Source: Petrimonas sp. | Lineage (GTDB): Bacteria; Bacteroidota; Bacteroidia; Bacteroidales; Dysgonomonadaceae | Direction: 5' to 3' | Length of the DNA stretch: 64,000 nucleotides | Assembly (NCBI GenBank): GCA_012839475.1 | Contig: DUNG01000029.1 | Location: forward strand, 26,497 to 90,496 | Shown here: positions 1 to 64,000 of the stretch, piece by piece | Numbering within the stretch: position 1 is the first letter of the stretch | Layout: each line of letters starts with the position of its first letter | Notes under the pieces: model-generated | What the model was told of the DNA's origin: nothing | Database searches by the model: none | What the model saw: only the letters and a program-made list of their open reading frames with translations | Made by a program: the position numbers and the translations under genes

Positions 1-2021
1 TAACCCATATGTCGCAGTACGGCTCGTTGATGAACTCAGTATTAACGTTAGACCCGCTGACCCCGGTGTACTACTCAAGTCCTGACCAGTTCGCACCGAC
101 CATGAAGCAGGCGTACGATGAAGGAAAGATCATCCTACAAGACCCCGATAACGGGCTATATTACGCCACCTCGAAGTATATCACCGACGATAGCGGTAAC
201 CCTCTGTTGCAACGAGACCGCGTGGACTCTGAAAACTCTGGGATAAACCTGCGGGGGATGATCTTTGGTAACCTGAAACCAATTAAAGGGCTCGTGATTA
301 CCTCTCGCTTGGGATATAGGGTAGCGCAGAGCAACTACCACAGTTACAGCACACCCTATTATGCCACTCCGCAAGCGAAAACAGAGAACTACAACATCTC
401 CGCCAATGCTAACACCAGCTTATTTTATCAATTTGAAAATTTCGCGAACTACAACGTCGTCCTCAATCGGCACAACATCACCGGGATGGCCGGTATGTCT
501 TATATCGAGAACAACTCGGATAACGTGTCAACGAGCGCGCAAGGACCCGACATACTAACAGGATACGAACCCAACTTCCGGTACATAAACTACGTGAAAA
601 GCAACGTGGTGGACGGGCAAGAAAAAACGGTGAAGAATCTTGGCAACCTGCCCAGTAAATCAACACAGATATCCTATTTTGGTCGCTTCATCTACACTTT
701 TGACAACCGGTACACCTTTCAAGCGAATTTCCGTGCCGACGCCTTTGACTCGTCAAAGTTGTCGCCAAAGAACAGGTGGGGTTACTTCCCGTCGTTCTCC
801 ACGGGTTGGAACGTGAGTAACGAAAAGTTCTTCACTGAAAACATCAATTTAGATACCTTCTCATTCCTACGGCTCCGCGCATCATGGGGCCTCAACGGTA
901 ATATCAACGTGCTCAATAATTACAGGTACAGCAGTACCATTGCCTACAACAGCTCCTGGTATCAATTTGGTGTTGAGGATCCTGCTCCCTCGTACGGTTC
1001 AAGTCCTTCCGGTTTGCCCAACCCGAACCTCAAATGGGAGACTTCGGAGCAGCTGGACTTTGGAATCGTGATGAGGTTTTTAAAGAACAGGCTTGGCATC
1101 TCCATGGACTACTACGACAAGAAGACCAAAGACCTCCTGGTAAACATCAACCCGGTTCCCGAGATGGGTGTATCAGAAACAACCGTCAACGCGGGATCCG
1201 TTCTTAACCGGGGCTTCGAGCTGGAGGCCTCATGGCATGACCGGGTAGGTGATTTCAGTTACTCCATTACCGGTAACTTCTCCACCCTTCATAACGAGGT
1301 CACCTACCTCGATCCCACCATTTCAAGATTGGAAGGGGCTGTTGGCGGGGTGGATGGCACGAACAACCCCATCCGTACTGCCTTTGAGGTGGGATATCCC
1401 ATATGGTATTTCAGGGGCTACCAGTTTGAGGGCGTGAACCCAGAAACGGGTGAAGCCATCCTCACGGATGTAAACGGTGATAACGTAATATCTGATGGTG
1501 ACATGACCTACCTCGGTAAAGCAATCCCCGATTACACGTACGGGATAAACATCAACCTTGCATACAAGAACATCGACTTTACCCTGTTTGGCGCGGGCGT
1601 GGGTGGAAATGATATTTTCACCGTTCTATACCGTGCCGACACCCCCATGCGTAACTCGCTTAGGTATTACTACGAAAATGCCTGGACGCCCAACAATAAG
1701 AACGCGTCTATGCCTGATCCCAAAGCGGTCGTGTCTGACTGGCATTTCTGGGGCTCTTCGGCCTCTATGTTCAATGGAGCCTATTTCAAGATTAAGCAGC
1801 TCCAGCTTGGTTACACCATTCCGACAGAAATCACCAAAAAAGCCCTGATCAACAAGCTAAGGCTTTACGTATCGCTCGAAGACTTCTTCACCTTTACCTC
1901 CTATCCAGGGGTTGACCCGGAAACGGCCACGGTAAGTACTGCTCCTCAACGTGCAGGTTTCGATAACGGTACCTACCCACAGGCAAAGAAGGCAACGTTT
2001 GGAGTTAACATCACATTTTAA
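1..2021 (+). CDS. SusC/RagA-family TonB-dependent outer-membrane transporter, C-terminal ~670 aa (5' end outside the window)
   Basis: The reading frame is open to the window edge. The sequence is Y/N/G-rich and beta-barrel-like, and ends in the terminal aromatic ...FGVNITF typical of TonB-dependent barrels. A SusD-family gene follows. Confidence 0.9.
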   Translation, partial: THMSQYGSLMNSVLTLDPLTPVYYSSPDQFAPTMKQAYDEGKIILQDPDNGLYYATSKYITDDSGNPLLQRDRVDSENSGINLRGMIFGNLKPIKGLVITSRLGYRVAQSNYHSYSTPYYATPQAKTENYNISANANTSLFYQFENFANYNVVLNRHNITGMAGMSYIENNSDNVSTSAQGPDILTGYEPNFRYINYVKSNVVDGQEKTVKNLGNLPSKSTQISYFGRFIYTFDNRYTFQANFRADAFDSSKLSPKNRWGYFPSFSTGWNVSNEKFFTENINLDTFSFLRLRASWGLNGNINVLNNYRYSSTIAYNSSWYQFGVEDPAPSYGSSPSGLPNPNLKWETSEQLDFGIVMRFLKNRLGISMDYYDKKTKDLLVNINPVPEMGVSETTVNAGSVLNRGFELEASWHDRVGDFSYSITGNFSTLHNEVTYLDPTISRLEGAVGGVDGTNNPIRTAFEVGYPIWYFRGYQFEGVNPETGEAILTDVNGDNVISDGDMTYLGKAIPDYTYGININLAYKNIDFTLFGAGVGGNDIFTVLYRADTPMRNSLRYYYENAWTPNNKNASMPDPKAVVSDWHFWGSSASMFNGAYFKIKQLQLGYTIPTEITKKALINKLRLYVSLEDFFTFTSYPGVDPETATVSTAPQRAGFDNGTYPQAKKATFGVNITF

Positions 2022-2080
2022 ACTAAACAGACTACTCACGTGAAACCGACATGATTAAAATAATCATTACACATACTTGG

Positions 2081-2239
2081 GAACTATTTCGATATGCCAT
2101 ACGAGCAGAGGACAAGTTCACTTGGAATATGCCGTGGCGAGAAATAGTCTAACTTCAGTGAACTATTTCGATATGCCATACGAGCAGAGGACAAGTTCAC
2201 TTGGAATATGCCGTGGCGAGAAATAGTCTAACTTTAGTG
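2081..2239 (+). repeat. Tandem direct repeat, 2 x 79 bp (1 mismatch), repeat family R
   Basis: The unit GAACTATTTCGATATGCCATACGAGCAGAGGACAAGTTCACTTGGAATATGCCGTGGCGAGAAATAGTCTAACTT[C/T]AGT occupies 2081-2159 and 2160-2238. Its ends are inverted (ACTATTTC / GAAATAGT). Confidence 0.97.
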
Positions 2240-2262
2240 AATGATTGTTTTCAACATCCAAG

Positions 2263-2297
2263 GTTCCATACACAGAAACAAATAAATAAATAATCGT
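2263..2297 (+). promoter_or_regulatory. Conserved pre-start module (instance 1, upstream of susD-like gene)
   Basis: GTTCCATACACAGAAACAAATAAATAAATAATCGT followed by ATG. The motif starts 35 nt before the ATG. Confidence 0.5.
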
Positions 2298-3977
2298 ATG
2301 AAAAAATATATATTACCCCTTTTCATCATTACCGCGGTACTCTTTTCCGCGTGTAACGAGGATCTACTAGACATTCCCCAGAAGGGAGTGATCAGTATCG
2401 ATTCATTTTACATCACCGATGAGGATGCCGAATCTGCCTTGGTCAATTTATATGCCAACTTTATCACCAACGTTGGAGGCAATGACGGTATTTACGTCCC
2501 CTACAACATCATCTTCAATTACTGCGCAGATAACGTGCTGGCAGCCGGCGAGTTTTACGGGGACAACGATCAATTCGCCAGTATCAACGAATTTCGATTT
2601 GACTCGCAAAGCTCCGTGGTATATCAATTATACAGGCGATTATACTTTGTTATCTATCATGCCAACCTGGTTATCGACAACTTCGAGTACGGTGAAAGCG
2701 CGATAAAGGATCGCTGTATTTCCGAGGCGAGGGTAATCAGGGCATGGTGCCATATGACGGCTGCCCTTGCATGGGGCACTCCTCCCCTGGTGGATCACCT
2801 GCTTGCCCCGGAAGACAAACCCACGAACTTTGAAGGCACGCATGAGGAGTTGCTCAAATGGTGTGCGAAAGAGGCTTCGGAGGCAGTTCCATACCTTGAC
2901 GAACGCAAAAGCACAACCGACAAGGATGGAGCGGTAAAGGTCACCAAGGGTTTTGCCTGGACGGTAGAAGGAAAGGCGCTCCTCAACGCGGGCGACTACG
3001 CGGGTGCTAAAACAGCCCTTAAGAAAGTCATCTCCTCGGGTAAATACGCGTTGGTACCCGGTGAGGAGTTTGGGAACCTCTTCCACCTCTCCGGTGACGG
3101 TAACGAAGAGAAGGTCTTTGAACTAAACCTCATAAACAACGCGAGTATCGGTGACTGGGGCGGTAAAATTCAACGCTCAACCTGGATGGAAATGAACCTC
3201 TGGGGATGGCGTTCCTCTCGCCTGGCAGCCTCTCCTACCATGCAGGCCGATCAAGGGTGGGGTGGCCTGGCTATTGAAGAGGGCTTTGCGCACCGTTTCG
3301 CCGAGAACGATGGTGACTCTTACCGTCGTAAAGCGACCATCATCACTTACGAGGAGTTCATTACCGAGCTTGAGTGGCCAAGTGACGATGGCGATATAAA
3401 CAACTTAACCAAAGAGGAGAAGCTAGCCGATCCAAGAAGGGGAATCGTTAATCCCGACGGCCTGTATGGGCAATGCGGATACCTGCAAAGGAAACATATC
3501 GTCATCAAAGAAGACCGTTCAACCAATTGGTACCGCTTCAACAACTTCATCATCACCCGTTACGCCGACGTGTTGTTGATGTACGCGGAAGCCTGCGCCA
3601 AAACGAATGACAACGACGGCCTACAGTACCTTCAGATGGTTCAAGAGCGTGCCGGATCGGCTTACGTAAGCTCTACCCTCACGCTCGAAGACGTTAAAAG
3701 AGAGCGAGACTACGAATTGTGGATGGAAGGGTCGCGATGGGTTGATATGAAACGGTGGGGAGAATTTGAAAAAGCCAAAACAGCCGGGAAACGAATTCCC
3801 TCGCTAAAAGACGCGTTCATCAACGATGATGAGCCCTTGCACAGGGGGTATGTCACCTATTCAGAACCCAATGCAGGTAAGCAGGTTGGATTCCAAGCCG
3901 GGAAACATGAATGGTTCCCCTACCCCTACAACGTGATCTCTATCAATCCCAACCTGGAGCAAAACCCGGGATGGTAA
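2298..3977 (+). CDS. SusD/RagB-family surface glycan-binding lipoprotein
   Basis: Lipoprotein signal (VLFSAC). SusD-like helical N-terminal half and the ...FNNFIITRYADVLLMYAEA... segment typical of SusD proteins. Located downstream of SusC. Confidence 0.9.
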   Translation: MKKYILPLFIITAVLFSACNEDLLDIPQKGVISIDSFYITDEDAESALVNLYANFITNVGGNDGIYVPYNIIFNYCADNVLAAGEFYGDNDQFASINEFRFDSQSSVVYQLYRRLYFVIYHANLVIDNFEYGESAIKDRCISEARVIRAWCHMTAALAWGTPPLVDHLLAPEDKPTNFEGTHEELLKWCAKEASEAVPYLDERKSTTDKDGAVKVTKGFAWTVEGKALLNAGDYAGAKTALKKVISSGKYALVPGEEFGNLFHLSGDGNEEKVFELNLINNASIGDWGGKIQRSTWMEMNLWGWRSSRLAASPTMQADQGWGGLAIEEGFAHRFAENDGDSYRRKATIITYEEFITELEWPSDDGDINNLTKEEKLADPRRGIVNPDGLYGQCGYLQRKHIVIKEDRSTNWYRFNNFIITRYADVLLMYAEACAKTNDNDGLQYLQMVQERAGSAYVSSTLTLEDVKRERDYELWMEGSRWVDMKRWGEFEKAKTAGKRIPSLKDAFINDDEPLHRGYVTYSEPNAGKQVGFQAGKHEWFPYPYNVISINPNLEQNPGW

Positions 3978-4031
3978 AAACATCTCCTGTACAAATGTAT
4001 ACCCGATAAACTCATTATAGATTTAATTCAA

Positions 4032-4064
4032 ATGGAACCTTGGATGATTAATTAATCATCCAAG

Positions 4065-4071
<7 letters not shown>
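4032..4071. repeat. Perfect 40-bp palindrome (potential 18-bp-stem hairpin)
   Basis: ATGGAACCTTGGATGATTAA|TTAATCATCCAAGGTTCCAT, with all 20 pairs checked base by base. The right arm runs into the conserved GTTCCATACAC leader motif. Confidence 0.98.
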
Positions 4072-5323
<1,252 letters not shown>

Positions 5324-5422
5324 GATAAAAAACACTTTTTGTCGCTCGTATACCTTATCGTATCGATGCAGGTATCCGTTGCAGACATCGGTCAAGAAGA
5401 TATTGACCTTGTACCACTTTAA

Positions 5423-5675
5423 CCCCGGCTCGTTGTCTTAACAGACATCGCACCGGGGGGTGTGGGACCTGGTGACATGCAATCCTTGATACGCCTACTG
5501 GTTCACGCGGACCCATTCGCCTGCTGGTTCACGCGGACCCATTCGCCTGCTGGTTCATTCGAACCCGTTTGAGGAGGAAGCACTCATAACCTCCGTTGGT
5601 TGGAGAGGATACTTTCAGTGGGGGCTTGGAAAGGATGAGGTAACAACAACATGCAACCCTGAAACATGGTGTTAA
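5423..5675 (+). pseudogene. Possible decayed N-terminal fragment of a DUF1593 (nucleoside-hydrolase-like) gene
   Basis: There is no start codon and a stop lies immediately upstream. The translation PRLVVLTDIAPGGVGPGDMQSLIRLLVHADPF resumes in the frame of the third repeat copy as LVHSNPFEEEALITSVGW. This resembles my recollection of the DUF1593 N-terminal motif (..PR-V-I-V-T-TD......D..QS-x-V/I-R-L/F-L-L-Y-S-N-E-F-D-I-E-G-L-I..). Confidence 0.33.
5498..5566 (+). repeat. 26-bp tandem repeat, about 2.7 copies
   Basis: CTGGTTCACGCGGACCCATTCGCCTG occupies 5498-5523 and 5524-5549. A diverged partial copy CTGGTTCATTCGAACCC starts at 5550. Confidence 0.95.
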
Positions 5676-5714
5676 TATCGGTTAGCTTCAATAATTTTAT
5701 AAAAAACAGATAGC

Positions 5715-6923
5715 GTGAAAAGGAATGACTTAAGATATATCGCGGTGCCTATACTGGTTTTTTTCGCGACTACTTTTTACATGAAAGCCCAAGAGATACC
5801 CCTCGTCTATAGTGTTGAGAACTCAGTTGCACCGTTTGAGGTTTCTCTTCCATTATTTGAGGAGTTGCCCGTAATTGAAACGCTGCCCGACCCTTTCGCC
5901 TGGTCCGATGGTAGCGGTCGCTCCACCCGATTTGAGGATTGGGGACGACGAAGGATGGAGATTGGCGCGGAGATTCAACACTACGAGATTGGCAAGAAGC
6001 CGGAACGCCCCGACTCGATTACCGCCCACTACCAAAACGACACCTTAAGGGTGCAAATCACGGTAAATGGTAAAACGCTTACCCTCACCTCTGCTGTAAT
6101 CCTACCCGAGGGTGAAGGACCTTTTCCAGCCGTGATCGGTATCGGCAGGGGGTCTGGCAGCTTGCCTCCCGAGCTCTTCTCTTCCCGAGGCATCGCGCAG
6201 GTAACGTTCAACTTCATGGAAGTGATGGCCTGGCAACAAAAAAGAGGAGAAGAGCCAATTAACCGCCTCTACCCAGACTTGATTCACATGGGTGCTTACA
6301 GTGCCTGGTCGTGGGGAGTAAGCCGTCTGATAGACGGGCTGGAAATCGTACAAAGCCAACTCCCCATCGATCTACGTAGGTTGGCCATCACTGGTTGCTC
6401 CTTCGCGGGGAAAATGGCACTCTACGCGGCAGCATTCGACGAACGTATTGCCCTGACTATCGCGCAGGAATCGGGAGGCGGCGGTGCAGCTGCCTGGCGT
6501 GTTTCAGAGACGCTGGGTGAGGTAGAGACACTGGGCAGAACCAGCCATGTGTGGTTTATGGAAGAGTTATTCCTCTTCTCCAATGACGTGAACAAGTTGC
6601 CCTTTGATCACCACGAGCTTATGGCTATGGTCGCACCACGTGCACTGCTTTGCCTGGGGAACCCCGATTACGAGTGGCTGGCCGACGAGTCAGGATACGT
6701 CTCGTGCAAGGCGGCGCAACGGGTGTGGGAGACATTTGGAATTCCTGATCGGTTCGGGTTCTCCATCGTGGCAGATCACGGTCACTGCCTCCTGCCTGAA
6801 CAGCAGTATCCGGAAGTAGAGGCCTTTATCGATAAATTCCTGTTGGGGGATCATAACGCCAATACCAGGGTTGAAATACACCCCTACCCTGAGGTAGACC
6901 ACGCGAAGTGGGTGGATTGGTGA
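5715..6923 (+). CDS. CE15-type glucuronoyl (4-O-methyl-glucuronoyl methyl) esterase, atypical motif
   Basis: The GTG start yields a signal peptide, while the first in-frame ATG would remove it. ITGCSFAGK nucleophile motif, AQESGGGG and ADHGHC segments as in CE15. Confidence 0.72.
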   Translation: MKRNDLRYIAVPILVFFATTFYMKAQEIPLVYSVENSVAPFEVSLPLFEELPVIETLPDPFAWSDGSGRSTRFEDWGRRRMEIGAEIQHYEIGKKPERPDSITAHYQNDTLRVQITVNGKTLTLTSAVILPEGEGPFPAVIGIGRGSGSLPPELFSSRGIAQVTFNFMEVMAWQQKRGEEPINRLYPDLIHMGAYSAWSWGVSRLIDGLEIVQSQLPIDLRRLAITGCSFAGKMALYAAAFDERIALTIAQESGGGGAAAWRVSETLGEVETLGRTSHVWFMEELFLFSNDVNKLPFDHHELMAMVAPRALLCLGNPDYEWLADESGYVSCKAAQRVWETFGIPDRFGFSIVADHGHCLLPEQQYPEVEAFIDKFLLGDHNANTRVEIHPYPEVDHAKWVDW

Positions 6924-6929
6924 AACAAG

Positions 6930-9900
6930 TCACACCTTTGAGGGAGGTTTCCCGAAATGGTTCTTAAAAGCGGTGCTGAAATACTTCGCGCTGGAAAATC
7001 CACACAGTTCACTGACCTCCGTAATGGTATGCTTTCCTGTCTGGAGCAACTTCAGCGCGTAATTCAGCCGGATGTTTTTAATGAAGTCTGTTGGTGAGAG
7101 GTCTGTTAACGACTTAAGCTTTTTGTAGAGGAGTGATGAACTAACATGCATCGCCGAGGCGAACTCGTCTTTGTTAAACCGCGAGTTATCTATGTTTTCA
7201 CGCACCACTGTCACTGCATCTTTAACAAACTGGTCATCCAGTCGGTTCAGGTAGATGGGTGCGCTCGTCTCTTCATCGATAAACCGCATAGCCCTCTCCC
7301 GGGTAAGCTTTCGGTTTTGAATAATATTGTGAATGCGCTGCCGCAACAACGACATGTCAAAGGGTTTGGTCAAGTAATCATCTGCGCCTAATCCCAATCC
7401 CTGCAACTCGTTCGATTTTTCGTTCAAGGCAGTAAGGAGGATGATTGGTATATGGGAGGTCTCATAAGTTGATTTCACAAGGCGGCATAGTTCAAACCCA
7501 TCCATGTTGGGCATCATCACGTCTGAAATGATGAGGTCGGGCATTTTTTCCCGGATTATTTCCCATGCCACCTCCCCATCTTCAGCAATACGGACTTGGT
7601 AACTATCTTCTAAGGAGTGCTGCAAGAGAGTTTTGAGCTCCTCGTTATCCTCCACGATCAACAGGTTCTCTTTTTGGCCACCATCCTCTTTCTGTTCCGC
7701 CATTGAATCCCTCTCCGGGGCTGTTGGTACTTCCATTGCCCCCTCACTAACAGATACGCCCGTTAACGAGGGTGAAGCTGTTGACACCTCTTTATAAGGT
7801 ATGGTTACTCGAAATAGGGAGCCCTCATTTTCTTTGCTTTCAAGTGATACAGTTCCTTCGTGCATCATCACGTAATTTTTTACCAACAAAAGCCCTATTC
7901 CTGAACCTACAATGGTCGCGTTTACCGTGTTATCACCCCTGTAAAACTCCCTGAACAGTTTTTTCTGCGCTTTTTCTGAAATCCCCAGGCCATGATCCTT
8001 AACCTCCAGCATCCATTGGTTGGTATCGCAGATAAGGTTAATATCCACCTCACCCCCCGGGTGTGAATACTTGATGGCATTCGAGATCAAGTTGTCCACC
8101 ACTTTCTCGATTTTCAACTCATCAATGGCCGTTACGTATGAATCACGGTTCGTATCGAACAAAAGCTTCACGTTCTTTTTTAACGCGGCGGCATCAAACA
8201 TCGCTTTCCTCTGGCTTACAATGTTAACCAGGTCGCTCATTACAAGAAAGAGTTGCCCTTTGCCGATGTCAAACTTTTGGAAATCAAGCAGTTGATTGAC
8301 CACCGACGAAAGACGACCCGTCTGCTCAGTTGCCAGTTCGAGGTAATATCTCCCCCTGTTCGACAAATTTTCTTCTCTGTTTAGCTCTTCCATCGGTGCG
8401 CTTATTAGCGTTACGGAAGTGCGGATGTCATGAGCCATATTGGTGAAAAACCGAATCTTATCTTCGGCATGTTGTTGTTTAATGCGGTTAATGTAGAGTC
8501 GAAGGACAAGGGTAAACAAGCTCGCTATAAAGATGAATACCAACAAGCGAAACCAGGTCGTTTTCCACCAAGGGGGGGTAATGTGAATAAACAGCGACCG
8601 CTCATGAATTACCCGCTTCATGGCGTTGTCGTACATTCTTATTTCCAAGGAATAGTTGCCGCTGGGCAAACTGGCGTACGTGAGGGCTCGTGAGGAGGTG
8701 GGAAGCGTCCAATCTTCATCGACGCCCTCCATTTTCCATGCAAATTTACAAGAGTAGGACGATGTTGTTCCAATGGGCAATATTTCCAGGGTAATCGTGT
8801 TTTGGTCATACCTCAAGGATATCTTTTGCAGCTTATCCACGGGTGTGGTGAGGGTTAGACTGGGGTTATCTCTAATAGAACGACCCGCTATCACGAGGTC
8901 CTGGAAAAAGATCCTCCCCTCGGAACTGGAAAAAAGCATCGCATCCGGTTCAAACATCAATGCCCCGTCACTGGTTCCCCAGATGAGCTGGCCACTTGTA
9001 AGCTTTAACGATGCGTTCTGGTTAAATGACACGTTGAAGGAGGATGGAAGGGACGTGAATAGCTCCACGTTTTTCTCCTTCATATTAAATTTACACAGGC
9101 CCGATTCTGTTCCTAGCCAAAGGTGATCCCCTTCTCGCAGGATACTGTTCACGTAATTGGAAAGGAGTCCCTCATTCGTGGTGAACTTTTCGAGGGAGTC
9201 ATCTGCCAGGTTGTACTTCAAAAGCCCATCCCCGGATGAAGCCATCCAAATATCGTCACCTACAACAACCAGGTCATACAGGAGGTAACCATCCAAGATA
9301 ACACGTGTTTCTCCCGTACTTGCATCCATAAGCAGCAAGCCATACGTGCAGGCCAACAGAAGGTTACCTTTCGATAACTCCGAGAACGCGTAAACAGGCT
9401 GAAAGGGATAATAAGGTTCAAAACGCTTTTCGCTGGCAACATAGCGGAAAACCTGATCCAGCGGGCCACCCAGCCAGAGGTCTCCTTGATGGTCCATGTA
9501 AATATCAAAGATGTAATCGTTCGTGAGTGCCGAATACCCATCCTGGCTTGAATAATGTGCGATCTCTTTCCCCGTATCGCCATCGAGAAGGTAAACCCCT
9601 GAAGAGTAGGTTCCTGCCCAAATGTTGCCGTTCAGGTCTTCGCACAGCGAAAGGAAAACCTGTGCCTGATCCCTCAAGTCCTTATAGTAGGTTTTCCAGT
9701 TACCCGTTGATACATTCCAGTGGCTCACGCCGTTATTGGTGGCAAACCATAGGTTTCCCCGGCTATCTTCTACTATTTTATTCACGTTGTTGTTGCTCAG
9801 TGAATTGGGGTTGTTAATCTGGTGCGTAATTTGCGTTACCGCCGCCGAACCTTGATCAAAATAGGAGAGTCCGCCGGTGTACGTGCTTACCCAGATGCGA

Positions 9901-10820
9901 CCCCCAGATCGGTACATATCGTATACCCCATTTCCCTTGAGGGAGTGGGGATTATCAGGATTCTCCTTGTAGATGGTTAAAACCCGGGTTCCATCGTTGT
10001 TCAACTCCCAGATTCCCTGCCCGTCAATACCAACCATCACCGTGGTATCTGTATTTGCCACAAAGGTTTGAACAGGCTGTTTGGGAAAAGAGTGGGACAA
10101 TAAGGGGCTTAACAGGTTATGTTCCAGGTCGTATAAAAACAGGCCACTATCACTTGTACCCACCCAAACCTTACCCTCAAGCAGGTCATGGTACAACCGG
10201 GTTACCTCTAAATGGTTATCTTCCGTGTACTGGAAGATTTGTCGGTCGTTCATGGAGCGGGTGTTCATCAACCAAAAGCCATTGTTAGTCGCCATTAGCA
10301 GATGCGTCTCGTCTAACCAGACGAAGTCATGCAGAACGCTATACTTTTCGTCTCCTACTTTGGTTAACGTTTGATTCCGGTACGTGTACAAGCCATTGGA
10401 AGCGGCAATCAATATGGTTCCATCATTATCTATAGCAAGCCTATTCAGCACCAGGTGGTAATCGTTGAGGGGTTTCCTAATATCAATTAGCAAGTCAAAT
10501 CGATCGAAAATCGCATTATAGTAAAATATCTGTCCATTATTGGTGAAGGCTACCAGTGAATCCTTTTCGTACAGTAGCTTGGTGTTAATTATATTGTGCG
10601 ATTCAGACGGCAGGTAATAGATGTGGTAACTATCATTAGTCACCCTCAATATGCCGCTTTTTGAAGATGCCCATATGAAGCCGTTCGCATCCTCGCATAT
10701 CGATACCACCTCCCTCATGCTTATCCCATGTATGGTGTTGATGTCGTAAAATCTCACGTTCGAGGAATAAGTATAGAGAATGGAAAGAAGAAAGGTGACA
10801 ACTACGAATTTGGTTTTCAT
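6930..10820 (-). CDS. Hybrid two-component system sensor kinase/response regulator with AraC-type HTH (HTCS no. 1)
   Basis: Signal/TM segment, ~700 aa periplasmic beta-propeller-type sensor, TM helix (WFRLLVFIFIASLFTLVL). HisKA (FFTNMAHDIRTS), HATPase (GSGIGLLL), receiver (DLIISDVMMPNMDG), C-terminal AraC HTH (YFSTAFKNHFGKPPS). Confidence 0.92.
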   Translation of the reverse strand: MKTKFVVVTFLLSILYTYSSNVRFYDINTIHGISMREVVSICEDANGFIWASSKSGILRVTNDSYHIYYLPSESHNIINTKLLYEKDSLVAFTNNGQIFYYNAIFDRFDLLIDIRKPLNDYHLVLNRLAIDNDGTILIAASNGLYTYRNQTLTKVGDEKYSVLHDFVWLDETHLLMATNNGFWLMNTRSMNDRQIFQYTEDNHLEVTRLYHDLLEGKVWVGTSDSGLFLYDLEHNLLSPLLSHSFPKQPVQTFVANTDTTVMVGIDGQGIWELNNDGTRVLTIYKENPDNPHSLKGNGVYDMYRSGGRIWVSTYTGGLSYFDQGSAAVTQITHQINNPNSLSNNNVNKIVEDSRGNLWFATNNGVSHWNVSTGNWKTYYKDLRDQAQVFLSLCEDLNGNIWAGTYSSGVYLLDGDTGKEIAHYSSQDGYSALTNDYIFDIYMDHQGDLWLGGPLDQVFRYVASEKRFEPYYPFQPVYAFSELSKGNLLLACTYGLLLMDASTGETRVILDGYLLYDLVVVGDDIWMASSGDGLLKYNLADDSLEKFTTNEGLLSNYVNSILREGDHLWLGTESGLCKFNMKEKNVELFTSLPSSFNVSFNQNASLKLTSGQLIWGTSDGALMFEPDAMLFSSSEGRIFFQDLVIAGRSIRDNPSLTLTTPVDKLQKISLRYDQNTITLEILPIGTTSSYSCKFAWKMEGVDEDWTLPTSSRALTYASLPSGNYSLEIRMYDNAMKRVIHERSLFIHITPPWWKTTWFRLLVFIFIASLFTLVLRLYINRIKQQHAEDKIRFFTNMAHDIRTSVTLISAPMEELNREENLSNRGRYYLELATEQTGRLSSVVNQLLDFQKFDIGKGQLFLVMSDLVNIVSQRKAMFDAAALKKNVKLLFDTNRDSYVTAIDELKIEKVVDNLISNAIKYSHPGGEVDINLICDTNQWMLEVKDHGLGISEKAQKKLFREFYRGDNTVNATIVGSGIGLLLVKNYVMMHEGTVSLESKENEGSLFRVTIPYKEVSTASPSLTGVSVSEGAMEVPTAPERDSMAEQKEDGGQKENLLIVEDNEELKTLLQHSLEDSYQVRIAEDGEVAWEIIREKMPDLIISDVMMPNMDGFELCRLVKSTYETSHIPIILLTALNEKSNELQGLGLGADDYLTKPFDMSLLRQRIHNIIQNRKLTRERAMRFIDEETSAPIYLNRLDDQFVKDAVTVVRENIDNSRFNKDEFASAMHVSSSLLYKKLKSLTDLSPTDFIKNIRLNYALKLLQTGKHTITEVSELCGFSSAKYFSTAFKNHFGKPPSKV

Positions 10821-10884
10821 ACAAGTAAACTACCTACCATTAAGGCAATCATTAAAAACTGACAATTATCTGTCCTATTCCATA

Positions 10885-10892
10885 CAAAAATA
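10885..10892 (-). promoter_or_regulatory. -7 box TATTTTTG, candidate promoter of HTCS no. 1
   Basis: Minus-strand TAnnTTTG match, 65 nt upstream of the ATG at 10820. Confidence 0.4.
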
Positions 10893-10918
10893 CAAAAAAA
10901 AATCTATTTGCCTACGAT

Positions 10919-10957
10919 TTGGATAAGAAAGCGACCTTATTGGAACATAAAAAAACC
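10919..10957 (+). promoter_or_regulatory. 21-bp-phased TTGGA direct repeats in the HTCS no. 1 / GH31 divergent region (weaker candidate operator)
   Basis: TTGGATAAGAAAGCGACC-TTA-TTGGAACATAAAAAAACC, with TTGGA at 10919 and 10940. Loosely resembles the site A/B half-sites. Confidence 0.25.
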
Positions 10958-11060
10958 AACCTTTATGGCTACCTGTAGACCATGTAAATTCATAAACAAA
11001 AATCATATAGATCCGTGATAACCAATGAATCAATGACGCTACTAAGAAAATAAAAATACT

Positions 11061-11068
11061 TATATTTG
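11061..11068 (+). promoter_or_regulatory. -7 box TATATTTG, candidate promoter of GH31
   Basis: TAnnTTTG match, 34 nt upstream of the ATG at 11102, in an AT-rich divergent intergenic region. Confidence 0.45.
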
Positions 11069-11101
11069 TAAACAGTATTAAATCAACAAAAAATCACAAG
11101 T

Positions 11102-13519
11102 ATGAAACGAATCAAAGTTTTCAGTAAACCCATTAGCTTGATGCTTTTACTGCTCTGCTATTACCCCTCAACACAAGCGGGGGAATGGCAAAAAACGGTT
11201 GAGGGTGCCAAAATCACCACCAATAGTTGTATGATAGAAGTACAATTCTACTCGCCCGCTATCGTTCGCGTCATGAAATGGCCAACCGGCAACAATTTCG
11301 AGAAGCAGAGCCTTTCGGTAGTGAAAGAAGCCGAAAAGGTGGCTATTAAGTACGGGACTAAAGGCGATATAATCACCCTTAAAAGCGATAGACTGACCGT
11401 ATCGGTTAACCATGTCAATGGGCAACTGCAGTTCCACACGAGGAAAGGAGAATCCCTGCTGACAGAAAAAACCTCAGGTAGCACTTTTACCCCGTTCAAC
11501 GATAACGGGAACCCTACTTTCAGCGTGGGGCAAGCATTTTTGTTAGAACAGGATGAGGCGATATATGGACTGGGAATACAACAACAGGGGAAGATGAATC
11601 AACGGGGCGTCAGACTACGTATGATCCAGGGCAATACAGATGACTACATTCCTTTTTTCCAATCGGTTAAGGGATACGGGCTGTTTTGGGACAACTATTC
11701 ACCCACACGATTTGCCGACACACCGGAGGAAACCTCCTTTGTATCGGAGGTGGGGGATGGCATAGACTACTACTTTCTCTACGGGGGAAGCGCTGATGGC
11801 GTAGTCGCTGAAATGCGGGAACTTACCGGTGACGTGCCGATGTTTCCCCTCTGGACCTACGGGTACTGGCAGAGCAAAGAACGGTACAAAAGTCAGGAAG
11901 AAACGGTGGGCGTAGTAAGGAGGTATAGAGAGTTAGGTGTTCCACTTGATGGCATTATCCAGGACTGGCAGTATTGGGGTAACAACTACCTATGGAATGC
12001 CATGGAGTTTCTTAACCCAGAATTTCCTAACCCAGCCAGGATGGTGAATGATATACATAACCTAAATGCTCACATGATTATATCCATCTGGTCATCCTTC
12101 GGTCCAATGACCAAGCAATACAGGGAGCTAAATGAACAAGGAATGCTGTTTGACTTCTCCACGTGGCCACAATCGGGCTCTGAAAAATGGCCACCTAACC
12201 CGGACTACCCCTCGGGCGTGAGGGTATACGATGCCTACAGCCCGCAAGCTAGGGATATTTACTGGAAGTACCTGAACAACGGGTTACTCTCCCTGGGTAT
12301 AGATGGGTGGTGGATGGATTCAACCGAGCCAGACCATCTGGACGGGAAACCAGAAGATTTAAATAATTCAACCTACCTGGGTTCATTCCGCAAGGTACGC
12401 AATGCCTACCCGCTTGTGACGGTTGGAGGGGTTTACACGAACCAACGCGAAACAACAAATGATAAACGGGTATTTATCCTCACCCGCTCGGCCTTCGCGG
12501 GACAGCAACGCTATGCTGCCAACGTCTGGTCGGGCGACGTGGTTGCGTCGTGGAATGCGCTCCGCGCCCAAATTTCGGGGGGACTCAATCTAACCCTTTG
12601 TGGAATACCGCATTACAATAGTGACATCGGTGGCTTCTTCCTTTGGGATTTCCCGATGAAACTGCGGGATCCAGAATATAGAGAACTCTACGTGCGTTGG
12701 ATGCAGTTCGGAGCCTTTTCCCCGATGATGCGGTCCCATGGTGCAGATGCGCCTCGAGAGATCTATCAATTCGGTGAAAAAGGAGAAAAGCAGTACGATG
12801 CCATCGAGAAGTTTATTCGCCTTAGATACCGGTTGCTTCCATACATCTACTCCACTTCGTGGGATGTAACGCACCACCGATCCAGCATGATGAGAGCGCT
12901 TGTAATGGATTTCCCAAAGGATAGAAAAGTTCTGGATCTGAACGACCAATACCTGTTTGGTAAATCGTTACTGGTAGCACCCGTTACCGAGTCGATGTAC
13001 ACGCTAAACAACCTTGAGGACTATTCACGTACCGGTAGCCGTGAACTTTACCTGCCAGTTGGCGCGAAATGGGTCGATTTCTGGAGTGGGGAATCACATG
13101 ATGGTGGGCAAACCATTACACGCGAAACGCCCATTGACCTCATGCCCCTCTACGTGAAGGGCGGTTCCATTATCCCAATGGGTCCCAACGTGCAGTACGC
13201 GGAAGAAAAACCTTGGGATGACCTCGAAATAAGGGTCTACCCGGGCAGCAACGGCTCTTTCACCCTCTATGAGGACGAGAATGACAACTACAACTACGAG
13301 AAGGGAGACTACTCAACCATCACTTTCAACTGGGATGACAAGAGGAGAAGGTTAACCATCGACAAACGTCAGGGTAATTTCCCCGGTATGTTGCAAGAAC
13401 GTACCTTCCATGTAACAGTTGTTTCAAAGGAAAAAGGAGCAGGAATAGGGATGGAACGGGATCAAGAAAATAGCCAACGTGTGGTATACACCGGAGAAAA
13501 AACAGTCATAAAGCTGTAA
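11102..13519 (+). CDS. GH31 alpha-glycosidase (alpha-xylosidase/alpha-glucosidase type)
   Basis: Signal peptide. GH31 segments PLWTYGYWQSKERY, GIDGWWMDSTEPD (nucleophile region), VFILTRSAFAGQQRY, WSGD, RSHG. Confidence 0.85.
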   Translation: MKRIKVFSKPISLMLLLLCYYPSTQAGEWQKTVEGAKITTNSCMIEVQFYSPAIVRVMKWPTGNNFEKQSLSVVKEAEKVAIKYGTKGDIITLKSDRLTVSVNHVNGQLQFHTRKGESLLTEKTSGSTFTPFNDNGNPTFSVGQAFLLEQDEAIYGLGIQQQGKMNQRGVRLRMIQGNTDDYIPFFQSVKGYGLFWDNYSPTRFADTPEETSFVSEVGDGIDYYFLYGGSADGVVAEMRELTGDVPMFPLWTYGYWQSKERYKSQEETVGVVRRYRELGVPLDGIIQDWQYWGNNYLWNAMEFLNPEFPNPARMVNDIHNLNAHMIISIWSSFGPMTKQYRELNEQGMLFDFSTWPQSGSEKWPPNPDYPSGVRVYDAYSPQARDIYWKYLNNGLLSLGIDGWWMDSTEPDHLDGKPEDLNNSTYLGSFRKVRNAYPLVTVGGVYTNQRETTNDKRVFILTRSAFAGQQRYAANVWSGDVVASWNALRAQISGGLNLTLCGIPHYNSDIGGFFLWDFPMKLRDPEYRELYVRWMQFGAFSPMMRSHGADAPREIYQFGEKGEKQYDAIEKFIRLRYRLLPYIYSTSWDVTHHRSSMMRALVMDFPKDRKVLDLNDQYLFGKSLLVAPVTESMYTLNNLEDYSRTGSRELYLPVGAKWVDFWSGESHDGGQTITRETPIDLMPLYVKGGSIIPMGPNVQYAEEKPWDDLEIRVYPGSNGSFTLYEDENDNYNYEKGDYSTITFNWDDKRRRLTIDKRQGNFPGMLQERTFHVTVVSKEKGAGIGMERDQENSQRVVYTGEKTVIKL

Positions 13520-13616
13520 CGAAATGGAAACTAAATGATTAAAACAGTCATAAATCTACCTCGGAGACGATTGTTTTAAACACCAAAGATTAGATATACT
13601 TATATAAATATTAAAA

Positions 13617-14549
13617 ATGAATCGTATGAAAAGAGTGAATTTATTATGCCTCACCGCAATGCTAATTGGCGTGTTGGGAGGAGCCATGGTTAGCCCAACT
13701 TACGGCCAAGAGGTGAGAAAAACCACTTCAACAGGCCATAGGGTAGTTGAAGACGGAGGGACAGGTGAATATAAAGCCGTCATGTACACGGATGCCACCT
13801 TACCTTCCCACACCATTTTCCGACCAGAAAACCTTGAGCCTTTTGGGGAGCAAAATAAGCTACCGGTAATCGCCTGGGGAAATGGTGCCTGCGCAAGTTC
13901 TCCATGGGAACATATCAACTTTCTATCGGAAGTGGCCTCTCACGGTTTTTTGGTAATTGCCATAGGCACCATGCCAGAGGAAGGGGAAAGGAGCCGTGAA
14001 CGTACAACTGCTTCACAACTAATAGAAGCGATCGAGTGGGCATTGGCTGGAAACGCCAACCCATCGACTATTTTCCACGGGAAGGTCGATGCCGACAAAA
14101 TCGCCGTTAGTGGAATGTCGTGTGGGGGCCTTCAAGCCCTTGAGGTAGCGCCGGACCCAAGGGTGACTACCGCGGTGATCTGCAATAGCGGTGTTTTAGA
14201 GCGCTCCGGGGGTGGAATGCCGGGAATGCCAAGCGTGACAAAAGATCATTTGAGCAAGCTGCACTCCCCCACGTTATACCTGCTTGGTGGGGAGACAGAT
14301 ATTGCCTATAACAACGGGATGGATGATTTCAAACGCATCAATCACGTGCCGGTATTTGTAGCGAACATGGACGTAGGGCATGGTGGAACTTACCGTGAGC
14401 CGCACGGTGGCGAGTTTGCCAAAGTAGCAACCGCATGGTACAAATGGCAGCTTAAAGGGGATACGGAAGCTGGTAAGTTTTTTACAGGTGACCGTTACAA
14501 GCTCTCTGAATCGACCATTTGGACCACGGAGAAAAAGAACATGCCTTAA
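13617..14549 (+). CDS. Secreted alpha/beta hydrolase, cutinase/dienelactone-hydrolase-like (putative carbohydrate esterase)
   Basis: Signal peptide. VASHGFLVIAIGT strand, nucleophile elbow GMSCGG, GGETD and VGHGG candidate Asp/His, C-terminal WYKWQLKGD...F motif. The start may instead be the second ATG at 13626 (ATGAATCGTATG). Confidence 0.65.
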   Translation: MNRMKRVNLLCLTAMLIGVLGGAMVSPTYGQEVRKTTSTGHRVVEDGGTGEYKAVMYTDATLPSHTIFRPENLEPFGEQNKLPVIAWGNGACASSPWEHINFLSEVASHGFLVIAIGTMPEEGERSRERTTASQLIEAIEWALAGNANPSTIFHGKVDADKIAVSGMSCGGLQALEVAPDPRVTTAVICNSGVLERSGGGMPGMPSVTKDHLSKLHSPTLYLLGGETDIAYNNGMDDFKRINHVPVFVANMDVGHGGTYREPHGGEFAKVATAWYKWQLKGDTEAGKFFTGDRYKLSESTIWTTEKKNMP

Positions 14550-14566
14550 GAAAGGAAAACAGGATA

Positions 14567-14608
14567 AAGCCAACTATATCGAAATGATCTAGTTGGCTTT
14601 ATTTTTTT
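14567..14608 (+). terminator. Rho-independent terminator after the alpha/beta hydrolase gene
   Basis: 10-bp stem AAAGCCAACT / AGTTGGCTTT followed by ATTTTTTT. Confidence 0.75.
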
Positions 14609-14756
14609 AATTACTAAATCCCCAACGTTAGCGCCAGTAGGGGGAACATGACGCTCACCTTAAAGGCGTACGGATTAACGGCGAAACATACAACAATGGC
14701 AGTGTGAACCACCGGGGTCAACGGTGCGACGAAAAAGTGGACGGTAAAACGTACAA

Positions 14757-16733
14757 CTAATTGCCAGTGTAACCCACCTTATAGACGTTGAAAGACCCCG
14801 CCTCGGCGGTAACGTCCAACAACATACCAGTAACGGGAAGGAAAGAGCTAATCGGCACGATCGCATCCGGATGCTCCAGGGTGTTCGTCATCTCGGGTGT
14901 TCCTTTCAACACGATGGCCTCTGCCTCGGGTTGCAGCTTGGTTCCGCGCCGCAACCCCTCTATGCGAATCCGAACCGTCTTATCCTGCTCCGAAACGTTG
15001 CTCACCTTCACGATAACCTCACTCTTATTGATGTCGATTACCGCGGAGGCGTAAAGCCCCTCCTGCCCCGTAACGCTCTCCTTGTTCATGGTCAACGGCA
15101 GTACGTTAGTACCGGCGTTATGGGCGTATAGCTTTTGTACGTAGTAGTTGGGCGTACGCACGCAAAGCAGGTTGTCGAACCAGATAAGGTCGGGCCTCCA
15201 CTGCCAGGCATCCGCATGCGCAAAGAGCGGCGCGTAGGTAGCCATATGCACTATATCGGCATTTCGCTCTAGCCCAGTCATGAAAGCAGCTTCGCTCAGG
15301 GCCGACTCAAAGTTGTTATCCCGGCTTTCCGCGTGGCTCGCGTACTCGCCCGCGAACACCGCGGGACCTTTCCTGTCATACGAGTCGTAACGAGTAGCCT
15401 GGTTTAGGAACCATTCCGGTGGGCGGTAATAGTGCTCGTCCACCAAGTCTACTTTCAGCCGCTTCATCTCCGGCCAGAGGTATTCAAACTGCTCCCCTTC
15501 AGCCTGCGGCCCAGAACTTCCCACGATTTTTATCTCAGGGTATTCCGCCCTGATTGCCTCTACGAATTTAACCAACCGAGCCGGGTACTCGGGTCCCCAC
15601 TGCTCGTTTCCAATACCGATATACTTCATGTTGAACGGCTCGGGGTGTCCCATCTCTGCCCTTACCTTACCCCACGTCGTGGTTGGATCACCATTGGCGA
15701 ACTCGATCAAATCGAGCGCATCCTGAATGTACTCTTGTAGCTCATCTACAGGCACGTGGCTGCTCTCATCCTCATTTTGGTACTGACAAGCGAGACCCGC
15801 GTTAACCACCGGAAGCGGTTCGGCCCCCAGGTCCTCCGAGAGAAGGAAAAGCTCGTAAAAGCCCATCCCGTACGACTGGAAATAGTCGGGAAAGAGGCGA
15901 TGGGCAAAGGTATAGTGCCAACGGTTTTCGTTCAGTGGTCGATTCTCAACCGGGCCAATCGATTTTTTCCAATCATACCTCGTCTCCAGATCGGTCCCCT
16001 CCACGATACAGCCACCCGGAAAGCGGAATAACCCGGGATTCAACTCATCCAACGCTTCCACTAAATCCCTACGTAATCCATTTTCCCTACCCTTCCAGGT
16101 ATCTTTCGGGAAGAGGGAGATATGCTCTAAATCTACTGGACCCGCCGATACAAGGAAAATACGCAAAGAGGCCTTCTCCTCCTCTTTGGGTGCTGTGAGG
16201 GTGACCTCGTACCTCTTCCACTCTCTCGAGTTGATGGTCACCTCTTGCCGCTGAAAAGGATGGCTATCAGCATCGATTAACTCCACCCGAACCTTCTGCT
16301 CGGCACCGTCCACGGAACGAGCCCAGACTGAAAAGCGGTAATCGGCATCCTTTTTCACGCCAATTCCCCTGTACCCTTCGTTCTCTAATCCTGTATGCTT
16401 GTGCCCGTGCCCTGAATTGTTCAGCCTCACGTAATGGGGATTACGCTCAAACGGGCCGCCCTCATCCCGCAAATCCACCTGACCGAATGTTTTCCAGCCC
16501 ATTAGCGACTGAGGAAATTCAAACGAGCGGTTCTTGATGAGTTCCGCGTAGAGGCCTCCATCGGCACCAAAATTGATGTCTTCAAAGAAGAGCCCGTACA
16601 TGGTGGGTTGGATAACCGCACCCGGTTTCTTCGCGTTAACAACCATTTCGTACGTGGTCTGTTGTGCGGATAGGGTGGCAATGTACACGCACGAAACAAG
16701 CATGCATAAAAAAAGGTTTTTCAGTTTCAACAT
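14757..16733 (-). CDS. GH51 alpha-L-arabinofuranosidase (long form with N-terminal beta-sandwich)
   Basis: Signal peptide. FFEDINFGADGGLYAELIKNRSFE, FPGGCIVEG, YIGIGNEQWG (GNE acid/base), FAGEYA (nucleophile Glu region). Confidence 0.85.
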   Translation of the reverse strand: MLKLKNLFLCMLVSCVYIATLSAQQTTYEMVVNAKKPGAVIQPTMYGLFFEDINFGADGGLYAELIKNRSFEFPQSLMGWKTFGQVDLRDEGGPFERNPHYVRLNNSGHGHKHTGLENEGYRGIGVKKDADYRFSVWARSVDGAEQKVRVELIDADSHPFQRQEVTINSREWKRYEVTLTAPKEEEKASLRIFLVSAGPVDLEHISLFPKDTWKGRENGLRRDLVEALDELNPGLFRFPGGCIVEGTDLETRYDWKKSIGPVENRPLNENRWHYTFAHRLFPDYFQSYGMGFYELFLLSEDLGAEPLPVVNAGLACQYQNEDESSHVPVDELQEYIQDALDLIEFANGDPTTTWGKVRAEMGHPEPFNMKYIGIGNEQWGPEYPARLVKFVEAIRAEYPEIKIVGSSGPQAEGEQFEYLWPEMKRLKVDLVDEHYYRPPEWFLNQATRYDSYDRKGPAVFAGEYASHAESRDNNFESALSEAAFMTGLERNADIVHMATYAPLFAHADAWQWRPDLIWFDNLLCVRTPNYYVQKLYAHNAGTNVLPLTMNKESVTGQEGLYASAVIDINKSEVIVKVSNVSEQDKTVRIRIEGLRRGTKLQPEAEAIVLKGTPEMTNTLEHPDAIVPISSFLPVTGMLLDVTAEAGSFNVYKVGYTGN

Positions 16734-16815
16734 TTTATCGAGTTTTACGTTTTATACAGTCATTCATTTATTTTTGGCCTCCAGTCTCTCCCTCACCAAT
16801 CGGCTACTGTACCAC

Positions 16816-18732
16816 TTATTCCGTGGCTTGAGGCCAATAGATAATATAGCGCGACCCGTGTAGCTCGAAGAAAGGAATCAGCTCCAGGCCCTCAGCGTAC
16901 TTCTCCGGTTGCAAGTGCGTTATACGGAACGTCAACGGCTTACCATCCACCGGTGAGAGGAAAGAGGTCAACTCGCCAGGTTCTCCCACGATGGTCGGCA
17001 TTTCCTCCAGCGGCACCTGCTGCCCGTGCGCCACGTGTGCCCAGCGGCCATCATCGGCAAACAAGCCCGTCACATCGTCGGCATTGGTTTTTGCAGCGAG
17101 TACCACCGGCCCATAAACAAACGAGTAGTAGTTCGATTCATCTGGCAGCTGCTCCGCTCGAAGCAACATGGGCATCTCCATCTCCAGCAGGTCACCTCTC
17201 TCCCACTTTCTTTCGATAGCGATATAGCCATCTCTTTTCTCCAGGGGGTATACCTCCCCGTTGATTCGCACCGTCACACCCTCCTCGCTCACCCAATTGG
17301 GTTCGCGCAACAGAAGGGTAAACTTCTTGGCTTTAGTGGGATTTACCATGATGCGTGTGGAAGGCTCGTACGGGAAATTATTCTCCTGAACGATCTCGGT
17401 TCCCTGCTCCTTCCACTGTAGCTGGGAGGGGATGAACAGATTAACATACAGCTCATTTTTCGTGTGCGCGTAAATCATCTCCCCATATTTCGAGTGGCTC
17501 TCCATACCTGAGCCCACGCAGCACCACATGCTAGTGTGCGGCTGAGAATATACCCGGTAATGACCAGGGCGCATCGACGTGAAGTAAACAAACCCTCCCG
17601 TCTGAGGATGCTGGGTTGAAAGAATGTGGTTGTAGAGCGCCCGTTCGTAAAAATCCATGTATTTCTTATCATACGATGTCTGGTAAAGCATCTTGCTTAA
17701 CCGCAACATATTGTAGGTATTACAGGTCTCCGTACCCTCGATACTGGTAATCATGCGCGAGAAGTCGTCCACAGGGTTGAAATGCTCAGATACGCTGTTC
17801 CCTCCTAACGATACCGAACGGTTCTCCACTACCGTTTGCCAGAAAAACTGGGCTGCCCCATCCCACGATGCATTCGGCTCCACATCGGCAATCCTCTTAA
17901 AACCCAGGACCTTAGGGATTTGCGTGTTCGCATGCATACCGGTCAGCTCATCCCTACCATCAAGAAGCGGGTTCAACACATGGTGGTGAGAAAACTTTTT
18001 CGCCAACTCAAGGTACTTCTCATCGCCCGTGATGGCTGCCACATCGGCAAAAGTTTCATTTAGCCCCCCGTGTTCGCTTCTAAGCATCAACTGCATCTGC
18101 TCCTCCGACAGGTCCTCCACAAGCCATATCGCCCAGTCGGCCATCTTGACCAACATCTCCTTTGCCTGGTCGATACCGGCGACGAGGTAAGCATCCCTCA
18201 ACCCTGCATAGGTCTTGTGAATGTTGTACAGAGGCACCCACTTCCCATTCAAGTCGAACCCACCGCCACGAATGTCACCGGCAGCTATATCTTCCCACAA
18301 AGCTTTACCATCGGGTACACCCCCGATATAGCCGTTGCCATGGGCTGCTTGGCATCGCTCTAACTCCTCCAACATATAGTCGAGCCGTTCCTTAATCGCT
18401 TCATCACCGGTGGAAGCGTACATCAGCGAGAGCCCGGAGAGGTAGTGCCCTCCGATATGTCCGTCCAGCCCTGTGTTTTCCCAATTCGTATAGCTCTCCG
18501 CCTTTGGCGGCAGGCCAGCTTCCCTAAGGAAAGGTGCCAGAAGCCTATCCGCATCCATCTCCAGGAGGTACTTCTTGTTTAACTCTTGAGCCCGCTTGAA
18601 TGGGCTATCGAGAAGGGTCACATCCTGTAGCTTAAAATACTCTATCTGCTGATCTTGCCCCTGCCCCTCACACGCGATAAGCGAACAGAGCAAAACAGCC
18701 AGCAACGTACATTTTATTATCTTCTGTATCAT
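16816..18732 (-). CDS. GH127 (DUF1680) beta-L-arabinofuranosidase-like lipoprotein
   Basis: Lipobox LIAC. GHYLSGLSLMY, ETCNTYNMLRL, WCCVGSGMESHSKYGE Cys-rich catalytic region typical of the HypBA1 family. Confidence 0.85.
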   Translation of the reverse strand: MIQKIIKCTLLAVLLCSLIACEGQGQDQQIEYFKLQDVTLLDSPFKRAQELNKKYLLEMDADRLLAPFLREAGLPPKAESYTNWENTGLDGHIGGHYLSGLSLMYASTGDEAIKERLDYMLEELERCQAAHGNGYIGGVPDGKALWEDIAAGDIRGGGFDLNGKWVPLYNIHKTYAGLRDAYLVAGIDQAKEMLVKMADWAIWLVEDLSEEQMQLMLRSEHGGLNETFADVAAITGDEKYLELAKKFSHHHVLNPLLDGRDELTGMHANTQIPKVLGFKRIADVEPNASWDGAAQFFWQTVVENRSVSLGGNSVSEHFNPVDDFSRMITSIEGTETCNTYNMLRLSKMLYQTSYDKKYMDFYERALYNHILSTQHPQTGGFVYFTSMRPGHYRVYSQPHTSMWCCVGSGMESHSKYGEMIYAHTKNELYVNLFIPSQLQWKEQGTEIVQENNFPYEPSTRIMVNPTKAKKFTLLLREPNWVSEEGVTVRINGEVYPLEKRDGYIAIERKWERGDLLEMEMPMLLRAEQLPDESNYYSFVYGPVVLAAKTNADDVTGLFADDGRWAHVAHGQQVPLEEMPTIVGEPGELTSFLSPVDGKPLTFRITHLQPEKYAEGLELIPFFELHGSRYIIYWPQATE

Positions 18733-18837
18733 CGTCTTAAATTACTTTTATATGTTACAATTTATGATACGCCTACCCATCGATCCAGCACGCATATGGG
18801 TTATACCACAACCCAAGTAATCAATTTATTGGTTCGG

Positions 18838-21414
18838 CTATCTGTTAACTCGGATTATCGATAAAGAGTAGGGTGGTAACTCATGTGCAAACTGCCCGGA
18901 AACCATTAAAGGAGACTCCTTGGGGGTAACTGTCCTGTCATTCAGCTCACCCGTCAACACCGTTAAGGTGGATGTATGCTGCCCATTGATTCCCAATTCA
19001 GAAAGGTCAATGGTAACAGAAACCGGTACCGGCAACAGGTTAATCAACTTAACGATCAGGTCACCACTCACCTCGTCCGCCACGATAGATACTGCTACCC
19101 GCTTCTTCACATCTTCCCGTCCATCCGAAAAGGTTAGCACAGCGGGTACGTACTCGTTGCCCGAATGATGTCCAAATAGCTTCTGCACGTGGTAACCCAC
19201 GGTAAGCTTCACCTCCGTGTTGGTGAAATAGATTAAATCGGGATTCCATTGCGTGAACCCCTCCTTGGCCAATAAAGGGGCGTAAGAGGTCATCACCACT
19301 ATATCCCCATTCCGTTCCACGTTAATCAGGTGCAACGCTTCGCAGAGCGCCGTCTCCAGGTTATTATGGCGATTGGGAACATGCGCGGCGTACTCACCCA
19401 GGTAGACCTTCGCCTTGGAGCGATCGTAGCGATCGTAGTACTCCTGGTTATTAAGGTACCACCCGGGGGATTGGTAGTAGTGTTCGTCTACCAACGTAAG
19501 TCCCAACTCCGTAGCCAGGTTCCACCCCTCCACGTAGTCTGCCCCTTCACTGAATGGTCCTGCCGTTCCAATCACGATAATTTCGGGATACTTCTCCTTG
19601 ATCGCATCATGAATCATCGTGAATCGTTCCACGAACAGGTCTGAGATCAAGTCTTCATTGCCTATCCCGATATACTTGAGGTTGAACGGCTCCGGGTGAC
19701 CGGCTTCGGCCCGTTTCCTACCCCACTCGGAGCGTTTATCACCGTTAGCGTACTCGATAAGGTCTAAAATGGTTTGCACGTAGTCGCCCATCTCGTCCAT
19801 CGGTATACCGCCCTGCTGCCCACCAATCGGATAACCGTGATGGGCCGAGTTTTGGCACGGCACGCCGGCAGCAACCACCGGGATAGCCTCAGCGCCAATA
19901 TCTTCACAAAACTGGAAATACTCGAAGTACCCTAATCCAGCCGACTGGTGGTATCCCCATTGGTTGCGTTGCGGCTTCCGTGCCTCTAACGGACCAATGG
20001 TGTTTTCCCACCGGTAGATGTTCCCAATTCCATCGCCATGCGCCACGCATCCACCCGGGAAACGTACGAAACGGGGTTTCATATCGGCTAGTGCTTGTGC
20101 CAGATCGGCTCTCAGCCCATTTTTACGCCCCTTGAACGTTTTTTGGGGGAATAGGGAGATCATATCCAGCTCTACCCTTCCAGTCTGCTGGGGCACCACC
20201 TCCAATCGAGCGTTGGCTGCCGTACCCGTGGCCGTGATTACCGCTTCGAGCTTCCTCCATTCACCACTCATCCTTCGCGTGGTAGCCTCTCCCAGCACCT
20301 CACCATTGGTACCGGTTAACCGAACCGTTATCCTCCCCCGTTTTTTCTCGGGCGAGCGTGCGAACAGCGAGAAGTCATATTTATCACCCGCCTTAACGGC
20401 GATCCCGTTGAATCCCTCGTTGACGAGCGCCACGCTTTCATTATCGATATCCAGCACCGCGTAATGCTTGTTGTTCGGGTGAATGGGGTTCACCGTATCG
20501 ACCGTGAACGGCTTTCCGTTCACGGTGGACCACGCGTAGAAGCTGTTCCAGTTTTCATCCGCACCTAACTTATCGCTCGGCGCATATTCGAATCCCCTGT
20601 TTTGAACCAGTTCAGCGTATAGCCCCCCGTCGGCCGCGTAGTTGATATCCTCGTAAAAAATACCGATTAGCTCATCGCTAATCGACTTCTTCTCCTGTAA
20701 AACAGGGGTGATTGAAACCTCAACCCGATCTCTGAACAGGGCCGGATCCATTGCCACCCGTTCCCCATTCATGCGGTTTTTGTGCGCAGCGACCTGATAG
20801 GCCTTTTGCAGTCCATCTATCACGCTCCACGCCACCTGATGAGCGGTCCCCCAACGTTCCACCCCGTTGATAACGGCCGCTGTTCTCCCGGTTTCGAACC
20901 GCTCTGCTAAAGTCGCCGGCGTGTAGTTCCGAAAGTCTCCCGTTACGCTCAGGTACACCCCCTGTTGCTGTCTGTCGCTATGCCAGGTAACGCGGTACTC
21001 CTCCTTTACAGGATCAAAAGTGAGTTCCGGTCGTAAACAGTTTCCAAGCGGCATCAACACCGGGTACGACTGGGGTTTCCAGTAAATCAGGTCGGTGGAC
21101 ACCGTGAGGGCGATGGCTCCATCCTGGTCGTTCAATGACCAGGTGCAAAACCATCGCCCATCAGGTGCTTGTAACAGAAACGGGTCGTACATCCTTTTCT
21201 GTGATCCCCACCTGCCGTAGTCTGACCTTAAAAAAGTATGGTTATGCCCTATGGGGTGCCAACTTAGCTGGTCGATGCTCCACGCGAAGTAGAGCCCGCT
21301 TCCAATCCCATCGCCATACGCGAAGAGGTAAGCCGAATCGGGCTCATTCGCCTTCAGCAACGGAGCATTTAACAGCAGGACGATGAAAAGAAAAAGGATT
21401 TTCAACGAACGCAT
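18838..21414 (-). CDS. GH51 alpha-L-arabinofuranosidase with ~230 aa N-terminal propeller-like extension
   Basis: FYEDINYAADGGLYAELVQNRGFE, FPGGCVAHG, YIGIGNE, LGEYAA. The N-terminal segment (LFAYGDG...FAWSIDQLSWHP...YDPFLLQAPDGRWFCTW) resembles GH43-type blades. Confidence 0.8.
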   Translation of the reverse strand: MRSLKILFLFIVLLLNAPLLKANEPDSAYLFAYGDGIGSGLYFAWSIDQLSWHPIGHNHTFLRSDYGRWGSQKRMYDPFLLQAPDGRWFCTWSLNDQDGAIALTVSTDLIYWKPQSYPVLMPLGNCLRPELTFDPVKEEYRVTWHSDRQQQGVYLSVTGDFRNYTPATLAERFETGRTAAVINGVERWGTAHQVAWSVIDGLQKAYQVAAHKNRMNGERVAMDPALFRDRVEVSITPVLQEKKSISDELIGIFYEDINYAADGGLYAELVQNRGFEYAPSDKLGADENWNSFYAWSTVNGKPFTVDTVNPIHPNNKHYAVLDIDNESVALVNEGFNGIAVKAGDKYDFSLFARSPEKKRGRITVRLTGTNGEVLGEATTRRMSGEWRKLEAVITATGTAANARLEVVPQQTGRVELDMISLFPQKTFKGRKNGLRADLAQALADMKPRFVRFPGGCVAHGDGIGNIYRWENTIGPLEARKPQRNQWGYHQSAGLGYFEYFQFCEDIGAEAIPVVAAGVPCQNSAHHGYPIGGQQGGIPMDEMGDYVQTILDLIEYANGDKRSEWGRKRAEAGHPEPFNLKYIGIGNEDLISDLFVERFTMIHDAIKEKYPEIIVIGTAGPFSEGADYVEGWNLATELGLTLVDEHYYQSPGWYLNNQEYYDRYDRSKAKVYLGEYAAHVPNRHNNLETALCEALHLINVERNGDIVVMTSYAPLLAKEGFTQWNPDLIYFTNTEVKLTVGYHVQKLFGHHSGNEYVPAVLTFSDGREDVKKRVAVSIVADEVSGDLIVKLINLLPVPVSVTIDLSELGINGQHTSTLTVLTGELNDRTVTPKESPLMVSGQFAHELPPYSLSIIRVNR

Positions 21415-21417
21415 TTC

Positions 21418-23163
21418 TTACCAGAAGTAGATGTAGAATAATACACAAAGAAGGACAACACCTAACGAAGCGACCACGTCCCAAGCGGTCCAGCTCTTAC
21501 GGATAAGTCCCCTGTAATCTTTCGTGAAGGTAATCGCTTCGACCTGTTTAGCCGATGGTTTCGGCGTGAAGAACGATACCACGACCATCATCAGTATGAT
21601 AAACACCAGTAACCAGACTTCAAAGATAAGCCAGTTCGTTTGCCAGAACCAGGTGGTATTATCCCAGAACCATCCGGTCATCACATCTTTACCGTTATTG
21701 GTGAAGATATTGGTCACCAACCGCAACATACCAACGATAAAGCCGCCTATCAAGCCCACCTCACCTGCCTTGGGCGTAATCCTCTTGGAGAAGATACCCA
21801 TTGCGAACACGGCCACCATGGCGGGAGCGAGCAGCGATTGTATATTTTGTAGGTAATCGTACAGGTTGCCGAGACTCATCATAACGGGTACCCAAACAAT
21901 ACCGAGCACCACCACAACCATGGTCGCGATCCGACCAACCAGAACGTAAGTGGCCTCGCTCTTGTCTTTAAACTTCGGCTTATAGAAATCCTCTGTGAAG
22001 AGCGTGGCGCAAGAGTTGAAGAATGCGGCCAAAGAGGCAACCAGGGCGGAGATAAAACCAATCGTAACCAGTCCTTTCACACCGGCAGGGAGCACGAACT
22101 TCACCATCGTCCCGAAGGCCATATCCGGGTTACCCAACGTGAACCCGGTCTCGGGTCGTGCCACCATCGCGGAGGCCACCATACCCGGTATCAGGAACAT
22201 GAAGACCGGCAAAATCTTAAGATAACCGGCAGCAATGGTTCCCCGACGGGCCCGCTTCATCACCTGGTCGCTGGGTTCACCTTTCCTTTGACCCATAACA
22301 CGTTGCACGATATGCTGGTCGGTACACCAGTACCAAAACCCGATGATCGATGCCCCGATGAACACCCAAACCCCGGGGTACTCACTGTACAACGGATCGT
22401 TCTTGTTGAAATGGAACAGGTGATTGGTGCCATACGCGACGCCATCCTCTCCCACGTTCAACGTCTGGACATGCGCCATCATAGCGTTCCATCCATCCAC
22501 AACGCTTCCGGCTCCAAGCGCGGCAAGACCCAAGAAGAGAACGAGGAACGAACCCACGATCAGGATTGGAGTTTGGATAGCCGAGAGCGTCATTACTCCC
22601 TTCATCCCCCCAAAAACGGTAAAGAGCCCGGTTAACACGATTAACCCAATGGCACCGTACCAAAAAGGTAAGCCAAAGAGGCTCTCCATGAAGATACCCC
22701 CGGTAAACGCGGTGACACTCACCTTGGTGAAAATGTACGCAACGAGCGTGATGATCGACAGCCAGGAGCCAGTTCGATCCGTGTAACGGTACTTGAGGAA
22801 ATCGGGCATCGTGATGATTTTCCCCATCTTTTTACTCATCAACTGGTAAAAGGGCACGAACAGCCATCCCAAGATAAGGATCATCCATCCGTGCATCTCC
22901 CAGTGAGCCATACTCACACCCGATTTCGCACCCGTTCCTGCTAACCCCACAAGATGTTCCGAGCCGATGTTCGCGGCAAATATGGCCGCCCCGATGATAA
23001 ACCAGGGTTCCCCTTTTCCGAACAAGTAGTCCGAGCTATCGGCACCCTGCTGCGCGAGTTTGTGTCTTTTCACTGAACGCCAAACGGCCCAAATCACCAG
23101 CGCAATCCCTACCAGAAGGACAATCCAGTCCAACCAGATAAACTCATGTGCATTCCAATTCAT
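21418..23163 (-). CDS. Sodium:solute symporter family (SGLT-like) sugar transporter, probable arabinose/pentose importer
   Basis: About 14 hydrophobic helices with SSF-type sequence. Lies 3 nt upstream of the GH51 start and directly downstream of araB. Confidence 0.82.
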   Translation of the reverse strand: MNWNAHEFIWLDWIVLLVGIALVIWAVWRSVKRHKLAQQGADSSDYLFGKGEPWFIIGAAIFAANIGSEHLVGLAGTGAKSGVSMAHWEMHGWMILILGWLFVPFYQLMSKKMGKIITMPDFLKYRYTDRTGSWLSIITLVAYIFTKVSVTAFTGGIFMESLFGLPFWYGAIGLIVLTGLFTVFGGMKGVMTLSAIQTPILIVGSFLVLFLGLAALGAGSVVDGWNAMMAHVQTLNVGEDGVAYGTNHLFHFNKNDPLYSEYPGVWVFIGASIIGFWYWCTDQHIVQRVMGQRKGEPSDQVMKRARRGTIAAGYLKILPVFMFLIPGMVASAMVARPETGFTLGNPDMAFGTMVKFVLPAGVKGLVTIGFISALVASLAAFFNSCATLFTEDFYKPKFKDKSEATYVLVGRIATMVVVVLGIVWVPVMMSLGNLYDYLQNIQSLLAPAMVAVFAMGIFSKRITPKAGEVGLIGGFIVGMLRLVTNIFTNNGKDVMTGWFWDNTTWFWQTNWLIFEVWLLVFIILMMVVVSFFTPKPSAKQVEAITFTKDYRGLIRKSWTAWDVVASLGVVLLCVLFYIYFW

Positions 23164-23193
23164 ACGATGATTACTTTAATAAGATTCTATTAT

Positions 23194-24864
23194 TTATTCA
23201 GAAAATTCAGCCTCGGTAAACGTGCCCAACTTGACATAGCGCTCGTAGATGGCTTGGTACCTATCGTGGTTTTCCGCGATCGGATGATACTCAAAGGCGA
23301 ACCCTTGTCCCATCGCGCTTTGGGCCTCTTCCACTTTACCGTACACACCCGCCACCACGGCGGCGAACATGGCGGCACCAAAGGCACACGACTGCTCAGT
23401 TTTCGCCACCTTAATCGGCATACCAAGCACGTCTGACATCGTCTGCATCACGAAGGGCGATTTCAACGAGATACCACCGATCCCGATGATCTCTTTAATC
23501 TCGATCCCGTTTTCGAGGAACCGATCCACGATGGCCTTAGACCCGTAAGCGGTAGCCTCCACCAACGCGCGGAAGATCAAGGGTGCAGAAGAACCCAGCG
23601 TTAAACCCGTGATAGTACCTTTCACCATCTGGTTCGCATCGGGCGTACGCCGCCCGTTCATCCAGTCGGTCGCCAGTATCGTACTTTCGCCCACCGGTAC
23701 GTTCTCTGCCTCCTTGGTCAGCTCGGGGATGATGGCTTCGGATGCCTCCTCGATAAGCTTCTCCTTGGTTTCAGCATCCAGTAGGTCCGACTTCCCGACC
23801 AACTCTTTAAGCGGCCACTCCAGGACTCCCCTGAACCACGCGTAGACATCGCCAAAGGCCGATTGTCCCGCCTCCAGGCCAATCATCCCGGGAATGACCG
23901 AGCCATCCACCTGCCCGCAAATACCAGGTATCAACTTGTCGCCAATCTCCTCGTATGGGACAGCCATGATATCGCACGTTGAGGTACCAATTACCCGCAC
24001 GAAATCGCCCGGCTTGACCTCTACCCCCACGGCACCCATATGGCAGTCGAACGCACCCACGGCCACCGCCACGTTAGTAGTCAATCCCAGGCGTTCCGCC
24101 CACTCCTCGGTAAGGTTCCCCACCTTTACATCGCTCGGGTAGGTTTCCGTGTACAAACGATCGCGGAAGCCTGCCAGCAGCGGATCGAGGGCTGTCAGGA
24201 ACTCCTCTGGGGGCAGTCCTCCCCACGAGGGGTGCCACATGGCCTTATGTCCAGCCGCGCAGCGGCTCCGAAGCATCGTCTCCGGCTTCGTGTTACCGGT
24301 CAGCAAGGCAGGCAACCAATCGCAATGTTCTGTCCACGAGTAGGCCGCGTCGCGTACCTGCTCATCTTCTCGCAAGATATGCAGCATCTTGGCCCAAACC
24401 CACTCGGAGGAGTAGATTCCCCCCTCATACGCCGTGTAGTCGACGTCCCACTTTTTTGCCAGTTCGTTTATTTCGGCCGCCTCTTGTACAGCCGTATGGT
24501 CTTTCCACAGCACGAACATGGCGTTCGGGTTTTCAGCGAACTCGGGTAGCAGCGCCAGTGGCGTCCCCTCGCTATCGGTGAACACCGGCGTGGAGCCAGT
24601 AGTATCGAACCCCATACCTACCACCTTCTCGGCGGTACCCTTCGGCGCCTTCGACAGGGCTTCACGAATGCACTCTTCCAATACCTCGATGTAATCGAGC
24701 GGATGTTGGCGGTACTGATTCGCGAACGGGTCGCAATATTTCCCTTCCGTCCAACGGGGGTAGTAGGTGACCGCGGTAGCGATCTCCTCCCCGTTCAACG
24801 CATTAACTATAACGGCACGGCACGAGTCCGATCCGTAATCTAATCCTATAACGTATTTATCCAT
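23194..24864 (-). CDS. araB: Ribulokinase (FGGY family)
   Basis: The N-terminus YVIGLDYGSDSCRAVIVNALNGEEIATAVTYYPRW closely parallels E. coli AraB. Sits in araB-araA-araD context. Confidence 0.88.
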   Translation of the reverse strand: MDKYVIGLDYGSDSCRAVIVNALNGEEIATAVTYYPRWTEGKYCDPFANQYRQHPLDYIEVLEECIREALSKAPKGTAEKVVGMGFDTTGSTPVFTDSEGTPLALLPEFAENPNAMFVLWKDHTAVQEAAEINELAKKWDVDYTAYEGGIYSSEWVWAKMLHILREDEQVRDAAYSWTEHCDWLPALLTGNTKPETMLRSRCAAGHKAMWHPSWGGLPPEEFLTALDPLLAGFRDRLYTETYPSDVKVGNLTEEWAERLGLTTNVAVAVGAFDCHMGAVGVEVKPGDFVRVIGTSTCDIMAVPYEEIGDKLIPGICGQVDGSVIPGMIGLEAGQSAFGDVYAWFRGVLEWPLKELVGKSDLLDAETKEKLIEEASEAIIPELTKEAENVPVGESTILATDWMNGRRTPDANQMVKGTITGLTLGSSAPLIFRALVEATAYGSKAIVDRFLENGIEIKEIIGIGGISLKSPFVMQTMSDVLGMPIKVAKTEQSCAFGAAMFAAVVAGVYGKVEEAQSAMGQGFAFEYHPIAENHDRYQAIYERYVKLGTFTEAEFSE

Positions 24865-24887
24865 CGTTCTCCTCTTGATTGTTACTT

Positions 24888-26390
24888 TTAGCGCAGTGCT
24901 TTATTCAACATGTAATAGACTTCGTTATCGCGCAGTTCCTTCCTGAAGCCACGGATGGTGGTATCTTTATCGATGATAAGCAGTTCGATGTCCGCGATTT
25001 CCGCGTAATCCTCCAGCATCTCTGTCGTTACTGAATAGGAGAAACTGGTATGGTGCGTACCTCCAGCCAGTATCCATGCGCCTGCTCCAACCTCGAAGTT
25101 GGGCATCGGTTTCCACAACGCGCAGGCCACGGGAAGCTTGGGTAGTGGTTTCGGCTTCTTTACTTCCACCTCGTTCACGATCATGCGGAAGCGGTTCCCC
25201 ATATCCACGATGGTCGCGGCAACACCTTCCCCTTCATGCGCTTGGAATACCAAACGAGCACAGGTACGGGCATCACCAATGCCCAAGAAATGCACCTCGA
25301 TGCGCGGTTTCGTTCCCGTGATATCGGGGTTTATTTCCAGCATATGCGATTGCAAGATGGTACTATTCTCCCCATCGAAGTTCAGCGTGTAATCTTCCAG
25401 GAACGATTGTCCCCCGGGCAGTCCTTGTCCCATCACCCACATGGTACGTACCAGGGCAGCGGTTTTCCAGTCCCCTTCGGCACCGAACCCGTAGCCTTCG
25501 GCCATCAACCGCTGGGAGGCGAATCCCATCAGCTGCTTCATACCTTCTAGCTCGTTGAAGTTGGTGGTAAAGGCCTTAGCTCCCCTCTCCTGAAGGAACC
25601 GGCGCAACCCAATCTCCTGGGCGGCGGCGTCTCGAACAAACGAGTGCTTCTCTTGTCCCCGCTTGCAGTCGTCGGCGAAATCGTACAATGCTTCGTACTC
25701 TTCTATCAATGCGTCGATCTCCTCCTTGGTTACCGCCTCCACGTACGGAACAAGTGTCGCGATGGGCGCGTTATCCACGTGGTAGCCCAAACGAATCTCA
25801 GCCTCCACCTTGTCGCCATCGGTTACGGCCACGTTGTTCATGTTGTCACCAAAACGGATGACCAACATCCCTTGCGCATCCGCCCATCCGGCGCATACCC
25901 GCATCCAGGAAGCGATTTTCTTTTGTGTCTCCTCCTCTTTCCAGTAACCGACCACCACCTTCCTGGGCATCCGCAGGCGACTGGTGATATGCCCAAACTC
26001 ACGGTCCCCATGAGCCGATTGGTTCAGGTTCATGAAGTCCATATCGATCTCGCTCCAAGGGATCTCCTTGTTGTATTGCGTGTGCAAATGCATCAGCGGC
26101 TTCCTGAAATTCTGTAATCCCCTGATCCACATTTTCGCGGGCGAGAAAGTATGCATCCACGTGATCACGCCAATACAAGCCGCGTGGTTATTGGCATCCT
26201 TGAACACTGTCTCCACTTCGGGTGCCGAGTTAGCCGTCCCTTTATAAACGACCTTCACGGGCAGCAGACCCGACTCGTTCAACCCCTTTACTATCTCTTC
26301 CGAATGGGCGTTAACGGTTACTACCGCATCGCCGCCGTACAAGAGCTGCGCCCCTGTAACGAACCATACCTCTTGATTTTTAAATGGCAT
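24888..26390 (-). CDS. araA: L-arabinose isomerase
   Basis: EVWFVTGAQLLYG N-terminus and 500 aa length match AraA. Lies between araD and araB. Confidence 0.9.
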   Translation of the reverse strand: MPFKNQEVWFVTGAQLLYGGDAVVTVNAHSEEIVKGLNESGLLPVKVVYKGTANSAPEVETVFKDANNHAACIGVITWMHTFSPAKMWIRGLQNFRKPLMHLHTQYNKEIPWSEIDMDFMNLNQSAHGDREFGHITSRLRMPRKVVVGYWKEEETQKKIASWMRVCAGWADAQGMLVIRFGDNMNNVAVTDGDKVEAEIRLGYHVDNAPIATLVPYVEAVTKEEIDALIEEYEALYDFADDCKRGQEKHSFVRDAAAQEIGLRRFLQERGAKAFTTNFNELEGMKQLMGFASQRLMAEGYGFGAEGDWKTAALVRTMWVMGQGLPGGQSFLEDYTLNFDGENSTILQSHMLEINPDITGTKPRIEVHFLGIGDARTCARLVFQAHEGEGVAATIVDMGNRFRMIVNEVEVKKPKPLPKLPVACALWKPMPNFEVGAGAWILAGGTHHTSFSYSVTTEMLEDYAEIADIELLIIDKDTTIRGFRKELRDNEVYYMLNKALR

Positions 26391-26494
26391 ACTATTGATT
26401 TATTTTTATGATTAATAATTGATGTAATATGTTGTTGACCTTGTACAAACAGCGTTGATTTTCAGGCCACTATTGATCCCGTAACACATTTTCA

Positions 26495-27181
26495 CTACTG
26501 CCCGTAATAGGCCCCCGGCCCATGTTTCCGAAGGAAGTGCTTTTGAATTAGCGACCTGTTCATCGTGAGGTCTGGGTTGACCTGGTAGGCGATGTAAGCC
26601 ATCTTGGCCACCTGTTCCATCACAACGGCGTTATAGACCGCCTCATCCGCATCCTTTCCCCATGAAAAGGGACCATGATTCTTGACCAGCACACCGGGAA
26701 CATGTACCGGGTTAATCTCCCTGAAGCGTTCAACGATTACCTTCCCGGTCTCTTTCTCATACTCCCCGTTCACCTCTGCTTCAGTCATATCACGGGTACA
26801 GGGAATTGCATCGCTAAAGTAATCGGCGTGCGTGGTACCGATATTGGGGATATCCCGACCGGCTTGCGCCCACGCTGTTGCAAAGGTGGAGTGCGTGTGT
26901 ACCACCCCCCCGATCTCAGAAAAGGCCTTGTATAGCTCCAGGTGTGTAGCCGTGTCTGATGATGGCTTATACTTACCATCTACTCGGTTCCCGTTCAGGT
27001 CTACGACCACCATGTCCTCCGCTTTCATCTCATCGTAAGAGACGCCGGAGGGTTTAATAACCACAAGGCCTTTCTCGCGGTCGATCCCGCTCACGTTACC
27101 CCAGGTGAAAATCACCAAGCCCTGTTTCACTAAGTCCAGGTTAGCCTTAAAGACCCGTTTTTTTAACTTTTCTATACCCAT
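26495..27181 (-). CDS. araD: L-ribulose-5-phosphate 4-epimerase
   Basis: [27 protein letters not shown]...KPSSDTATH...VHTHS class II aldolase/AraD pattern, 228 aa. Confidence 0.9.
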
Positions 27182-27224
27182 TGTACTTTTTCTCCCGGTT
27201 ATTCATGTTCAACTCATTGTTAAA

Positions 27225-27248
27225 CTCGCCGCCCCGAGGGGCGGCGAG
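27225..27248 (-). terminator. GC-rich hairpin between GH51 (27262-28803) and araD; attenuator or partial terminator
   Basis: CTCGCCGCCCCGAGGGGCGGCGAG is a near-perfect 24-nt palindrome. On the minus strand it is followed by TTTAACAAT, a weak U-tract. Confidence 0.5.
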
Positions 27249-27261
27249 ACATTGCGGTCGG

Positions 27262-28803
27262 TTATTGCAGTTCAACCAGCACTACCGACTTGGGGGGCAG
27301 CGTCACCGTTAAATCATCGCGATTCAGAGTGGCCCCGTTGAAATCCTTTACCGTCACCTTAGACGGCTCATCGAAGGTATTGTGATCGTTGATTTTACCG
27401 GAAGTAAGTATTTTTCCACTCACTTTCTTAGCCGATGCGCCCATCAGCCGCGTCTCTACGCGTTGCTCGTTATTTGGATCGATATTGACCAGCGTGATAT
27501 GGATTTTCCCATCTGCATCCTTTGAAGCAGAGACACTTACCGCGTCGATCTCCCTGTTCCCTTGCCGGTACTTCGCGCTCGTAAGCGAAATTGGCAGTAG
27601 GGTGGCGTCCTGATGCACCTTGTAGAGGTAAAAGACCCAGTAGGTGGGAGTTAGTACCATCTTCGCTTCATCGGTCAGCACCACTGACTGCAGCACATTC
27701 ACCGTCTGCGCCAGGTTAGCCATCTGAATGCGATCGCAACGTGCGTTGAACAGGTTCAAGTTGATACCGGCCACAATCGCATCGCGCAGTGTGTTTTGCT
27801 GATACAGGAAACCGGGGTTGGTTCCGGGCTCTACGTTATACCACGTGCCCCACTCGTCGATAATCATCCCGATTCGCTTTTGGGGATCGTACCGATCCAT
27901 GATTTCGCTATGCTTAGCAATCAGTTCCTTCATATGGAGCGTCTTTTCGATGGTGGTGAAGTACTCCTGCTCGTCGAAATTCGTTGCCGACCCTTTATCG
28001 CTCCAATCCTTCGGCACCGTGTAATAATGCAGCGATAGGCCCTGCATCTGATTACCAACGTTCTTCATCACGGTCTCCGTCCAGTAATAGTCCCCGCTGT
28101 TGGCGCCACAAGCGATCTTGTATAGGCGGTTATTGCCGTAATTACGGGCATACGTGGCATAATGGCGATAGATATCGGAGTAGTAGTCGGCCGTCATGTT
28201 GCCACCGCACCCCCAGTTCTCGTTACCTATACCCCAAAACTTCACCTTCCACGGCTCATCGCGTCCGTTCTTACGGCGCAGGTTCGCCATCGGGCTCTCC
28301 CCATCGAAGGTGACGTACTCAATCCACTTTGACAACTCCTCCACGGTACCGCTGCCCACGTTCGCGCTGATATAGGGCTCCGTGCCCAGCTGTTCGCACA
28401 GGTCTAAGAACTCATGCGTGCCAAAGCTATTATCTTCCACCACCCCACCCCAGTGTGTATTGATCATTTTAGGACGCTCCGCCCTGGGACCTATTCCATC
28501 CATCCAGTGGTACTCATCTGCAAAACATCCCCCGGGCCAGCGAAGGTTAGGGATACGTATATCTTTCAGCGCCTGCACAACGTCGTTCCGTATCCCCCGG
28601 GTATTGGGTATATCGGAACCTTCTCCAACCCAGTACCCACCGTAGATACAACGACCAAGGTGTTCTGAAAAATGACCGTAGATATGGCGGTTAATGGTAT
28701 ACTCACCTCTATCCGCCTCGATAATCAGTCGGTTTTGAGCAGTCGCGGAAGCTCCCATTGCCATCAAAACCACAAGCATTGCTAACATTTTTACTCTCTT
28801 CAT
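27262..28803 (-). CDS. GH51 alpha-L-arabinofuranosidase (classical ~500 aa AbfA type)
   Basis: Signal peptide. [40 protein letters not shown]. Confidence 0.9.
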
Positions 28804-28834
28804 AGCCTATTTATTTTATTAAATTCAACTTTTA

Positions 28835-28842
28835 CAAAGTTA
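28835..28842 (-). promoter_or_regulatory. -7 box TAACTTTG, candidate promoter for the GH51-araDAB-symporter-GH51-GH127-GH51 unit
   Basis: Minus-strand TAnnTTTG match, 32 nt upstream of the ATG at 28803, inside a 285-nt gap. A second match, TAATTTTG, lies at 28884-28877. Confidence 0.4.
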
Positions 28843-29088
28843 CACATTTATTCTCACAAGAGGTTCCCCTACTGTACAAAATTACACTTATTATCAACAC
28901 CTCGTATCCAAAAGAAACATTTATCCTCCATTTATATGCAAAAATCCTCCACGTCACCACAAGCCAACTCGCGCTCTCGTGGTAACCACACGGTGCGTTG
29001 GTGACTGTCGATAACGGAAAACCAACGAGTAACACCGCGTAATCCTGGACGTGATACTGATCGTGATTCCGCTCGTGGCGTTTTTCGC

Positions 29089-31029
29089 TTAATGGGTGAG
29101 TATCGTTCCCCCTTCAGGCTGAATCTTCAAGGTCACCTTCCCATCGCCGCTCACTACTACCCGATTTAGCTGGGGTGACCGATCGTTGCGATCTGAATAG
29201 AGTGCCACCTCCTTACCGGCGAACATGGGCAATGTAACCGACAACTCTTTCACCTCCTTCTCCGCGTTGATCGCGGCTACATACCAGCGTTCACCGCTTC
29301 GCCTTGCTATAACGGCATACTTCCCGGGGTAACCATCAATATACCGTGTTTCGTTCCAAAGCGTGGGTATCTCCTTCATGAAATCGATCACGAATGACGG
29401 GTAGTCGGTCAGGTTGTTGGGGGTGATACCGAAGTTCTGAATCGGTGACTGGAAGAGCACGACCGTTGCCAATTGGAATATCTCCGTCGTCTTGCGCGTT
29501 GTCCCTCCATCGTTGCCCCGGTTGTGTCGCTTATTAAGCAACACGGGGCCAAAATCCATAGAGCCCACGCTGTTACGAATAAAAGGATGTAACGTCGCGT
29601 TATACGCTTCGGTATCGTTAGCGCGTTGGTTGAAAATCAAGTTCTCGGAGGCCAACACCGCCTCACTGCCCGCGAAGTTAGGGTACATTCGTTCCCACCC
29701 CCTCGGCAACGTGCAACCATGGAAGATTACCGCCAGGCCATGGTCGTTGGCATCGGCCAGGATATCTTCGTACAACTTCATGGTCTCCTGTTTGTCGCCA
29801 CCGAAAAAGTCGACCTTGATTCCTTTCGCACCGATACTTTTTAGCCATGCCATCTCTTTTTTACGAGCCACCGAGGTATTCATCCTATTTTTCGGGTGCT
29901 GTGGGGCGTCGCTCCAGTAACCGTTGGAGTTATACCACAGGGATATCCCCACGTTCTTTGAAGCGGCGTACCGCGCCAGCTCTTCCACCTTTTCACGACC
30001 AATCCGGCTGATCCACCAGTTATCGATGAGTACCAGCTCATAGCCCAGCTCAGCCGAAAGATCGATATAGGTTTTCTGGTCCTCGTAATTAATGCTACCA
30101 TCCTGCCACAGTAACCAGCTCCACGTGGAGCGTCCAAACCGGTAATCGATTGACGGCTCGTAAAGAGGCTCTACCACGTCGAATGCCACGGTTGTCTCCA
30201 CGATGGGCTTCAGGTTATCTCCCACGGTAAGGGTACGCCACGGCGTTTCACCAGGCAACGAGATACCCGGTTGTGCACTCCCGATACCGTTATTCTCTCC
30301 CTCTTCGGGGAAAGCGATCGTGTAGAGTCCCTCGGCGGTACCTTCGCTCAACTTCGAACCGCAGTAGAGGCTGCCCACCCCGGTTTCGGAAACAAGTGCC
30401 CAGCCGTTATCACCCACCCTGAATAGCCCGGGGAAGGTGTACCCTATCCCGTACCTCGAAGGGGTTCCTACCGGTTCATCCGGGACGTAACCCTCCTCGT
30501 AGCTGGGCTTAGTCCTCATCCACCCGATCATGGGGGTGGCTTGTGGGGTTAAAAAGGTCGTGGTAAAGGTCGGGAACTTGAAGCCAGTAAGCTCTTTCTC
30601 GATGACACAGCGTGCCGTCTCCCCGTTCTGCTCAAGGGAATACTTGAACGCCAGGTCGTTATCACTCACTCTAAATACAACCCGCATCACCTCTCCCTTA
30701 GGCGTCTGATAGGTACCCACCACCTCGTTGGCCACGTATTCCACGTGACTCTGCTTGACGGTTTTAAGGCTATAGGTCTCCCGTATCGCCCGTTCCGTCT
30801 TCTCAACGAACTGCAGGTCACGACTAAAGTCGCTCACATTAGTAACCATGCCCAACGGGGAATCCTCCAGGATAACTTTTCCCTTGTAGTAAACGTTGTA
30901 ATGCAGGATACCCCCCTGCAAGGAGACGTTGACCTTAAGGTTGCCATCCGGGCTCAAAACCGCGTAATCGCCTGCGCTAACGAACTGAAAAAGAATCGCG
31001 GTCAACAAGGTAATCCAAACTTTCTTCAT
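29089..31029 (-). CDS. GH97 family glycosidase (alpha-glucosidase/alpha-galactosidase-type fold; specificity not assignable)
   Basis: Signal peptide. N-terminal beta-sandwich, PWRTLTVG segment, TIM barrel with GAKGIKVDFFGGDKQETM as in SusB-like GH97 enzymes. Confidence 0.7.
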   Translation of the reverse strand: MKKVWITLLTAILFQFVSAGDYAVLSPDGNLKVNVSLQGGILHYNVYYKGKVILEDSPLGMVTNVSDFSRDLQFVEKTERAIRETYSLKTVKQSHVEYVANEVVGTYQTPKGEVMRVVFRVSDNDLAFKYSLEQNGETARCVIEKELTGFKFPTFTTTFLTPQATPMIGWMRTKPSYEEGYVPDEPVGTPSRYGIGYTFPGLFRVGDNGWALVSETGVGSLYCGSKLSEGTAEGLYTIAFPEEGENNGIGSAQPGISLPGETPWRTLTVGDNLKPIVETTVAFDVVEPLYEPSIDYRFGRSTWSWLLWQDGSINYEDQKTYIDLSAELGYELVLIDNWWISRIGREKVEELARYAASKNVGISLWYNSNGYWSDAPQHPKNRMNTSVARKKEMAWLKSIGAKGIKVDFFGGDKQETMKLYEDILADANDHGLAVIFHGCTLPRGWERMYPNFAGSEAVLASENLIFNQRANDTEAYNATLHPFIRNSVGSMDFGPVLLNKRHNRGNDGGTTRKTTEIFQLATVVLFQSPIQNFGITPNNLTDYPSFVIDFMKEIPTLWNETRYIDGYPGKYAVIARRSGERWYVAAINAEKEVKELSVTLPMFAGKEVALYSDRNDRSPQLNRVVVSGDGKVTLKIQPEGGTILTH

Positions 31030-31070
31030 AATGATGAAAATATTTTTATTTTATAATCATTGTTATACAT

Positions 31071-32048
31071 TCACCATTCGGGTAAACCCCATTTGGCGGT
31101 AACAGCTTCCAGCTCTTTTTGGGTGATGGGGATCACGCTCCCGTGTCTCGGCTTAAAGTCCATGCTCACCTTATGGTCAATTACCTTAAAGGTATCAAGG
31201 TCCACGCTTTCACAGAACTGGTACTCCCCCCTGCCGTACACGTCATAGAGCAACAGGTACTTCTCTTCACCGATCAGTTTCACGACGGTGGATCCTTCCA
31301 CGGAGTGGTGCGTCTGCTGCTTGTAGTCCGGTTGCTCTATCCAACACCCCGAGGTCAGGTTATCGGTCATAGCCTTCTTAATCCCGTTGCCATGACCCTC
31401 GGTTTTATAAAACAGGTGAAATATCCCATTTTTATAGACAATATCGCCATCAATACACGCCTTTCCGTCTTTTGGGAAGAAAAGCTGCTTAGGCTCGCCT
31501 TCTAGATCGGTAAACGCTTCGTTCGCATAGGCATAGTAGATGATATCCGGCCCATCCCCATACTGCATCGACCAGTAAACCATATACTTATTGGCGTGTG
31601 GGTCATATATGGTCTGGGGAGCCCACACCCGTTTGAGCTGCTCCTGCCCAGGGTATTTTTTCTGAATGTTAATGGCCGACGAGGTCCAGTTCACCAGATC
31701 GTTCGATTTTAGCAGAACCATCCCCCGGTTTGAATCCCAGCCATTAGCCGATACCATATCGGTTACCACCATGTAAAACGTCTCACCATCTCGAGTGCGC
31801 AGGATATGTGGATCACGTACTCCACCCGTTTCGCTTATCGCTCCGGATACGATTACCGGCTTATCGTTATTCAGCGCCCGGTAATTGTAACCGTCCAGGC
31901 TTACCGCGAAACAGATCTGTTCACCCTGCTTATCGTTTCCGTGAAAGTAGGTAAACAGGTAGCCCACGTACTCCTGCTCGGCTTTTGTTACCATGGCAAA
32001 TGCAGCACAGCACAAAACCAGCACTGTGCTAATCCATCGTCTCTTCAT
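31071..32048 (-). CDS. Small single-domain GH43-like five-bladed propeller (possible arabinan side-chain arabinofuranosidase)
   Basis: Signal peptide. GGVRDPHILRTRDGETFYMVVTD (catalytic Asp-type motif), VWAPQTIYD, VEGSTVVK. 325 aa. Confidence 0.62.
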   Translation of the reverse strand: MKRRWISTVLVLCCAAFAMVTKAEQEYVGYLFTYFHGNDKQGEQICFAVSLDGYNYRALNNDKPVIVSGAISETGGVRDPHILRTRDGETFYMVVTDMVSANGWDSNRGMVLLKSNDLVNWTSSAINIQKKYPGQEQLKRVWAPQTIYDPHANKYMVYWSMQYGDGPDIIYYAYANEAFTDLEGEPKQLFFPKDGKACIDGDIVYKNGIFHLFYKTEGHGNGIKKAMTDNLTSGCWIEQPDYKQQTHHSVEGSTVVKLIGEEKYLLLYDVYGRGEYQFCESVDLDTFKVIDHKVSMDFKPRHGSVIPITQKELEAVTAKWGLPEW

Positions 32049-32106
32049 TTCTTGTCACTTTTATCCTACATGTAATGTATAGCCGCACCTTTTCGCTTTG
32101 AATCTT

Positions 32107-34647
32107 CTATTTTGCCTTTAGGGAAACCGATACCGGTTTTAGCCAGGGAGCGGTGAATTCAACCTCTATTTCTCCCTCTTCCCCCGTCGCCTCCACGTAG
32201 GCCAGGATACGCCCATGATACACACGATGTTTGTTATCGGTATAATCACTCATATCGGTGTTGTTGCTTGCCTCTAAACCAAGCAGCCTGGCGGGACCGG
32301 AAACGCGGCAGGTGACCTCGTCGTCTGATATCATCACCGGAACGCCGTTTTCATCCACTACTTGCACCACCACGTGGGCCAATCCCCGCTCTTTATCAAT
32401 CTGTTCTTCTGCCTGAACCACTTTTAGCGCATAGGGGCGACCCGATGTCTGTATGGTGTATCCAGAGACGGGCTGGTTATCCCTATCCATGCCCACCACC
32501 TCCAGCTTCCCGGCACGATAGGGGATATCCCAAAAAATGATACCGGTATTGTCGTCATACTCTTTTGTTTCCCCCACCTCTTGACCGTTGAGCAATAGCT
32601 TTGCCTTAGCCGCGTTGGTATAACAGACCACCCGGATGGACTGCCCCTCTTGGTAGTTCCAGATGGACCATGCGTCCATCGAGGGAACCCTCTCCACGTA
32701 GCCGCCTGCGCTTCCCGCTTCGGTTTGCGATAGCACGTCCCTCGACTGGCTCCTGGCACCCCTCCCGGGCGTGGGATAGGTTCCCAGGTAGGCCATCGGC
32801 TCACCTGACCAGAGCGACTGCCTGAAATAGCCCCTCGGTTTGATGAAGCCACCGAAGTCGAGTAATCCCGAGTAGAATCCCCGGGTGGGCCACCTACCCG
32901 ACTCGCCTAGGTAATCGATTCCCGTCCAGAGAAATTGTCCAAAAATAAATTCTTTATCGCGGGTCGCTTTCCAAGCGCCCATATCGTGCCTGTTTTCGCT
33001 GCCGTAAATCACCCGGTCGGGGTACTTTTGGTGGTCGCTATCATACTTGTCTTCGGTGTAGTTGTAACCGGCAATATCCAGCGCTCCCGGGTATTCCGTC
33101 TCGTTCGACATGGCCACGCCAGCCAATCCCGCCGTCACGGGACGAGAGCGGTCATACTGCTTCACCACGTTAACCAGTCGCTTCGCGATCTCTCCCAACT
33201 CCATCGCGTTGGGTGCGTCAGGGTTATACCCCCCGTAGGAGGCCTGCGTGAACCCCGCTTTCTCTCCCCCGAGGATGGGATGCGAGTAAGGGTCGTTCGG
33301 GTAGTCCACCTCGTTACCAATACTCCAAGCAAACACCGAGATATGGTTTCGGTCTCGCCTTACCAAATCGGCCAAATCCAGTTCGCTCCACTCCTTGAAG
33401 ATATCGTACGACCCCTGGTAGCCGGGTGTACCCACGTTCCACCCCTCTAACCACTTGCGCTTGGGAAATACCCACTCGTCGTACATCTCGTTGATTACCA
33501 GCATCCCCATCTCATCGCACAGCTCGTACAGGTCGGGCGCCTGCGGGTTATGGCTTGTCCGTATGGCGTTCACCCCGATCTCCTTCAGGGTCTGCAGTCG
33601 TCTCTGCCACACCGCCTTGGGAACTGCTGAGCCGAGTACGCCCGCATCATGATGGATGCATACCCCCTTCATCTTCATCCACTCCCCGTTTAGCGCGAAA
33701 CCCTTATCCGGGTCGAACGTGAAAGTTCTGAAGCCGGTGCGGGTAGTTGCCCGGTCAACCTCCGTCTTACCTTTTAACACGGTAGTCCTTAGCTCGTACA
33801 GGTTGGGGGCGTCAAGAGACCAGAGCAGCGGTTTTTTAACGCGCAAGGCAGTCGTTACCCTGTTCCCGTCACCTGGTTGCGCCGTCATCTTCTTGCTCTC
33901 TTTCGCGACCAGCTTCCCATCGGGCGAAAACAATTCATTAAGTACCGTCAGGGAGGCGGGAACCTCCTCGCGGTTGGTCACCTCAACCTCCACGTTTAAC
34001 CTGTAGCCGCTCTTCACCTCTTCGGGGTAGGCGTACACACCCCATTGCGCGATATGTACCGGGCTGGCGTACACCAGCCACACGTCGCGGTATATACCCG
34101 AACCGGTGTACCAGCGCGAATCGGCGTACTGGCTATGATCTACCCTCACGGCAATCACGTTATCCTCACCATACTTCACGTGGGGCGTGGCATCAAACAT
34201 AAACGAAAGGTAGCCGTTAGGACGTTTACCCAACGATTGCCCGTTGAGAAACACCTCGCTACGGTTGTAGACCCCCTCGAAATAGAGGTAGACCCTCTGC
34301 CCCTGTTTGTCCGCGGGGATATGGATATCCTTGCGATACCAACCTATACCACCCGGCAGGTAACCGGTGCAGCTAGCCAAAGTGGGGCTTAACTGCCCCT
34401 TCACACTCCAGTCGTGAGGCAACATGACACGTTGCCAGCGGGCATGGTCCAACTCAACCGCTTGTCCATCCTGCACATCGTTAAGCGTAAACCTCCAGTC
34501 GTCGTTGATCTTCTCCGGTGACCCGAAGGAGACCTGCGCCCTCATCGAAGGGGCAAAACAGGTCAACAGCAAAACAGCCAATAACTGAATATGCTTACGC
34601 GCGCTTTTGTTACTGTCTATTGGATTCATACGATTCATACGATTCAT
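32107..34647 (-). CDS. GH2 beta-galactosidase-like glycosidase with C-terminal Ig-like domains
   Basis: WRFTLNDVQDG, LPHDWSV, NAIRTSHNPQAPDLYELCDEMGMLVINE, WSIGNEV. Three in-frame ATGs lie in a 9-bp tandem repeat (34647, 34638, 34629). Confidence 0.85.
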   Translation of the reverse strand: MNRMNRMNPIDSNKSARKHIQLLAVLLLTCFAPSMRAQVSFGSPEKINDDWRFTLNDVQDGQAVELDHARWQRVMLPHDWSVKGQLSPTLASCTGYLPGGIGWYRKDIHIPADKQGQRVYLYFEGVYNRSEVFLNGQSLGKRPNGYLSFMFDATPHVKYGEDNVIAVRVDHSQYADSRWYTGSGIYRDVWLVYASPVHIAQWGVYAYPEEVKSGYRLNVEVEVTNREEVPASLTVLNELFSPDGKLVAKESKKMTAQPGDGNRVTTALRVKKPLLWSLDAPNLYELRTTVLKGKTEVDRATTRTGFRTFTFDPDKGFALNGEWMKMKGVCIHHDAGVLGSAVPKAVWQRRLQTLKEIGVNAIRTSHNPQAPDLYELCDEMGMLVINEMYDEWVFPKRKWLEGWNVGTPGYQGSYDIFKEWSELDLADLVRRDRNHISVFAWSIGNEVDYPNDPYSHPILGGEKAGFTQASYGGYNPDAPNAMELGEIAKRLVNVVKQYDRSRPVTAGLAGVAMSNETEYPGALDIAGYNYTEDKYDSDHQKYPDRVIYGSENRHDMGAWKATRDKEFIFGQFLWTGIDYLGESGRWPTRGFYSGLLDFGGFIKPRGYFRQSLWSGEPMAYLGTYPTPGRGARSQSRDVLSQTEAGSAGGYVERVPSMDAWSIWNYQEGQSIRVVCYTNAAKAKLLLNGQEVGETKEYDDNTGIIFWDIPYRAGKLEVVGMDRDNQPVSGYTIQTSGRPYALKVVQAEEQIDKERGLAHVVVQVVDENGVPVMISDDEVTCRVSGPARLLGLEASNNTDMSDYTDNKHRVYHGRILAYVEATGEEGEIEVEFTAPWLKPVSVSLKAK

Positions 34648-34650
34648 ACG
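34624..34650 (-). repeat. 9-bp tandem repeat x3 containing three in-frame start codons
   Basis: The minus strand reads AATAAATAATCGT-ATGAATCGT-ATGAATCGT-ATGAATCC and encodes MNRMNRMN at the GH2 N-terminus. Confidence 0.95.
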
Positions 34651-34651
34651 A

Positions 34652-35806
34652 TTATTTATTATTAAATATACTCAAATCCCATTCGTCAAACCACTTGAGC
34701 ACGGGCATCCCATCCTCAAAAAGAATGGGGAGCCAGATATACCTGCCATCGATAGGCCTTCGGGGGCGCCAACGGTCAGCCATGAATATAAACGCGTCCC
34801 TCTTTCCCTGCACCGGAATAACAAAGGTACTCTGCGATTGAAAGGTCAGATCGGCATCTTCTCCCCTGGCTGGATTCGGGTGAAGCGTCCATGTCCCCAT
34901 AACTCGTTCGGCCGTTAACAAGCGAGCCGCATTCGGATCCCATCCCGTGCATCCCGACGTGATCATGAAGTAACGCCCCCCCTTTTTAAAGATAGCGGGG
35001 GCCTCATTGTGTCCTCCGGGCTCCACCCGCACGTAGTTCCCGGTGTAATCAAGGTAATCATCCGTTAACTCCGCTATCTGAAGCGTGAGGTTTTCTTCGG
35101 AGGCGTAGATGTGATACGCTTTGCCGTCATCATCCACGAACAGCGTCATATCACGTGACATCTGTCCCCCCTCGAAATCGCGACGAACCAGCAATCCATC
35201 CTTTATGGCCGCCATCCATTCGGGGGTCCACCACTGCTCGAAATCGGTATGTTTCACGTTGGAGTTCCTCTGCTCCTCTGTCATGTTCATGGGCCAAATA
35301 CCCGCATTTACACGTCCATGCTTGACCAACCGGTAAGGACCCGTGACTTGATCGCTAACCGCCACACCTACGTGAGCCGCCTCATACCCTCGCCCTATCA
35401 GCTCCAGGTGAAAGTACATCACGAACTTTCCCGTTTTAGCGTTATAAATCACTTTTGGCCGCTCAATGGTAGACCCTTTCACGATGGGGCTCTCGGGATT
35501 GTCACTCACCGAAAGCGCTACCCCCTCGTTCCTCCAGTTATAGAGGTCTGTGGAGGAGTAGCAGGTTACCCCCACGAACGCGGCGTTTGACCTTTCGCCT
35601 TTATGCTCACCAAACCAGTAGTAGGTGTCCTGGTAGTACAGTATACCTCCACCATGCGCGTTGATTGCCACCCCTTGATCGTCTTCCCACACCTCCCCGG
35701 GTGAAAAGGAGGCGTACCTGTTCTGGTTCTTATCCGCTGGGGTGAAACCACAACAGGATAGAACCACTATCAACAGGGTTAAATAGAGATAAGTTTTACA
35801 GTTCAT
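34652..35806 (-). CDS. GH43 propeller, exo-beta-1,3-galactanase-like (subfamily 24-like, tentative)
   Basis: Lipoprotein-like signal (LSCC). INAHGGGILYYQDTYYWFGEHK motif, NEAPAIFKKGGRYFMITSGCTGW. Confidence 0.68.
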   Translation of the reverse strand: MNCKTYLYLTLLIVVLSCCGFTPADKNQNRYASFSPGEVWEDDQGVAINAHGGGILYYQDTYYWFGEHKGERSNAAFVGVTCYSSTDLYNWRNEGVALSVSDNPESPIVKGSTIERPKVIYNAKTGKFVMYFHLELIGRGYEAAHVGVAVSDQVTGPYRLVKHGRVNAGIWPMNMTEEQRNSNVKHTDFEQWWTPEWMAAIKDGLLVRRDFEGGQMSRDMTLFVDDDGKAYHIYASEENLTLQIAELTDDYLDYTGNYVRVEPGGHNEAPAIFKKGGRYFMITSGCTGWDPNAARLLTAERVMGTWTLHPNPARGEDADLTFQSQSTFVIPVQGKRDAFIFMADRWRPRRPIDGRYIWLPILFEDGMPVLKWFDEWDLSIFNNK

Positions 35807-35941
35807 AAGTCACTTTCTTTCACCTCATGAATTCGCCTTATTCCATATATGAAATCCTCCCATATGATAAGGATCATCAATTAACTAATCCACCGCTCAA
35901 CATGTACCCAACGGAGTACCTCGAACGTTTCGCAGGCATGG

Positions 35942-38900
35942 TTAAGGATTAACGCTGATGGTATAACTGTACGCGTACTCCTTATCCATGAACCGATAAG
36001 CGTCCAGCGGCTTGGCACCCCATGAGTGCAAGCCACCCACGCCACGCTGGAACAGGTCCACACACAGAACCACCTCGTTACGGGGTAACACGTCCGACGC
36101 GTGCTGCTGCTTCTTGGTCACGCCCGGATCCAAGTCCTCGGGTTTGTTATGGGTAGCGCTCACGGATAGCGGTTGGGCACCTTCCACACGAATCACGTTG
36201 CCATTCTCATTTTCGAGCGTTAACCATCGGACATCCATCTTGTTCCCGGTCTCTTGCGGACGGTAATACGCGAAAGCCTGCTCACCAACCTTGCCACTCC
36301 AAACGCCCATGAAGGCATCATCTTTGCGGTCCACGTAACTCTCGCCCGGGCCACGTCCATACCACGTGAAGCGGTCGTAGTTCACAGGAAGCGTCATCAT
36401 CATGCCAAACCGCACCATCTCTGGAAGGTCGTCGGAGAGCGCGGTGTAACACGCCGATACGGTAAGGCTACCGTCTCTATTCACGGTATAGGTGAGATGA
36501 ACCTTTGCCTCGATCCCTCGCGGCTTAACTTCGTACTCAGCGATAAAACCATCGGCGGTCTCTCTCGACCCTTTGTAGCTGTAGAGGGTATTGTAGCCGG
36601 CCGATTCCCATACGCGGGCGCTATATTGCATCCTCTCACCGTACTCGTTATCGGTAAGCGCCCTCCAGAAGTTCAGGCTCGGCAACTCCCGGAACACGTT
36701 TTGTCCCTTTTGCTGCATGCTTATCAACCCTTGCCCGTCCCGTGTAGCGAACTCGTAAGAGAGGCCACCCGCGTTGACCACCGTTCTACCTTCCCCTTGC
36801 TCAACGGAGAGTGTCCCCTCTCGCTTTACAGCGGTGAAGTACTCACCATGGCCGAGTGCAAACTCCCCTTTGGCCACCTCAAACCCCGCGGGGAGTAGCT
36901 CGGTCTCCCGGTTACTGTAAGCAAACAGCTGTAAGTAGTACTCCACCCCCTCCTCTTTCGTGATAGCGGGCAGATTCAGCTTCACCTCTTTACGACTATC
37001 TGCCTTGAGGGAGAGGTTAAAGGAACCCTCGGCGAACGCCTCTCCGTTTTTCAATAGTACCCATTTATACGAGTGGCTCTCGGGCGTGAGGTCGGTAAAT
37101 TTATAGTCGTTTACAACCGTGATCACCCCATTCTCAAGGTCGCTCGCCTCGAACAGTATATCCTGGTATACCTTCTTAACGATATAGGTGTGGGGTACGT
37201 AGTTCTGATCGGGACTAATGATACCATCCATGCAGAAGTTGCCACTGCTCCTCCTGTCATAACCCTTCAGATCACCGCCGTAAGCCCAGTAGAAACGACC
37301 CTGCTCATCGTGGGCAGGATAACCGTGGTTGTACCATTCCCAGATGAAGCCACCCTGCATGTTTTTACTGGAACGCATCAGGTCCCAATACTCCTGAAAG
37401 TTCCCCATGCTATTACCCATTGCATGCGCGTACTCGCACATGATGTAGGGTCTACCCAGGTCTTTCACCGCGTCGCGCTTCATGTTCTCCCACGAGGGAT
37501 ACATGTGGCAGATGATATCGCTGTTACGGTCTATCTGGTACGCCTGCTCATACTGCACGGGGCGACTGCTATCGCGTGCCTTGGCCCAATCGTACATATC
37601 AAAAAAGGCCTTCCCGTTGCTGGCCTCGTTACCGAGAGACCAAAAGATAACCGACGGGTGGTTTTTGTCGCGCTCCACGAGTCGTATAACCCGATCCATG
37701 TGCTGCGCATGCCACTCCGGGAAGTTGGCCACGTTATCAGGCCCGTAACCCAGCCCGTGCGACTCCATATTAGCCTCATCAACCAGGTAGATACCGTACT
37801 CGTCACACAGCTTGTACCATAGTGGGGGTTGTGGGTAGTGCGAGGTACGGACCGCGTTAATGTTAAGCTCCTTCATAAGTTGCAGGTTGCGCATCATCAC
37901 CTCCCGCGTGACCACTTGTCCGGTGCGATAATTGAACTCATGCAGGTTCACCCCTTTGAAGAAGACCTTCTTCCCGTTAATGAACAGCTGTCCATCCGTG
38001 ATCTCAATTTTACGGAACCCCACCTTGTGGGAGGTCGCTTCGATAAGCTCTCCCCGGTTATTTTTCAGGGTAATAAGCATCGTGTACAGATGGGGCGTCT
38101 CAGCGGTCCATTTCAGGGGATTGGACACGTTCCCCGAGAGGGCAACCTCGGTCGTCCCACCGCCCGGCACGTTAGCCGATGCCCTACGAGAGAACACCTT
38201 CTTGCCCGATTTGTCCAACAGGGAGACCTCTACCGAGTGGTTTTGCCGTTGGCTCGCGTAGTTCTTCACCGTAACCTCCACGCTAAACCTCCCGTTCCTG
38301 TAGTTTTTATCAAGATCGGGGTGAGCAAAGAAATCAAGCAGCCGAGACTGATCGGTGCTGTAAAGGTAAACGTTGCGATTGATGCCACCTAAACGCCACA
38401 TATCCTGGTCCTCCAGGTAGGAACCGTCGCTAAACTTATGCACTTCACAGGCCAGCATGTTCTTCCCTTTTCGGATATAGGGGGTGATATCGAACTCAGC
38501 CGGACTCTTGGAGTTCTGCGTGTACCCCACTTTTTGGCCGTTCACCCAAACGTACATGGAGTTCGTACCCGCTTCAAAGTGGAGGAACACGCGCCTCCCC
38601 TCCCAGCTGTCGGGGATCGTAAACTCATGGCGGTAAGCACCGGTGGGTGAATCTTCCCGATCGATACGCGGCGGTGACGATCTAAAGCCGAAACCGGCAC
38701 TCACGTATATGGGCACACCGTAACCGTTAAACTCCCAGTTACCGGGCACAGGCATCTCAACCCAGCCACTCGCATCGTAACTCTCTTCGTAGAAACCCTC
38801 TGGCACGTCGGCCACTTTAGGGACCCAATAGAACTTCCAATTGCCATTCAAGGAGTGGTAAAATGGGGACGAAGCGTAATCGTCTTCAATCGCTAACTCT

Positions 38901-39046
38901 TCCGAGGGATAAGGAATAGACGTGGCCCGCGCATCTTCTTTGTTGACGGCGAAAACCTCCGGATTCTCCCAATCGGGAATACTCTGCGAAAACAGGGCCA
39001 TGCAGGACCAAATAGAAACAAGTAATAAGGCAGCTATTTTTCTCAT
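35942..39046 (-). CDS. GH2 LacZ-type beta-galactosidase
   Basis: WENPEVFAVNKE, NAVRTSHYPQPPLWYKLCDEYGIYLVDEANMESHG, WSLGNEA, IMCEYAHAMGNS, C-terminal Bgal_small_N-like domain. I set the start at ATG 39046 (AGTCGTATGAGAAAA, followed by a signal peptide) rather than the GTG at 39070 given in the ORF track. Confidence 0.9.
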   Translation of the reverse strand: MRKIAALLLVSIWSCMALFSQSIPDWENPEVFAVNKEDARATSIPYPSEELAIEDDYASSPFYHSLNGNWKFYWVPKVADVPEGFYEESYDASGWVEMPVPGNWEFNGYGVPIYVSAGFGFRSSPPRIDREDSPTGAYRHEFTIPDSWEGRRVFLHFEAGTNSMYVWVNGQKVGYTQNSKSPAEFDITPYIRKGKNMLACEVHKFSDGSYLEDQDMWRLGGINRNVYLYSTDQSRLLDFFAHPDLDKNYRNGRFSVEVTVKNYASQRQNHSVEVSLLDKSGKKVFSRRASANVPGGGTTEVALSGNVSNPLKWTAETPHLYTMLITLKNNRGELIEATSHKVGFRKIEITDGQLFINGKKVFFKGVNLHEFNYRTGQVVTREVMMRNLQLMKELNINAVRTSHYPQPPLWYKLCDEYGIYLVDEANMESHGLGYGPDNVANFPEWHAQHMDRVIRLVERDKNHPSVIFWSLGNEASNGKAFFDMYDWAKARDSSRPVQYEQAYQIDRNSDIICHMYPSWENMKRDAVKDLGRPYIMCEYAHAMGNSMGNFQEYWDLMRSSKNMQGGFIWEWYNHGYPAHDEQGRFYWAYGGDLKGYDRRSSGNFCMDGIISPDQNYVPHTYIVKKVYQDILFEASDLENGVITVVNDYKFTDLTPESHSYKWVLLKNGEAFAEGSFNLSLKADSRKEVKLNLPAITKEEGVEYYLQLFAYSNRETELLPAGFEVAKGEFALGHGEYFTAVKREGTLSVEQGEGRTVVNAGGLSYEFATRDGQGLISMQQKGQNVFRELPSLNFWRALTDNEYGERMQYSARVWESAGYNTLYSYKGSRETADGFIAEYEVKPRGIEAKVHLTYTVNRDGSLTVSACYTALSDDLPEMVRFGMMMTLPVNYDRFTWYGRGPGESYVDRKDDAFMGVWSGKVGEQAFAYYRPQETGNKMDVRWLTLENENGNVIRVEGAQPLSVSATHNKPEDLDPGVTKKQQHASDVLPRNEVVLCVDLFQRGVGGLHSWGAKPLDAYRFMDKEYAYSYTISVNP

Positions 39047-39203
39047 ACGACTGTTATTTTCACGTTTCACCTGTTGAAACGTGTGATTATTGATAATTCA
39101 TCCAACCTCAGCTCCCAAGTCGCCCAACCAATGAATAGGCTTATCCCATCAAGGGACTTGCGTAACGCGACAGTGGAGCTGTCTACAAAGCTAACAAAAT
39201 AAT

Positions 39204-39236
39204 TTAAAAACGGCAACAACCTAGTGCTGCCGTTTA
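39204..39236 (-). terminator. Rho-independent terminator after GH43 (39269-40774)
   Basis: The minus strand reads AAACGGCAGCACTAGGTTGTTGCCGTTTTTAAATT, with stem AAACGGCA / TGCCGTTT followed by a T-run. Confidence 0.7.
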
Positions 39237-39268
39237 CACGTTAATAATTGAACTGAACTCAATTACCC

Positions 39269-40774
39269 TTACTCTACCCGTTTACCCCACAACGAGCGGC
39301 CATTGCGATCCAACCCGGAAAGCAGAACGGTTTGAACCTGGTTTTCCCAGTCGTGCCCTGTAAAGACGATCACATCCTCCATGGTTTCATCACCAATAGA
39401 CAAGGTAAGTGACTGTTTCGCTTCATCGAAGTGCCAAAAACCATCGTCACCGGCAGTTCCATCTTCAAGTAGTTCCACCATGAACGAGCGGTTCCACTCT
39501 GCCTCGTTTAAACTTCCCTCGCCCCACAATACCTGTCCCGCTTCAAGGCGACGTTCATGCACGGACTCCGCGATCCGGATTAACTCCCATTTTCCGGGAA
39601 TCAGCTCCTTTCCCACCTGATATCTCTCCTCACCGGCAAAGCGTTGCGGCGAGGCGACGGGCCACCCGTCGGGTGTGAAAAACAGCTCTCTCACGTGCAG
39701 CACCATCAGGTGGTTACCCGGCGATAAACGGCCCTGGTGCACCATAAAGTACCTGCCATCGTCCCTGGCCAGCACCCCACAATGTCCTGTACCAGCCCAC
39801 CCGGGATGGTTTGCGAACTTGTAAGGAGCCACTATTACGGGAAAATTGTTGGTGGTATCGCTTAGGTTCTTGCCGAAAAAATCGCGAAAAGGTCCCTCCG
39901 GCTTATCGGATCGCCCAACGCGCACGTTGTAGGTGGTCATCAGCGGATCATACGAAACAAACAGGTAATACTCTTTCCGTTCGGGGTTATAGATGATTTC
40001 GGGCGCTTCCAGGTTATCCTTCCGGTAATTGGCCCGCCTCGCTATTAAATGACCCAGGTCGCCTTTTTCCTTTGTCAAACCGGTTGCGGGGTCAAGCTCC
40101 ACGCAATACAAGCCGCCAAAATAGGAGCCGTAATGCATCCATAGCTTCCCGTTGTCCACATCCTCGATAACACTGGGGTCTATAGCGTTCATCGGGGTAT
40201 CGTTACTAGATTTCACCACCGCCCCCTTTTGTACCCAGGGACCCTCTGGCGAATCGGATTCCGCCAACCCTATCCAAGATGTTTTTTTCCCGAAAGCCGA
40301 TACGCTGAAGTAAAGCCGGTACACGTCGCCCTGCTTCATCACGTAGGGCGCCCAAATGTTGGTGGCCCCTCTTCCCTCGTTACGGGAGCGAACCCACTCG
40401 ACGGCCTCCTCCGGTATCTCGGGGAAGGCCCACCCCACGAACTCCCAGTTAACAAGATCTAGCGACTTTCTTACCTGAATGTACCTAAGGGGCACATTTT
40501 TAGCTTTGGCCTCCTCCCTGTTTTCCGCGAAAATAGCGTCAGTGGAATAGAGGTAGTAATAGTCACCAAATTTTTTAATCGCGGGATCATGCACGTTATA
40601 GGTTCCCCATTCCTTGTAATGCTCCATGGATGAGAGGTGAGTGTAATCGTCGACCCATGGGTTGGTCACCTCCTCAAAAATCGGGTACGGCTGCTTTTGC
40701 TTGCAGGAACACGCTACCAAGGAGAGGACAATGGAAACGAAGAGGCACAGGGGAGAACAAGTGTAATTTTTCAT
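39269..40774 (-). CDS. GH43 endo-alpha-1,5-L-arabinanase-like lipoprotein with C-terminal domain
   Basis: Lipobox LVAC. YNVHDPAIKKFGDYYYLYSTD, NIWAPYVM, NAIDPSV, GSYFGGLY, LEAPEIIY. Confidence 0.8.
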   Translation of the reverse strand: MKNYTCSPLCLFVSIVLSLVACSCKQKQPYPIFEEVTNPWVDDYTHLSSMEHYKEWGTYNVHDPAIKKFGDYYYLYSTDAIFAENREEAKAKNVPLRYIQVRKSLDLVNWEFVGWAFPEIPEEAVEWVRSRNEGRGATNIWAPYVMKQGDVYRLYFSVSAFGKKTSWIGLAESDSPEGPWVQKGAVVKSSNDTPMNAIDPSVIEDVDNGKLWMHYGSYFGGLYCVELDPATGLTKEKGDLGHLIARRANYRKDNLEAPEIIYNPERKEYYLFVSYDPLMTTYNVRVGRSDKPEGPFRDFFGKNLSDTTNNFPVIVAPYKFANHPGWAGTGHCGVLARDDGRYFMVHQGRLSPGNHLMVLHVRELFFTPDGWPVASPQRFAGEERYQVGKELIPGKWELIRIAESVHERRLEAGQVLWGEGSLNEAEWNRSFMVELLEDGTAGDDGFWHFDEAKQSLTLSIGDETMEDVIVFTGHDWENQVQTVLLSGLDRNGRSLWGKRVE

Positions 40775-40811
40775 ACAATTTTTAACTTTTTTACATTTCA
40801 GTGTATGGAAC
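40775..40811 (-). promoter_or_regulatory. Conserved pre-start module (instance 3, upstream of GH43 39269-40774)
   Basis: The minus strand reads GTTCCATACACTGAAATGTAAAAAAGTTAAAAATTGT followed by ATG. The motif starts 37 nt before the ATG. Confidence 0.5.
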
Positions 40812-40964
40812 TATTTCGTCAAGCCAAACGAGCAGAAGACAAGTTCACTTGGATTATGCCGTGGCGAGAAATAGTCTATTTTAATGAACTATTTCGTCAA
40901 GCCAAACGAGCAGAAGACAAGTTCACTTGGATTATGCCGTGGCGAGAAATAGTCTAACTTTAGT
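40808..40964 (+). repeat. Tandem direct repeat, 78 + 79 bp, repeat family R (second locus)
   Basis: The 71-nt core GAACTATTTCGTCAAGCCAAACGAGCAGAAGACAAGTTCACTTGGATTATGCCGTGGCGAGAAATAGTCT is repeated identically starting at 40808 and 40886. It has 6 mismatches in 71 nt against the 2081 locus. Both arrays end in TAACTTTAGTGAA. Confidence 0.97.
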
Positions 40965-40988
40965 GAACCTTTAATGATTACCTACTGA

Positions 40989-40996
40989 CAAACATA
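40989..40996 (-). promoter_or_regulatory. -7 promoter box TATGTTTG (TAnnTTTG) for a leftward transcript towards GH43
   Basis: Exact match to the Bacteroidota sigma-A -7 consensus TAnnTTTG on the minus strand. There is no TTTG -33 element; site A occupies that position. Confidence 0.5.
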
Positions 40997-41016
40997 ACAC
41001 TATTTTTTAAAAAAAA

Positions 41017-41048
41017 GGTGGAAAAACGAACACGGAAGGTGGACAAAA
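41017..41048 (-). promoter_or_regulatory. Candidate HTCS (AraC-type) operator, site A: two GGTGGA/TCCACC hexamers 21 bp apart
   Basis: The plus strand reads GGTGGAAAAACGAACACGGAAGGTGGACAAAA. On the minus strand the proximal TCCACC is followed by exactly 20 nt and then TATGTTTG (40996-40989). Confidence 0.45.
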
Positions 41049-41102
41049 ATGCCCCTCCAAAAAACCGTCCATTTTTTAGCCTGTTTAATGCAATAATTGG
41101 GT

Positions 41103-41110
41103 TACTTTTG
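41103..41110 (+). promoter_or_regulatory. -7 box TACTTTTG, candidate promoter of HTCS no. 2
   Basis: TAnnTTTG match, 20 nt upstream of the ATG at 41130. Confidence 0.45.
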
Positions 41111-41129
41111 TCATATCGAGTGAATAATT

Positions 41130-44100
41130 ATGAGACGCGCTGTTTTTTATTTAATGACCATCCTTCTACTCCATTCCATCGGCTCAAGGGCTCAAAAAGT
41201 ATCCCGTGACAGCTATGGCATACGCCTTATAACGATGGATGATGGATTGATGCACAACTACATAGACGACATCTACAAGGACGACACCGGCTTTCTTTGG
41301 TTTTCAACAGGGGGTGGACTATCCCGCTACGACGGCCACACCTTGCTCCATTACACCATGAACACGACACCAGTGGCGTTGAAAGGGAACTTCATCCACA
41401 AGGTTTGTGAAGATGATTTCAATCGATTGTGGATCGCCTCGGAAGGTGGATTGGATATCCTGCATTTGATCGACAACCGGAAGACAGACTTGTTTACTGA
41501 CATCGACTCGCTTCAATGGCCTTTCCTGTACAACCCGGTCATCAATATCGCGAAAGATGTGAAAGGCGATATCTGGCTGTATTCCAGCCATATTTACAAG
41601 ATTTGTCTCAACGGTGACGGTTCGATTCGGGGCATATTTAAAACCGATGAAAACCTTCAATCTGAGCTCTTCGTGGCGCTGACAGACGTTGATAACGACG
41701 GGAACGTTTGGGCGGGCTTCCAAAATGAAATCTACAAGCTGCTCCCATCGGGTGAGAACCGACTTGAAGCCTTTCCTGTCTCAGATAAACTGAGGTTCGA
41801 AACGAAAACGATGGTCATGAAATTCCTACTGAAAGAGAACGAAGTTTGGATGGGAACAGACCGCGGGCTGTATCGGTATTACAGGAATGAAGACGCACTC
41901 AAGGTGTATAGGAGTCAAGAGGATAACCCACGCTCCTTGTCTCACGATTACGTGTCTGAACTGGTTGTAACCGATAGCAAGCAATTGATTGCCGGCACGC
42001 TAAAAGGGATCAACATCTACAACCCTTCCAGCGATGACTTTGACCCGATAACCCAAGAGAACTCATCAGAAGGACTTGGATTAAACAGCAACTTTATTAA
42101 TTCCATGTTGTTTGATGATGGGATCCTTTGGGTGGGAACCGAGACGGGCGGCATCAATAAGCTTGCCCCTAAAAACGCCTTCATCAAGAACTACGTCTAC
42201 AACGAAAGTGAGCCGAACAGCATCTCCAGGAACCCGGTAAACGTCATTTTTGAAGACGAGGCGGAGAACCTCTGGATTGGAACGGTAGAGGGTGGGTTAA
42301 ACCGAAAAGGAAAAGGAGCAGACACCTTTGTCCACTTCACAACCTCATCACCGGCAAGGCTGAGCCACAACTCGGTAAGCGCCTTGAGCATGGACGCCAA
42401 TCAGCGCTTGTGGGTCGGCACATGGGGGTTTGGCGTTACCCTGCTCGACATGACCCATCCCGAAAAGTTGCCTGTAGCATACATTCATTCAACACAATAC
42501 CCCCAGCTGCCTATCAATTTCATAGGGGCGCTCACGTACGATAAGCGCAACAACGGCATGTGGATCGGGACCAACCAAGGACTCTTCTTTTACGACATAG
42601 CCAGAGACAGCCTTCAAGTACCTTTCAGCGATCAGCAATCAAATCATATCAACGGCATTATCGGATCGACCATCGACAGCGATAACCGGCTATGGTTGGG
42701 GTGTGCGGAAGGGGTATACGTCATTGACTTGCATCGACAACAGCAGCCGTTTTTTTCCTACGTACACCTGAAGTACAAGCTCGACAACCCCCAATCGAAG
42801 CTGGTAGATAGGATTACCAGCATACTCGAAGATACCGATGGCACGTTATGGCTAGGGAGTGACGGTTTTGGCATATACAAGCGGGTGACACGGGAAGATG
42901 GATCGCAAGTTTTCGAGGCGTACACCACCTCTAACGGGCTGGCTAACAACAATGTCAAGGGATTGCTGGAGGACGACCTGGGCAACCTTTGGATAAGCAC
43001 CCTTAACGGTCTCTCTTGTTATGACAAAACAAACAACCGCTTCACCAATTACTACAAGGAAGATGGGCTTGTATCTAACCAATTTTACTGGAACGCCTAC
43101 TGCAAAGCGAAGAGCGGTTTGCTCTACTTTGGGACCCTGGATGGTTTAGTGGAGGTCAATCCGGAAATAATCAAGCGACACGATACGCGCTACCGGGTCA
43201 CGTTAACCGATTTCCACGTGAACAATGAAAAAGCATACCCTGGCAAGGTACTTAAAAAAGATATCTCGGTAACCGAAGAGATCCTACTGCATGAAAAAAC
43301 GAGGTCGTTCTCGATCGATTTCTCCGCGCTCAATTACCGTACCACAAGCAACTATGTATACGCGTACCGCCTTATTGGCTACGACGACAACTGGATAGAG
43401 CTTGATAAAAACGGGCATTCGGCTACCTACATGAACCTTCCTGCCGGCAATTACCAGTTCCAAGTTAAATATGTACCCAAAAGTCAAGTAGACGCGGGCG
43501 AGGTCACCCAAATCACAATCAAGGTAAAACCCCATTTCTACAAAACCGGGTGGTTCCTATCCCTGGTTATCATCCTGCTAATCCTAGCCATGACCCTGCT
43601 GTACCACTGGCGCATCAGGGCATACGAACACCAACAGAAAGCCCTGGAAAAAGTAGTGGAGGAGCGTACAAAGGAGATTAACAAGCAGAAAAACACGCTT
43701 ACGGTTCAAAAAAACGAACTTTCACAACGAAACCGTCAATTAAAAACGCGGAACGAGAAGATAACCCAACAGAAGGAGCAGCTGATTAAAATGTCCCGAA
43801 AAATGCGGAAAATGACCGCTGAACGCCTCGACTTTTTCACCAACGTTTCGCATGAACTTCGTACCCCGATCACCTTAATTATTGGTCCTATAGAAAGGGC
43901 GCTTAAAATAAGCACCAACCCGTACGTTATTGAACAGCTGAGTTTCGCCGAAAGGAACTCCAAGTACCTGCTTACGCTAATTAACCAACTGATGGATTTT
44001 CGCAAGATTGAATCCAACAGGCTTGAGATAGCCTACACAAGGGGTAACTTCGTGGATTTCATGGAGTCCATCATCTCCTCGTTCGATTTTCAAACCAACG

Positions 44101-45377
44101 ACAGGGAAATCCGATTGCTCAAGAGGTACCACCTGGTAAACCCCGTTTTCCATTACGATGAAGAAGGCTTACGCAAGGTAATGATCAACCTGATTTCCAA
44201 CGCGATCAAATACACGCCAAACGGAGGAGAAATTATCGTCTATGTGAAGTCGTTCAAAGATGCCACGACCAATGAGAACAAGCTCTACCTCTCCGTTAAA
44301 GACAACGGCGTGGGTATTCCCGAAGAGGAGAAAGAAAAAGTTTTCAGGCGTTTTTACCAGTCCAAAAACCACCCGAGGTATCCCGTAAATGGACAAAGCG
44401 GTACCGGCATCGGGCTCTATTTAACCAAGCAGATCGTGGAAACCCTTGGGGGAACAATTGGAGTTAAAAACAACCGCAAGGCGGGCGTCTCTTTCCGCGT
44501 CATCCTACCCCTCCACGAGGAGAACCCACACTCCCTCACCCCGAAAACGGCTACAGGACATGAGCCGGTCAAGAACGTGCTCAAAGAGCAAAACCTAAAG
44601 GAGTGGCAAAAAGAGAGGCTTACCTTCCTTGTGGTGGAAGACAACCGGGACATGTGCCGCTACATCTGCTCGGTGCTATCGCCCTATTACAACACGCTGG
44701 AGGCTAACAACGGGGTGGAAGCGCTTGAGATCCTGGAACACTACCACGTGGATTTCATCATCAGCGATTTAATGATGCCCGAAATGGATGGGTTACAACT
44801 GTCGAAAAAGGTGAAAGAAAACTTCACCCTATCGCACATTCCCTTTCTAATGCTCACCGCTAAAACATCGGAAAAGACACGTACCGACAGCTACCGGTTG
44901 GGAGTGGACTCATATATCGTGAAACCCTTCGATGAGAAGATGTTAGTCGCCCGCGTTCGGAACATGCTGGAAACACGAGAGAGGTACCAGCGGCGGTTTG
45001 TTAACGACATGTCGGTCGACACGTTGGAGATAAGCGAAGAGTCGAACGATAAAAAATTCATGGAACGGGTAATGAGGGTGATAGAAGCCAACTTTCAAAA
45101 CTCCTACTTCGAGGTGAGCGACTTCGCGGATAGCGTGGGAGTGAGTAAATCCTTATTGAACAAGAAGCTAAAAGCGCTAAGCGGTAAATCCACGGGCGAG
45201 TTCATCAGGATATACAGGCTGAACCTCGCGTACAAGATCATCCTGAAAAACAGGAACACGAAAAACAAAAACGTGGCCGACATCGCGTACGAGGTCGGAT
45301 TCAACGATCCGAAATACTTCACCCGATGCTTCAGCAAGCAGTTCAACATCACGCCAAGCAAGCTGTTAACCGGCTAA
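41130..45377 (+). CDS. Hybrid two-component system sensor kinase/response regulator with AraC-type HTH (HTCS no. 2)
   Basis: Signal peptide, ~780 aa propeller-type sensor, TM helix (WFLSLVIILLILAMTLL), coiled coil. HisKA (FFTNVSHELRTP), HATPase (GTGIGLYL), receiver (DFIISDLMMPEMDG), AraC HTH (YFTRCFSKQFNITPS). Confidence 0.92.
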   Translation: MRRAVFYLMTILLLHSIGSRAQKVSRDSYGIRLITMDDGLMHNYIDDIYKDDTGFLWFSTGGGLSRYDGHTLLHYTMNTTPVALKGNFIHKVCEDDFNRLWIASEGGLDILHLIDNRKTDLFTDIDSLQWPFLYNPVINIAKDVKGDIWLYSSHIYKICLNGDGSIRGIFKTDENLQSELFVALTDVDNDGNVWAGFQNEIYKLLPSGENRLEAFPVSDKLRFETKTMVMKFLLKENEVWMGTDRGLYRYYRNEDALKVYRSQEDNPRSLSHDYVSELVVTDSKQLIAGTLKGINIYNPSSDDFDPITQENSSEGLGLNSNFINSMLFDDGILWVGTETGGINKLAPKNAFIKNYVYNESEPNSISRNPVNVIFEDEAENLWIGTVEGGLNRKGKGADTFVHFTTSSPARLSHNSVSALSMDANQRLWVGTWGFGVTLLDMTHPEKLPVAYIHSTQYPQLPINFIGALTYDKRNNGMWIGTNQGLFFYDIARDSLQVPFSDQQSNHINGIIGSTIDSDNRLWLGCAEGVYVIDLHRQQQPFFSYVHLKYKLDNPQSKLVDRITSILEDTDGTLWLGSDGFGIYKRVTREDGSQVFEAYTTSNGLANNNVKGLLEDDLGNLWISTLNGLSCYDKTNNRFTNYYKEDGLVSNQFYWNAYCKAKSGLLYFGTLDGLVEVNPEIIKRHDTRYRVTLTDFHVNNEKAYPGKVLKKDISVTEEILLHEKTRSFSIDFSALNYRTTSNYVYAYRLIGYDDNWIELDKNGHSATYMNLPAGNYQFQVKYVPKSQVDAGEVTQITIKVKPHFYKTGWFLSLVIILLILAMTLLYHWRIRAYEHQQKALEKVVEERTKEINKQKNTLTVQKNELSQRNRQLKTRNEKITQQKEQLIKMSRKMRKMTAERLDFFTNVSHELRTPITLIIGPIERALKISTNPYVIEQLSFAERNSKYLLTLINQLMDFRKIESNRLEIAYTRGNFVDFMESIISSFDFQTNDREIRLLKRYHLVNPVFHYDEEGLRKVMINLISNAIKYTPNGGEIIVYVKSFKDATTNENKLYLSVKDNGVGIPEEEKEKVFRRFYQSKNHPRYPVNGQSGTGIGLYLTKQIVETLGGTIGVKNNRKAGVSFRVILPLHEENPHSLTPKTATGHEPVKNVLKEQNLKEWQKERLTFLVVEDNRDMCRYICSVLSPYYNTLEANNGVEALEILEHYHVDFIISDLMMPEMDGLQLSKKVKENFTLSHIPFLMLTAKTSEKTRTDSYRLGVDSYIVKPFDEKMLVARVRNMLETRERYQRRFVNDMSVDTLEISEESNDKKFMERVMRVIEANFQNSYFEVSDFADSVGVSKSLLNKKLKALSGKSTGEFIRIYRLNLAYKIILKNRNTKNKNVADIAYEVGFNDPKYFTRCFSKQFNITPSKLLTG

Positions 45378-45448
45378 AAGGAAGCAAATTGGCGCGCCAA
45401 ACCGTGTACCTGTGAAACAGGTAATAAAATGGTTAAAAAACGAGGGGT

Positions 45449-45484
45449 GCTCGTTTCTCCACCATGTTTCACCTTTTGTCCACC
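45449..45484 (+). promoter_or_regulatory. Candidate HTCS operator, site B: mirror copy of site A
   Basis: The plus strand reads GCTCGTTTCTCCACCATGTTTCACCTTTTGTCCACC, with TCCACC at 45458 and 45479 (21-bp phase). The half-sites match site A: GGTGGA[A/G]AAACGA[A/G]CAC and GGTGGACAAAA. Confidence 0.45.
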
Positions 45485-45504
45485 CATGTTAACGTAACTA
45501 TTCA

Positions 45505-45512
45505 AATCTTTG
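45505..45512 (+). promoter_or_regulatory. -7-like box AATCTTTG, 20 nt downstream of site B
   Basis: 7 of 8 positions match the shape of TAnnTTTG (first T replaced by A). The 20-nt spacing from the proximal TCCACC is the same as at site A. Confidence 0.35.
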
Positions 45513-45637
45513 TAGTTATTAAAGCGTGCGGTTTATCATGACCCCGTTTCGTTAGCTTACCTGGAAACGGTTGCCTTTCGGTAAATCATCGCGCTAAACC
45601 GTGTATAGGGAATAATAAATAGGTATCGTATTATGTA

Positions 45638-47368
45638 ATGAAAAATAAAAACAGTATGAGAATGACAAAAATAACGTGGCGCACATGGCTCGTAACCATC
45701 TGGGCAATAGTGACCCTGGCTGGGTGCGAGGGACTGGAAACGTACAGCATCGATGCGCCGATGGACCTGCAAAGCAGGATCGATGCCATTGCGGCCGAAA
45801 AGGCCAAGATATCAACGGGCGACACCGTCTACATTGATATCGTCTCGGCGATAATTGGCGCTGAAGATAACAGTTCCGGCTGGTGGGGGGCCTTCTCAGA
45901 TTACTTCGTTATCCCCGCGAACAAGCTCCTGGTCTTGGAGTTCGTGAACCACTCCTCGGGCGTGAACAACTGGAACAACTGGAATCTCGTGGTCACGAAC
46001 GAAGTGGCAGACCGTGATGATACCGACTACAAGGAGTACTTCGTGCTGCGTTCAGACGCTTACGGGTGGGGAGGCGGTATGGTGAACCAAGGGTATCCCT
46101 ATGATGCCGCCCTAATAGCCCATAACTACCCCGACCTGAATGGGGACGGCGATATATGGGACGACTTCAAGACAACCATGCAGGGGGCCCGCGTCACCCT
46201 CAAGGTGGACCACTCGGCCACCGGGAACGTGTTTGTAACGGCCACGGCCATCGGCACGAACGGTGTGGAACTGATACTAACGTACCAACAACCCGTATCG
46301 GCCACGGCCAATATCGTGGCCTTCTTGGTGACGGATGCGAGTTATTTCGAAATGAAAAAGGCCTACCTGATCCCTTCCAAGGTCACGGTCGTGGAGGATG
46401 TTGAACCCGTTTCTATTGTCGTGGAAGGGGCACCCGAGTTCGTTGAGTTTGGCAACGAGGACTTCTGGGGAGATGCGACGGCAACCGTTACGTATGCCGA
46501 CGGCTCTTCAGAAACGGTTGGGTTTGATGAACTCTCCTTCACGGTCATCCCCGACATGTCTACCCTCGGTAAAAAAACCGTGATAGTAGCCTACGGCAAG
46601 AGCAAGCAAGGTGCTTACGGGCCGCCCGTTTCCACTTTCTACACGCTGGAGGTCACCAACCCCGTGGTCAGCCTGGAGGTCACCACTCTACCAAACATCA
46701 CCGAGTATTATTTCTTCAGCGGCGACTCCATCATTTTCAACACGAGGGGTCTCGTGGTAACCGGAACCTACTCCGATGGAACGACTGGCGTGGTGCCTAA
46801 CGCCACCCTCCAGTTCAGCAAGATCCCGGCACTGGAGGGAGTGCAAAGCGCGAAGATTTCGTACGTGGGAAGCACGAGCACGGTTAGCGTTACCTGCCCA
46901 GTTACCCTTGTAAAGGGGAGCGCTCAAGTGGGTAAAAATGACTTCTCCACCGGCTGGTGGTCTGAATTCTCTGACGAGTACGCCGTAGCGACGGGGACCA
47001 GCCAAACGCTTACCATGTATTGCTACTCCAACAACCTAAACAATTACCACAGCCCTTGCGTTATCCTTCGCAAGGCCGATTTGACGGAGTACGCCGTGGT
47101 GCGCATGGACAACTTCGGGTGGGGCACCGGATACTCCACGGCCACCCTATCGTCTGACTGGAATTTTGACACGTTCGCTTCAAATATAAACGGCTCCAAG
47201 GTAGTTATCACCGTCACTAACCATGGTAACGATACTGCCGACGTGGTATATACCGTTACGCACGTTAACGGTGAGACGCATTTCCAAAAGTACGAAGGCA
47301 TTACGGTGGATAGCGACGACCTGAACTTCGCACTAGTCATCGAGGGAGCTTACGTAGTAATCATTTAA
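45638..47368 (+). CDS. Surface lipoprotein of unknown family, built as repeated domain A, two Ig-like repeats, then a second copy of domain A
   Basis: Lipobox VTLAGC (Cys30). Two copies of one domain (aa ~79-235 and ~437-576) share SxGWWxxFSD, NN[WY], EYxVxRxDxxGWGxG and a V-T-V-x-H/N-x-G strand. The central TVTYADGSSETV / GTYSDGTTGVV segments are Ig-like repeats. Confidence 0.75.
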   Translation: MKNKNSMRMTKITWRTWLVTIWAIVTLAGCEGLETYSIDAPMDLQSRIDAIAAEKAKISTGDTVYIDIVSAIIGAEDNSSGWWGAFSDYFVIPANKLLVLEFVNHSSGVNNWNNWNLVVTNEVADRDDTDYKEYFVLRSDAYGWGGGMVNQGYPYDAALIAHNYPDLNGDGDIWDDFKTTMQGARVTLKVDHSATGNVFVTATAIGTNGVELILTYQQPVSATANIVAFLVTDASYFEMKKAYLIPSKVTVVEDVEPVSIVVEGAPEFVEFGNEDFWGDATATVTYADGSSETVGFDELSFTVIPDMSTLGKKTVIVAYGKSKQGAYGPPVSTFYTLEVTNPVVSLEVTTLPNITEYYFFSGDSIIFNTRGLVVTGTYSDGTTGVVPNATLQFSKIPALEGVQSAKISYVGSTSTVSVTCPVTLVKGSAQVGKNDFSTGWWSEFSDEYAVATGTSQTLTMYCYSNNLNNYHSPCVILRKADLTEYAVVRMDNFGWGTGYSTATLSSDWNFDTFASNINGSKVVITVTNHGNDTADVVYTVTHVNGETHFQKYEGITVDSDDLNFALVIEGAYVVII

Positions 47369-47378
47369 CGAAACAAAG

Positions 47379-47453
47379 ATGAAATATCGTATGAAACGAG
47401 CATGTAAATCATTTACACCCATGACAATGATTGAAGCGAGTTCCATACACTGA
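47379..47453 (+). other. 24-codon upstream ORF between the lipoprotein gene and SusC (coding status unproven)
   Basis: ATGAAATATCGTATGAAACGA... encodes MKYRMKRACKSFTPMTMIEASSIH. Its stop TGA lies inside the conserved leader motif (CCATACAC-TGA-AATG), and its first 9 nt equal the first 9 nt of the SusC gene (ATGAAATAT). Confidence 0.25.
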
Positions 47454-47477
47454 AATGTAAAAGAATAAATTAATCGT
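47440..47477 (+). promoter_or_regulatory. Conserved pre-start module (instance 4, upstream of SusC 47478)
   Basis: GTTCCATACACTGAAATGTAAAAGAATAAATTAATCGT followed by ATG. The motif starts 38 nt before the ATG, and its first 23 nt are identical to instance 3. Confidence 0.5.
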
Positions 47478-50400
47478 ATGAAATATCCATTAACAATCCT
47501 ACTGGGATGCCTGCTCTTAACAACGGCAACCCACGCGAAAACCGGCATGAACGCCCATCCGGCACAAGTGACGCAAGAGCGCGAGATAACGGTAAAAGGT
47601 ACAGTTACAGACGAATTGGGCGAACCGCTTCCCGGTGCAACCGTGCAACAAAAGGGAACCGCGCTGGGAACCGTGACCAACTTTGACGGAACCTTCTCCC
47701 TTTCTGTTCCGGCAGAGGCTACCCTCGTCTTTTCGTTTGTTGGGTACACGAGCCTTGAAATGAACGTGGAAGGGAAAACGGAACTGGGCAACATCATGTT
47801 GATACCGGAAACCACGGAATTAGACCAATTGGTAGTCATCGGCTACGGCACGCAACGAAAAGTAGACCTCACGGGATCGGTCGCCATTATCAACACGGAA
47901 GAGCTGAGAAAGGTCTCTCACTCCAACATTTCAACCATGCTCGAGGGGAAGGTTCCCGGCGTTCAAATCACGACCGACGGCCAGCCCGGTGCCAACCCCA
48001 CGGTTCGTATCCGCGGCTTCGGGTCGTTTGGAAGTACCGCACCACTGTACGTGATAGATGGCGTACCCATGGGGACGACCATCCGTGACTTCTCACCCAA
48101 CGACATTGAGACGATTCAGGTGCTTAAAGACGCTTCCGCCGCGGCCATTTACGGCTCCCGCGCGGCCAACGGCGTCGTGATCATCACCACGAAACAGGGG
48201 GCAAAGAATAAGCCCATGAAGATAGATTACAGTGGCTACTTTGGTACCGACCGGGTTCAAAAAGGCGTTTACGATGTGATGGACGCTCATCAATACGGCC
48301 TCTACACCACCATGGCTTACCACAACAGCAACATGGAGGCACCCGCCGGGTACGACCCTGCCAGTGAGAAATACATCGACCCCAACGAGGTAAACACCAA
48401 CTGGTTTAACGAGTCGTTCAAAACGGGTATCCGACAGAATCACAACGTCAACCTGTCGGGAGGAGGCAACAACAACACTTACAACATCGGGTTAGACTAT
48501 TACAATCAGGAGGGAACCATGATGGGTGCCGGTCCAAACTTCGAGCGGTACACGGCACGTGTGAACAACACTATGGACGTTAAATTCGTAAAGATTCAAA
48601 CAAACGTCGTGTATAGCCACAGCGACCAAGACAACATGGCCCTTAGCAACGCGAACGAGTACGTGCAGGGACTGTATGGTGCCCAATACCCCGTGATGGC
48701 TTCCGCACTGCTACTGCCCCCAACCATCAAGGCGTATGACGAGTCCACCTGGATACTGGATGACAAAATCCCAGCGGCATCGCAATACACGTATGACTCT
48801 TACGGCTTCGGCACCTATTACGACGATGTTCATGGTGACTTGCGGGTTACCAACGTGCTGCTCACCAACTCTCTTTTAGAAAGGAACACGGTGGTTGACC
48901 GGCTAGTGGCCTCGGGCTCGGTTAATGTGGACCTCATGGACATGGTGGGCCGCAAACAAGATAATCACACGCTCGACTATAAACTTAACTTGTCGTACAG
49001 CAAAACCTTTGCCAAGGATTTCACGTTCGTGCCCGCATTTATCCAGAGCACGACAAACTACCTATCCAAAAGCAACGAGACGCTATCACAAGGCTACCGC
49101 AATTACAGCGATGCACTAGTCGAGAACCTCCTGACGTACGACGGCAGAGTTGGGCGAAATCACGTGAACGTGGTCGTGGGACAAACCTTCCAGCGGGAAC
49201 TCTACCACACGCTCACCGGAAAAGGGGTAAACCTACCTGAGCCTTACTACTTGCAAGTAAACAACGCGGAGGAAACCTCCTCGAACAGCTATGAAAGTGA
49301 ACACGTGCTGGCATCCTATATTGGCCGCTTGAATTACAACTTCGACGAGAAATATCTCCTCTCGGCCACGGTACGTCGGGACGGCTCAAGCCGCCTCTCA
49401 TCCAACGACCGCTGGGGATGGTTCCCCTCGGTATCGGCCGGGTGGCGCATCGAACGGGAAGAGTTCTTTAACGTGGATCCAGCCACCATCAACCTGCTGA
49501 AAGTTAGAGGCAGCTACGGGGAGCTTGGAAACGAGAACATTGGTGAATACCAATACATGGATGTGATGGCAAGGGGCAACTACACCTACAGCTTTGGGAA
49601 TAACAAGGTAACCGGCTCGGCCATATCGAACTACGTCAACACCGCCATCCGATGGGAAAAGAAGAAGATGCTCGATGTTGGCATCGACCTCGGGATGTTT
49701 AACAACCAACTGGAATTCACGGTCGATTGGTACAAATCCATATCGGAAGACCTGCTCTATAGCGTGGCAGTACCGGCCAACGCGGGGGCAACCAACGCAA
49801 CGGTCACGATGAACGCGGCCACGATGGAAAACTCGGGATTCGAGTACCAGCTGACCTACCGCAACCGCCACAACGCCCTCAAGTACGATATCTCCGCTAA
49901 CCTATCCACCTTAACGAACAAAGTGACAAAGCTCGGGGTTTCGGGTGAACCGCGTACCGACGGATTCTGCCGCACGGAAGTGGGTCGTGAAGTGGGCTCG
50001 TTCTACGGGTATGTCTACGAGGGTATCTTCCAATCGCAAGCAGAGATCGACAACCGCGTCAACGCTGAGGGGTTGTACATCAATCAGCCGGGAGCTCAAC
50101 CGGGCGACGTGGCGTACGCCGACATCAACAACGACGGGGAGATTACCAACGAAGACCGGACCTACCTGGGTAGCGGAATACCAAAAGTTCACTTTGGATT
50201 GAGCGCACGCGTGGAATGGAAAGGTTTCGACTTGAGCCTATCGACCTACGGAGCTGCCGGGTTCAAGGTGGTCGATTTCGTTGACATCACCTTACGAAGC
50301 TCGTACGGGATGCTGAACAAAAGCGTTGAAATGCTGAACGCGTGGACACCGGAGAACGTGAATACCAACGTACCCCGCGTAGCGTATAAATCCACCGGAT

Positions 50401-50675
50401 CCATTACCAACGATATGTTCAGCAAACGTTACCTGCAAAACGGGAACTACCTGAAGATCGCCAACGTCTCGCTAGGCTACAACTTCCCCGACAACTGGTT
50501 TAAAGGTCACGTGAACAACGTACGCGTGTACGTTTCGGGACAAAATTTAGCCACGCTCAGCAAATACCGGGGATACAACATCGATTTTGCCGGAGGTACG
50601 TTCACCCCGGGCTATAACTACTCTTCGTACCCAACCCCTAGAACCTTCATGGTTGGTGCAAACTTTTCATTCTAA
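47478..50675 (+). CDS. SusC/RagA-family TonB-dependent transporter
   Basis: Signal peptide. Carboxypeptidase-regulatory-like N-terminal domain (ITVKGTVTDELGEPLPGATVQQKGT..TNFDGTFSL), plug (VVIGYGTQRK; DIETIQVLKDASAAAIYGSRAANGVVIITTK). Barrel ends in ...VGANFSF. Confidence 0.93.
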   Translation: MKYPLTILLGCLLLTTATHAKTGMNAHPAQVTQEREITVKGTVTDELGEPLPGATVQQKGTALGTVTNFDGTFSLSVPAEATLVFSFVGYTSLEMNVEGKTELGNIMLIPETTELDQLVVIGYGTQRKVDLTGSVAIINTEELRKVSHSNISTMLEGKVPGVQITTDGQPGANPTVRIRGFGSFGSTAPLYVIDGVPMGTTIRDFSPNDIETIQVLKDASAAAIYGSRAANGVVIITTKQGAKNKPMKIDYSGYFGTDRVQKGVYDVMDAHQYGLYTTMAYHNSNMEAPAGYDPASEKYIDPNEVNTNWFNESFKTGIRQNHNVNLSGGGNNNTYNIGLDYYNQEGTMMGAGPNFERYTARVNNTMDVKFVKIQTNVVYSHSDQDNMALSNANEYVQGLYGAQYPVMASALLLPPTIKAYDESTWILDDKIPAASQYTYDSYGFGTYYDDVHGDLRVTNVLLTNSLLERNTVVDRLVASGSVNVDLMDMVGRKQDNHTLDYKLNLSYSKTFAKDFTFVPAFIQSTTNYLSKSNETLSQGYRNYSDALVENLLTYDGRVGRNHVNVVVGQTFQRELYHTLTGKGVNLPEPYYLQVNNAEETSSNSYESEHVLASYIGRLNYNFDEKYLLSATVRRDGSSRLSSNDRWGWFPSVSAGWRIEREEFFNVDPATINLLKVRGSYGELGNENIGEYQYMDVMARGNYTYSFGNNKVTGSAISNYVNTAIRWEKKKMLDVGIDLGMFNNQLEFTVDWYKSISEDLLYSVAVPANAGATNATVTMNAATMENSGFEYQLTYRNRHNALKYDISANLSTLTNKVTKLGVSGEPRTDGFCRTEVGREVGSFYGYVYEGIFQSQAEIDNRVNAEGLYINQPGAQPGDVAYADINNDGEITNEDRTYLGSGIPKVHFGLSARVEWKGFDLSLSTYGAAGFKVVDFVDITLRSSYGMLNKSVEMLNAWTPENVNTNVPRVAYKSTGSITNDMFSKRYLQNGNYLKIANVSLGYNFPDNWFKGHVNNVRVYVSGQNLATLSKYRGYNIDFAGGTFTPGYNYSSYPTPRTFMVGANFSF

Positions 50676-50694
50676 CAACCTAAACAATTTCCGC

Positions 50695-52449
50695 ATGAAA
50701 CGTTATAACATACTCTTTATACTAGGGCTCCTCGTGACAGGCTTTACAGCTTGCAACGATGCACTCAACGTGGTAAACCCAAACAATCAGACGACCTACG
50801 ATTTCGGCAACACGGAATCTGAACTTAACGAGGCCATCATCGCGTGTTATAACCGCATCCGGTTAGAAGGCACCTTCGCCAGGGTGGGTTACACGATGGA
50901 CGCCGTGCGTGGCGATGAGGTATGGAACTCATCACAACAGTGGTACCTGGAGTACGACAACCTGAACTCACCGGGTACCATCGAGATAGGCGACCAATGG
51001 ATATGGCGCGACTGGTATCATGTAGTAAACCGCACGAACTTCGTGCTGTCGAAAGTAGACGAAGTAAAGATGTCGACTGACTCGTATAACCAGATCGCGG
51101 GGCAGGCACTCTTCCTCAGGTCGTTAGCTTATTACCACCTCTCTACCTATTACCAAACGGTACCCCTGATCACCGACTACGCGTCCTATTCTGACATCAA
51201 CACCATGTACGCGTCTAACAACACGCAAGACGAGGTGTTCGACCAAATAGAACTGGACTTGACGAAAGCGATGGAGATGCTTCCCTCACGCGACAAAGGG
51301 GGTGAGTGGGCACAGGGACGTGCCACATGCGGCGCTGCTGCCGGCTACATGGCACGTGCGCTGATGTTCCGCCATAAATTTGAAGAAGCGTACACGGTGC
51401 TGAAAGATATCATCGCCGGTAAGTACGGCCGTTACGAGCTCATGGCCGATTATGGCGACAACTTTAAAGAGGGTTCCGCTTATGAAAACAACCCGGAGAG
51501 CCTCTTTGAGGTGCAGTTCATGGACTACGGCACGGGAGGTACCGACGAAGAGTGGACACCGGTAAACATCAGCTCTCAAGCCACCCAGGGTCACGCGGTA
51601 GAGAGTAATTACGCGTCCCAAGAGCTGGGAAGCTGGGGCGACCTTGCTGGCTCACCTTGGCTGTACAACCTTTTCAGAAAAGAGAACTCGACCGATGGGC
51701 GCCTCGATCCCCGCTTGTATTGGACACTGGTCACATACGAAGAGGAGTACAGCACCTACACCGGTCAGAAAACAGCCGCTTACCCAAATGGCGACCCTCG
51801 GTGTAACATTATCTACCAAAATGAAATAACCAAAACGCCCCTATCGAACAACGCCCAAGGAGGAATATCCATCGCGAAGTTCACCAACGCGAGGAACAAC
51901 ATTTACAGCAGTATCACCAACGGGCTGCATTGCGGTATCAACCTCCGCCTTATGCGGTATAGCGACGTCTTGCTACGCGCGGCAGAGTGTGAGAACGAGA
52001 TCAACGGACCCACGCAGACGGCCATCGATTACATCAACCAAGTACGCAGGCGCGTTGCACTGGAAGACCTCAAGGTTGCGGATTTCCCAACCGCCGACGC
52101 GCTGTTCGAGCAGATCGCGAACGTTGAACGTCCTAAAGAGTTCGGGTGCGAAAACGGGCGCGGGATCGATTTAATCCGCTGGGGTTTCTTCTACAGTGAA
52201 GATCGCCTGAACCAATTGATCGAGCATGGCTATTACAGGCTCGATGGCACGGCGTCGACCGAGGAGCTCACCGCGGAAACGGCTACGGCCTCCTCCTTCC
52301 AATACTATTACAAGGGGCACGAATATTTCCCAATCCATCAATCCACCTTGAACGCCAACCCCAACCTCGTGGGCAACTCGGCAAACAAGAACGAAGATAA
52401 CGGTCCGGCTTTCAGGGAGAAATGGAACATACGTCCCGTTGTGAAATAG
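50695..52449 (+). CDS. SusD/RagB-family lipoprotein
   Basis: The lipoprotein signal starts at Met37 of the track ORF (MKRYNILFILGLLVTGFTAC). RYSDVLLRAAECENE segment typical of SusD. The upstream extension would overlap SusC. Confidence 0.9.
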   Translation: MKRYNILFILGLLVTGFTACNDALNVVNPNNQTTYDFGNTESELNEAIIACYNRIRLEGTFARVGYTMDAVRGDEVWNSSQQWYLEYDNLNSPGTIEIGDQWIWRDWYHVVNRTNFVLSKVDEVKMSTDSYNQIAGQALFLRSLAYYHLSTYYQTVPLITDYASYSDINTMYASNNTQDEVFDQIELDLTKAMEMLPSRDKGGEWAQGRATCGAAAGYMARALMFRHKFEEAYTVLKDIIAGKYGRYELMADYGDNFKEGSAYENNPESLFEVQFMDYGTGGTDEEWTPVNISSQATQGHAVESNYASQELGSWGDLAGSPWLYNLFRKENSTDGRLDPRLYWTLVTYEEEYSTYTGQKTAAYPNGDPRCNIIYQNEITKTPLSNNAQGGISIAKFTNARNNIYSSITNGLHCGINLRLMRYSDVLLRAAECENEINGPTQTAIDYINQVRRRVALEDLKVADFPTADALFEQIANVERPKEFGCENGRGIDLIRWGFFYSEDRLNQLIEHGYYRLDGTASTEELTAETATASSFQYYYKGHEYFPIHQSTLNANPNLVGNSANKNEDNGPAFREKWNIRPVVK

Positions 52450-52497
52450 GAAATTTTCTGCTATATTTAACGCCTGCTCATTCATTTAATAAAAAGT

Positions 52498-54168
52498 ATG
52501 AGACAAACAAAGGCATCCATTTTTTTCATTGGGTTAATCGTCCTGTTGATAGCGGGGTGCGAAAAGGAAGTTATCGACCTTAACGGGGAAAACGATAAAC
52601 CACAACCCGAAAAGAAATGGAGCCCCCCGGGCTACGCCGACGACTACTCGCCCATCGCCTCCTGGTCTAAGAGGAACCAATGGAACCTGGCCAACGTGCA
52701 CGACCCTACGGTAGCTTACTACAACGGGTATTACTACATGTACGGTACCGACGCCTCCTACGGGAACGAGCACGAGGGACATGGCCACTTTCAAGGAAAG
52801 CGTTCAACCGACCTAGTTAATTGGGAGTGGGTGGGCGGCCCGTTTTACGAGACCCCATCATGGGTTGCCGATTCGCTGAACGCCATCCGCTCGCGTATGG
52901 GTCTCAACGCGATTCCCGAGAACCAAATACGTTACGGCCACTGGGCACCGGTTGTACGTCGGATCAACGTGGGGGGGCAAGAGATCTTGCGCATGTACTA
53001 CTCCATCATTATCGACAACTACATTAAAACCGGCAAAGCCAATACCACAACCAATTTTGATGGAAGTTGGACGGAACGCGCATTCATCGGCATGTGCGAA
53101 TCAACCGACCCCGCCGGGGCCAATTGGATCGATAAAGGTTTCGTCACAACCTCCTCTTCCGACCGGGGCAAAGATTTCAGCCGTAGCAGTCCATCGGACT
53201 GGAACGGCTACTTCTATTACAACGCCATCGACCCTACCTACATCGTAACGCCCGAGGGGAAACACTTCCTGGCATACGGTTCGTGGCATAGCGGCTTCGC
53301 CCTGATGGAAGTAGATGGAGTCACCGGTAAGCCACGTGACGAGCTTGGTGAACCCTATGCCGATAACGCGGCCGAGCTCACGAAGCGGTATGGTGTGAGA
53401 ATCGGGACACGCGCATCCTCATCTCGTTGGCAAGCCAGCGAGGCACCCGAAATAATCTACAAAAATGGGTATTACTACCTGTTTATGGCTTACGATGCCC
53501 TGGACGTACCCTACAACACGCGCGTGGTAAGGAGTTCCCGTATTGAGGGACCTTACCTTGACATCACCGGGCGCAACTTCACCGATGGACGAGGTGATGC
53601 CTACCCTATCGTCACCCACCCCTACAAATTCAACCATAGCCACGGGTGGGTAGGCTTATCACATTGCGCCATCTTTCAAAAGGAAGGTAGCAACGAATGG
53701 TTCTACGCGTCGCAAGGGCGACTACCCGTTAACGTGGGTGGAAACGCCTACTCCAACGCCATCATGATGGGGCACGTGCGTCGCCTTGTCTGGTGCCCGG
53801 CATCAGCAGATGAACCAGACAACTTATGGCCCATCGCGTTACCCGAACGGTATGGTGCCGTACCTGATTACGGCACAATAACCAAGGATTCACTGGTAGG
53901 AACGTGGGAACATATTAAACTTGAATATAGCTACGGGCAACAAAACCGAGCCACCTCCCTAACCCTACACGCGAACGGCACCCTATCGGGAACACTCTCG
54001 GGCAACTGGAGCTATAACGAGACGAAAAAACAACTCACGTTGGGCAACGTGATCGTGTGCGTTGAACGAGAAGTCGATTGGGAAACCACACCCCGTCGTG
54101 CAACGCTGGTATACGCGGGCACCGAAAAAAACTTGAACGCAACCTACTGGGGTAAAAAGTCGAAGTGA
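52498..54168 (+). CDS. GH43 arabinanase-like lipoprotein with C-terminal domain
   Basis: Lipobox LIAGC. NVHDPTVAYYNGYYYMYGTD, HWAPVV, NAIDPTYIV, YGSWHSGF, SEAPEIIYKNGYYYLFMAYD. Confidence 0.8.
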   Translation: MRQTKASIFFIGLIVLLIAGCEKEVIDLNGENDKPQPEKKWSPPGYADDYSPIASWSKRNQWNLANVHDPTVAYYNGYYYMYGTDASYGNEHEGHGHFQGKRSTDLVNWEWVGGPFYETPSWVADSLNAIRSRMGLNAIPENQIRYGHWAPVVRRINVGGQEILRMYYSIIIDNYIKTGKANTTTNFDGSWTERAFIGMCESTDPAGANWIDKGFVTTSSSDRGKDFSRSSPSDWNGYFYYNAIDPTYIVTPEGKHFLAYGSWHSGFALMEVDGVTGKPRDELGEPYADNAAELTKRYGVRIGTRASSSRWQASEAPEIIYKNGYYYLFMAYDALDVPYNTRVVRSSRIEGPYLDITGRNFTDGRGDAYPIVTHPYKFNHSHGWVGLSHCAIFQKEGSNEWFYASQGRLPVNVGGNAYSNAIMMGHVRRLVWCPASADEPDNLWPIALPERYGAVPDYGTITKDSLVGTWEHIKLEYSYGQQNRATSLTLHANGTLSGTLSGNWSYNETKKQLTLGNVIVCVEREVDWETTPRRATLVYAGTEKNLNATYWGKKSK

Positions 54169-54237
54169 GTAGCCACGTGCAATGCAAAAAACACAGTGCC
54201 AGGGGGTTATGGTCCTGGAATAGTTCCACCAAATGCT

Positions 54238-54279
54238 CATGAAAAACAGCCGTGGAAAGTTGCGCGTTTCATGTTTTTT
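54238..54279 (+). terminator. Weak candidate terminator after GH43 (52498-54168)
   Basis: Stem CATGAAA / TTTCATG with a 22-nt loop, followed by TTTTTT. Confidence 0.3.
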
Positions 54280-54489
54280 CCTTACCTTACCGTAGGAGGC
54301 TTTGTCACCGATTACATCGGCCACTTGTCCGTTATAAACGCTCGACAGGCCACTGTTTTATGCTTGTAACTTTACTGAACTTTTGCGTTCGAGTATTTTG
54401 TTGTTTTAGGCCCGACTTACGAAAGTTGAGTAGCCTTACATGATTTTCCACAACATGCTATTTACTATCAACTTATTATCTGTATTATC

Positions 54490-55758
54490 ATGAAACATAA
54501 ACTGTTAATATCCCTTTTATTCCTGGCCCTCTTAGCGTGCGAAGGCGATGTGATTGATCCCGCGCTGAGGGGTCGCCCCATCGAGCTCTCTGCTGAAATA
54601 GAGGGGATGCGAACCCGCGTCTCCAACTCCTCCTGGGAGAAAGGTGATGCCATCGGCGTTTACATGATCCCGTCAGGGGGTTCACTAAGCTCCTCAGTCC
54701 TTAGAGGTAACGTGAAATACACAACCACGGGTAGCTCTTCGTTCGCACCGGCCAGCGAGAAAGATGAAATCGCATTTCCGTTCAACGGCTCGGACGTCGA
54801 TTTCATCGGTTACTACCCCTACCGAGAAGATCTATCCGATCACAGCTACCCCGTTAACGTTAACGATCAGAACTCCCAAGCCCGGATCGATCTGCTATAC
54901 TCCAATAACGCACGCCGGCTGAACGAGAAAAACCCGAACGTTGCCATGCAGTTCACCCATCAATTGGCAAAGGTGGTGTTGAACATCGAGCCTGGCAAAT
55001 CGATGAACCTGAGCGAACTCAGCGTGATAATCAGCAACGTCAGCATGGAGGCCACGTTCGACCTAACCACCGGCACGCTATCGTCCCCCACGAAACAGGG
55101 AGACATCTACTTCCGAATGGGCAGCGGGGGAACGTTCGCAGAGGCTATCCTGCTGCCCCAAGCTGACTTGAGCGGGGTAAAACTCTGGTTCGTGATTGGC
55201 GACGATGTGGAGGTATATAACTTCTCGTTAAGCGAGGCCCTGGAGATCAACGAGTTCCAACCCGCCACGAAATACACGTACAACGTGATCCTCTTCACGG
55301 ATGAGACAGCCATCACGGCTGAGGGAACGATTACCCCTTGGGTTGAAGGCCCCTCGGTCGCCGTGACCGCCAACCGCACGGAGGAGAAGCCACCCGTGAT
55401 TAAAGGATCGAAAAAAGATCCCTACACCGTGGCGGAGACGCAAGCGAGCCAGGGCGACACAGAAGTTTGGGTGGAAGGCTATATCGTCGGCTACTTCTCT
55501 AGTAGCACGATTAACAGTTTTGTCCCCGGGAGCACGGGTGCCTCTGACACTAATCTGGCACTGGCCGACAGTCAAAACGAAACCGATAAAGAGAAGGTTA
55601 TACCGGTTCAGCTCCCTGCGGGAGCGATTAGAAATGACCTTAACCTAAAGGGCAACCCCGCGAACTTCAATAAAAAGGTAAAGATCAAGGGAAACATCGG
55701 CTCATATTACTCTACCATGGGTCTCCAGAAGGCCAAAGAGTACGAATTTATCGATTAG
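54490..55758 (+). CDS. Fimbrillin-like (Mfa-like) lipoprotein fused to a C-terminal OB-fold-like domain (DUF6359-like, tentative)
   Basis: Lipobox LLAC. WEKGDAIGVYMIP, VDFIGYYPY, IDLLYSN, FTHQLAKVVLNI fimbrillin-like pattern. C-terminus DPYTVAETQ...VWVEGYIVGYF...NLALADS...VKIKGNIGSYYS. Confidence 0.6.
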   Translation: MKHKLLISLLFLALLACEGDVIDPALRGRPIELSAEIEGMRTRVSNSSWEKGDAIGVYMIPSGGSLSSSVLRGNVKYTTTGSSSFAPASEKDEIAFPFNGSDVDFIGYYPYREDLSDHSYPVNVNDQNSQARIDLLYSNNARRLNEKNPNVAMQFTHQLAKVVLNIEPGKSMNLSELSVIISNVSMEATFDLTTGTLSSPTKQGDIYFRMGSGGTFAEAILLPQADLSGVKLWFVIGDDVEVYNFSLSEALEINEFQPATKYTYNVILFTDETAITAEGTITPWVEGPSVAVTANRTEEKPPVIKGSKKDPYTVAETQASQGDTEVWVEGYIVGYFSSSTINSFVPGSTGASDTNLALADSQNETDKEKVIPVQLPAGAIRNDLNLKGNPANFNKKVKIKGNIGSYYSTMGLQKAKEYEFID

Positions 55759-55800
55759 TTGTGTCGCGTGACTCCGCTCGAAAAGACCTTTTTAAACACT

Positions 55801-55890
55801 TGAAGGGAGGCTCGTTGGTCGACACTTTCCGGCGGCATATCGATTTATTGCCATAAAAACTAAAAACGGCGTGAAACGAGCCTCCCTTCA
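55801..55890. repeat. Perfect 16-bp inverted repeat separated by 58 nt, between convergent genes
   Basis: TGAAGGGAGGCTCGTT (55801-55816) and AACGAGCCTCCCTTCA (55875-55890). Confidence 0.95.
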
Positions 55891-55982
55891 GCTTTAATGC
55901 TCGCTTCGCTGATATTTGCTCGCCTCAACAAAGCATTGGCAAGCTAAGTCCTGCATTCGGCTTACGCGAAAATTCTACTGAA

Positions 55983-57281
55983 TTACGCGGGGTCAAGCGT
56001 TAACGCCCTCTTTGCCCAGAAAGTTTGCACCACCCCCCTGGCGAGTAGGTAGAGGATAAAGGAGAACCAGAGGCCGTTATTCCCCCAAACGGGAGTCAAC
56101 GTGAAATAAGCGGCAAAGAAGAGGAGTGATGACAACAGCATTGCGTTGCGCATCTCCTTCGATGCAGTAGCCCCGATGAAGATGCCATCCCAAAGGAAAG
56201 CCGCGAACCCCGTGATGGGGATGAGCAATGTCCAGAACATGTACCCCTTGGCATGGTCGATGATCGAGAGGTCGTTGGTCATCACGCGGAGGATAAGATC
56301 GGGGAAGAGCGCGTAGATCAACACCGCGGCGAGGCTCACCACCGTCCCCCAAAAGAAAATCCGGCGAATCATCCAGCGCAGGTACTCCTCGTTCTTAGCT
56401 CCCACATATCTACCGGTCAGCGCTTCGCCCGCGTAGGCAAATCCATCCATGAAGTAAGAGAAGAGCATGAAGAACTGCATGAGCAGAGCGTTCACCGCCA
56501 GGATGGTCTCACCCATCGCCGAGGAAGCGAAGGTAAAGAAGGTGGTCACCAGGGAGAGCAGGAGGGTACGCACGAAGATATCGCTGTTCACCCGAAAGTA
56601 GTTGCGCATGGCCTGCTTATCCCAAATGGACTCCTTGCGGAAGTACTTCACTAACCGCCGATAGTACCGCCACCAGAACGCGGCTGCCACCAGCAGCGAC
56701 ACCCACTGCGACAGCATGGTCCCCAACGCAATGCCGTCGATCTTCATCCCGAAGCCATAGACGAAGAGAAGGCTCAACACGATGTTGAGCACGTTGTTAA
56801 AGATGGCGATGACCATGGGAGTACGGGCATTCTGCATGCCGATAAACCACCCCTTGAACGCGTACAGGCCCAGCACCGCCGGCGCCCCCCACACCACGAA
56901 GCGAAAGTAGGTCTTCACATGCTGGATCGACTCGGGGCCCGACTGCACCAGTTTGAACGCGAGCGCGCCGATGGGGTACTGCAGTAAGACGATCGCGACT
57001 CCGCTACCCAAGCCAATGGCGAGCGATCGGGCGAACACGTTCATCACCTCCGGCAAGTCTCTCGCGCCGTACGCTTGTGAAGCGAACCCGCTGGAGCTCA
57101 TCCGGAGGAACCCGAAATTCCAGTAGATCATGTTAAATATACTGGAACCCAGTGCGATGGCACCGATATAGACCGCCGAGCCCAACCGACCCGCGATGGC
57201 GATATCGATAATCCCCAGCAGCGGAACCGTTACATTCGTGATGATATTGGGCAGGGCCAGCCTAAAGATTCGTTTATCCAT
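55983..57281 (-). CDS. MATE-family efflux transporter (DinF-like)
   Basis: 12 hydrophobic helices with the typical N-terminus MDKRIFRLALPNIITNVTVPLLGIIDIAIAG. ATG 57281 preferred over the upstream GTG at 57311. Confidence 0.85.
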   Translation of the reverse strand: MDKRIFRLALPNIITNVTVPLLGIIDIAIAGRLGSAVYIGAIALGSSIFNMIYWNFGFLRMSSSGFASQAYGARDLPEVMNVFARSLAIGLGSGVAIVLLQYPIGALAFKLVQSGPESIQHVKTYFRFVVWGAPAVLGLYAFKGWFIGMQNARTPMVIAIFNNVLNIVLSLLFVYGFGMKIDGIALGTMLSQWVSLLVAAAFWWRYYRRLVKYFRKESIWDKQAMRNYFRVNSDIFVRTLLLSLVTTFFTFASSAMGETILAVNALLMQFFMLFSYFMDGFAYAGEALTGRYVGAKNEEYLRWMIRRIFFWGTVVSLAAVLIYALFPDLILRVMTNDLSIIDHAKGYMFWTLLIPITGFAAFLWDGIFIGATASKEMRNAMLLSSLLFFAAYFTLTPVWGNNGLWFSFILYLLARGVVQTFWAKRALTLDPA

Positions 57282-57373
57282 AGAACAAAGTGGGGGCAAA
57301 AACAGTGCCACACGTGAAAGCAGGCTCGTCCTGCCTATCGCCGTCGCGAAAGAGCTCCCCTTAAAAACCCTCG

Positions 57374-58279
57374 CTACTGGCGATCAAGGCCGATATCGCG
57401 CATCGAGGCGGGATCTTCCACCGGCTCCAGGTGCGTCTGCACGGTCACCGGCTCATCGAACATCTTCACGATGGTCTCCTCTATTCGATCCGCGTATTCG
57501 TGCCCTTTTTGCACGCTCCACTCCCCCGGGACAAGCAGGTGTATCGAGATAAACCTCCGCTGTCCCGCCATCCGGGTTAGCAGGGAGTGATACTCGACCT
57601 GCTCCTGTTTCAAGGAGTCCAGGTAGGCCACGATGCGTGCCACCTCCTCCTCGGGGATAGCGGCATCCATCAGCTTGTTGGCCGATCGGCTTATCAGCTT
57701 GTACCCGGAATAGAGAATATAGATGGCGACGGCGATAGCGATAATCGGGTCAAGAATGTACCAGCCGGTGTAGCTCACGATCACGACCCCCACGACCACC
57801 CCCAGGGTGGTGAACACATCCGTGAGCAGGTGCCTCCCGTCCGCCTCCAAGAGTAGCGAGTTCCGTTTCTTCCCGTTCTTTACCAAGATAGCCCCCACCA
57901 ACAGGTTAACCCCCGCGGCGGCGAGTGAGTAAATCAGTCCCACGTTCACATTCTCGATGGGTTGCGGGTCGATTAGTCTCGGGGCGGCCGTCCAGATAAT
58001 GGAGAAAGCGGCGATTAGGATCAACGCCCCCTCCGTCGCGCTGGAGAAATACTCCGCCTTGCCATGGCCAAACCCGTGTTTCTTGTCGGCCGGTTTCCTC
58101 GACAAATTGAGCATGATCAGCGCGAAGATAGCCGCGAAGAGGTTTACGAGCGACTCCAGGGCATCCGACAGCAACCCCATGGAGCCAGTCACGCGGTATG
58201 CCTGAAACTTGAGCAGGATGGTAACCACCGCCACCCCGATAGAGAGGTAAACAAACGTCTGAAGTGGTCTCGTCTTCAT
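57374..58279 (-). CDS. Cation diffusion facilitator (CDF) divalent-metal efflux protein
   Basis: Six TM helices. TGSMGLLSDALES, HLLTDVF metal-site motifs and a C-terminal cytoplasmic domain. ATG 58279 preferred over the TTG at 58342. Confidence 0.85.
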   Translation of the reverse strand: MKTRPLQTFVYLSIGVAVVTILLKFQAYRVTGSMGLLSDALESLVNLFAAIFALIMLNLSRKPADKKHGFGHGKAEYFSSATEGALILIAAFSIIWTAAPRLIDPQPIENVNVGLIYSLAAAGVNLLVGAILVKNGKKRNSLLLEADGRHLLTDVFTTLGVVVGVVIVSYTGWYILDPIIAIAVAIYILYSGYKLISRSANKLMDAAIPEEEVARIVAYLDSLKQEQVEYHSLLTRMAGQRRFISIHLLVPGEWSVQKGHEYADRIEETIVKMFDEPVTVQTHLEPVEDPASMRDIGLDRQ

Positions 58280-58410
58280 TGCATCTCGTTTTTTAAACAG
58301 CACACAAAGGTAACCATTTTTAACTTCTACCACTCCAATCAATCAAAAAGAGCTTGAATAGTAGTTACAGTTGCCATATATCCTTGTCGTTTTGTCGTTC
58401 GAGTCCCGTT

Positions 58411-61269
58411 TTAAATGCCGTTGGAGAAGCGGTAACTGCCCGCGGCCACCTTAAACAGGGCGTACCCCGCTATTTCGCCCTCTGCTTTGGCGTATCCCGA
58501 CGCTTCTGTCACCTCCCTACCCTCTTCCGCGGGGAAGTGGACGGTCGCCTCACAGTTTGGCGGCACCGTCACCTTCAGTTCCAGCACCCCATTCTCCCTC
58601 ATCCAGGAGGTATAGATAGGACCAGCCGGTGAGTCGTAGGAGGCTTTCACCCAATCGATGGAGTTTTCCGGCAAGCGGGGCACCCGTATGTCGAACGACT
58701 TGAACCCCGGGGCTGTCCGGCGTATGCCTGCCACCCCGTCGATGTACCATGCGCCCGGGTAGAGGTACGAACTATGCAGAAGGGAGTGACCCGGCAGATC
58801 TTTCTCCCACATCTCCCATATGGTGGTCGCCCCGCTATCGCGCATCAAGCCCCAGCTCGGGTAGGTTGTTTGCGACGTCATGGCGTAGATCAGGTCGTCA
58901 CGCTCCTCCTCTCGCAGCACCTTGAAGAGCATCGCACCACCGGTAATCCCCACGTCGATATGTCCATTCTTGTTCACGAGTATCTCTTCCGCCAACCGGT
59001 CCAACACCTTGCCCCGCAGCTCCGGCGGCATCACGTCGCCATAGAGCGCCGCGGCCAGGCTCCGCATTGAGCGATCGGAGTAATTGTTGTCCTCCACGTG
59101 CCAGTAGCGGGCATGGATTGCCTGGGAGGAGCGGTTCGCCTGCTCTTCCCACTTCTCGGCCAGTGCGGTTTCGCCCAGCACATCGGCAATCTTCGCCGCC
59201 GTCCTCAAGTTATTGACCCGGTAACAGTTGTTAAAGAAAACCGTCTCGTCGGAGTAGTTGTTCATCCCCTGGGCGGTCGCTCCCGGCCAAAGCCAGTCGC
59301 CCAAAAAGTCCCACGTGCCACCATACCGTTTCAGCAGGTCCTCTTCCACGTGGCTATCCAGAAACTCCAGCCACCCCGTTATCATCGGTAGGTTCTCACG
59401 GAGAACCCGAGTATCGCCGTAGTACTCATATAGGAACCAGGGGAGCGTCACCACGATCCCACCCCACGCGGGACCCCCGCCCCCGTGGTAGGTCGGCGCG
59501 GTTTGGGGCAGCATGCCGCCCCCCATGTAGCGCCCGCTGCCCTCCTGCTTTCGGGCCCATTCCGGGTCGTTCATGTTCCCCACCATCGGCTCTGTTCCCT
59601 GTACATCCCTCCAGTCCTCTAACCACTTGGAATAGAAGGCACCCAGCTTATAATTCAACAATCCCGTCTCGGAGGTCGCATGCGCGTCACCACCGTAGCC
59701 AAAGCGCTCCCGTTGTGGGCAATCCACGATAAACCCACCGAGCGCCAGGTTCTCGAACGTCCATATCACGGTGTTGTAGATCCAGTTCTGCAGCGGGTCG
59801 GAGCACTCGAACCGTGAGGCGTTCGTGAAGTCGGTACGCACCAGCCACCCTTTAATTGCCTCCTTCTCGGGTACTGCCGTCGCCCCTTTCACGGTGATCC
59901 ATCTCCCCGAGCTATAGTTAAACCGGTTCTCGAAGACCCCCTCGCCGGTCGGTCCCACCACGTATTCATTCCACAGACCAAACGTCATCTCATCTTGTTC
60001 CCTCTCCGAGAAGAGGAAGCGAACGGTATCGCCGGGGTTCGCCTTTACCGGCACGCGTGTCCATCCCGCGAAGTTCACCCCCATATCCACCCGGTAGCTA
60101 CCATCGGGTCGCATCTCAATGGCGATGGGCGTTATCTCGTCGAGCAGCGCGTTGATCTCCACCCTTTGTCCCGACACGGTCAGGTTAGGGTTGTGGGTCG
60201 AGGCATCCTTCCAGTCACTGTCATCAAAAGCTGCCAAGTTCCAGCCCTCTACCTCCCGGTTGGCATCCCATATCTCACCCCCGTAGCCGCCCACGCCAAA
60301 CCCCCAGTTACCCATCAATCGGTTGGGGCTCGGGTGCCTCTTCCACGATCCGTCGGTTATCACTCGCGTAAGCAATTCACCACCCTTACCGTATATATCC
60401 GCTTGCGCGGCCACCAGTGGCGTCCGCAGCTTATCGGGCGTCGCGTAAGGGGCGAAGATAGACCACGACGTTCCCAGCCAGAGGGCGATCACGTTTTTGC
60501 CCCGCGTCAGCGCTGGAGCGATATCGTAAGCGATGTAGCGTGCCCGTTGTGTATGGTCTGTCACCGCCGGCGCCAGCACGTGGTCACCTATTCTTTTCCC
60601 GTTCACGTACACTTCGTGGTACCCCACCGAGGCGACGAACAGGGTAGCCCTGCCCGGTTTCTTAGCCAGGTCGAACGTCTTTCTAAACCACGGGTCCTGC
60701 ATTTTATTGGGACCCTCCGCCGGGTTGTACGCTTCATCCGTGCCAATCCATGTAGCGGTCCACTCCTCGGCCGAAAAGAGGCCGGTGCTCCACTTCGCCA
60801 CCTCGCTGAAGCAGGAGATGTTACCCGTCTCGTCCTTAACAGCCACCTTCCAGTAGTAATCCCTGTCGGATTGCAGCGGCTCACCACTGTACTCGATCAG
60901 CTGCATCTGGTCGGACTCGACCCAGCCGGAATCCCACGCGTTGCCTATCTCGCCACGTAGCTCCATCAAAGAACGGCTCACTAGCACCCGGTAAGCGGTC
61001 TGCCGCTGGCCGAACGCCTTGGAATGGGTCGCCGTTAACGTCCAGCTGAAGCGGGGAGTCGCCACATCAAGTCCTACAGGGTTCACCAGGTACTCGCAGG
61101 TCAGATTTTCAGGCAATACCGATGCCTGCTCCGTCGTTTCTAACGCATGACCTGTCGTGTTCGCAGAAAAAAGGGGAGAGAAGAAGTGAGGGAGTATAAA
61201 AAGGGCAGACAGAAAAAGGGCGACCTTGGAAAGGCCGCCCTGGAAAAAGGTCGTACACCTACTTGACAT
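58411..61269 (-). CDS. GH78 alpha-L-rhamnosidase
   Basis: NLTCEYLVNPVGLDVATPRFSWTL N-terminal signature, followed by an (alpha/alpha)6 catalytic region. 952 aa. Confidence 0.85.
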   Translation of the reverse strand: MSSRCTTFFQGGLSKVALFLSALFILPHFFSPLFSANTTGHALETTEQASVLPENLTCEYLVNPVGLDVATPRFSWTLTATHSKAFGQRQTAYRVLVSRSLMELRGEIGNAWDSGWVESDQMQLIEYSGEPLQSDRDYYWKVAVKDETGNISCFSEVAKWSTGLFSAEEWTATWIGTDEAYNPAEGPNKMQDPWFRKTFDLAKKPGRATLFVASVGYHEVYVNGKRIGDHVLAPAVTDHTQRARYIAYDIAPALTRGKNVIALWLGTSWSIFAPYATPDKLRTPLVAAQADIYGKGGELLTRVITDGSWKRHPSPNRLMGNWGFGVGGYGGEIWDANREVEGWNLAAFDDSDWKDASTHNPNLTVSGQRVEINALLDEITPIAIEMRPDGSYRVDMGVNFAGWTRVPVKANPGDTVRFLFSEREQDEMTFGLWNEYVVGPTGEGVFENRFNYSSGRWITVKGATAVPEKEAIKGWLVRTDFTNASRFECSDPLQNWIYNTVIWTFENLALGGFIVDCPQRERFGYGGDAHATSETGLLNYKLGAFYSKWLEDWRDVQGTEPMVGNMNDPEWARKQEGSGRYMGGGMLPQTAPTYHGGGGPAWGGIVVTLPWFLYEYYGDTRVLRENLPMITGWLEFLDSHVEEDLLKRYGGTWDFLGDWLWPGATAQGMNNYSDETVFFNNCYRVNNLRTAAKIADVLGETALAEKWEEQANRSSQAIHARYWHVEDNNYSDRSMRSLAAALYGDVMPPELRGKVLDRLAEEILVNKNGHIDVGITGGAMLFKVLREEERDDLIYAMTSQTTYPSWGLMRDSGATTIWEMWEKDLPGHSLLHSSYLYPGAWYIDGVAGIRRTAPGFKSFDIRVPRLPENSIDWVKASYDSPAGPIYTSWMRENGVLELKVTVPPNCEATVHFPAEEGREVTEASGYAKAEGEIAGYALFKVAAGSYRFSNGI

Positions 61270-61861
61270 AGCCCACTGACTGCGTCAACAGCACCTCCTG
61301 GCTGGAGGGAAGCTCGAGTAGTTCGCTTAACACTTTCTTATCGAAGAACCCACGAACCACCGTACCCAATCCTTCCGATGCGCAGTAGAGGTAAACATTT
61401 TGTGACACGAAGCCACAATCGATCAACGCGAAATCCCGACTCGATGCTTTCTCCATATCGGAGACGAAAATCAGGTTCAGCGCCGCCTCGGCCACGAAGT
61501 CCTGCATGCCCGCTTGAGCGCGATAATCCCCCTTTTTAACTTCCTTCAAAAGGTTGTTTTTCGCATCGTAAAAGAAGACACCCTCCTTTGTCACCGCGTA
61601 CAGCTCCAGTTCTTGCCGGTTATTCGCCGTAGGTGCCGTCCGCTTATCATCGCGGTTAAATCCGTTGGCCGCCCACAGCAGGTCCGACAGCTGTTGTTGT
61701 GTCAGCGATTTATCCTGGAAAGAACGGTTTGATTGACGCTCATTCAACGCTTGCATTAAAGGTTTCCCCCCGGTTCGGTCGGGGGCGGGCAGTTGGATAT
61801 CCTGTCCAGACACCCACGATGCCATCAAAGAAATTGAAAGTAACATAATAAATCGATTCAT
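61259..61861 (-). CDS. Nitroreductase-fold protein with N-terminal signal peptide
   Basis: Signal peptide (MLLSISLMASWVSGQ). ALNERQSNRSF...LSDLLWAANGFNR nitroreductase/SagB-like motif. The stop overlaps the GH78 start by 11 nt. Confidence 0.7.
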   Translation of the reverse strand: MNRFIMLLSISLMASWVSGQDIQLPAPDRTGGKPLMQALNERQSNRSFQDKSLTQQQLSDLLWAANGFNRDDKRTAPTANNRQELELYAVTKEGVFFYDAKNNLLKEVKKGDYRAQAGMQDFVAEAALNLIFVSDMEKASSRDFALIDCGFVSQNVYLYCASEGLGTVVRGFFDKKVLSELLELPSSQEVLLTQSVGYVK

Positions 61862-62087
61862 AATAACTGATTTTAAAACATTAGACTACGAATTTAAGCA
61901 AAAAAGTGCATTTTATCAACTACATCTTCACCTTACAATTAAAATAGGCGCTTACCTGTTTTTTAAAAAGTCCCTTAGTCAAAGCACGATTACACCTCTT
62001 TATAGGCTTGCGTCCTTGTTCACCATTGTGACAAAATATCGCAACACTCTCTTGAAGTCATCCTCTGTCCGCCGGGTTTGTCCGCCT

Positions 62088-62975
62088 CTACATTGGCAAA
62101 TACTTCAACAACAACTCTTTACTTTTAATCACATTCTCTCTTCCGCTCGATTCAATCCCGTACCAGCCCCTATAACCCGAATCATAGGTCATTTTTATCA
62201 TTTCTTCTGTTAACGCATCAGTCGGTTGGTTCCTGAAAGACATCCCCCCGGAATAGGGGAGGGTTTTCCGAAGGAAATCAACATTGTCAAAGTCACCTCC
62301 CGGTTGCCGCCAGTCGGGTAGAACTCCAAAATACTTGCTATTCACCTCCTTCATCAGCGACACCAACCAATCGGCATCGTTAGAGACGCCGCCATGATTT
62401 TCAATTAAGATACTGATATTGGCTGGAATCGCGTACTCGAGCATCATGTTGTACGTTTCGGCAGACCATTTCAATGCTTCTGTTTTGGAGACACCTTGCT
62501 CACCAATACAGTTTGTTCGAATAGCGTGACAGCCTAGGTACTGCGCTATATCGATCCATTTGCGATGGTTTATAACCGTTTGCTTCCGCTCTTCCTTCGA
62601 GGGGGTACATGTTTCACCCTCCGCGTCAACCATTATCAACACCATCTGAACACCATAATCATCGGCGTTCTTTTTCAGCTCATTCAGGTAGTTAAACGTG
62701 GGCACCCCGAAAAGGGTATTCACGAACTCAATACCATTAATTCCAAAATCCTCTCGGGCTATCCTGGGAAAATCCAGGTTGGTCCATTTCCCACTATGAA
62801 TCTCATCTACTAATGCCCATTGAGCAAGAGAGATATCGTTCTTGCCAATCCACACCGCTTTCGGAGCAGCCTGAGCGGTCTCGGTTCTTAAAAATGAGGG
62901 TGCTATCACACTACCCACTCCAATTGCAAGTGATTTGCCAATAAAACCACGACGAGTTACATGTTTCATTTTCAC
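62088..62975 (-). CDS. Xylose-isomerase-like TIM-barrel protein (sugar phosphate isomerase/epimerase family) with Tat signal
   Basis: Twin-arginine motif TRRGFIGKSLAIGVG. AP-endonuclease-2/xylose-isomerase-like barrel segments (LIENHGG, GWYGIE). Confidence 0.75.
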   Translation of the reverse strand: MKMKHVTRRGFIGKSLAIGVGSVIAPSFLRTETAQAAPKAVWIGKNDISLAQWALVDEIHSGKWTNLDFPRIAREDFGINGIEFVNTLFGVPTFNYLNELKKNADDYGVQMVLIMVDAEGETCTPSKEERKQTVINHRKWIDIAQYLGCHAIRTNCIGEQGVSKTEALKWSAETYNMMLEYAIPANISILIENHGGVSNDADWLVSLMKEVNSKYFGVLPDWRQPGGDFDNVDFLRKTLPYSGGMSFRNQPTDALTEEMIKMTYDSGYRGWYGIESSGRENVIKSKELLLKYLPM

Positions 62976-63019
62976 AATCTTTTATAAACAAACACTCAGT
63001 TACCTCACCACTTGTCACG

Positions 63020-64000
63020 TTAAATCTCCCATCCCTCCCTGTATTCAGAGCGACCCAGGTAGTTGTTGGCTTCGGATATATTCGTGACTTTCATGTTTTT
63101 GTAATCATAAAGCACTTTACGCCTCGCCCTCAATGCAACGGATGCTAGCTGGGCTGTCTCAAGTACAGCCGCGGCATTCGCGAAACTTCCGGGCGACTGT
63201 TCTCCACTTCGAATCGATTCAATCCACACGTCCGTAGCGTTAACTTGTTGATGGGTACTTTCCGGTGAGTTTTTTGAGCCCGTTACAGAGATCATCCTCG
63301 CTTCCGGTATGATGACCGGATTTTCACACAAGAAACCACCAATGATTTTCCCTTCGTCTCCTACGAACATCATTCCCTCACTATCCAGTTCTTTATTATC
63401 CATTTCTATTTCAGGAGGTATTGAAGGACGCATTCCGCCATCGTACCAGAACAGATCGAAGGGAGTTGTTCCCGTTGTCTGATCGAACTTCCACCTGATT
63501 ACAGAAGACAGTGGGAATGCCACGTCATTCGTGACCCCGATCATCTCACCTTTTTCACCCACCGTTCTGGTGGTGGTACCCATTGCATCTATCGAATAGG
63601 GAGGGGCATCTATTCCAAAAGTTCTAAACAGGGGCAACAAACTATAAATGCCCATATCGGCGATACTCCCCGCTCCAAAATCATACCATCCACGATAATT
63701 CGTATGCGTGTAACCTGGATGGTAAGGTCGATTAGGCCACGCACCCAGCCATAGGTCCCAATCAAACCCTTTAGGAATTTCGGGATACTCGGTAAAATAA
63801 CTTTGCCACTGTTGCCACACGGGTCGGAATGACCAGTTATGGATCTCCCTTAATTCTCCTATCACCCCATCATCGATCCACTTTTTCACCGTTTCATACC
63901 GCTCATGTATTGGCGACCATGCAAGCAGGTGGGTAACGATGTCAGGATGTTTCCTGGCTTCGTTGATAACAGCTCTTACCTCATGAACGCGAACACCAAG
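63020..64000 (-). CDS. Gfo/Idh/MocA-family oxidoreductase, C-terminal part (5' end outside the window)
   Basis: The frame stays open from the track's GTG (63889) to the window edge. The read-through translation is ...RKHPDIVTHLLAWSPIHERYETVKKWIDDGVIGELREIHNW, a typical Gfo/Idh/MocA dimerisation-domain start. Confidence 0.75.
   Translation of the reverse strand, partial: LGVRVHEVRAVINEARKHPDIVTHLLAWSPIHERYETVKKWIDDGVIGELREIHNWSFRPVWQQWQSYFTEYPEIPKGFDWDLWLGAWPNRPYHPGYTHTNYRGWYDFGAGSIADMGIYSLLPLFRTFGIDAPPYSIDAMGTTTRTVGEKGEMIGVTNDVAFPLSSVIRWKFDQTTGTTPFDLFWYDGGMRPSIPPEIEMDNKELDSEGMMFVGDEGKIIGGFLCENPVIIPEARMISVTGSKNSPESTHQQVNATDVWIESIRSGEQSPGSFANAAAVLETAQLASVALRARRKVLYDYKNMKVTNISEANNYLGRSEYREGWEI

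Follow-up and report, generated by a model that had tools for sequence, protein, structure and literature searches.

Repeat X, a 79-bp hairpin unit nested in a leader cassette at a susD start codon, is probably a new family of MITE/REP-like palindromic repeats in Dysgonomonadaceae

Results

The window analysed here, a 64,000-nt stretch of Petrimonas sp. on contig C44 of a 3.39-Mb genome (49% GC) that is Proteiniphilum/Fermentimonas-like and comes from anaerobic digesters, opens with the 3' part of a susC-like TonB-dependent transporter gene (3–2021, plus strand, from the open reading frame list; stop codon TAA at 2019–2021; Pfam PF00593, E = 1e-18), which is followed on the same strand by a susD-like gene (2298–3977; Pfam PF07980, E = 8e-36). 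The gap between the susC-like stop codon and the susD start (2022–2297) is 276 nt long, one nucleotide shorter than a first-pass annotation of the same DNA had counted. That annotation held that susC and susD genes are normally nearly contiguous, and the genome agrees: among its 36 adjacent susC–susD pairs, called from a crude set of longest open reading frames, gaps were mostly 7–30 nt, two pairs had 60–81 nt (81 nt being the maximum of the other 35) and the 276-nt gap was unique. Each of 20 independent digester metagenome runs contained 99% of the sampled words of positions 1300–3200, and the repeat array in this gap is therefore not an assembly artefact.

The gap is composed of one repeat nested within another. 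The hexamer GTGAAA (2040–2045, plus strand), where relatives have ATGAAA, is probably a relic of the original susD start, as judged from 12 orthologous junctions. Immediately 3' of this hexamer begins a cassette consisting of a hairpin (Y) and a leader (Z), placed at the susD start codon, and a two-unit array of a different repeat (X) lies in the loop of Y. The left half of hairpin Y (2046–2080, plus strand) comprises the 5' arm CCGACATGATTAAAATAATCATT and the left part of the loop, ACACATACTTGG; the 5' arm includes a palindrome, ATGATTAAAATAATCAT, at 2051–2067, which the first-pass annotation had placed at about 2050–2066 as an element of its own and which is indeed present, but as a component of the Y–Z cassette. 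The two 79-bp X units proposed in that annotation occupy 2081–2159 and 2160–2238 (both plus strand; covariance model scores of 89.9 and 90.9 bits), unit 1 consisting of a 67-nt hairpin and the linker TAACTTCAGT, and direct reading shows that they differ at a single base (TAACTTCAGT versus TAACTTTAGT; Tandem Repeats Finder (TRF) array 2081–2241, period 79, 2.0 copies, 98% matches, score 315). The right half of Y, GAATGATTGTTTTCAACATCCAA (2239–2261, plus strand), was assigned from the genome census and from its predicted pairing with 2048–2068, and is followed by the pre-start leader Z (2262–2297, plus strand), which consists of GGTTCCATACAC and 24 A/T-rich nucleotides ending in AATCGT and is predicted to be single-stranded. 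The conserved pre-start module noted earlier, GTTCCATACAC, is thus found where it was reported, but belongs to the second repeat, the Y–Z cassette, which the X array interrupts. Positions 2022–2300 are predicted to fold (−67.6 kcal/mol, z = −3.9) into a rod that the Y arms close, leaving Z unpaired in the predicted structure of the whole gap.

A second X array lies in the upstream region of a GH43 glycoside hydrolase gene (39269–40774, minus strand; Pfam PF04616 and PF16369). The leader Z of this gene (40775–40807, minus strand, from the sequence and the census) abuts the array at GTTC/CATACAC, and the array itself holds two X units antisense to GH43, one of 78 nt (40808–40885, plus strand; 95.9 bits) and one of 79 nt (40886–40964, plus strand; 97.7 bits), as the first-pass annotation had described (TRF array 40808–40968, period 78, 2.1 copies, score 301). 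Beyond them, the sequence contains a remnant of the Y 3' arm (40965–40981, minus strand; GGTAATCATTAAAGGTTC in the GH43 sense), and the X units of this locus therefore sit at the Y/Z junction. The two window arrays are 91–92% identical, which matches the 65 of 71 core positions reported before, and both terminate in TAACTTTAGTGAA, the shared flank that had also been recognised. A fifth, degenerate and divergent unit of the X superfamily, similar to subfamily C (see below), was detected at 55904–55975 (minus strand; 31.8 bits, E = 6e-6, and by its sequence), just 3' of the stop codon of a minus-strand gene.

Each X unit forms an imperfect hairpin of about 67 nt followed by a linker of about 12 nt, and the hairpin-forming capacity ascribed to the repeat was borne out by predicted folding energies of about −20 to −23 kcal/mol per unit (z from −2.2 to −3.8). 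RNAalifold, applied to 45 distinct X units, returned 16 pairs, compensatory changes being present in 12; in an extended structure of 21 pairs, 94.6% of cells were paired and 15 of the 21 pairs had double (compensatory) changes, a covariation score reached by none of 500 shuffles, with slid controls giving only 35–48% pairing. The outer stem (CTATTTC...GAAATAG, 7–9 bp) at the hairpin ends covaries between subfamilies. In all of them, by contrast, the internal loop, which is asymmetric (5' side TAAG, 3' side GAG), keeps nearly the same bases. The hairpin ends amount to terminal inverted repeats, but the linker of about 12 nt falls outside them. Together, the covariation and the invariant loop bases suggest a folded single strand, of DNA or RNA, that is recognised by a protein, and would also fit a functional RNA. 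Among imperfect pairs, G·U combinations mildly exceeded A·C combinations (33:18 in this genome and 36:23 in relatives), a strand asymmetry that would not be predicted for a purely double-stranded-DNA parasite; these counts come from non-independent copies and are a weak indication, compatible with either an RNA or a DNA strand.

Rather than being confined to the two window loci, X is both genome-wide and family-wide. BLAST recovered 52 copies of this small, non-coding, dispersed 79-bp unit in the genome, and an iterated nhmmer profile 83 units, which group into 63 arrays of 1–5 (48 singles, 13 doublets, one four-unit and one five-unit array), nearly all intergenic and several at contig ends. 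Three subfamilies were distinguished; the window copies belong to A (CTATTTC...GAAATAG, linker TCTAACTTTAGT), and B and C form part of larger mosaic repeats. Units were 92% identical within arrays versus 83% between them, and the nearest relative lay in the same array for 22 of 31 units, which supports the local duplication or homogenisation that the first-pass annotation had proposed. Some arrays combine divergent units (78–85% identity), including one mosaic of the form a-a-b-b-a, and adjacent insertion of X therefore occurs too. Among co-directional pairs, X had the same orientation as the gene in about 11–12 cases and the opposite one in 6, a difference that is not significant. X was present in just one of the 36 susC–susD pairs; a specific link of X to susC–susD junctions was rejected on this count, and the association appears incidental.

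Leader Z, which has the form (G)GTTCCATACAC followed by about 24 A/T-rich nucleotides ending in AATCGT, occurs in about 78 copies in the genome. For 57 of these 78, an open reading frame of at least 80 amino acids begins 25 ± 2 nt downstream, and 47 of those 57 reading frames start with MK. Hairpin Y, or a variant Y2, is often found upstream of Z, starting right after a copy of ATGAAA; uninterrupted Y hairpins stand at no fewer than 14 other gene starts, and chains of the form Z-Y2-Z-Y-Z are also present. The susC–susD cassette of genome G021 has TCATATGAAA on either side, from which it appears that the cassettes insert at start codons and regenerate them. X units occupy two kinds of site with respect to these cassettes. 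One is the Y loop, in which the empty form reads CCCTTGG/GAATGATT and the filled form CTTGG/GAAC-X-X-AGT/GAATGATT (the susC–susD locus of the window, C57:209794, C52:175784 and C52:232390, as well as loci in relatives). The other is the Y/Z junction, in which X has the opposite orientation (AAAGGTTC/X(−)/CATACAC; the GH43 locus and six other loci), with complete Y-X(−)-Z arrangements at C30:125042, C56:25829 and C52:76678. Insertions are exact multiples of 79 bp, lie at GAAC or GAAT sites and occur in both orientations, and in 37 of the 51 arrays of relatives the 3' flank was GAA followed by C, T or A. The GAA(C/T) found at both borders could be either a 3–4-bp target-site duplication or the unit's own first bases, GAA(C).

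Orthologous loci in congeners, all of them lacking X, agree with the earlier suggestion that the element had inserted at both places. SusD orthologues (84–89% identity) were found in 12 congeners; in 10 of the 12 the susC–susD junction is about 20 nt long (TAATTCAAYACATTAT../ATGAAAAAA), and the remaining two have different hairpin-plus-leader cassettes, again without X. All 6 GH43 orthologues proceed from conserved regulator sites and a −7 box to the start codon within about 40 nt, with neither X nor Z upstream of any of the six. Judged from the absence of X at the orthologous sites of these 12 and 6 genomes, both window arrays are recent, lineage-specific insertions. X itself is widespread among relatives: the covariance model, built from this genome's own copies, found it in 22 of the 24 congeners sampled (1–117 copies; none in the other two), and broader searches, whose stricter filters make the copy numbers lower bounds, found it in 57 of the 121 Dysgonomonadaceae genomes searched and in 14 of the family's 21 genera. 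Outside the family, about 198 genomes of other Bacteroidales were sampled and only 8 yielded X, for which a sensitive re-search gave 1–3 copies each. Named hosts from a pattern scan of public genomes were Proteiniphilum (including P. acetatigenes DSM 18083), Fermentimonas and Dysgonomonadaceae metagenome-assembled genomes.

Expression of both loci was assessed with assembled metatranscriptome contigs (Logan), which carry no strand or end information and break in repeats. At the susC–susD locus, one 463-nt RNA contig (1693–2155) runs from susC into X unit 1 with zero mismatches and at susC depth, and the RNA depths of susC and susD are similar. At the GH43 locus, contigs at GH43 depth (90x and 25x) cross Z and extend 50 nt into the proximal X unit, reaching 40857; RNA depth is 3–5x on the regulator side of the array and at most 2.6x, which is 3% or less of the depth of GH43 RNA, in the unique sequence just distal of it. 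Since RNA contigs enter both arrays, which are in opposite orientations, X is transcribed both ways as part of mRNAs. The fall in depth hints that the 5' end of the abundant GH43 mRNA lies in or at the array, and at a role for the array in forming or protecting that end. Two ways in which X might carry its own transcription signals were considered and rejected. Against an intrinsic terminator, neither orientation shows a U-tract following the hairpin, and the RNA contig passes from susC into unit 1. Against a portable promoter, on reading of the sequence, the Bacteroidetes −7 box TAnnTTTG is approached by the linker TAACTTTAG but with the final G absent, and the nearest TTG is 25 nt upstream, not 19–21.

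Comparisons with known families bore out the statement that X is no recognised RNA family, insertion sequence or MITE. Searches of the window against Rfam at the gathering threshold gave no match to X, those of 2000–2300 at E <= 10 only a spurious 14-bit match to SECIS_5, and those of the divergent subfamilies none; models of FopS (RF04319), GibS, STAXI and Bacteroidales-1 did not match X, and a literature search found no description of it. A plasmid or phage origin was rejected, as neither collection contained a match. FopS identity was likewise set aside (the architecture differs and the model does not match), with a FopS homologue present elsewhere in the genome. Genome matches to X included no longer element with X termini. 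Integron attC sites were rejected as well: the hairpin has CTATTTC/GAAATAG at its base and not the RYYYAAC/GTTRRRY core sites, and the linker has GTCTAAC but the same strand has no complementary GTTAGAC.

The GAAC borders and the folded-strand signature of X had suggested HUH enzymes, but neither of the two types searched for, Y1 and Y2, tracked it. The only Y1_Tnp domain (PF01797) of this genome is in a broken pseudogene fragment with no X units nearby; Y1_Tnp is absent from complete genomes with 45–84 X copies and intact in a genome with none. REPs are defined (PMC3733652) as imperfect palindromes of 20–40 nt, one end of which carries the tag GTAG (or CGTC), and a REP/RAYT identity was rejected because the X hairpin is 67 nt long, its consensus has no conserved GTAG or CGTC, and Y1 does not track copy number. 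Y2_Tnp (PF04986, IS91) is lacking in this genome as well as in the majority of X-rich ones, and was found in only 3 of 17 other genomes searched, without relation to X copy number. The idea of an IS91-like origin came from the GAAC borders, IS91 inserting next to the tetranucleotide GAAC or CAAG without duplication; it was dropped since Y2_Tnp does not track X.

Discussion

We consider it probable that the Dysgonomonadaceae have in X a new family of palindromic repeats, MITE/REP-like in kind, that have been duplicated locally and are tolerated in the leaders of mRNAs. Under this explanation, a cassette of about 100 nt (hairpin Y plus leader Z) would have inserted exactly at the susD start codon, regenerating ATGAAA; one X unit would then have inserted at a GAAY site in the Y loop and been duplicated head-to-tail, giving the two near-identical units seen now. 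The GH43 array would reflect an independent insertion, in the opposite orientation, at a Y/Z junction (GTTC/CATACAC). A protein would recognise the folded X strand for propagation, and X, with no recognisable promoter or terminator of its own, would merely be transcribed within the surrounding mRNAs. There it would fold into a rod that leaves leader Z unpaired, so that gene expression would continue, and any effect of X on mRNA stability or 5' end formation would be a by-product. From the arrangements described above we infer in which order these events took place, which targets X prefers and that X is selfish.

The explanation that competes most directly holds that X is a selected cis-acting RNA hairpin that protects mRNA ends, directs processing or insulates Z, possibly through a dedicated RNA-binding protein, and that it spreads because it is useful. 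We regard this as unlikely. Its stems do covary, its internal-loop bases are conserved, G·U exceeds A·C among the imperfect pairs, and X is transcribed at both window loci, often directly adjoining leader Z, which the predicted rod of the susC–susD gap would leave free; moreover, GH43 is highly expressed with two X units upstream, and the collapse in depth distal of the array is compatible with a hairpin-capped 5' end. Contig depth is, however, a poor proxy for 5' ends, and a useful RNA hairpin fits poorly with X standing in either orientation relative to genes (opposite at the two window loci), with both window insertions being missing from all orthologues examined, with copy numbers that range from 0 to 117 among congeners and with the presence of X at a single susC–susD pair. 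The small non-coding RNAs FopS and GibS of Bacteroides offer a further analogy, in which X copies would be trans-acting small RNAs that regulate PUL genes. X is multicopy, transcribed and found near PUL genes, and FopS-type regulation exists in Bacteroidales (PMC11697453), with a FopS homologue in this very genome. Yet X falls outside the FopS and GibS models, does not have the architecture of single-stranded seed plus terminator, shows on direct reading neither a TAnnTTTG promoter at the right spacing nor a U-tract, and is contained in mRNAs either way round; independent small RNA genes would also not be expected to stand in head-to-tail arrays that have no transcription signals of their own, and a trans-acting role therefore strikes us as extremely improbable.

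A different kind of alternative concerns how X moves, namely as an element of REP/REPIN type or as a miniature derived from an HUH-transposase element (IS200/IS605 RAYT or the rolling-circle IS91 family) transferred as single-stranded DNA, with arrays arising from repeated insertion at the terminal GAAC of X itself. Conserved unpaired bases within a hairpin typify substrates that are recognised in the form of folded single strands, the borders of the insertions are GAAC or GAAT as the target known for IS91 would lead one to expect, the insertions are exact multiples of 79 bp in length, mosaic arrays occur, and the genome retains a Y1_Tnp pseudogene fragment. The enzymes argue otherwise: Y1_Tnp is lacking where X is abundant and intact where X is absent, its fragment here is not flanked by X, and Y2_Tnp is missing from this and most X-rich genomes. 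X also has no GTAG/CGTC tag and exceeds the 20–40 nt of REPs (PMC3733652), so that we hold this origin to be very unlikely.

Broader still is a reading, in our judgement rather unlikely, in which X, hairpin Y or Y2 and leader Z together form modular mobile 5'-leader cassettes that home to start codons, with X plugging into fixed GAAY sites of these cassettes, a protein propagating the modules and regulation as an outcome. Under it, Y–Z may insert after ATGAAA, regenerate ATGAAA and leave behind a relic open reading frame of four codons, and may supply the gene with a standard unstructured leader for initiation, 25 nt away from its start; a protein that recognises the arms of Y or the invariant internal loop in X may propagate the cassettes; and the mRNA 5' end stability and translation of about 60 genes, PUL genes included, may be tuned. 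If true, this would make them a start-codon-targeting mobile element with a regulatory pay-off and not plain junk. The Y–Z cassettes, which seem to home to start codons, are the more unusual biology here.

Taken as a probable MITE/REP-like family, X has partial counterparts elsewhere. Like the pneumococcal BOX, RUP and SPRITE repeats, it is small, non-coding, intergenic and multicopy and forms stable structures in transcripts. BOX elements (boxA-(boxB)n-boxC) resemble it in carrying an internal module head-to-tail in variable number, and the insertion of X into Y recalls the way in which BOX, RUP and SPRITE repeats cluster and insert into one another (reviewed in PMC10969869). BOX and X differ in that they have no sequence relation and different host phyla, that the X unit alone is a complete 67-nt hairpin with covarying stems, and that flanking modules (the Y arms) are found at only some X loci. 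With REP, BIME and REPIN elements, X shares high copy number, extragenic palindromes, co-transcription, arrays, compensatory change and a copy number that differs greatly between related species (PMC3733652), whereas its length of 67 instead of 20–40 nt, its untagged ends, its arrays of direct repeats in place of alternating orientations, and the fact that no RAYT co-occurs with it set it apart. Within the Bacteroidales, the BrickBuilt MITE of Porphyromonas gingivalis (PMC4596501) is likewise always intergenic, tandemly repeated without spacers, limited in host range and present in tens of copies; it is built from a 23-nt unit between leader and tail subunits, with small inverted-repeat ends and promoter activity, unlike the 79-bp hairpin unit of X, for which no promoter was detected and which lacks a fixed leader or tail. 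As far as it is summarised in the review, Chunjie, a MITE from Geobacter uraniireducens (Chen et al. 2008, in PMC10969869), also lies, as X, Y and Z do, between two genes that are still expressed, but has a length of 178–235 bp and clear terminal inverted repeats and direct repeats, in contrast to the ambiguous termini and target duplication of X. Finally, FopS and GibS of Bacteroides (RF04319; PMC11697453) are, like X, a multicopy non-coding family of Bacteroidales, and are linked to PUL expression; FopS, however, is an independent transcript of about 65–70 nt with a single-stranded seed and a terminator, and X is embedded in mRNAs.

Repeat X explains the anomalous 276-nt susC–susD spacer and many of the contig breaks in Proteiniphilum and Fermentimonas assemblies, and the covariance model built for it serves to mask about 80 loci in each genome. 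With X, the Bacteroidales, an order for which few such elements have been described, gain a repeat family that is well structured and restricted to a lineage; X also provides a case of a repeat nested in a repeat at the start codon of a PUL gene whose expression is retained. Covarying stems and invariant loop bases point to a protein partner, and if X or the Y–Z cassettes set mRNA 5' ends or translation, they would add a new level of control to the PULs of bacteria that are abundant in anaerobic digesters.

Cassettes consisting of a hairpin module (Y or Y2) followed by the pre-start leader Z were found not only in the susC-susD gap of the window (2040-2297) but at approximately 78 sites in its own genome (for example, C30:356246, C47:5869 and C41:10930, given as contig and position), as well as at the susD orthologue of two relatives, the congeners G021 and G137. 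The Y-Z and Y2-Z forms alike terminate in AATCGTATGAAA and start directly after another ATGAAA. Start codons thus appear to be the insertion sites of these cassettes, with the start codon regenerated and a relic mini-ORF left behind (for example, ATGAAACCGACATGA, encoding MKPT*). For 57 genes of the genome, encoding secreted and cytoplasmic products alike, the gene start lies 25 ± 2 nt downstream of Z.

A third hairpin variant, also joined to leader Z, is the perfect 40-bp palindrome ATGGAACCTTGGATGATTAATTAATCATCCAAGGTTCCAT at window 4032-4071, which lies directly 5' of ACACCGAAATG...AATCGTATG, the beginning of an esterase gene. Hairpin Y also varies in loop orientation: its 12-nt loop occurs both ways round between identical arms in the same genome (CCAAGGGTGTTT at C19:24094 versus AAACACCCTTGG at C47:5869), a flip-flop suggesting that the segment was either inverted across the arms or copied by way of the hairpin.

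Upstream of the glycoside hydrolase gene GH43 (window 39269-40774, minus strand), TCCACC direct repeats and a TAnnTTTG -7 box (window 40989-41048) are kept in six congeners (loci L169-L174), where they lie approximately 40 nt from the GH43 start codon. In the Petrimonas genome, this distance is approximately 200 nt, the sites having been displaced by insertion of Z and the 79-bp hairpin repeat X.

Units of X subfamilies B and C lie within larger mosaic repeats of the same genome (C16:15300-17700, C16:100800-101700, C20:2400-3400 and C59:143000-143700), which have other modules in common (for example, GGGGACACATCCTGCG, AAAAGAAAAGCTGTTTGA and TTCTTTTCTTTTAGC..AAGCAG..GATGGGTC). Several contigs terminate within these mosaics, which therefore break the assembly. 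A clear homologue of the Bacteroides sRNA FopS (Rfam RF04319; 77.7 bits, gathering score 56) was identified at C20:3162-3235 (L188:763-836), approximately 270 nt from subfamily B/C units. The genome also carries a Y1 (IS200/IS605-type) transposase gene fragment interrupted by a stop codon (C9:9770-10042), near which no X units were found.

Beyond the Dysgonomonadaceae, divergent X-like hairpins with the loop bases of X were recovered at one to three per genome, at locus L179 (G294:C6:158902-158974) and in seven other Bacteroidales families. One of these immediately precedes a gene of the excisionase-type helix-turn-helix class, a hint that this hairpin is carried on an integrative element.

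Follow-up and report, generated by a model that had tools for sequence, protein, structure and literature searches.

Candidate direct-repeat operators flanking a BT0366-type HTCS gene in a diverged arabinan locus of an uncultured Bacteroidales lineage

Direct-repeat motifs were predicted for 16 HTCS regulators of Bacteroides thetaiotaomicron in 2013, with a mean distance of 21 bp between the repeats (Ravcheev et al. 2013, PMC3878776). For BT0366, the arabinan regulator listed as HTCS_Ara-1 in RegPrecise, the prediction was a TGTCCACC…CCACC direct repeat; the supplement gives TGTCCACC-N-(T/G)CCACCT, ~20 nt, and TAnnTTTG in the region 5' of BT0367, and the operons BT0360-65 and BT0367-69 were assigned to the HTCS_Ara-1 regulon (PMC3878776). 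In EMSA, a BT0366 fragment containing the RR and DBD retards both the BT0365 promoter and the intergenic fragment from between BT0366 and BT0367, whereas the araM promoter is not shifted (Schwalm et al. 2016, PMC5061871), and ChIP-seq placed the BT0366 regulatory domains at their own PUL (Lynch & Sonnenburg 2012, PMC3404733). The arabinan induction of BT0367 (>1,500-fold) is lost in a BT0366 mutant, and that of BT0364 (>1,500-fold) is dramatically decreased but still present. These EMSA and ChIP data resolve fragments and regions rather than contacts at the hexamers; a search of the literature for a hexamer-level footprint of BT0366 found none.

A second B. theta regulator, BT4124, was characterized by DNase footprinting, which revealed tandem half-sites in the bt4114 and bt4108 promoters, a MarA-like binding mode with two recognition helices per half-site, and an additional site that computational prediction had missed (JBC 2026, PMC13292587). 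An earlier reading of the locus described here, made from the sequence only, had called HTCS targets largely undefined, which was overstated in view of the 16 motifs predicted in 2013 and the one footprinted in 2026.

The regulator gene and its flanking units

The stretch of DNA analyzed here (hereafter, the window) is 64 kb long and contains the following genes and leader elements, with domains assigned by Pfam.

39269 to 40774, minus strand: GH43, a BT0367 homologue that opens the leftward unit
40808 to 40956: two identical 71-nt copies with a period of 78, separating the start codon of GH43 from the site A promoter
41130 to 45377, plus strand: HTCS regulator of the BT0366 clade, 1415 aa (Reg_prop/Y_Y_Y periplasmic sensor, HisKA, HATPase, REC, and AraC-type HTH_18)
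45638 to 54168, plus strand: rightward unit, counterpart of BT0365-BT0360, with the same gene order in orthologous loci
45638-47368, plus strand: Big_3 lipoprotein, rightward unit
47478-50675, plus strand: SusC-like, rightward unit
50587-52449, plus strand: SusD-like, rightward unit
52498-54168, plus strand: GH43, rightward unit

The HTCS is 51% identical over 1417 aligned residues to a cluster containing the B. thetaiotaomicron-group protein WP_008760653/EFI05811, and its closest named relative is a 72%-identical protein of 'Bacteroidetes bacterium GWD2_45_23'. Its DBD is 69% identical to the BT0366 type, with an identical second HTH, identical VSKSLLNKKL and VGFNDPKYFTRCF segments, and the clade-specific TKNKN insertion. 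H908, D1213, and the SHIP latch at 1235 are retained. The leftward GH43 shares 60% identity with its counterpart in locus L085, where that gene is divergent from the BT0366-like one. The window also encodes GH51 and GH127 arabinofuranosidases, araA, araB, araD, and an SSF transporter, as does the B. theta arabinan/arabinose locus. Gene content (GH43, GH51, GH127, and araABD) and the B. theta data suggest that arabinan or arabino-oligosaccharides would induce the flanking units.

The 71-nt repeat lengthens the predicted GH43 leader to ~210 nt and is lineage-specific, being absent from the orthologues; the contig of a 98%-identical strain terminates within it. The repeat region folds with a z-score of -3.9. 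Since ~210 nt with this tandem repeat precede the GH43 start codon, the output of the site A promoter could be modified there. An Rfam e-value scan of 39000-48000 returned no match, and thus no known RNA element accounts for either site region.

Sites A and B and their promoters

The exact pattern TCCACC-N15-TCCACC occurs only twice in the window, at 41017-41043 (minus strand, site A) and 45458-45484 (plus strand, site B). The mean expected by chance is 0.01, and 0 of 100 dinucleotide shuffles gave two copies; allowing up to one mismatch added just two matches, at positions 608 and 20029. The elements of the two sites are as follows.

40989 to 40996, minus strand: -7 box of the promoter for the leftward GH43, TATGTTTG, matching TAnnTTTG perfectly, N20 from the site A proximal hexamer
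41017 to 41033, minus strand: site A proximal extended half-site GTGTTCGTTTTTCCACC, with the hexamer TCCACC at 41017-41022
41049-41038, minus strand: site A distal half-site TTTTTGTCCACC, with the hexamer TCCACC at 41038-41043
41103 to 41110, plus strand: the HTCS gene's own -7 box TACTTTTG, ~20 nt 5' of the ATG
45447 to 45463, plus strand: site B distal extended half-site GTGCTCGTTTCTCCACC, CGTTTC and then the hexamer TCCACC at 45458-45463
45474 to 45484, plus strand: site B proximal half-site TTTTGTCCACC, with the hexamer TCCACC at 45479-45484
45505 to 45512, plus strand: -7 box AATCTTTG of the rightward lipoprotein-SusC-SusD-GH43 operon, N20 from the site B proximal hexamer

The sequences of sites A and B match the letters of the window at the coordinates given in the sequence-only reading. 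Both sites face outward from the HTCS gene (41130-45377), each 20 nt 5' of a Bacteroidetes -7 box. Site A points to the GH43 on the left and site B to the lipoprotein-SusC-SusD-GH43 unit on the right, an orientation already proposed and borne out by the gene positions and Pfam domains. The 11-mer GGTGGACAAAA is common to the two sites at 11 of 11 positions, as had been noted. The other common block, GGTGGA[A/G]AAACGA[A/G]CAC, had been described as matching at 17 of 19 positions; it is in fact 17 nt long, with 15 identities. The extended half-site types are swapped between the sites, with GTGYTCGTTTYTCCACC being promoter-proximal in A and promoter-distal in B. The bases 5' of the site B distal hexamer can pair as a 6-7 bp hairpin (AACGAG-GGGTG-CTCGTT).

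The hexamers lie 21 bp apart, centre to centre, in all 20 compiled sites, which is the spacing of the AraC-type geometry suggested earlier, with N20-21 to the -7 box. In E. coli, the araI1-araI2 element of araBAD and the class II sites of MarA, SoxS, and Rob consist of two direct-repeat half-sites of ~17 bp located 21 bp apart. The promoter-proximal one overlaps the -35 region, and a single domain containing two HTH motifs reads each half-site. The half-site logo of the compiled sites, which reflects conservation data alone, includes T(G)nTC ~10 bp 5' of TCCACC in both repeats (TGnTC[A/G]TTTnTCCACC).

The consensus of Bacteroidetes sigma-ABfr promoters comprises a -7 TAnnTTTG and a TTTG near -33 (PMC7366714). 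The search pattern given in the sequence-only reading ends in TAnnTTTG; TATGTTTG at site A fits it exactly, whereas AATCTTTG at site B is without the first T, its TTTG being invariant among the orthologues. The spacing to the TTTG-ending box is N20 in all site B orthologues and N20-21 in the site A orthologues (N21 in three). The HTCS gene's own -7 box is also kept in L081 and L085, and its B. theta counterpart, TAACTTTG, lies 5' of the mapped BT_0366 TSS and places its final G at -6. From this and the N20 spacing, the proximal hexamer is predicted at approximately -39 to -34, a placement that carries the BT_0366 TSS spacing over to the site A and B promoters. The sites had also been said to replace the -33 element. 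The proximal hexamer does abut -33 but does not clearly take the place of the element; no clear TTTG is present there at site A or B, and in most orthologues the proximal hexamer runs straight into a T-rich or TTG stretch. A scan for sigma-70 promoters and terminators, the former with a model unsuited to Bacteroidetes, called nothing at either site. In the Ryan 2020 supplements, where mapped TSSs of BT0365 and BT0367 were also sought, the BT_0366 TSS alone is listed, because the cultures were grown in rich medium.

Conservation and co-occurrence with the DNA-binding domain

An initial contig search gave only two true orthologues (L001 and L006), because its peptide seeds were biased toward kinase and receiver motifs of a generic kind; the flanks of orthologues were collected via exact-protein look-ups. 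With a PWM built from 13 sites, all from other genomes, the window's two sites ranked first and second (36.6 and 35.4, respectively), the next-best score being 13.7 and the background -57 +/- 13.5. The third match (28918-28954, plus strand, TCCTCC-N15-TCCTCC), located in the GH97/GH51-ara intergenic region, was rejected as an operator because it is oriented away from the single promoter of that region and is not followed by a -7 box at N20; this agrees with B. theta, where BT0366 does not bind the araM promoter.

When the intergenic regions downstream of the HTCS gene from 10 orthologous loci, whose regulators are 51-74% identical, were aligned without anchoring, the mean column identity was 40%. 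The sole invariant columns were T.TCCAC, TTTGTCCACC, and the TTTG of the -7 box, plus two isolated positions, T113 and A129 in the numbering of the window sequence. TTTGTCCACC, which belongs to the site B proximal half-site, was thus unchanged in 10 of 10 regions, and TGCTC[A/G]TTTCTCCAC on the distal side of site B was kept across the closer orthologues. At the site A distal position, orthologous loci carry TTT[A/G]TCCACC, and the spacer block GTGTTC[G/A]T is kept in L081, L083, L085 (B. theta-like), and L090. The site A proximal hexamer is degenerate in several orthologues (TCTACC, TCTCCC, and TCCTCC). The window repeats match the published BT0367, BACCELL_05304, and BACEGG_01542 sites, and L085 carries the same promoter sequence as the published BT0367 site.

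The sequence-only reading had expected the motif at orthologous HTCS-flanking promoters, and it was found there, the site B type in all 11 distinct loci that have a PUL operon downstream and the site A type in all 9 loci whose flank is a divergent GH43 or equivalent. It occurred on every flank that leads to a divergent GH43 or to a lipoprotein/SusC gene downstream, and was missing where the neighbouring genes are unrelated or co-directional (upstream in L006, L087, L088, and L091; downstream in L089 and L092). In a motif-first metagenome scan, 63 of the 100 AT-rich matches were located within 600 bp of an HTCS-type gene in an A-like or B-like arrangement, while none of the 23 GC-rich matches was near such a gene. 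The motif-bearing loci have a distinctive DBD in common (GVSKSL.NKKL, the TKNKN insertion, and VGFNDPKYFTRCF); neither this DBD type nor the motif was found in ~35 paralogous HTCS loci or in the window's second HTCS (6930-10820). What is observed directly is the motif with its spacing and conservation, and the fact that it co-occurs with the BT0366-type DBD clade. Conservation among the orthologues reflects shared descent in part, although the flanking sequence is randomized.

Two further matches were set aside. A TCCACC-N16-TCCACC match 5' of a kduI-like gene in L021 was regarded as unrelated or due to chance, the nearby HTCS being 26% identical and having a different DBD. The GC-rich Paenibacillus match L062 lies inside coding-like sequence and was taken as chance.

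Proposed regulation and relation to known systems

Sites A and B are very probably the operators of the adjacent arabinan-sensing HTCS, a diverged member of the BT0366/HTCS_Ara-1 clade. The operator reading had been made from the window alone, and the invariant half-sites, the DBD co-occurrence, the published BT0366 motif, and the BT0366 EMSA all support it; we infer from them binding by the window HTCS, base-specific contacts, TSS positions, and contact with polymerase. In the proposed sequence of events, an arabino-oligosaccharide would bind the periplasmic sensor and trigger an intramolecular His-to-Asp phosphorelay, and phosphorylation would release the REC-DBD latch. The two AraC-type DBDs of the membrane-anchored dimer could then bind head-to-tail to half-sites 21 bp apart, a distance of two helical turns, which would put both half-sites on one face of the DNA. 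The apparently bipartite half-site TGnTC[A/G]TTTnTCCACC would suit a single domain with two helix-turn-helix motifs. From the proximal hexamer, predicted at ~-39 to -34 and abutting the -33 position of a sigma-ABfr promoter, the regulator may recruit or stabilize RNA polymerase in a class-II-like manner and thereby activate two divergent units, the GH43 and following genes on the left and lipoprotein-SusC-SusD-GH43 on the right.

It is unlikely that the HTCS binds these sites mainly for autoregulation or repression rather than for class-II activation of the flanking units. Site A does lie, inverted, ~60 bp 5' of the -7 box of the HTCS gene itself, and BT0366 mRNA rises 15-fold on induction; moreover, BT0366 associates with PULs that it represses (PMC3404733), and BT4124 represses from tandem half-sites (PMC13292587). 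However, a fixed N20-21 to an outward -7 box in ~20 sites is what an activator overlapping the -35 equivalent requires, and site B, being 3' of the HTCS gene, is unable to serve the HTCS promoter. Activation is also indicated by the loss (BT0367, >1,500-fold) or dramatic decrease (BT0364) of induction in the BT0366 mutant, and the window HTCS has the consensus SHIP latch typical of phosphorylation-activated HTCSs.

Binding of the repeats by another arabinan/arabinose regulator, for example the NrtR-family repressor AraR or the CRP-like global regulator Cur (BT4338), instead of the HTCS appears very improbable. The B. theta BT0365 promoter is also bound by AraR and requires BT4338 for full activation, so more than one factor acts at the B. 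theta promoters. Published AraR boxes, however, are palindromes of the GTGTA...TACAC type, unlike the TCCACC direct repeat, and the AraR-like boxes of the window are at ~28850-28890, in the ara-operon intergenic region, not at sites A and B. The motif tracks the BT0366-type DBD and adjoins the gene encoding it in the metagenome scan, and BT0366 itself shifts both homologous B. theta fragments. Equally implausible is residual ancestry, a generic promoter-upstream element, or an HTCS terminator hairpin in the distal half of site B: orthologous promoters do share descent and the 6-7 bp hairpin can form in the window, but at 51-74% protein identity the half-sites are invariant within intergenic DNA whose mean column identity is down to 40%, the hairpin is not kept in orthologues whereas TGCTC[A/G]TTTCTCCACC is, the terminator scan calls no terminator-like site there, and the other promoters of the window, including those of the second HTCS, are without the motif.

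With the assignment to the adjacent HTCS, the locus gains a confident regulatory annotation at base resolution, with two predicted operators, three promoters, and two divergent units forming the regulon. The operator is not new in kind, since its motif was published for BT0366 in 2013 and the window has a diverged copy of the B. theta arabinan PUL, and no new question is opened, such HTCS operator architecture having been predicted since 2013, with footprinting now under way. What goes beyond the literature searched is the apparently bipartite half-site of 16-17 bp, its invariant spacing from the -7 box, and the occurrence of the same operator in Segatella relatives that have no phosphorelay. 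The HTCS_Ara-1 motif, which was defined on few Bacteroides genomes, keeps its N15/N20 geometry across ~50%-identical regulators in Bacteroidaceae, Dysgonomonadaceae, and uncultured Bacteroidales; arabinan PUL promoters are therefore recognizable from metagenome sequence alone.

The Segatella (Prevotella) copri group has a very abundant regulator of ~1,000 aa, consisting of an HTCS periplasmic sensor, a transmembrane segment, and an AraC-type DBD with an identical second HTH, but without HisKA, HATPase, and receiver domains. The same operator and -7 box spacing is present directly 3' of its gene and 5' of a lipoprotein/SusC operon; in L113, for example, the protein is encoded at 643-3633 and the site 3' of it reads TTTGTCCACC-N11-TTTGTCCACC. 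A literature search for HTCS relatives without a phosphorelay returned nothing relevant, which says nothing on their being undescribed. The chances are roughly even that the TCCACC-N15-TCCACC operator can be used independently of the phosphorelay and serves a module with two signalling formats. If the Segatella proteins bind it, the signal would pass straight through the membrane in a one-component, ToxR-like manner, their operator would be inherited from, or shared with, the arabinan HTCS clade, and the window locus would be the two-component version of a module occurring in both formats.

Compared with AraC at araBAD, the window promoters are predicted to be of the sigma-ABfr type, with a grammar of -7 TAnnTTTG and -33 instead of -10 and -35, and the regulator is a membrane-spanning fusion of sensor kinase and response regulator that presumably dimerizes via its HK module rather than an arabinose-binding domain. 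Unlike for AraC, DNA looping to a distal O2-type site is not indicated at the window locus. BT4124, likewise an AraC-type HTCS, occupies two half-sites whose DNase-hypersensitive positions are ~21-22 bp apart; its half-site sequence differs, its sites are clustered and farther from the start codon, and it acts as a repressor or fine-tuner, in contrast to the activator proposed here (PMC13292587). As the BT4124 footprint included a site missed by prediction, the operator described for the window may be incomplete. The closest system is the BT0366 arabinan PUL7 of B. theta. Unlike PUL7, the window comes from an uncultured Bacteroidales lineage; its right-hand operon starts with a Big_3 lipoprotein, while BT0365 is a Laminin_G_3 protein; one SusC/D pair instead of two is found within the window; extra GH2 and GH43 genes are present on the left; and the GH43 leader bears the lineage-specific 2 x 71-nt repeat. 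The two systems agree in the half-site core (TGTCCACC ... (T/G)CCACC), the ~21 bp period, and the ~20 nt to TAnnTTTG, in the location of the sites at a divergent GH43 and a downstream SGBP-SusC/D operon with neighbouring arabinose genes, and in having a homologous regulator (51%; DBD 69%, with an identical second HTH) and a homologous GH43 (60%).

The regulator and its two flanking sites

The ORF between the two repeat sites encodes a hybrid two-component system (HTCS) regulator of complete domain architecture. Each site reads outward from it, toward a GH43 gene on the left and a lipoprotein-SusC-SusD-GH43 unit on the right, and is followed by a -7 box (Bacteroidetes promoter element, consensus TAnnTTTG, partner of the -33 element).

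41130-45377, plus: HTCS ORF (Reg_prop, Y_Y_Y, HisKA, HATPase_c, Response_reg, HTH_18/AraC)
Left of the HTCS, minus: GH43
Right of the HTCS: Big_3 lipoprotein, SusC, SusD, GH43
41043-41038 and 41022-41017, minus: hexamers of site A, TTTTTGTCCACC-N15-TCCACC-N20-TATGTTTG
40996-40989, minus: site A -7 box TATGTTTG
45458-45463 and 45479-45484, plus: hexamers of site B, CGTTTCTCCACC-N15-TCCACC-N20-AATCTTTG
45505-45512, plus: site B -7 box AATCTTTG
41103-41110: conserved -7 box TACTTTTG of the HTCS gene itself
40808-40878 and 40886-40956: leader repeat, two identical 71-nt copies (period 78) with short terminal inverted repeats

Re-reading the sequence reproduced both sites and their orientation as described in the sequence-only reading, with some corrections: the long common half-site is identical at 15/17 positions rather than 17 of 19, the two half-site types come in opposite order at the two sites (GTGYTCGTTTYTCCACC is proximal at site A and distal at site B), and in the -7 box of site B the initial T of TAnnTTTG is missing. 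Elsewhere, the window contains GH51 and GH127 arabinofuranosidases, araA, araB (FGGY family), araD, and an SSF transporter, along with GH97, GH2, and additional GH43 genes; this gene content is that of the Bacteroides thetaiotaomicron arabinan/arabinose locus BT0348-BT0369.

Across its whole length, the HTCS shared 51% identity with a cluster containing WP_008760653 and EFI05811 from Bacteroides sp. 1_1_14, a strain of the B. thetaiotaomicron group. The locus encoding the cluster representative (L085; L-numbers denote comparison loci from other genomes) is that of the arabinan HTCS BT0366, because the BT0367 promoter printed in the supplement of Ravcheev et al. 2013 recurs there. The DNA-binding domains (DBDs) were 69% identical, with both helix-turn-helix motifs unchanged (VSKSLLNKKL and VGFNDPKYFTRCF, respectively), and the left GH43 was 60% identical to the BT0367 counterpart. 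The nearest named protein (72% identity) was from 'Bacteroidetes bacterium GWD2_45_23'. In the HTCS, the phospho-accepting His (H908) and the receiver Asp (D1213) are both in place, as is, at 1235, the SHIP latch that marks HTCSs whose DNA binding is blocked until phosphorylation (PMC11253607).

Half-site anatomy and promoter geometry

In 20 compiled sites, both half-sites followed T(G)nTC[A/G]TTTnTCCACC, comprising a TCCACC core, TTT directly upstream, and TC approximately 10 bp upstream of the core. We infer that this size and shape are as expected for one AraC/XylS domain placing two HTHs in adjacent major grooves, since a MarA-like binding mode is known for the family and has been discussed for BT4124 (PMC13292587). 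The repeat period was 21 bp in all 20 sites, and the proximal hexamer lay 20 nt from the -7 box (21 nt in three site A orthologues).

Of the mapped transcription start sites (TSSs), that of BT_0366 itself was the only relevant one we found (Ryan et al. 2020 supplement); relative to it, TAACTTTG ends with its G at -6. By this spacing, the proximal and distal hexamers would occupy -39 to -34 and -60 to -55, respectively, and the operator would thus abut the -33 position, as the sequence-only reading had proposed. Its further claim that the -33 element is replaced is not clearly borne out: the element is abutted and weak, since in most orthologues the bases right after the hexamer are T-rich or read TTG.

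Site A also lies, in inverted orientation, approximately 60 bp upstream of the HTCS gene's own -7 box, and could contribute to positive autoregulation like that reported for BT0366 (Schwalm et al. 2016, PMC5061871). A mainly autoregulatory or repressive role would leave unexplained both site B and the fixed spacing to the outward-facing -7 boxes, but such a role is possible as an additional function. In L081, whose HTCS is 72% identical, one more TTATCCACC half-site, the third, stands alone at ~3955-3965 (minus-strand read) between site A and the HTCS -7 box, with no counterpart in the window.

Both 71-nt copies fall in the stretch that separates the GH43 start codon from the -7 box of site A, where the predicted leader fold had z = -3.9. 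The repeat was absent from the orthologous and all other fetched loci, and the contig of a strain whose HTCS is 98% identical ends within it; it may represent a small inserted or duplicated segment of the leader.

Conservation of the sites and rival explanations

Exact TCCACC-N15-TCCACC occurred only twice in the 64 kb, both strands counted, at sites A and B (chance mean 0.01; two or more in 0/100 dinucleotide shuffles). A position weight matrix derived solely from other genomes (13 sites) gave these two sites the top two scores in the window (36.6 and 35.4), followed by a third match at 13.7 (background -57 ± 13.5).

An unanchored MAFFT alignment of 10 orthologous HTCS-downstream intergenic regions, whose regulators were 51-74% identical to that of the window, had a mean column identity of 40%; the invariant columns were T.TCCAC, TTTGTCCACC, two isolated positions, and TTTG of the -7 box. 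Pure shared ancestry is disfavoured, as the flanking intergenic sequence has randomised. A terminator overlapping the distal half of site B is likewise disfavoured, as the hairpin there is not conserved but the sequence is. In several orthologues, the lipoprotein/SusC operon has a second conserved block, TGAATC.AT.CAATGA, in its 5' leader (alignment A1 columns ~311-330; TGAATCGATACAATGA in L083 and L087); it is poorly conserved in the window (~45595-45620) and could be a leader or regulatory element.

The motif recurred at orthologous HTCS-flanking promoters: a site B-type element with N15 and N20 was present at every distinct locus with a lipoprotein/SusC operon after the HTCS, and a site A-type element wherever a GH43 gene was divergent from the HTCS. 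No site was present where the adjoining gene was unrelated or co-directional (the upstream flank in L006, L087, L088, and L091; the downstream flank in L089, which faces an araM-like epimerase and SSF, and in L092). The motif was also absent from approximately 35 paralogous Bacteroidota HTCS loci with other recognition helices and from the second HTCS of the window.

6930-10820, minus: paralogous HTCS, 1296 aa, DBD 37% identical; neighbours SusC/SusD, esterase, glucuronyl-esterase, and GH31 genes, probably a xylan- or hemicellulose-type polysaccharide-utilisation locus (PUL)
28918-28954, plus: third-best matrix match, TCCTCC-N15-TCCTCC after CATTTA
~28850-28890, minus: AraR-like boxes GTGTAATTTTGTACAG and GTGTAACTTTGTAAAA, 5' of the GH51-araD-araA-araB-transporter operon

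The third match, in the GH97/GH51-araD-araA-araB intergenic region, is directed away from the ara-operon promoter and lacks a -7 box at N20; its TCCTCC variant is also the proximal hexamer of site A in L092.

A motif-first scan of metagenome contigs (TCCACC-N15-TCCACC-N21-ANNTTTG) returned at least 120 loci. Among the matches listed, an HTCS-type gene lay within 600 bp of 63 of 100 AT-rich matches (52 just beyond its 3' end on the same strand, 11 divergent from its 5' end) and of 0 of 23 GC-rich, coding-like ones, and several more were one gene away from a BT0366-clade HTCS. Separately, L021:3124-3150 (plus) contains ATTTCTCCACC-N16-TCCACC and a TTTG box upstream of a kduI-like gene, with spacing one base longer and 2.8 kb from an HTCS of 26% identity and different DBD; it could have arisen by chance or else be a related motif that serves another regulator.

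Binding of the repeats by AraR or Cur instead of the HTCS fits poorly, as AraR boxes are GTGTA...TACAC palindromes and their likenesses in the window, similar to the published BT0356 (araM) AraR sites, lie at the ara-operon promoter rather than at sites A or B. No araR-like gene was found among the window ORFs scanned; in the related locus L083, one adjoins GH43. Overall, matrix, alignment, gene context, DBD type, and motif-first scan indicate that sites A and B are very probably the operator of the adjacent HTCS.

Related regulators and published HTCS operators

Among the matches listed, at least 32 of loci L094-L213 carried regulators of ~1,000 aa that combine the HTCS periplasmic sensor (Reg_prop, Y_Y_Y) and a TM segment with an AraC HTH_18 and lack HisKA, HATPase, and receiver domains, as in these examples:

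L113:643-3633: ~1,000-aa regulator; site L113:3812-3866
L116:6451-9474: ~1,000-aa regulator; site L116:9499-9553

Their putative operator, TTTGTCCACC-N11-TTTGTCCACC-N20/21 and then a -7 box, lies just 3' of their own gene and 5' of a lipoprotein/SusC operon. The L113 protein is very abundant, falling in a Segatella copri-group cluster of 22,867 member sequences, and shares its second HTH, VGFNDPKYFTRCF, without change with the BT0366 clade; by sequence, this protein is predicted to share the operator of the HTCS clade at the same position.

For 16 B. thetaiotaomicron HTCSs, the predicted motifs are without exception direct repeats, spaced 21 bp apart on average and read by the authors as dimers bound to a single face of the DNA; the BT0366 alignment (HTCS_Ara-1) reads TGTCCACC-N-(T/G)CCACCT with TAnnTTTG ~20 nt on, and its regulon comprises BT0360-65 and BT0367-69 (Ravcheev et al. 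2013, PMC3878776). Purified BT0366 response regulator plus DBD shifted the BT0365 promoter and the BT0366-BT0367 intergenic fragment, both containing a predicted site, and did not shift the araM promoter; in a BT0366 mutant, the >1,500-fold arabinan induction of BT0367 was lost and that of BT0364 dramatically decreased, not abolished (Schwalm et al. 2016, PMC5061871). ChIP-seq placed the BT0366 regulatory domains at their own PUL (Lynch & Sonnenburg 2012, PMC3404733), and tandem half-sites ~21-22 bp apart were footprinted for BT4124 (JBC 2026, PMC13292587). Neither base-level proof of the TCCACC hexamers as BT0366 contacts nor arabinan-condition TSSs were found in the searched literature. Given the published motif, binding, and induction data, the finding correctly and independently arrives at an already published operator, here in an uncultured relative that has diverged; it adds a confident annotation of the locus, the persistence of the motif and N15/N20 geometry across families at ~50% regulator identity, and a half-site refined to bipartite form.
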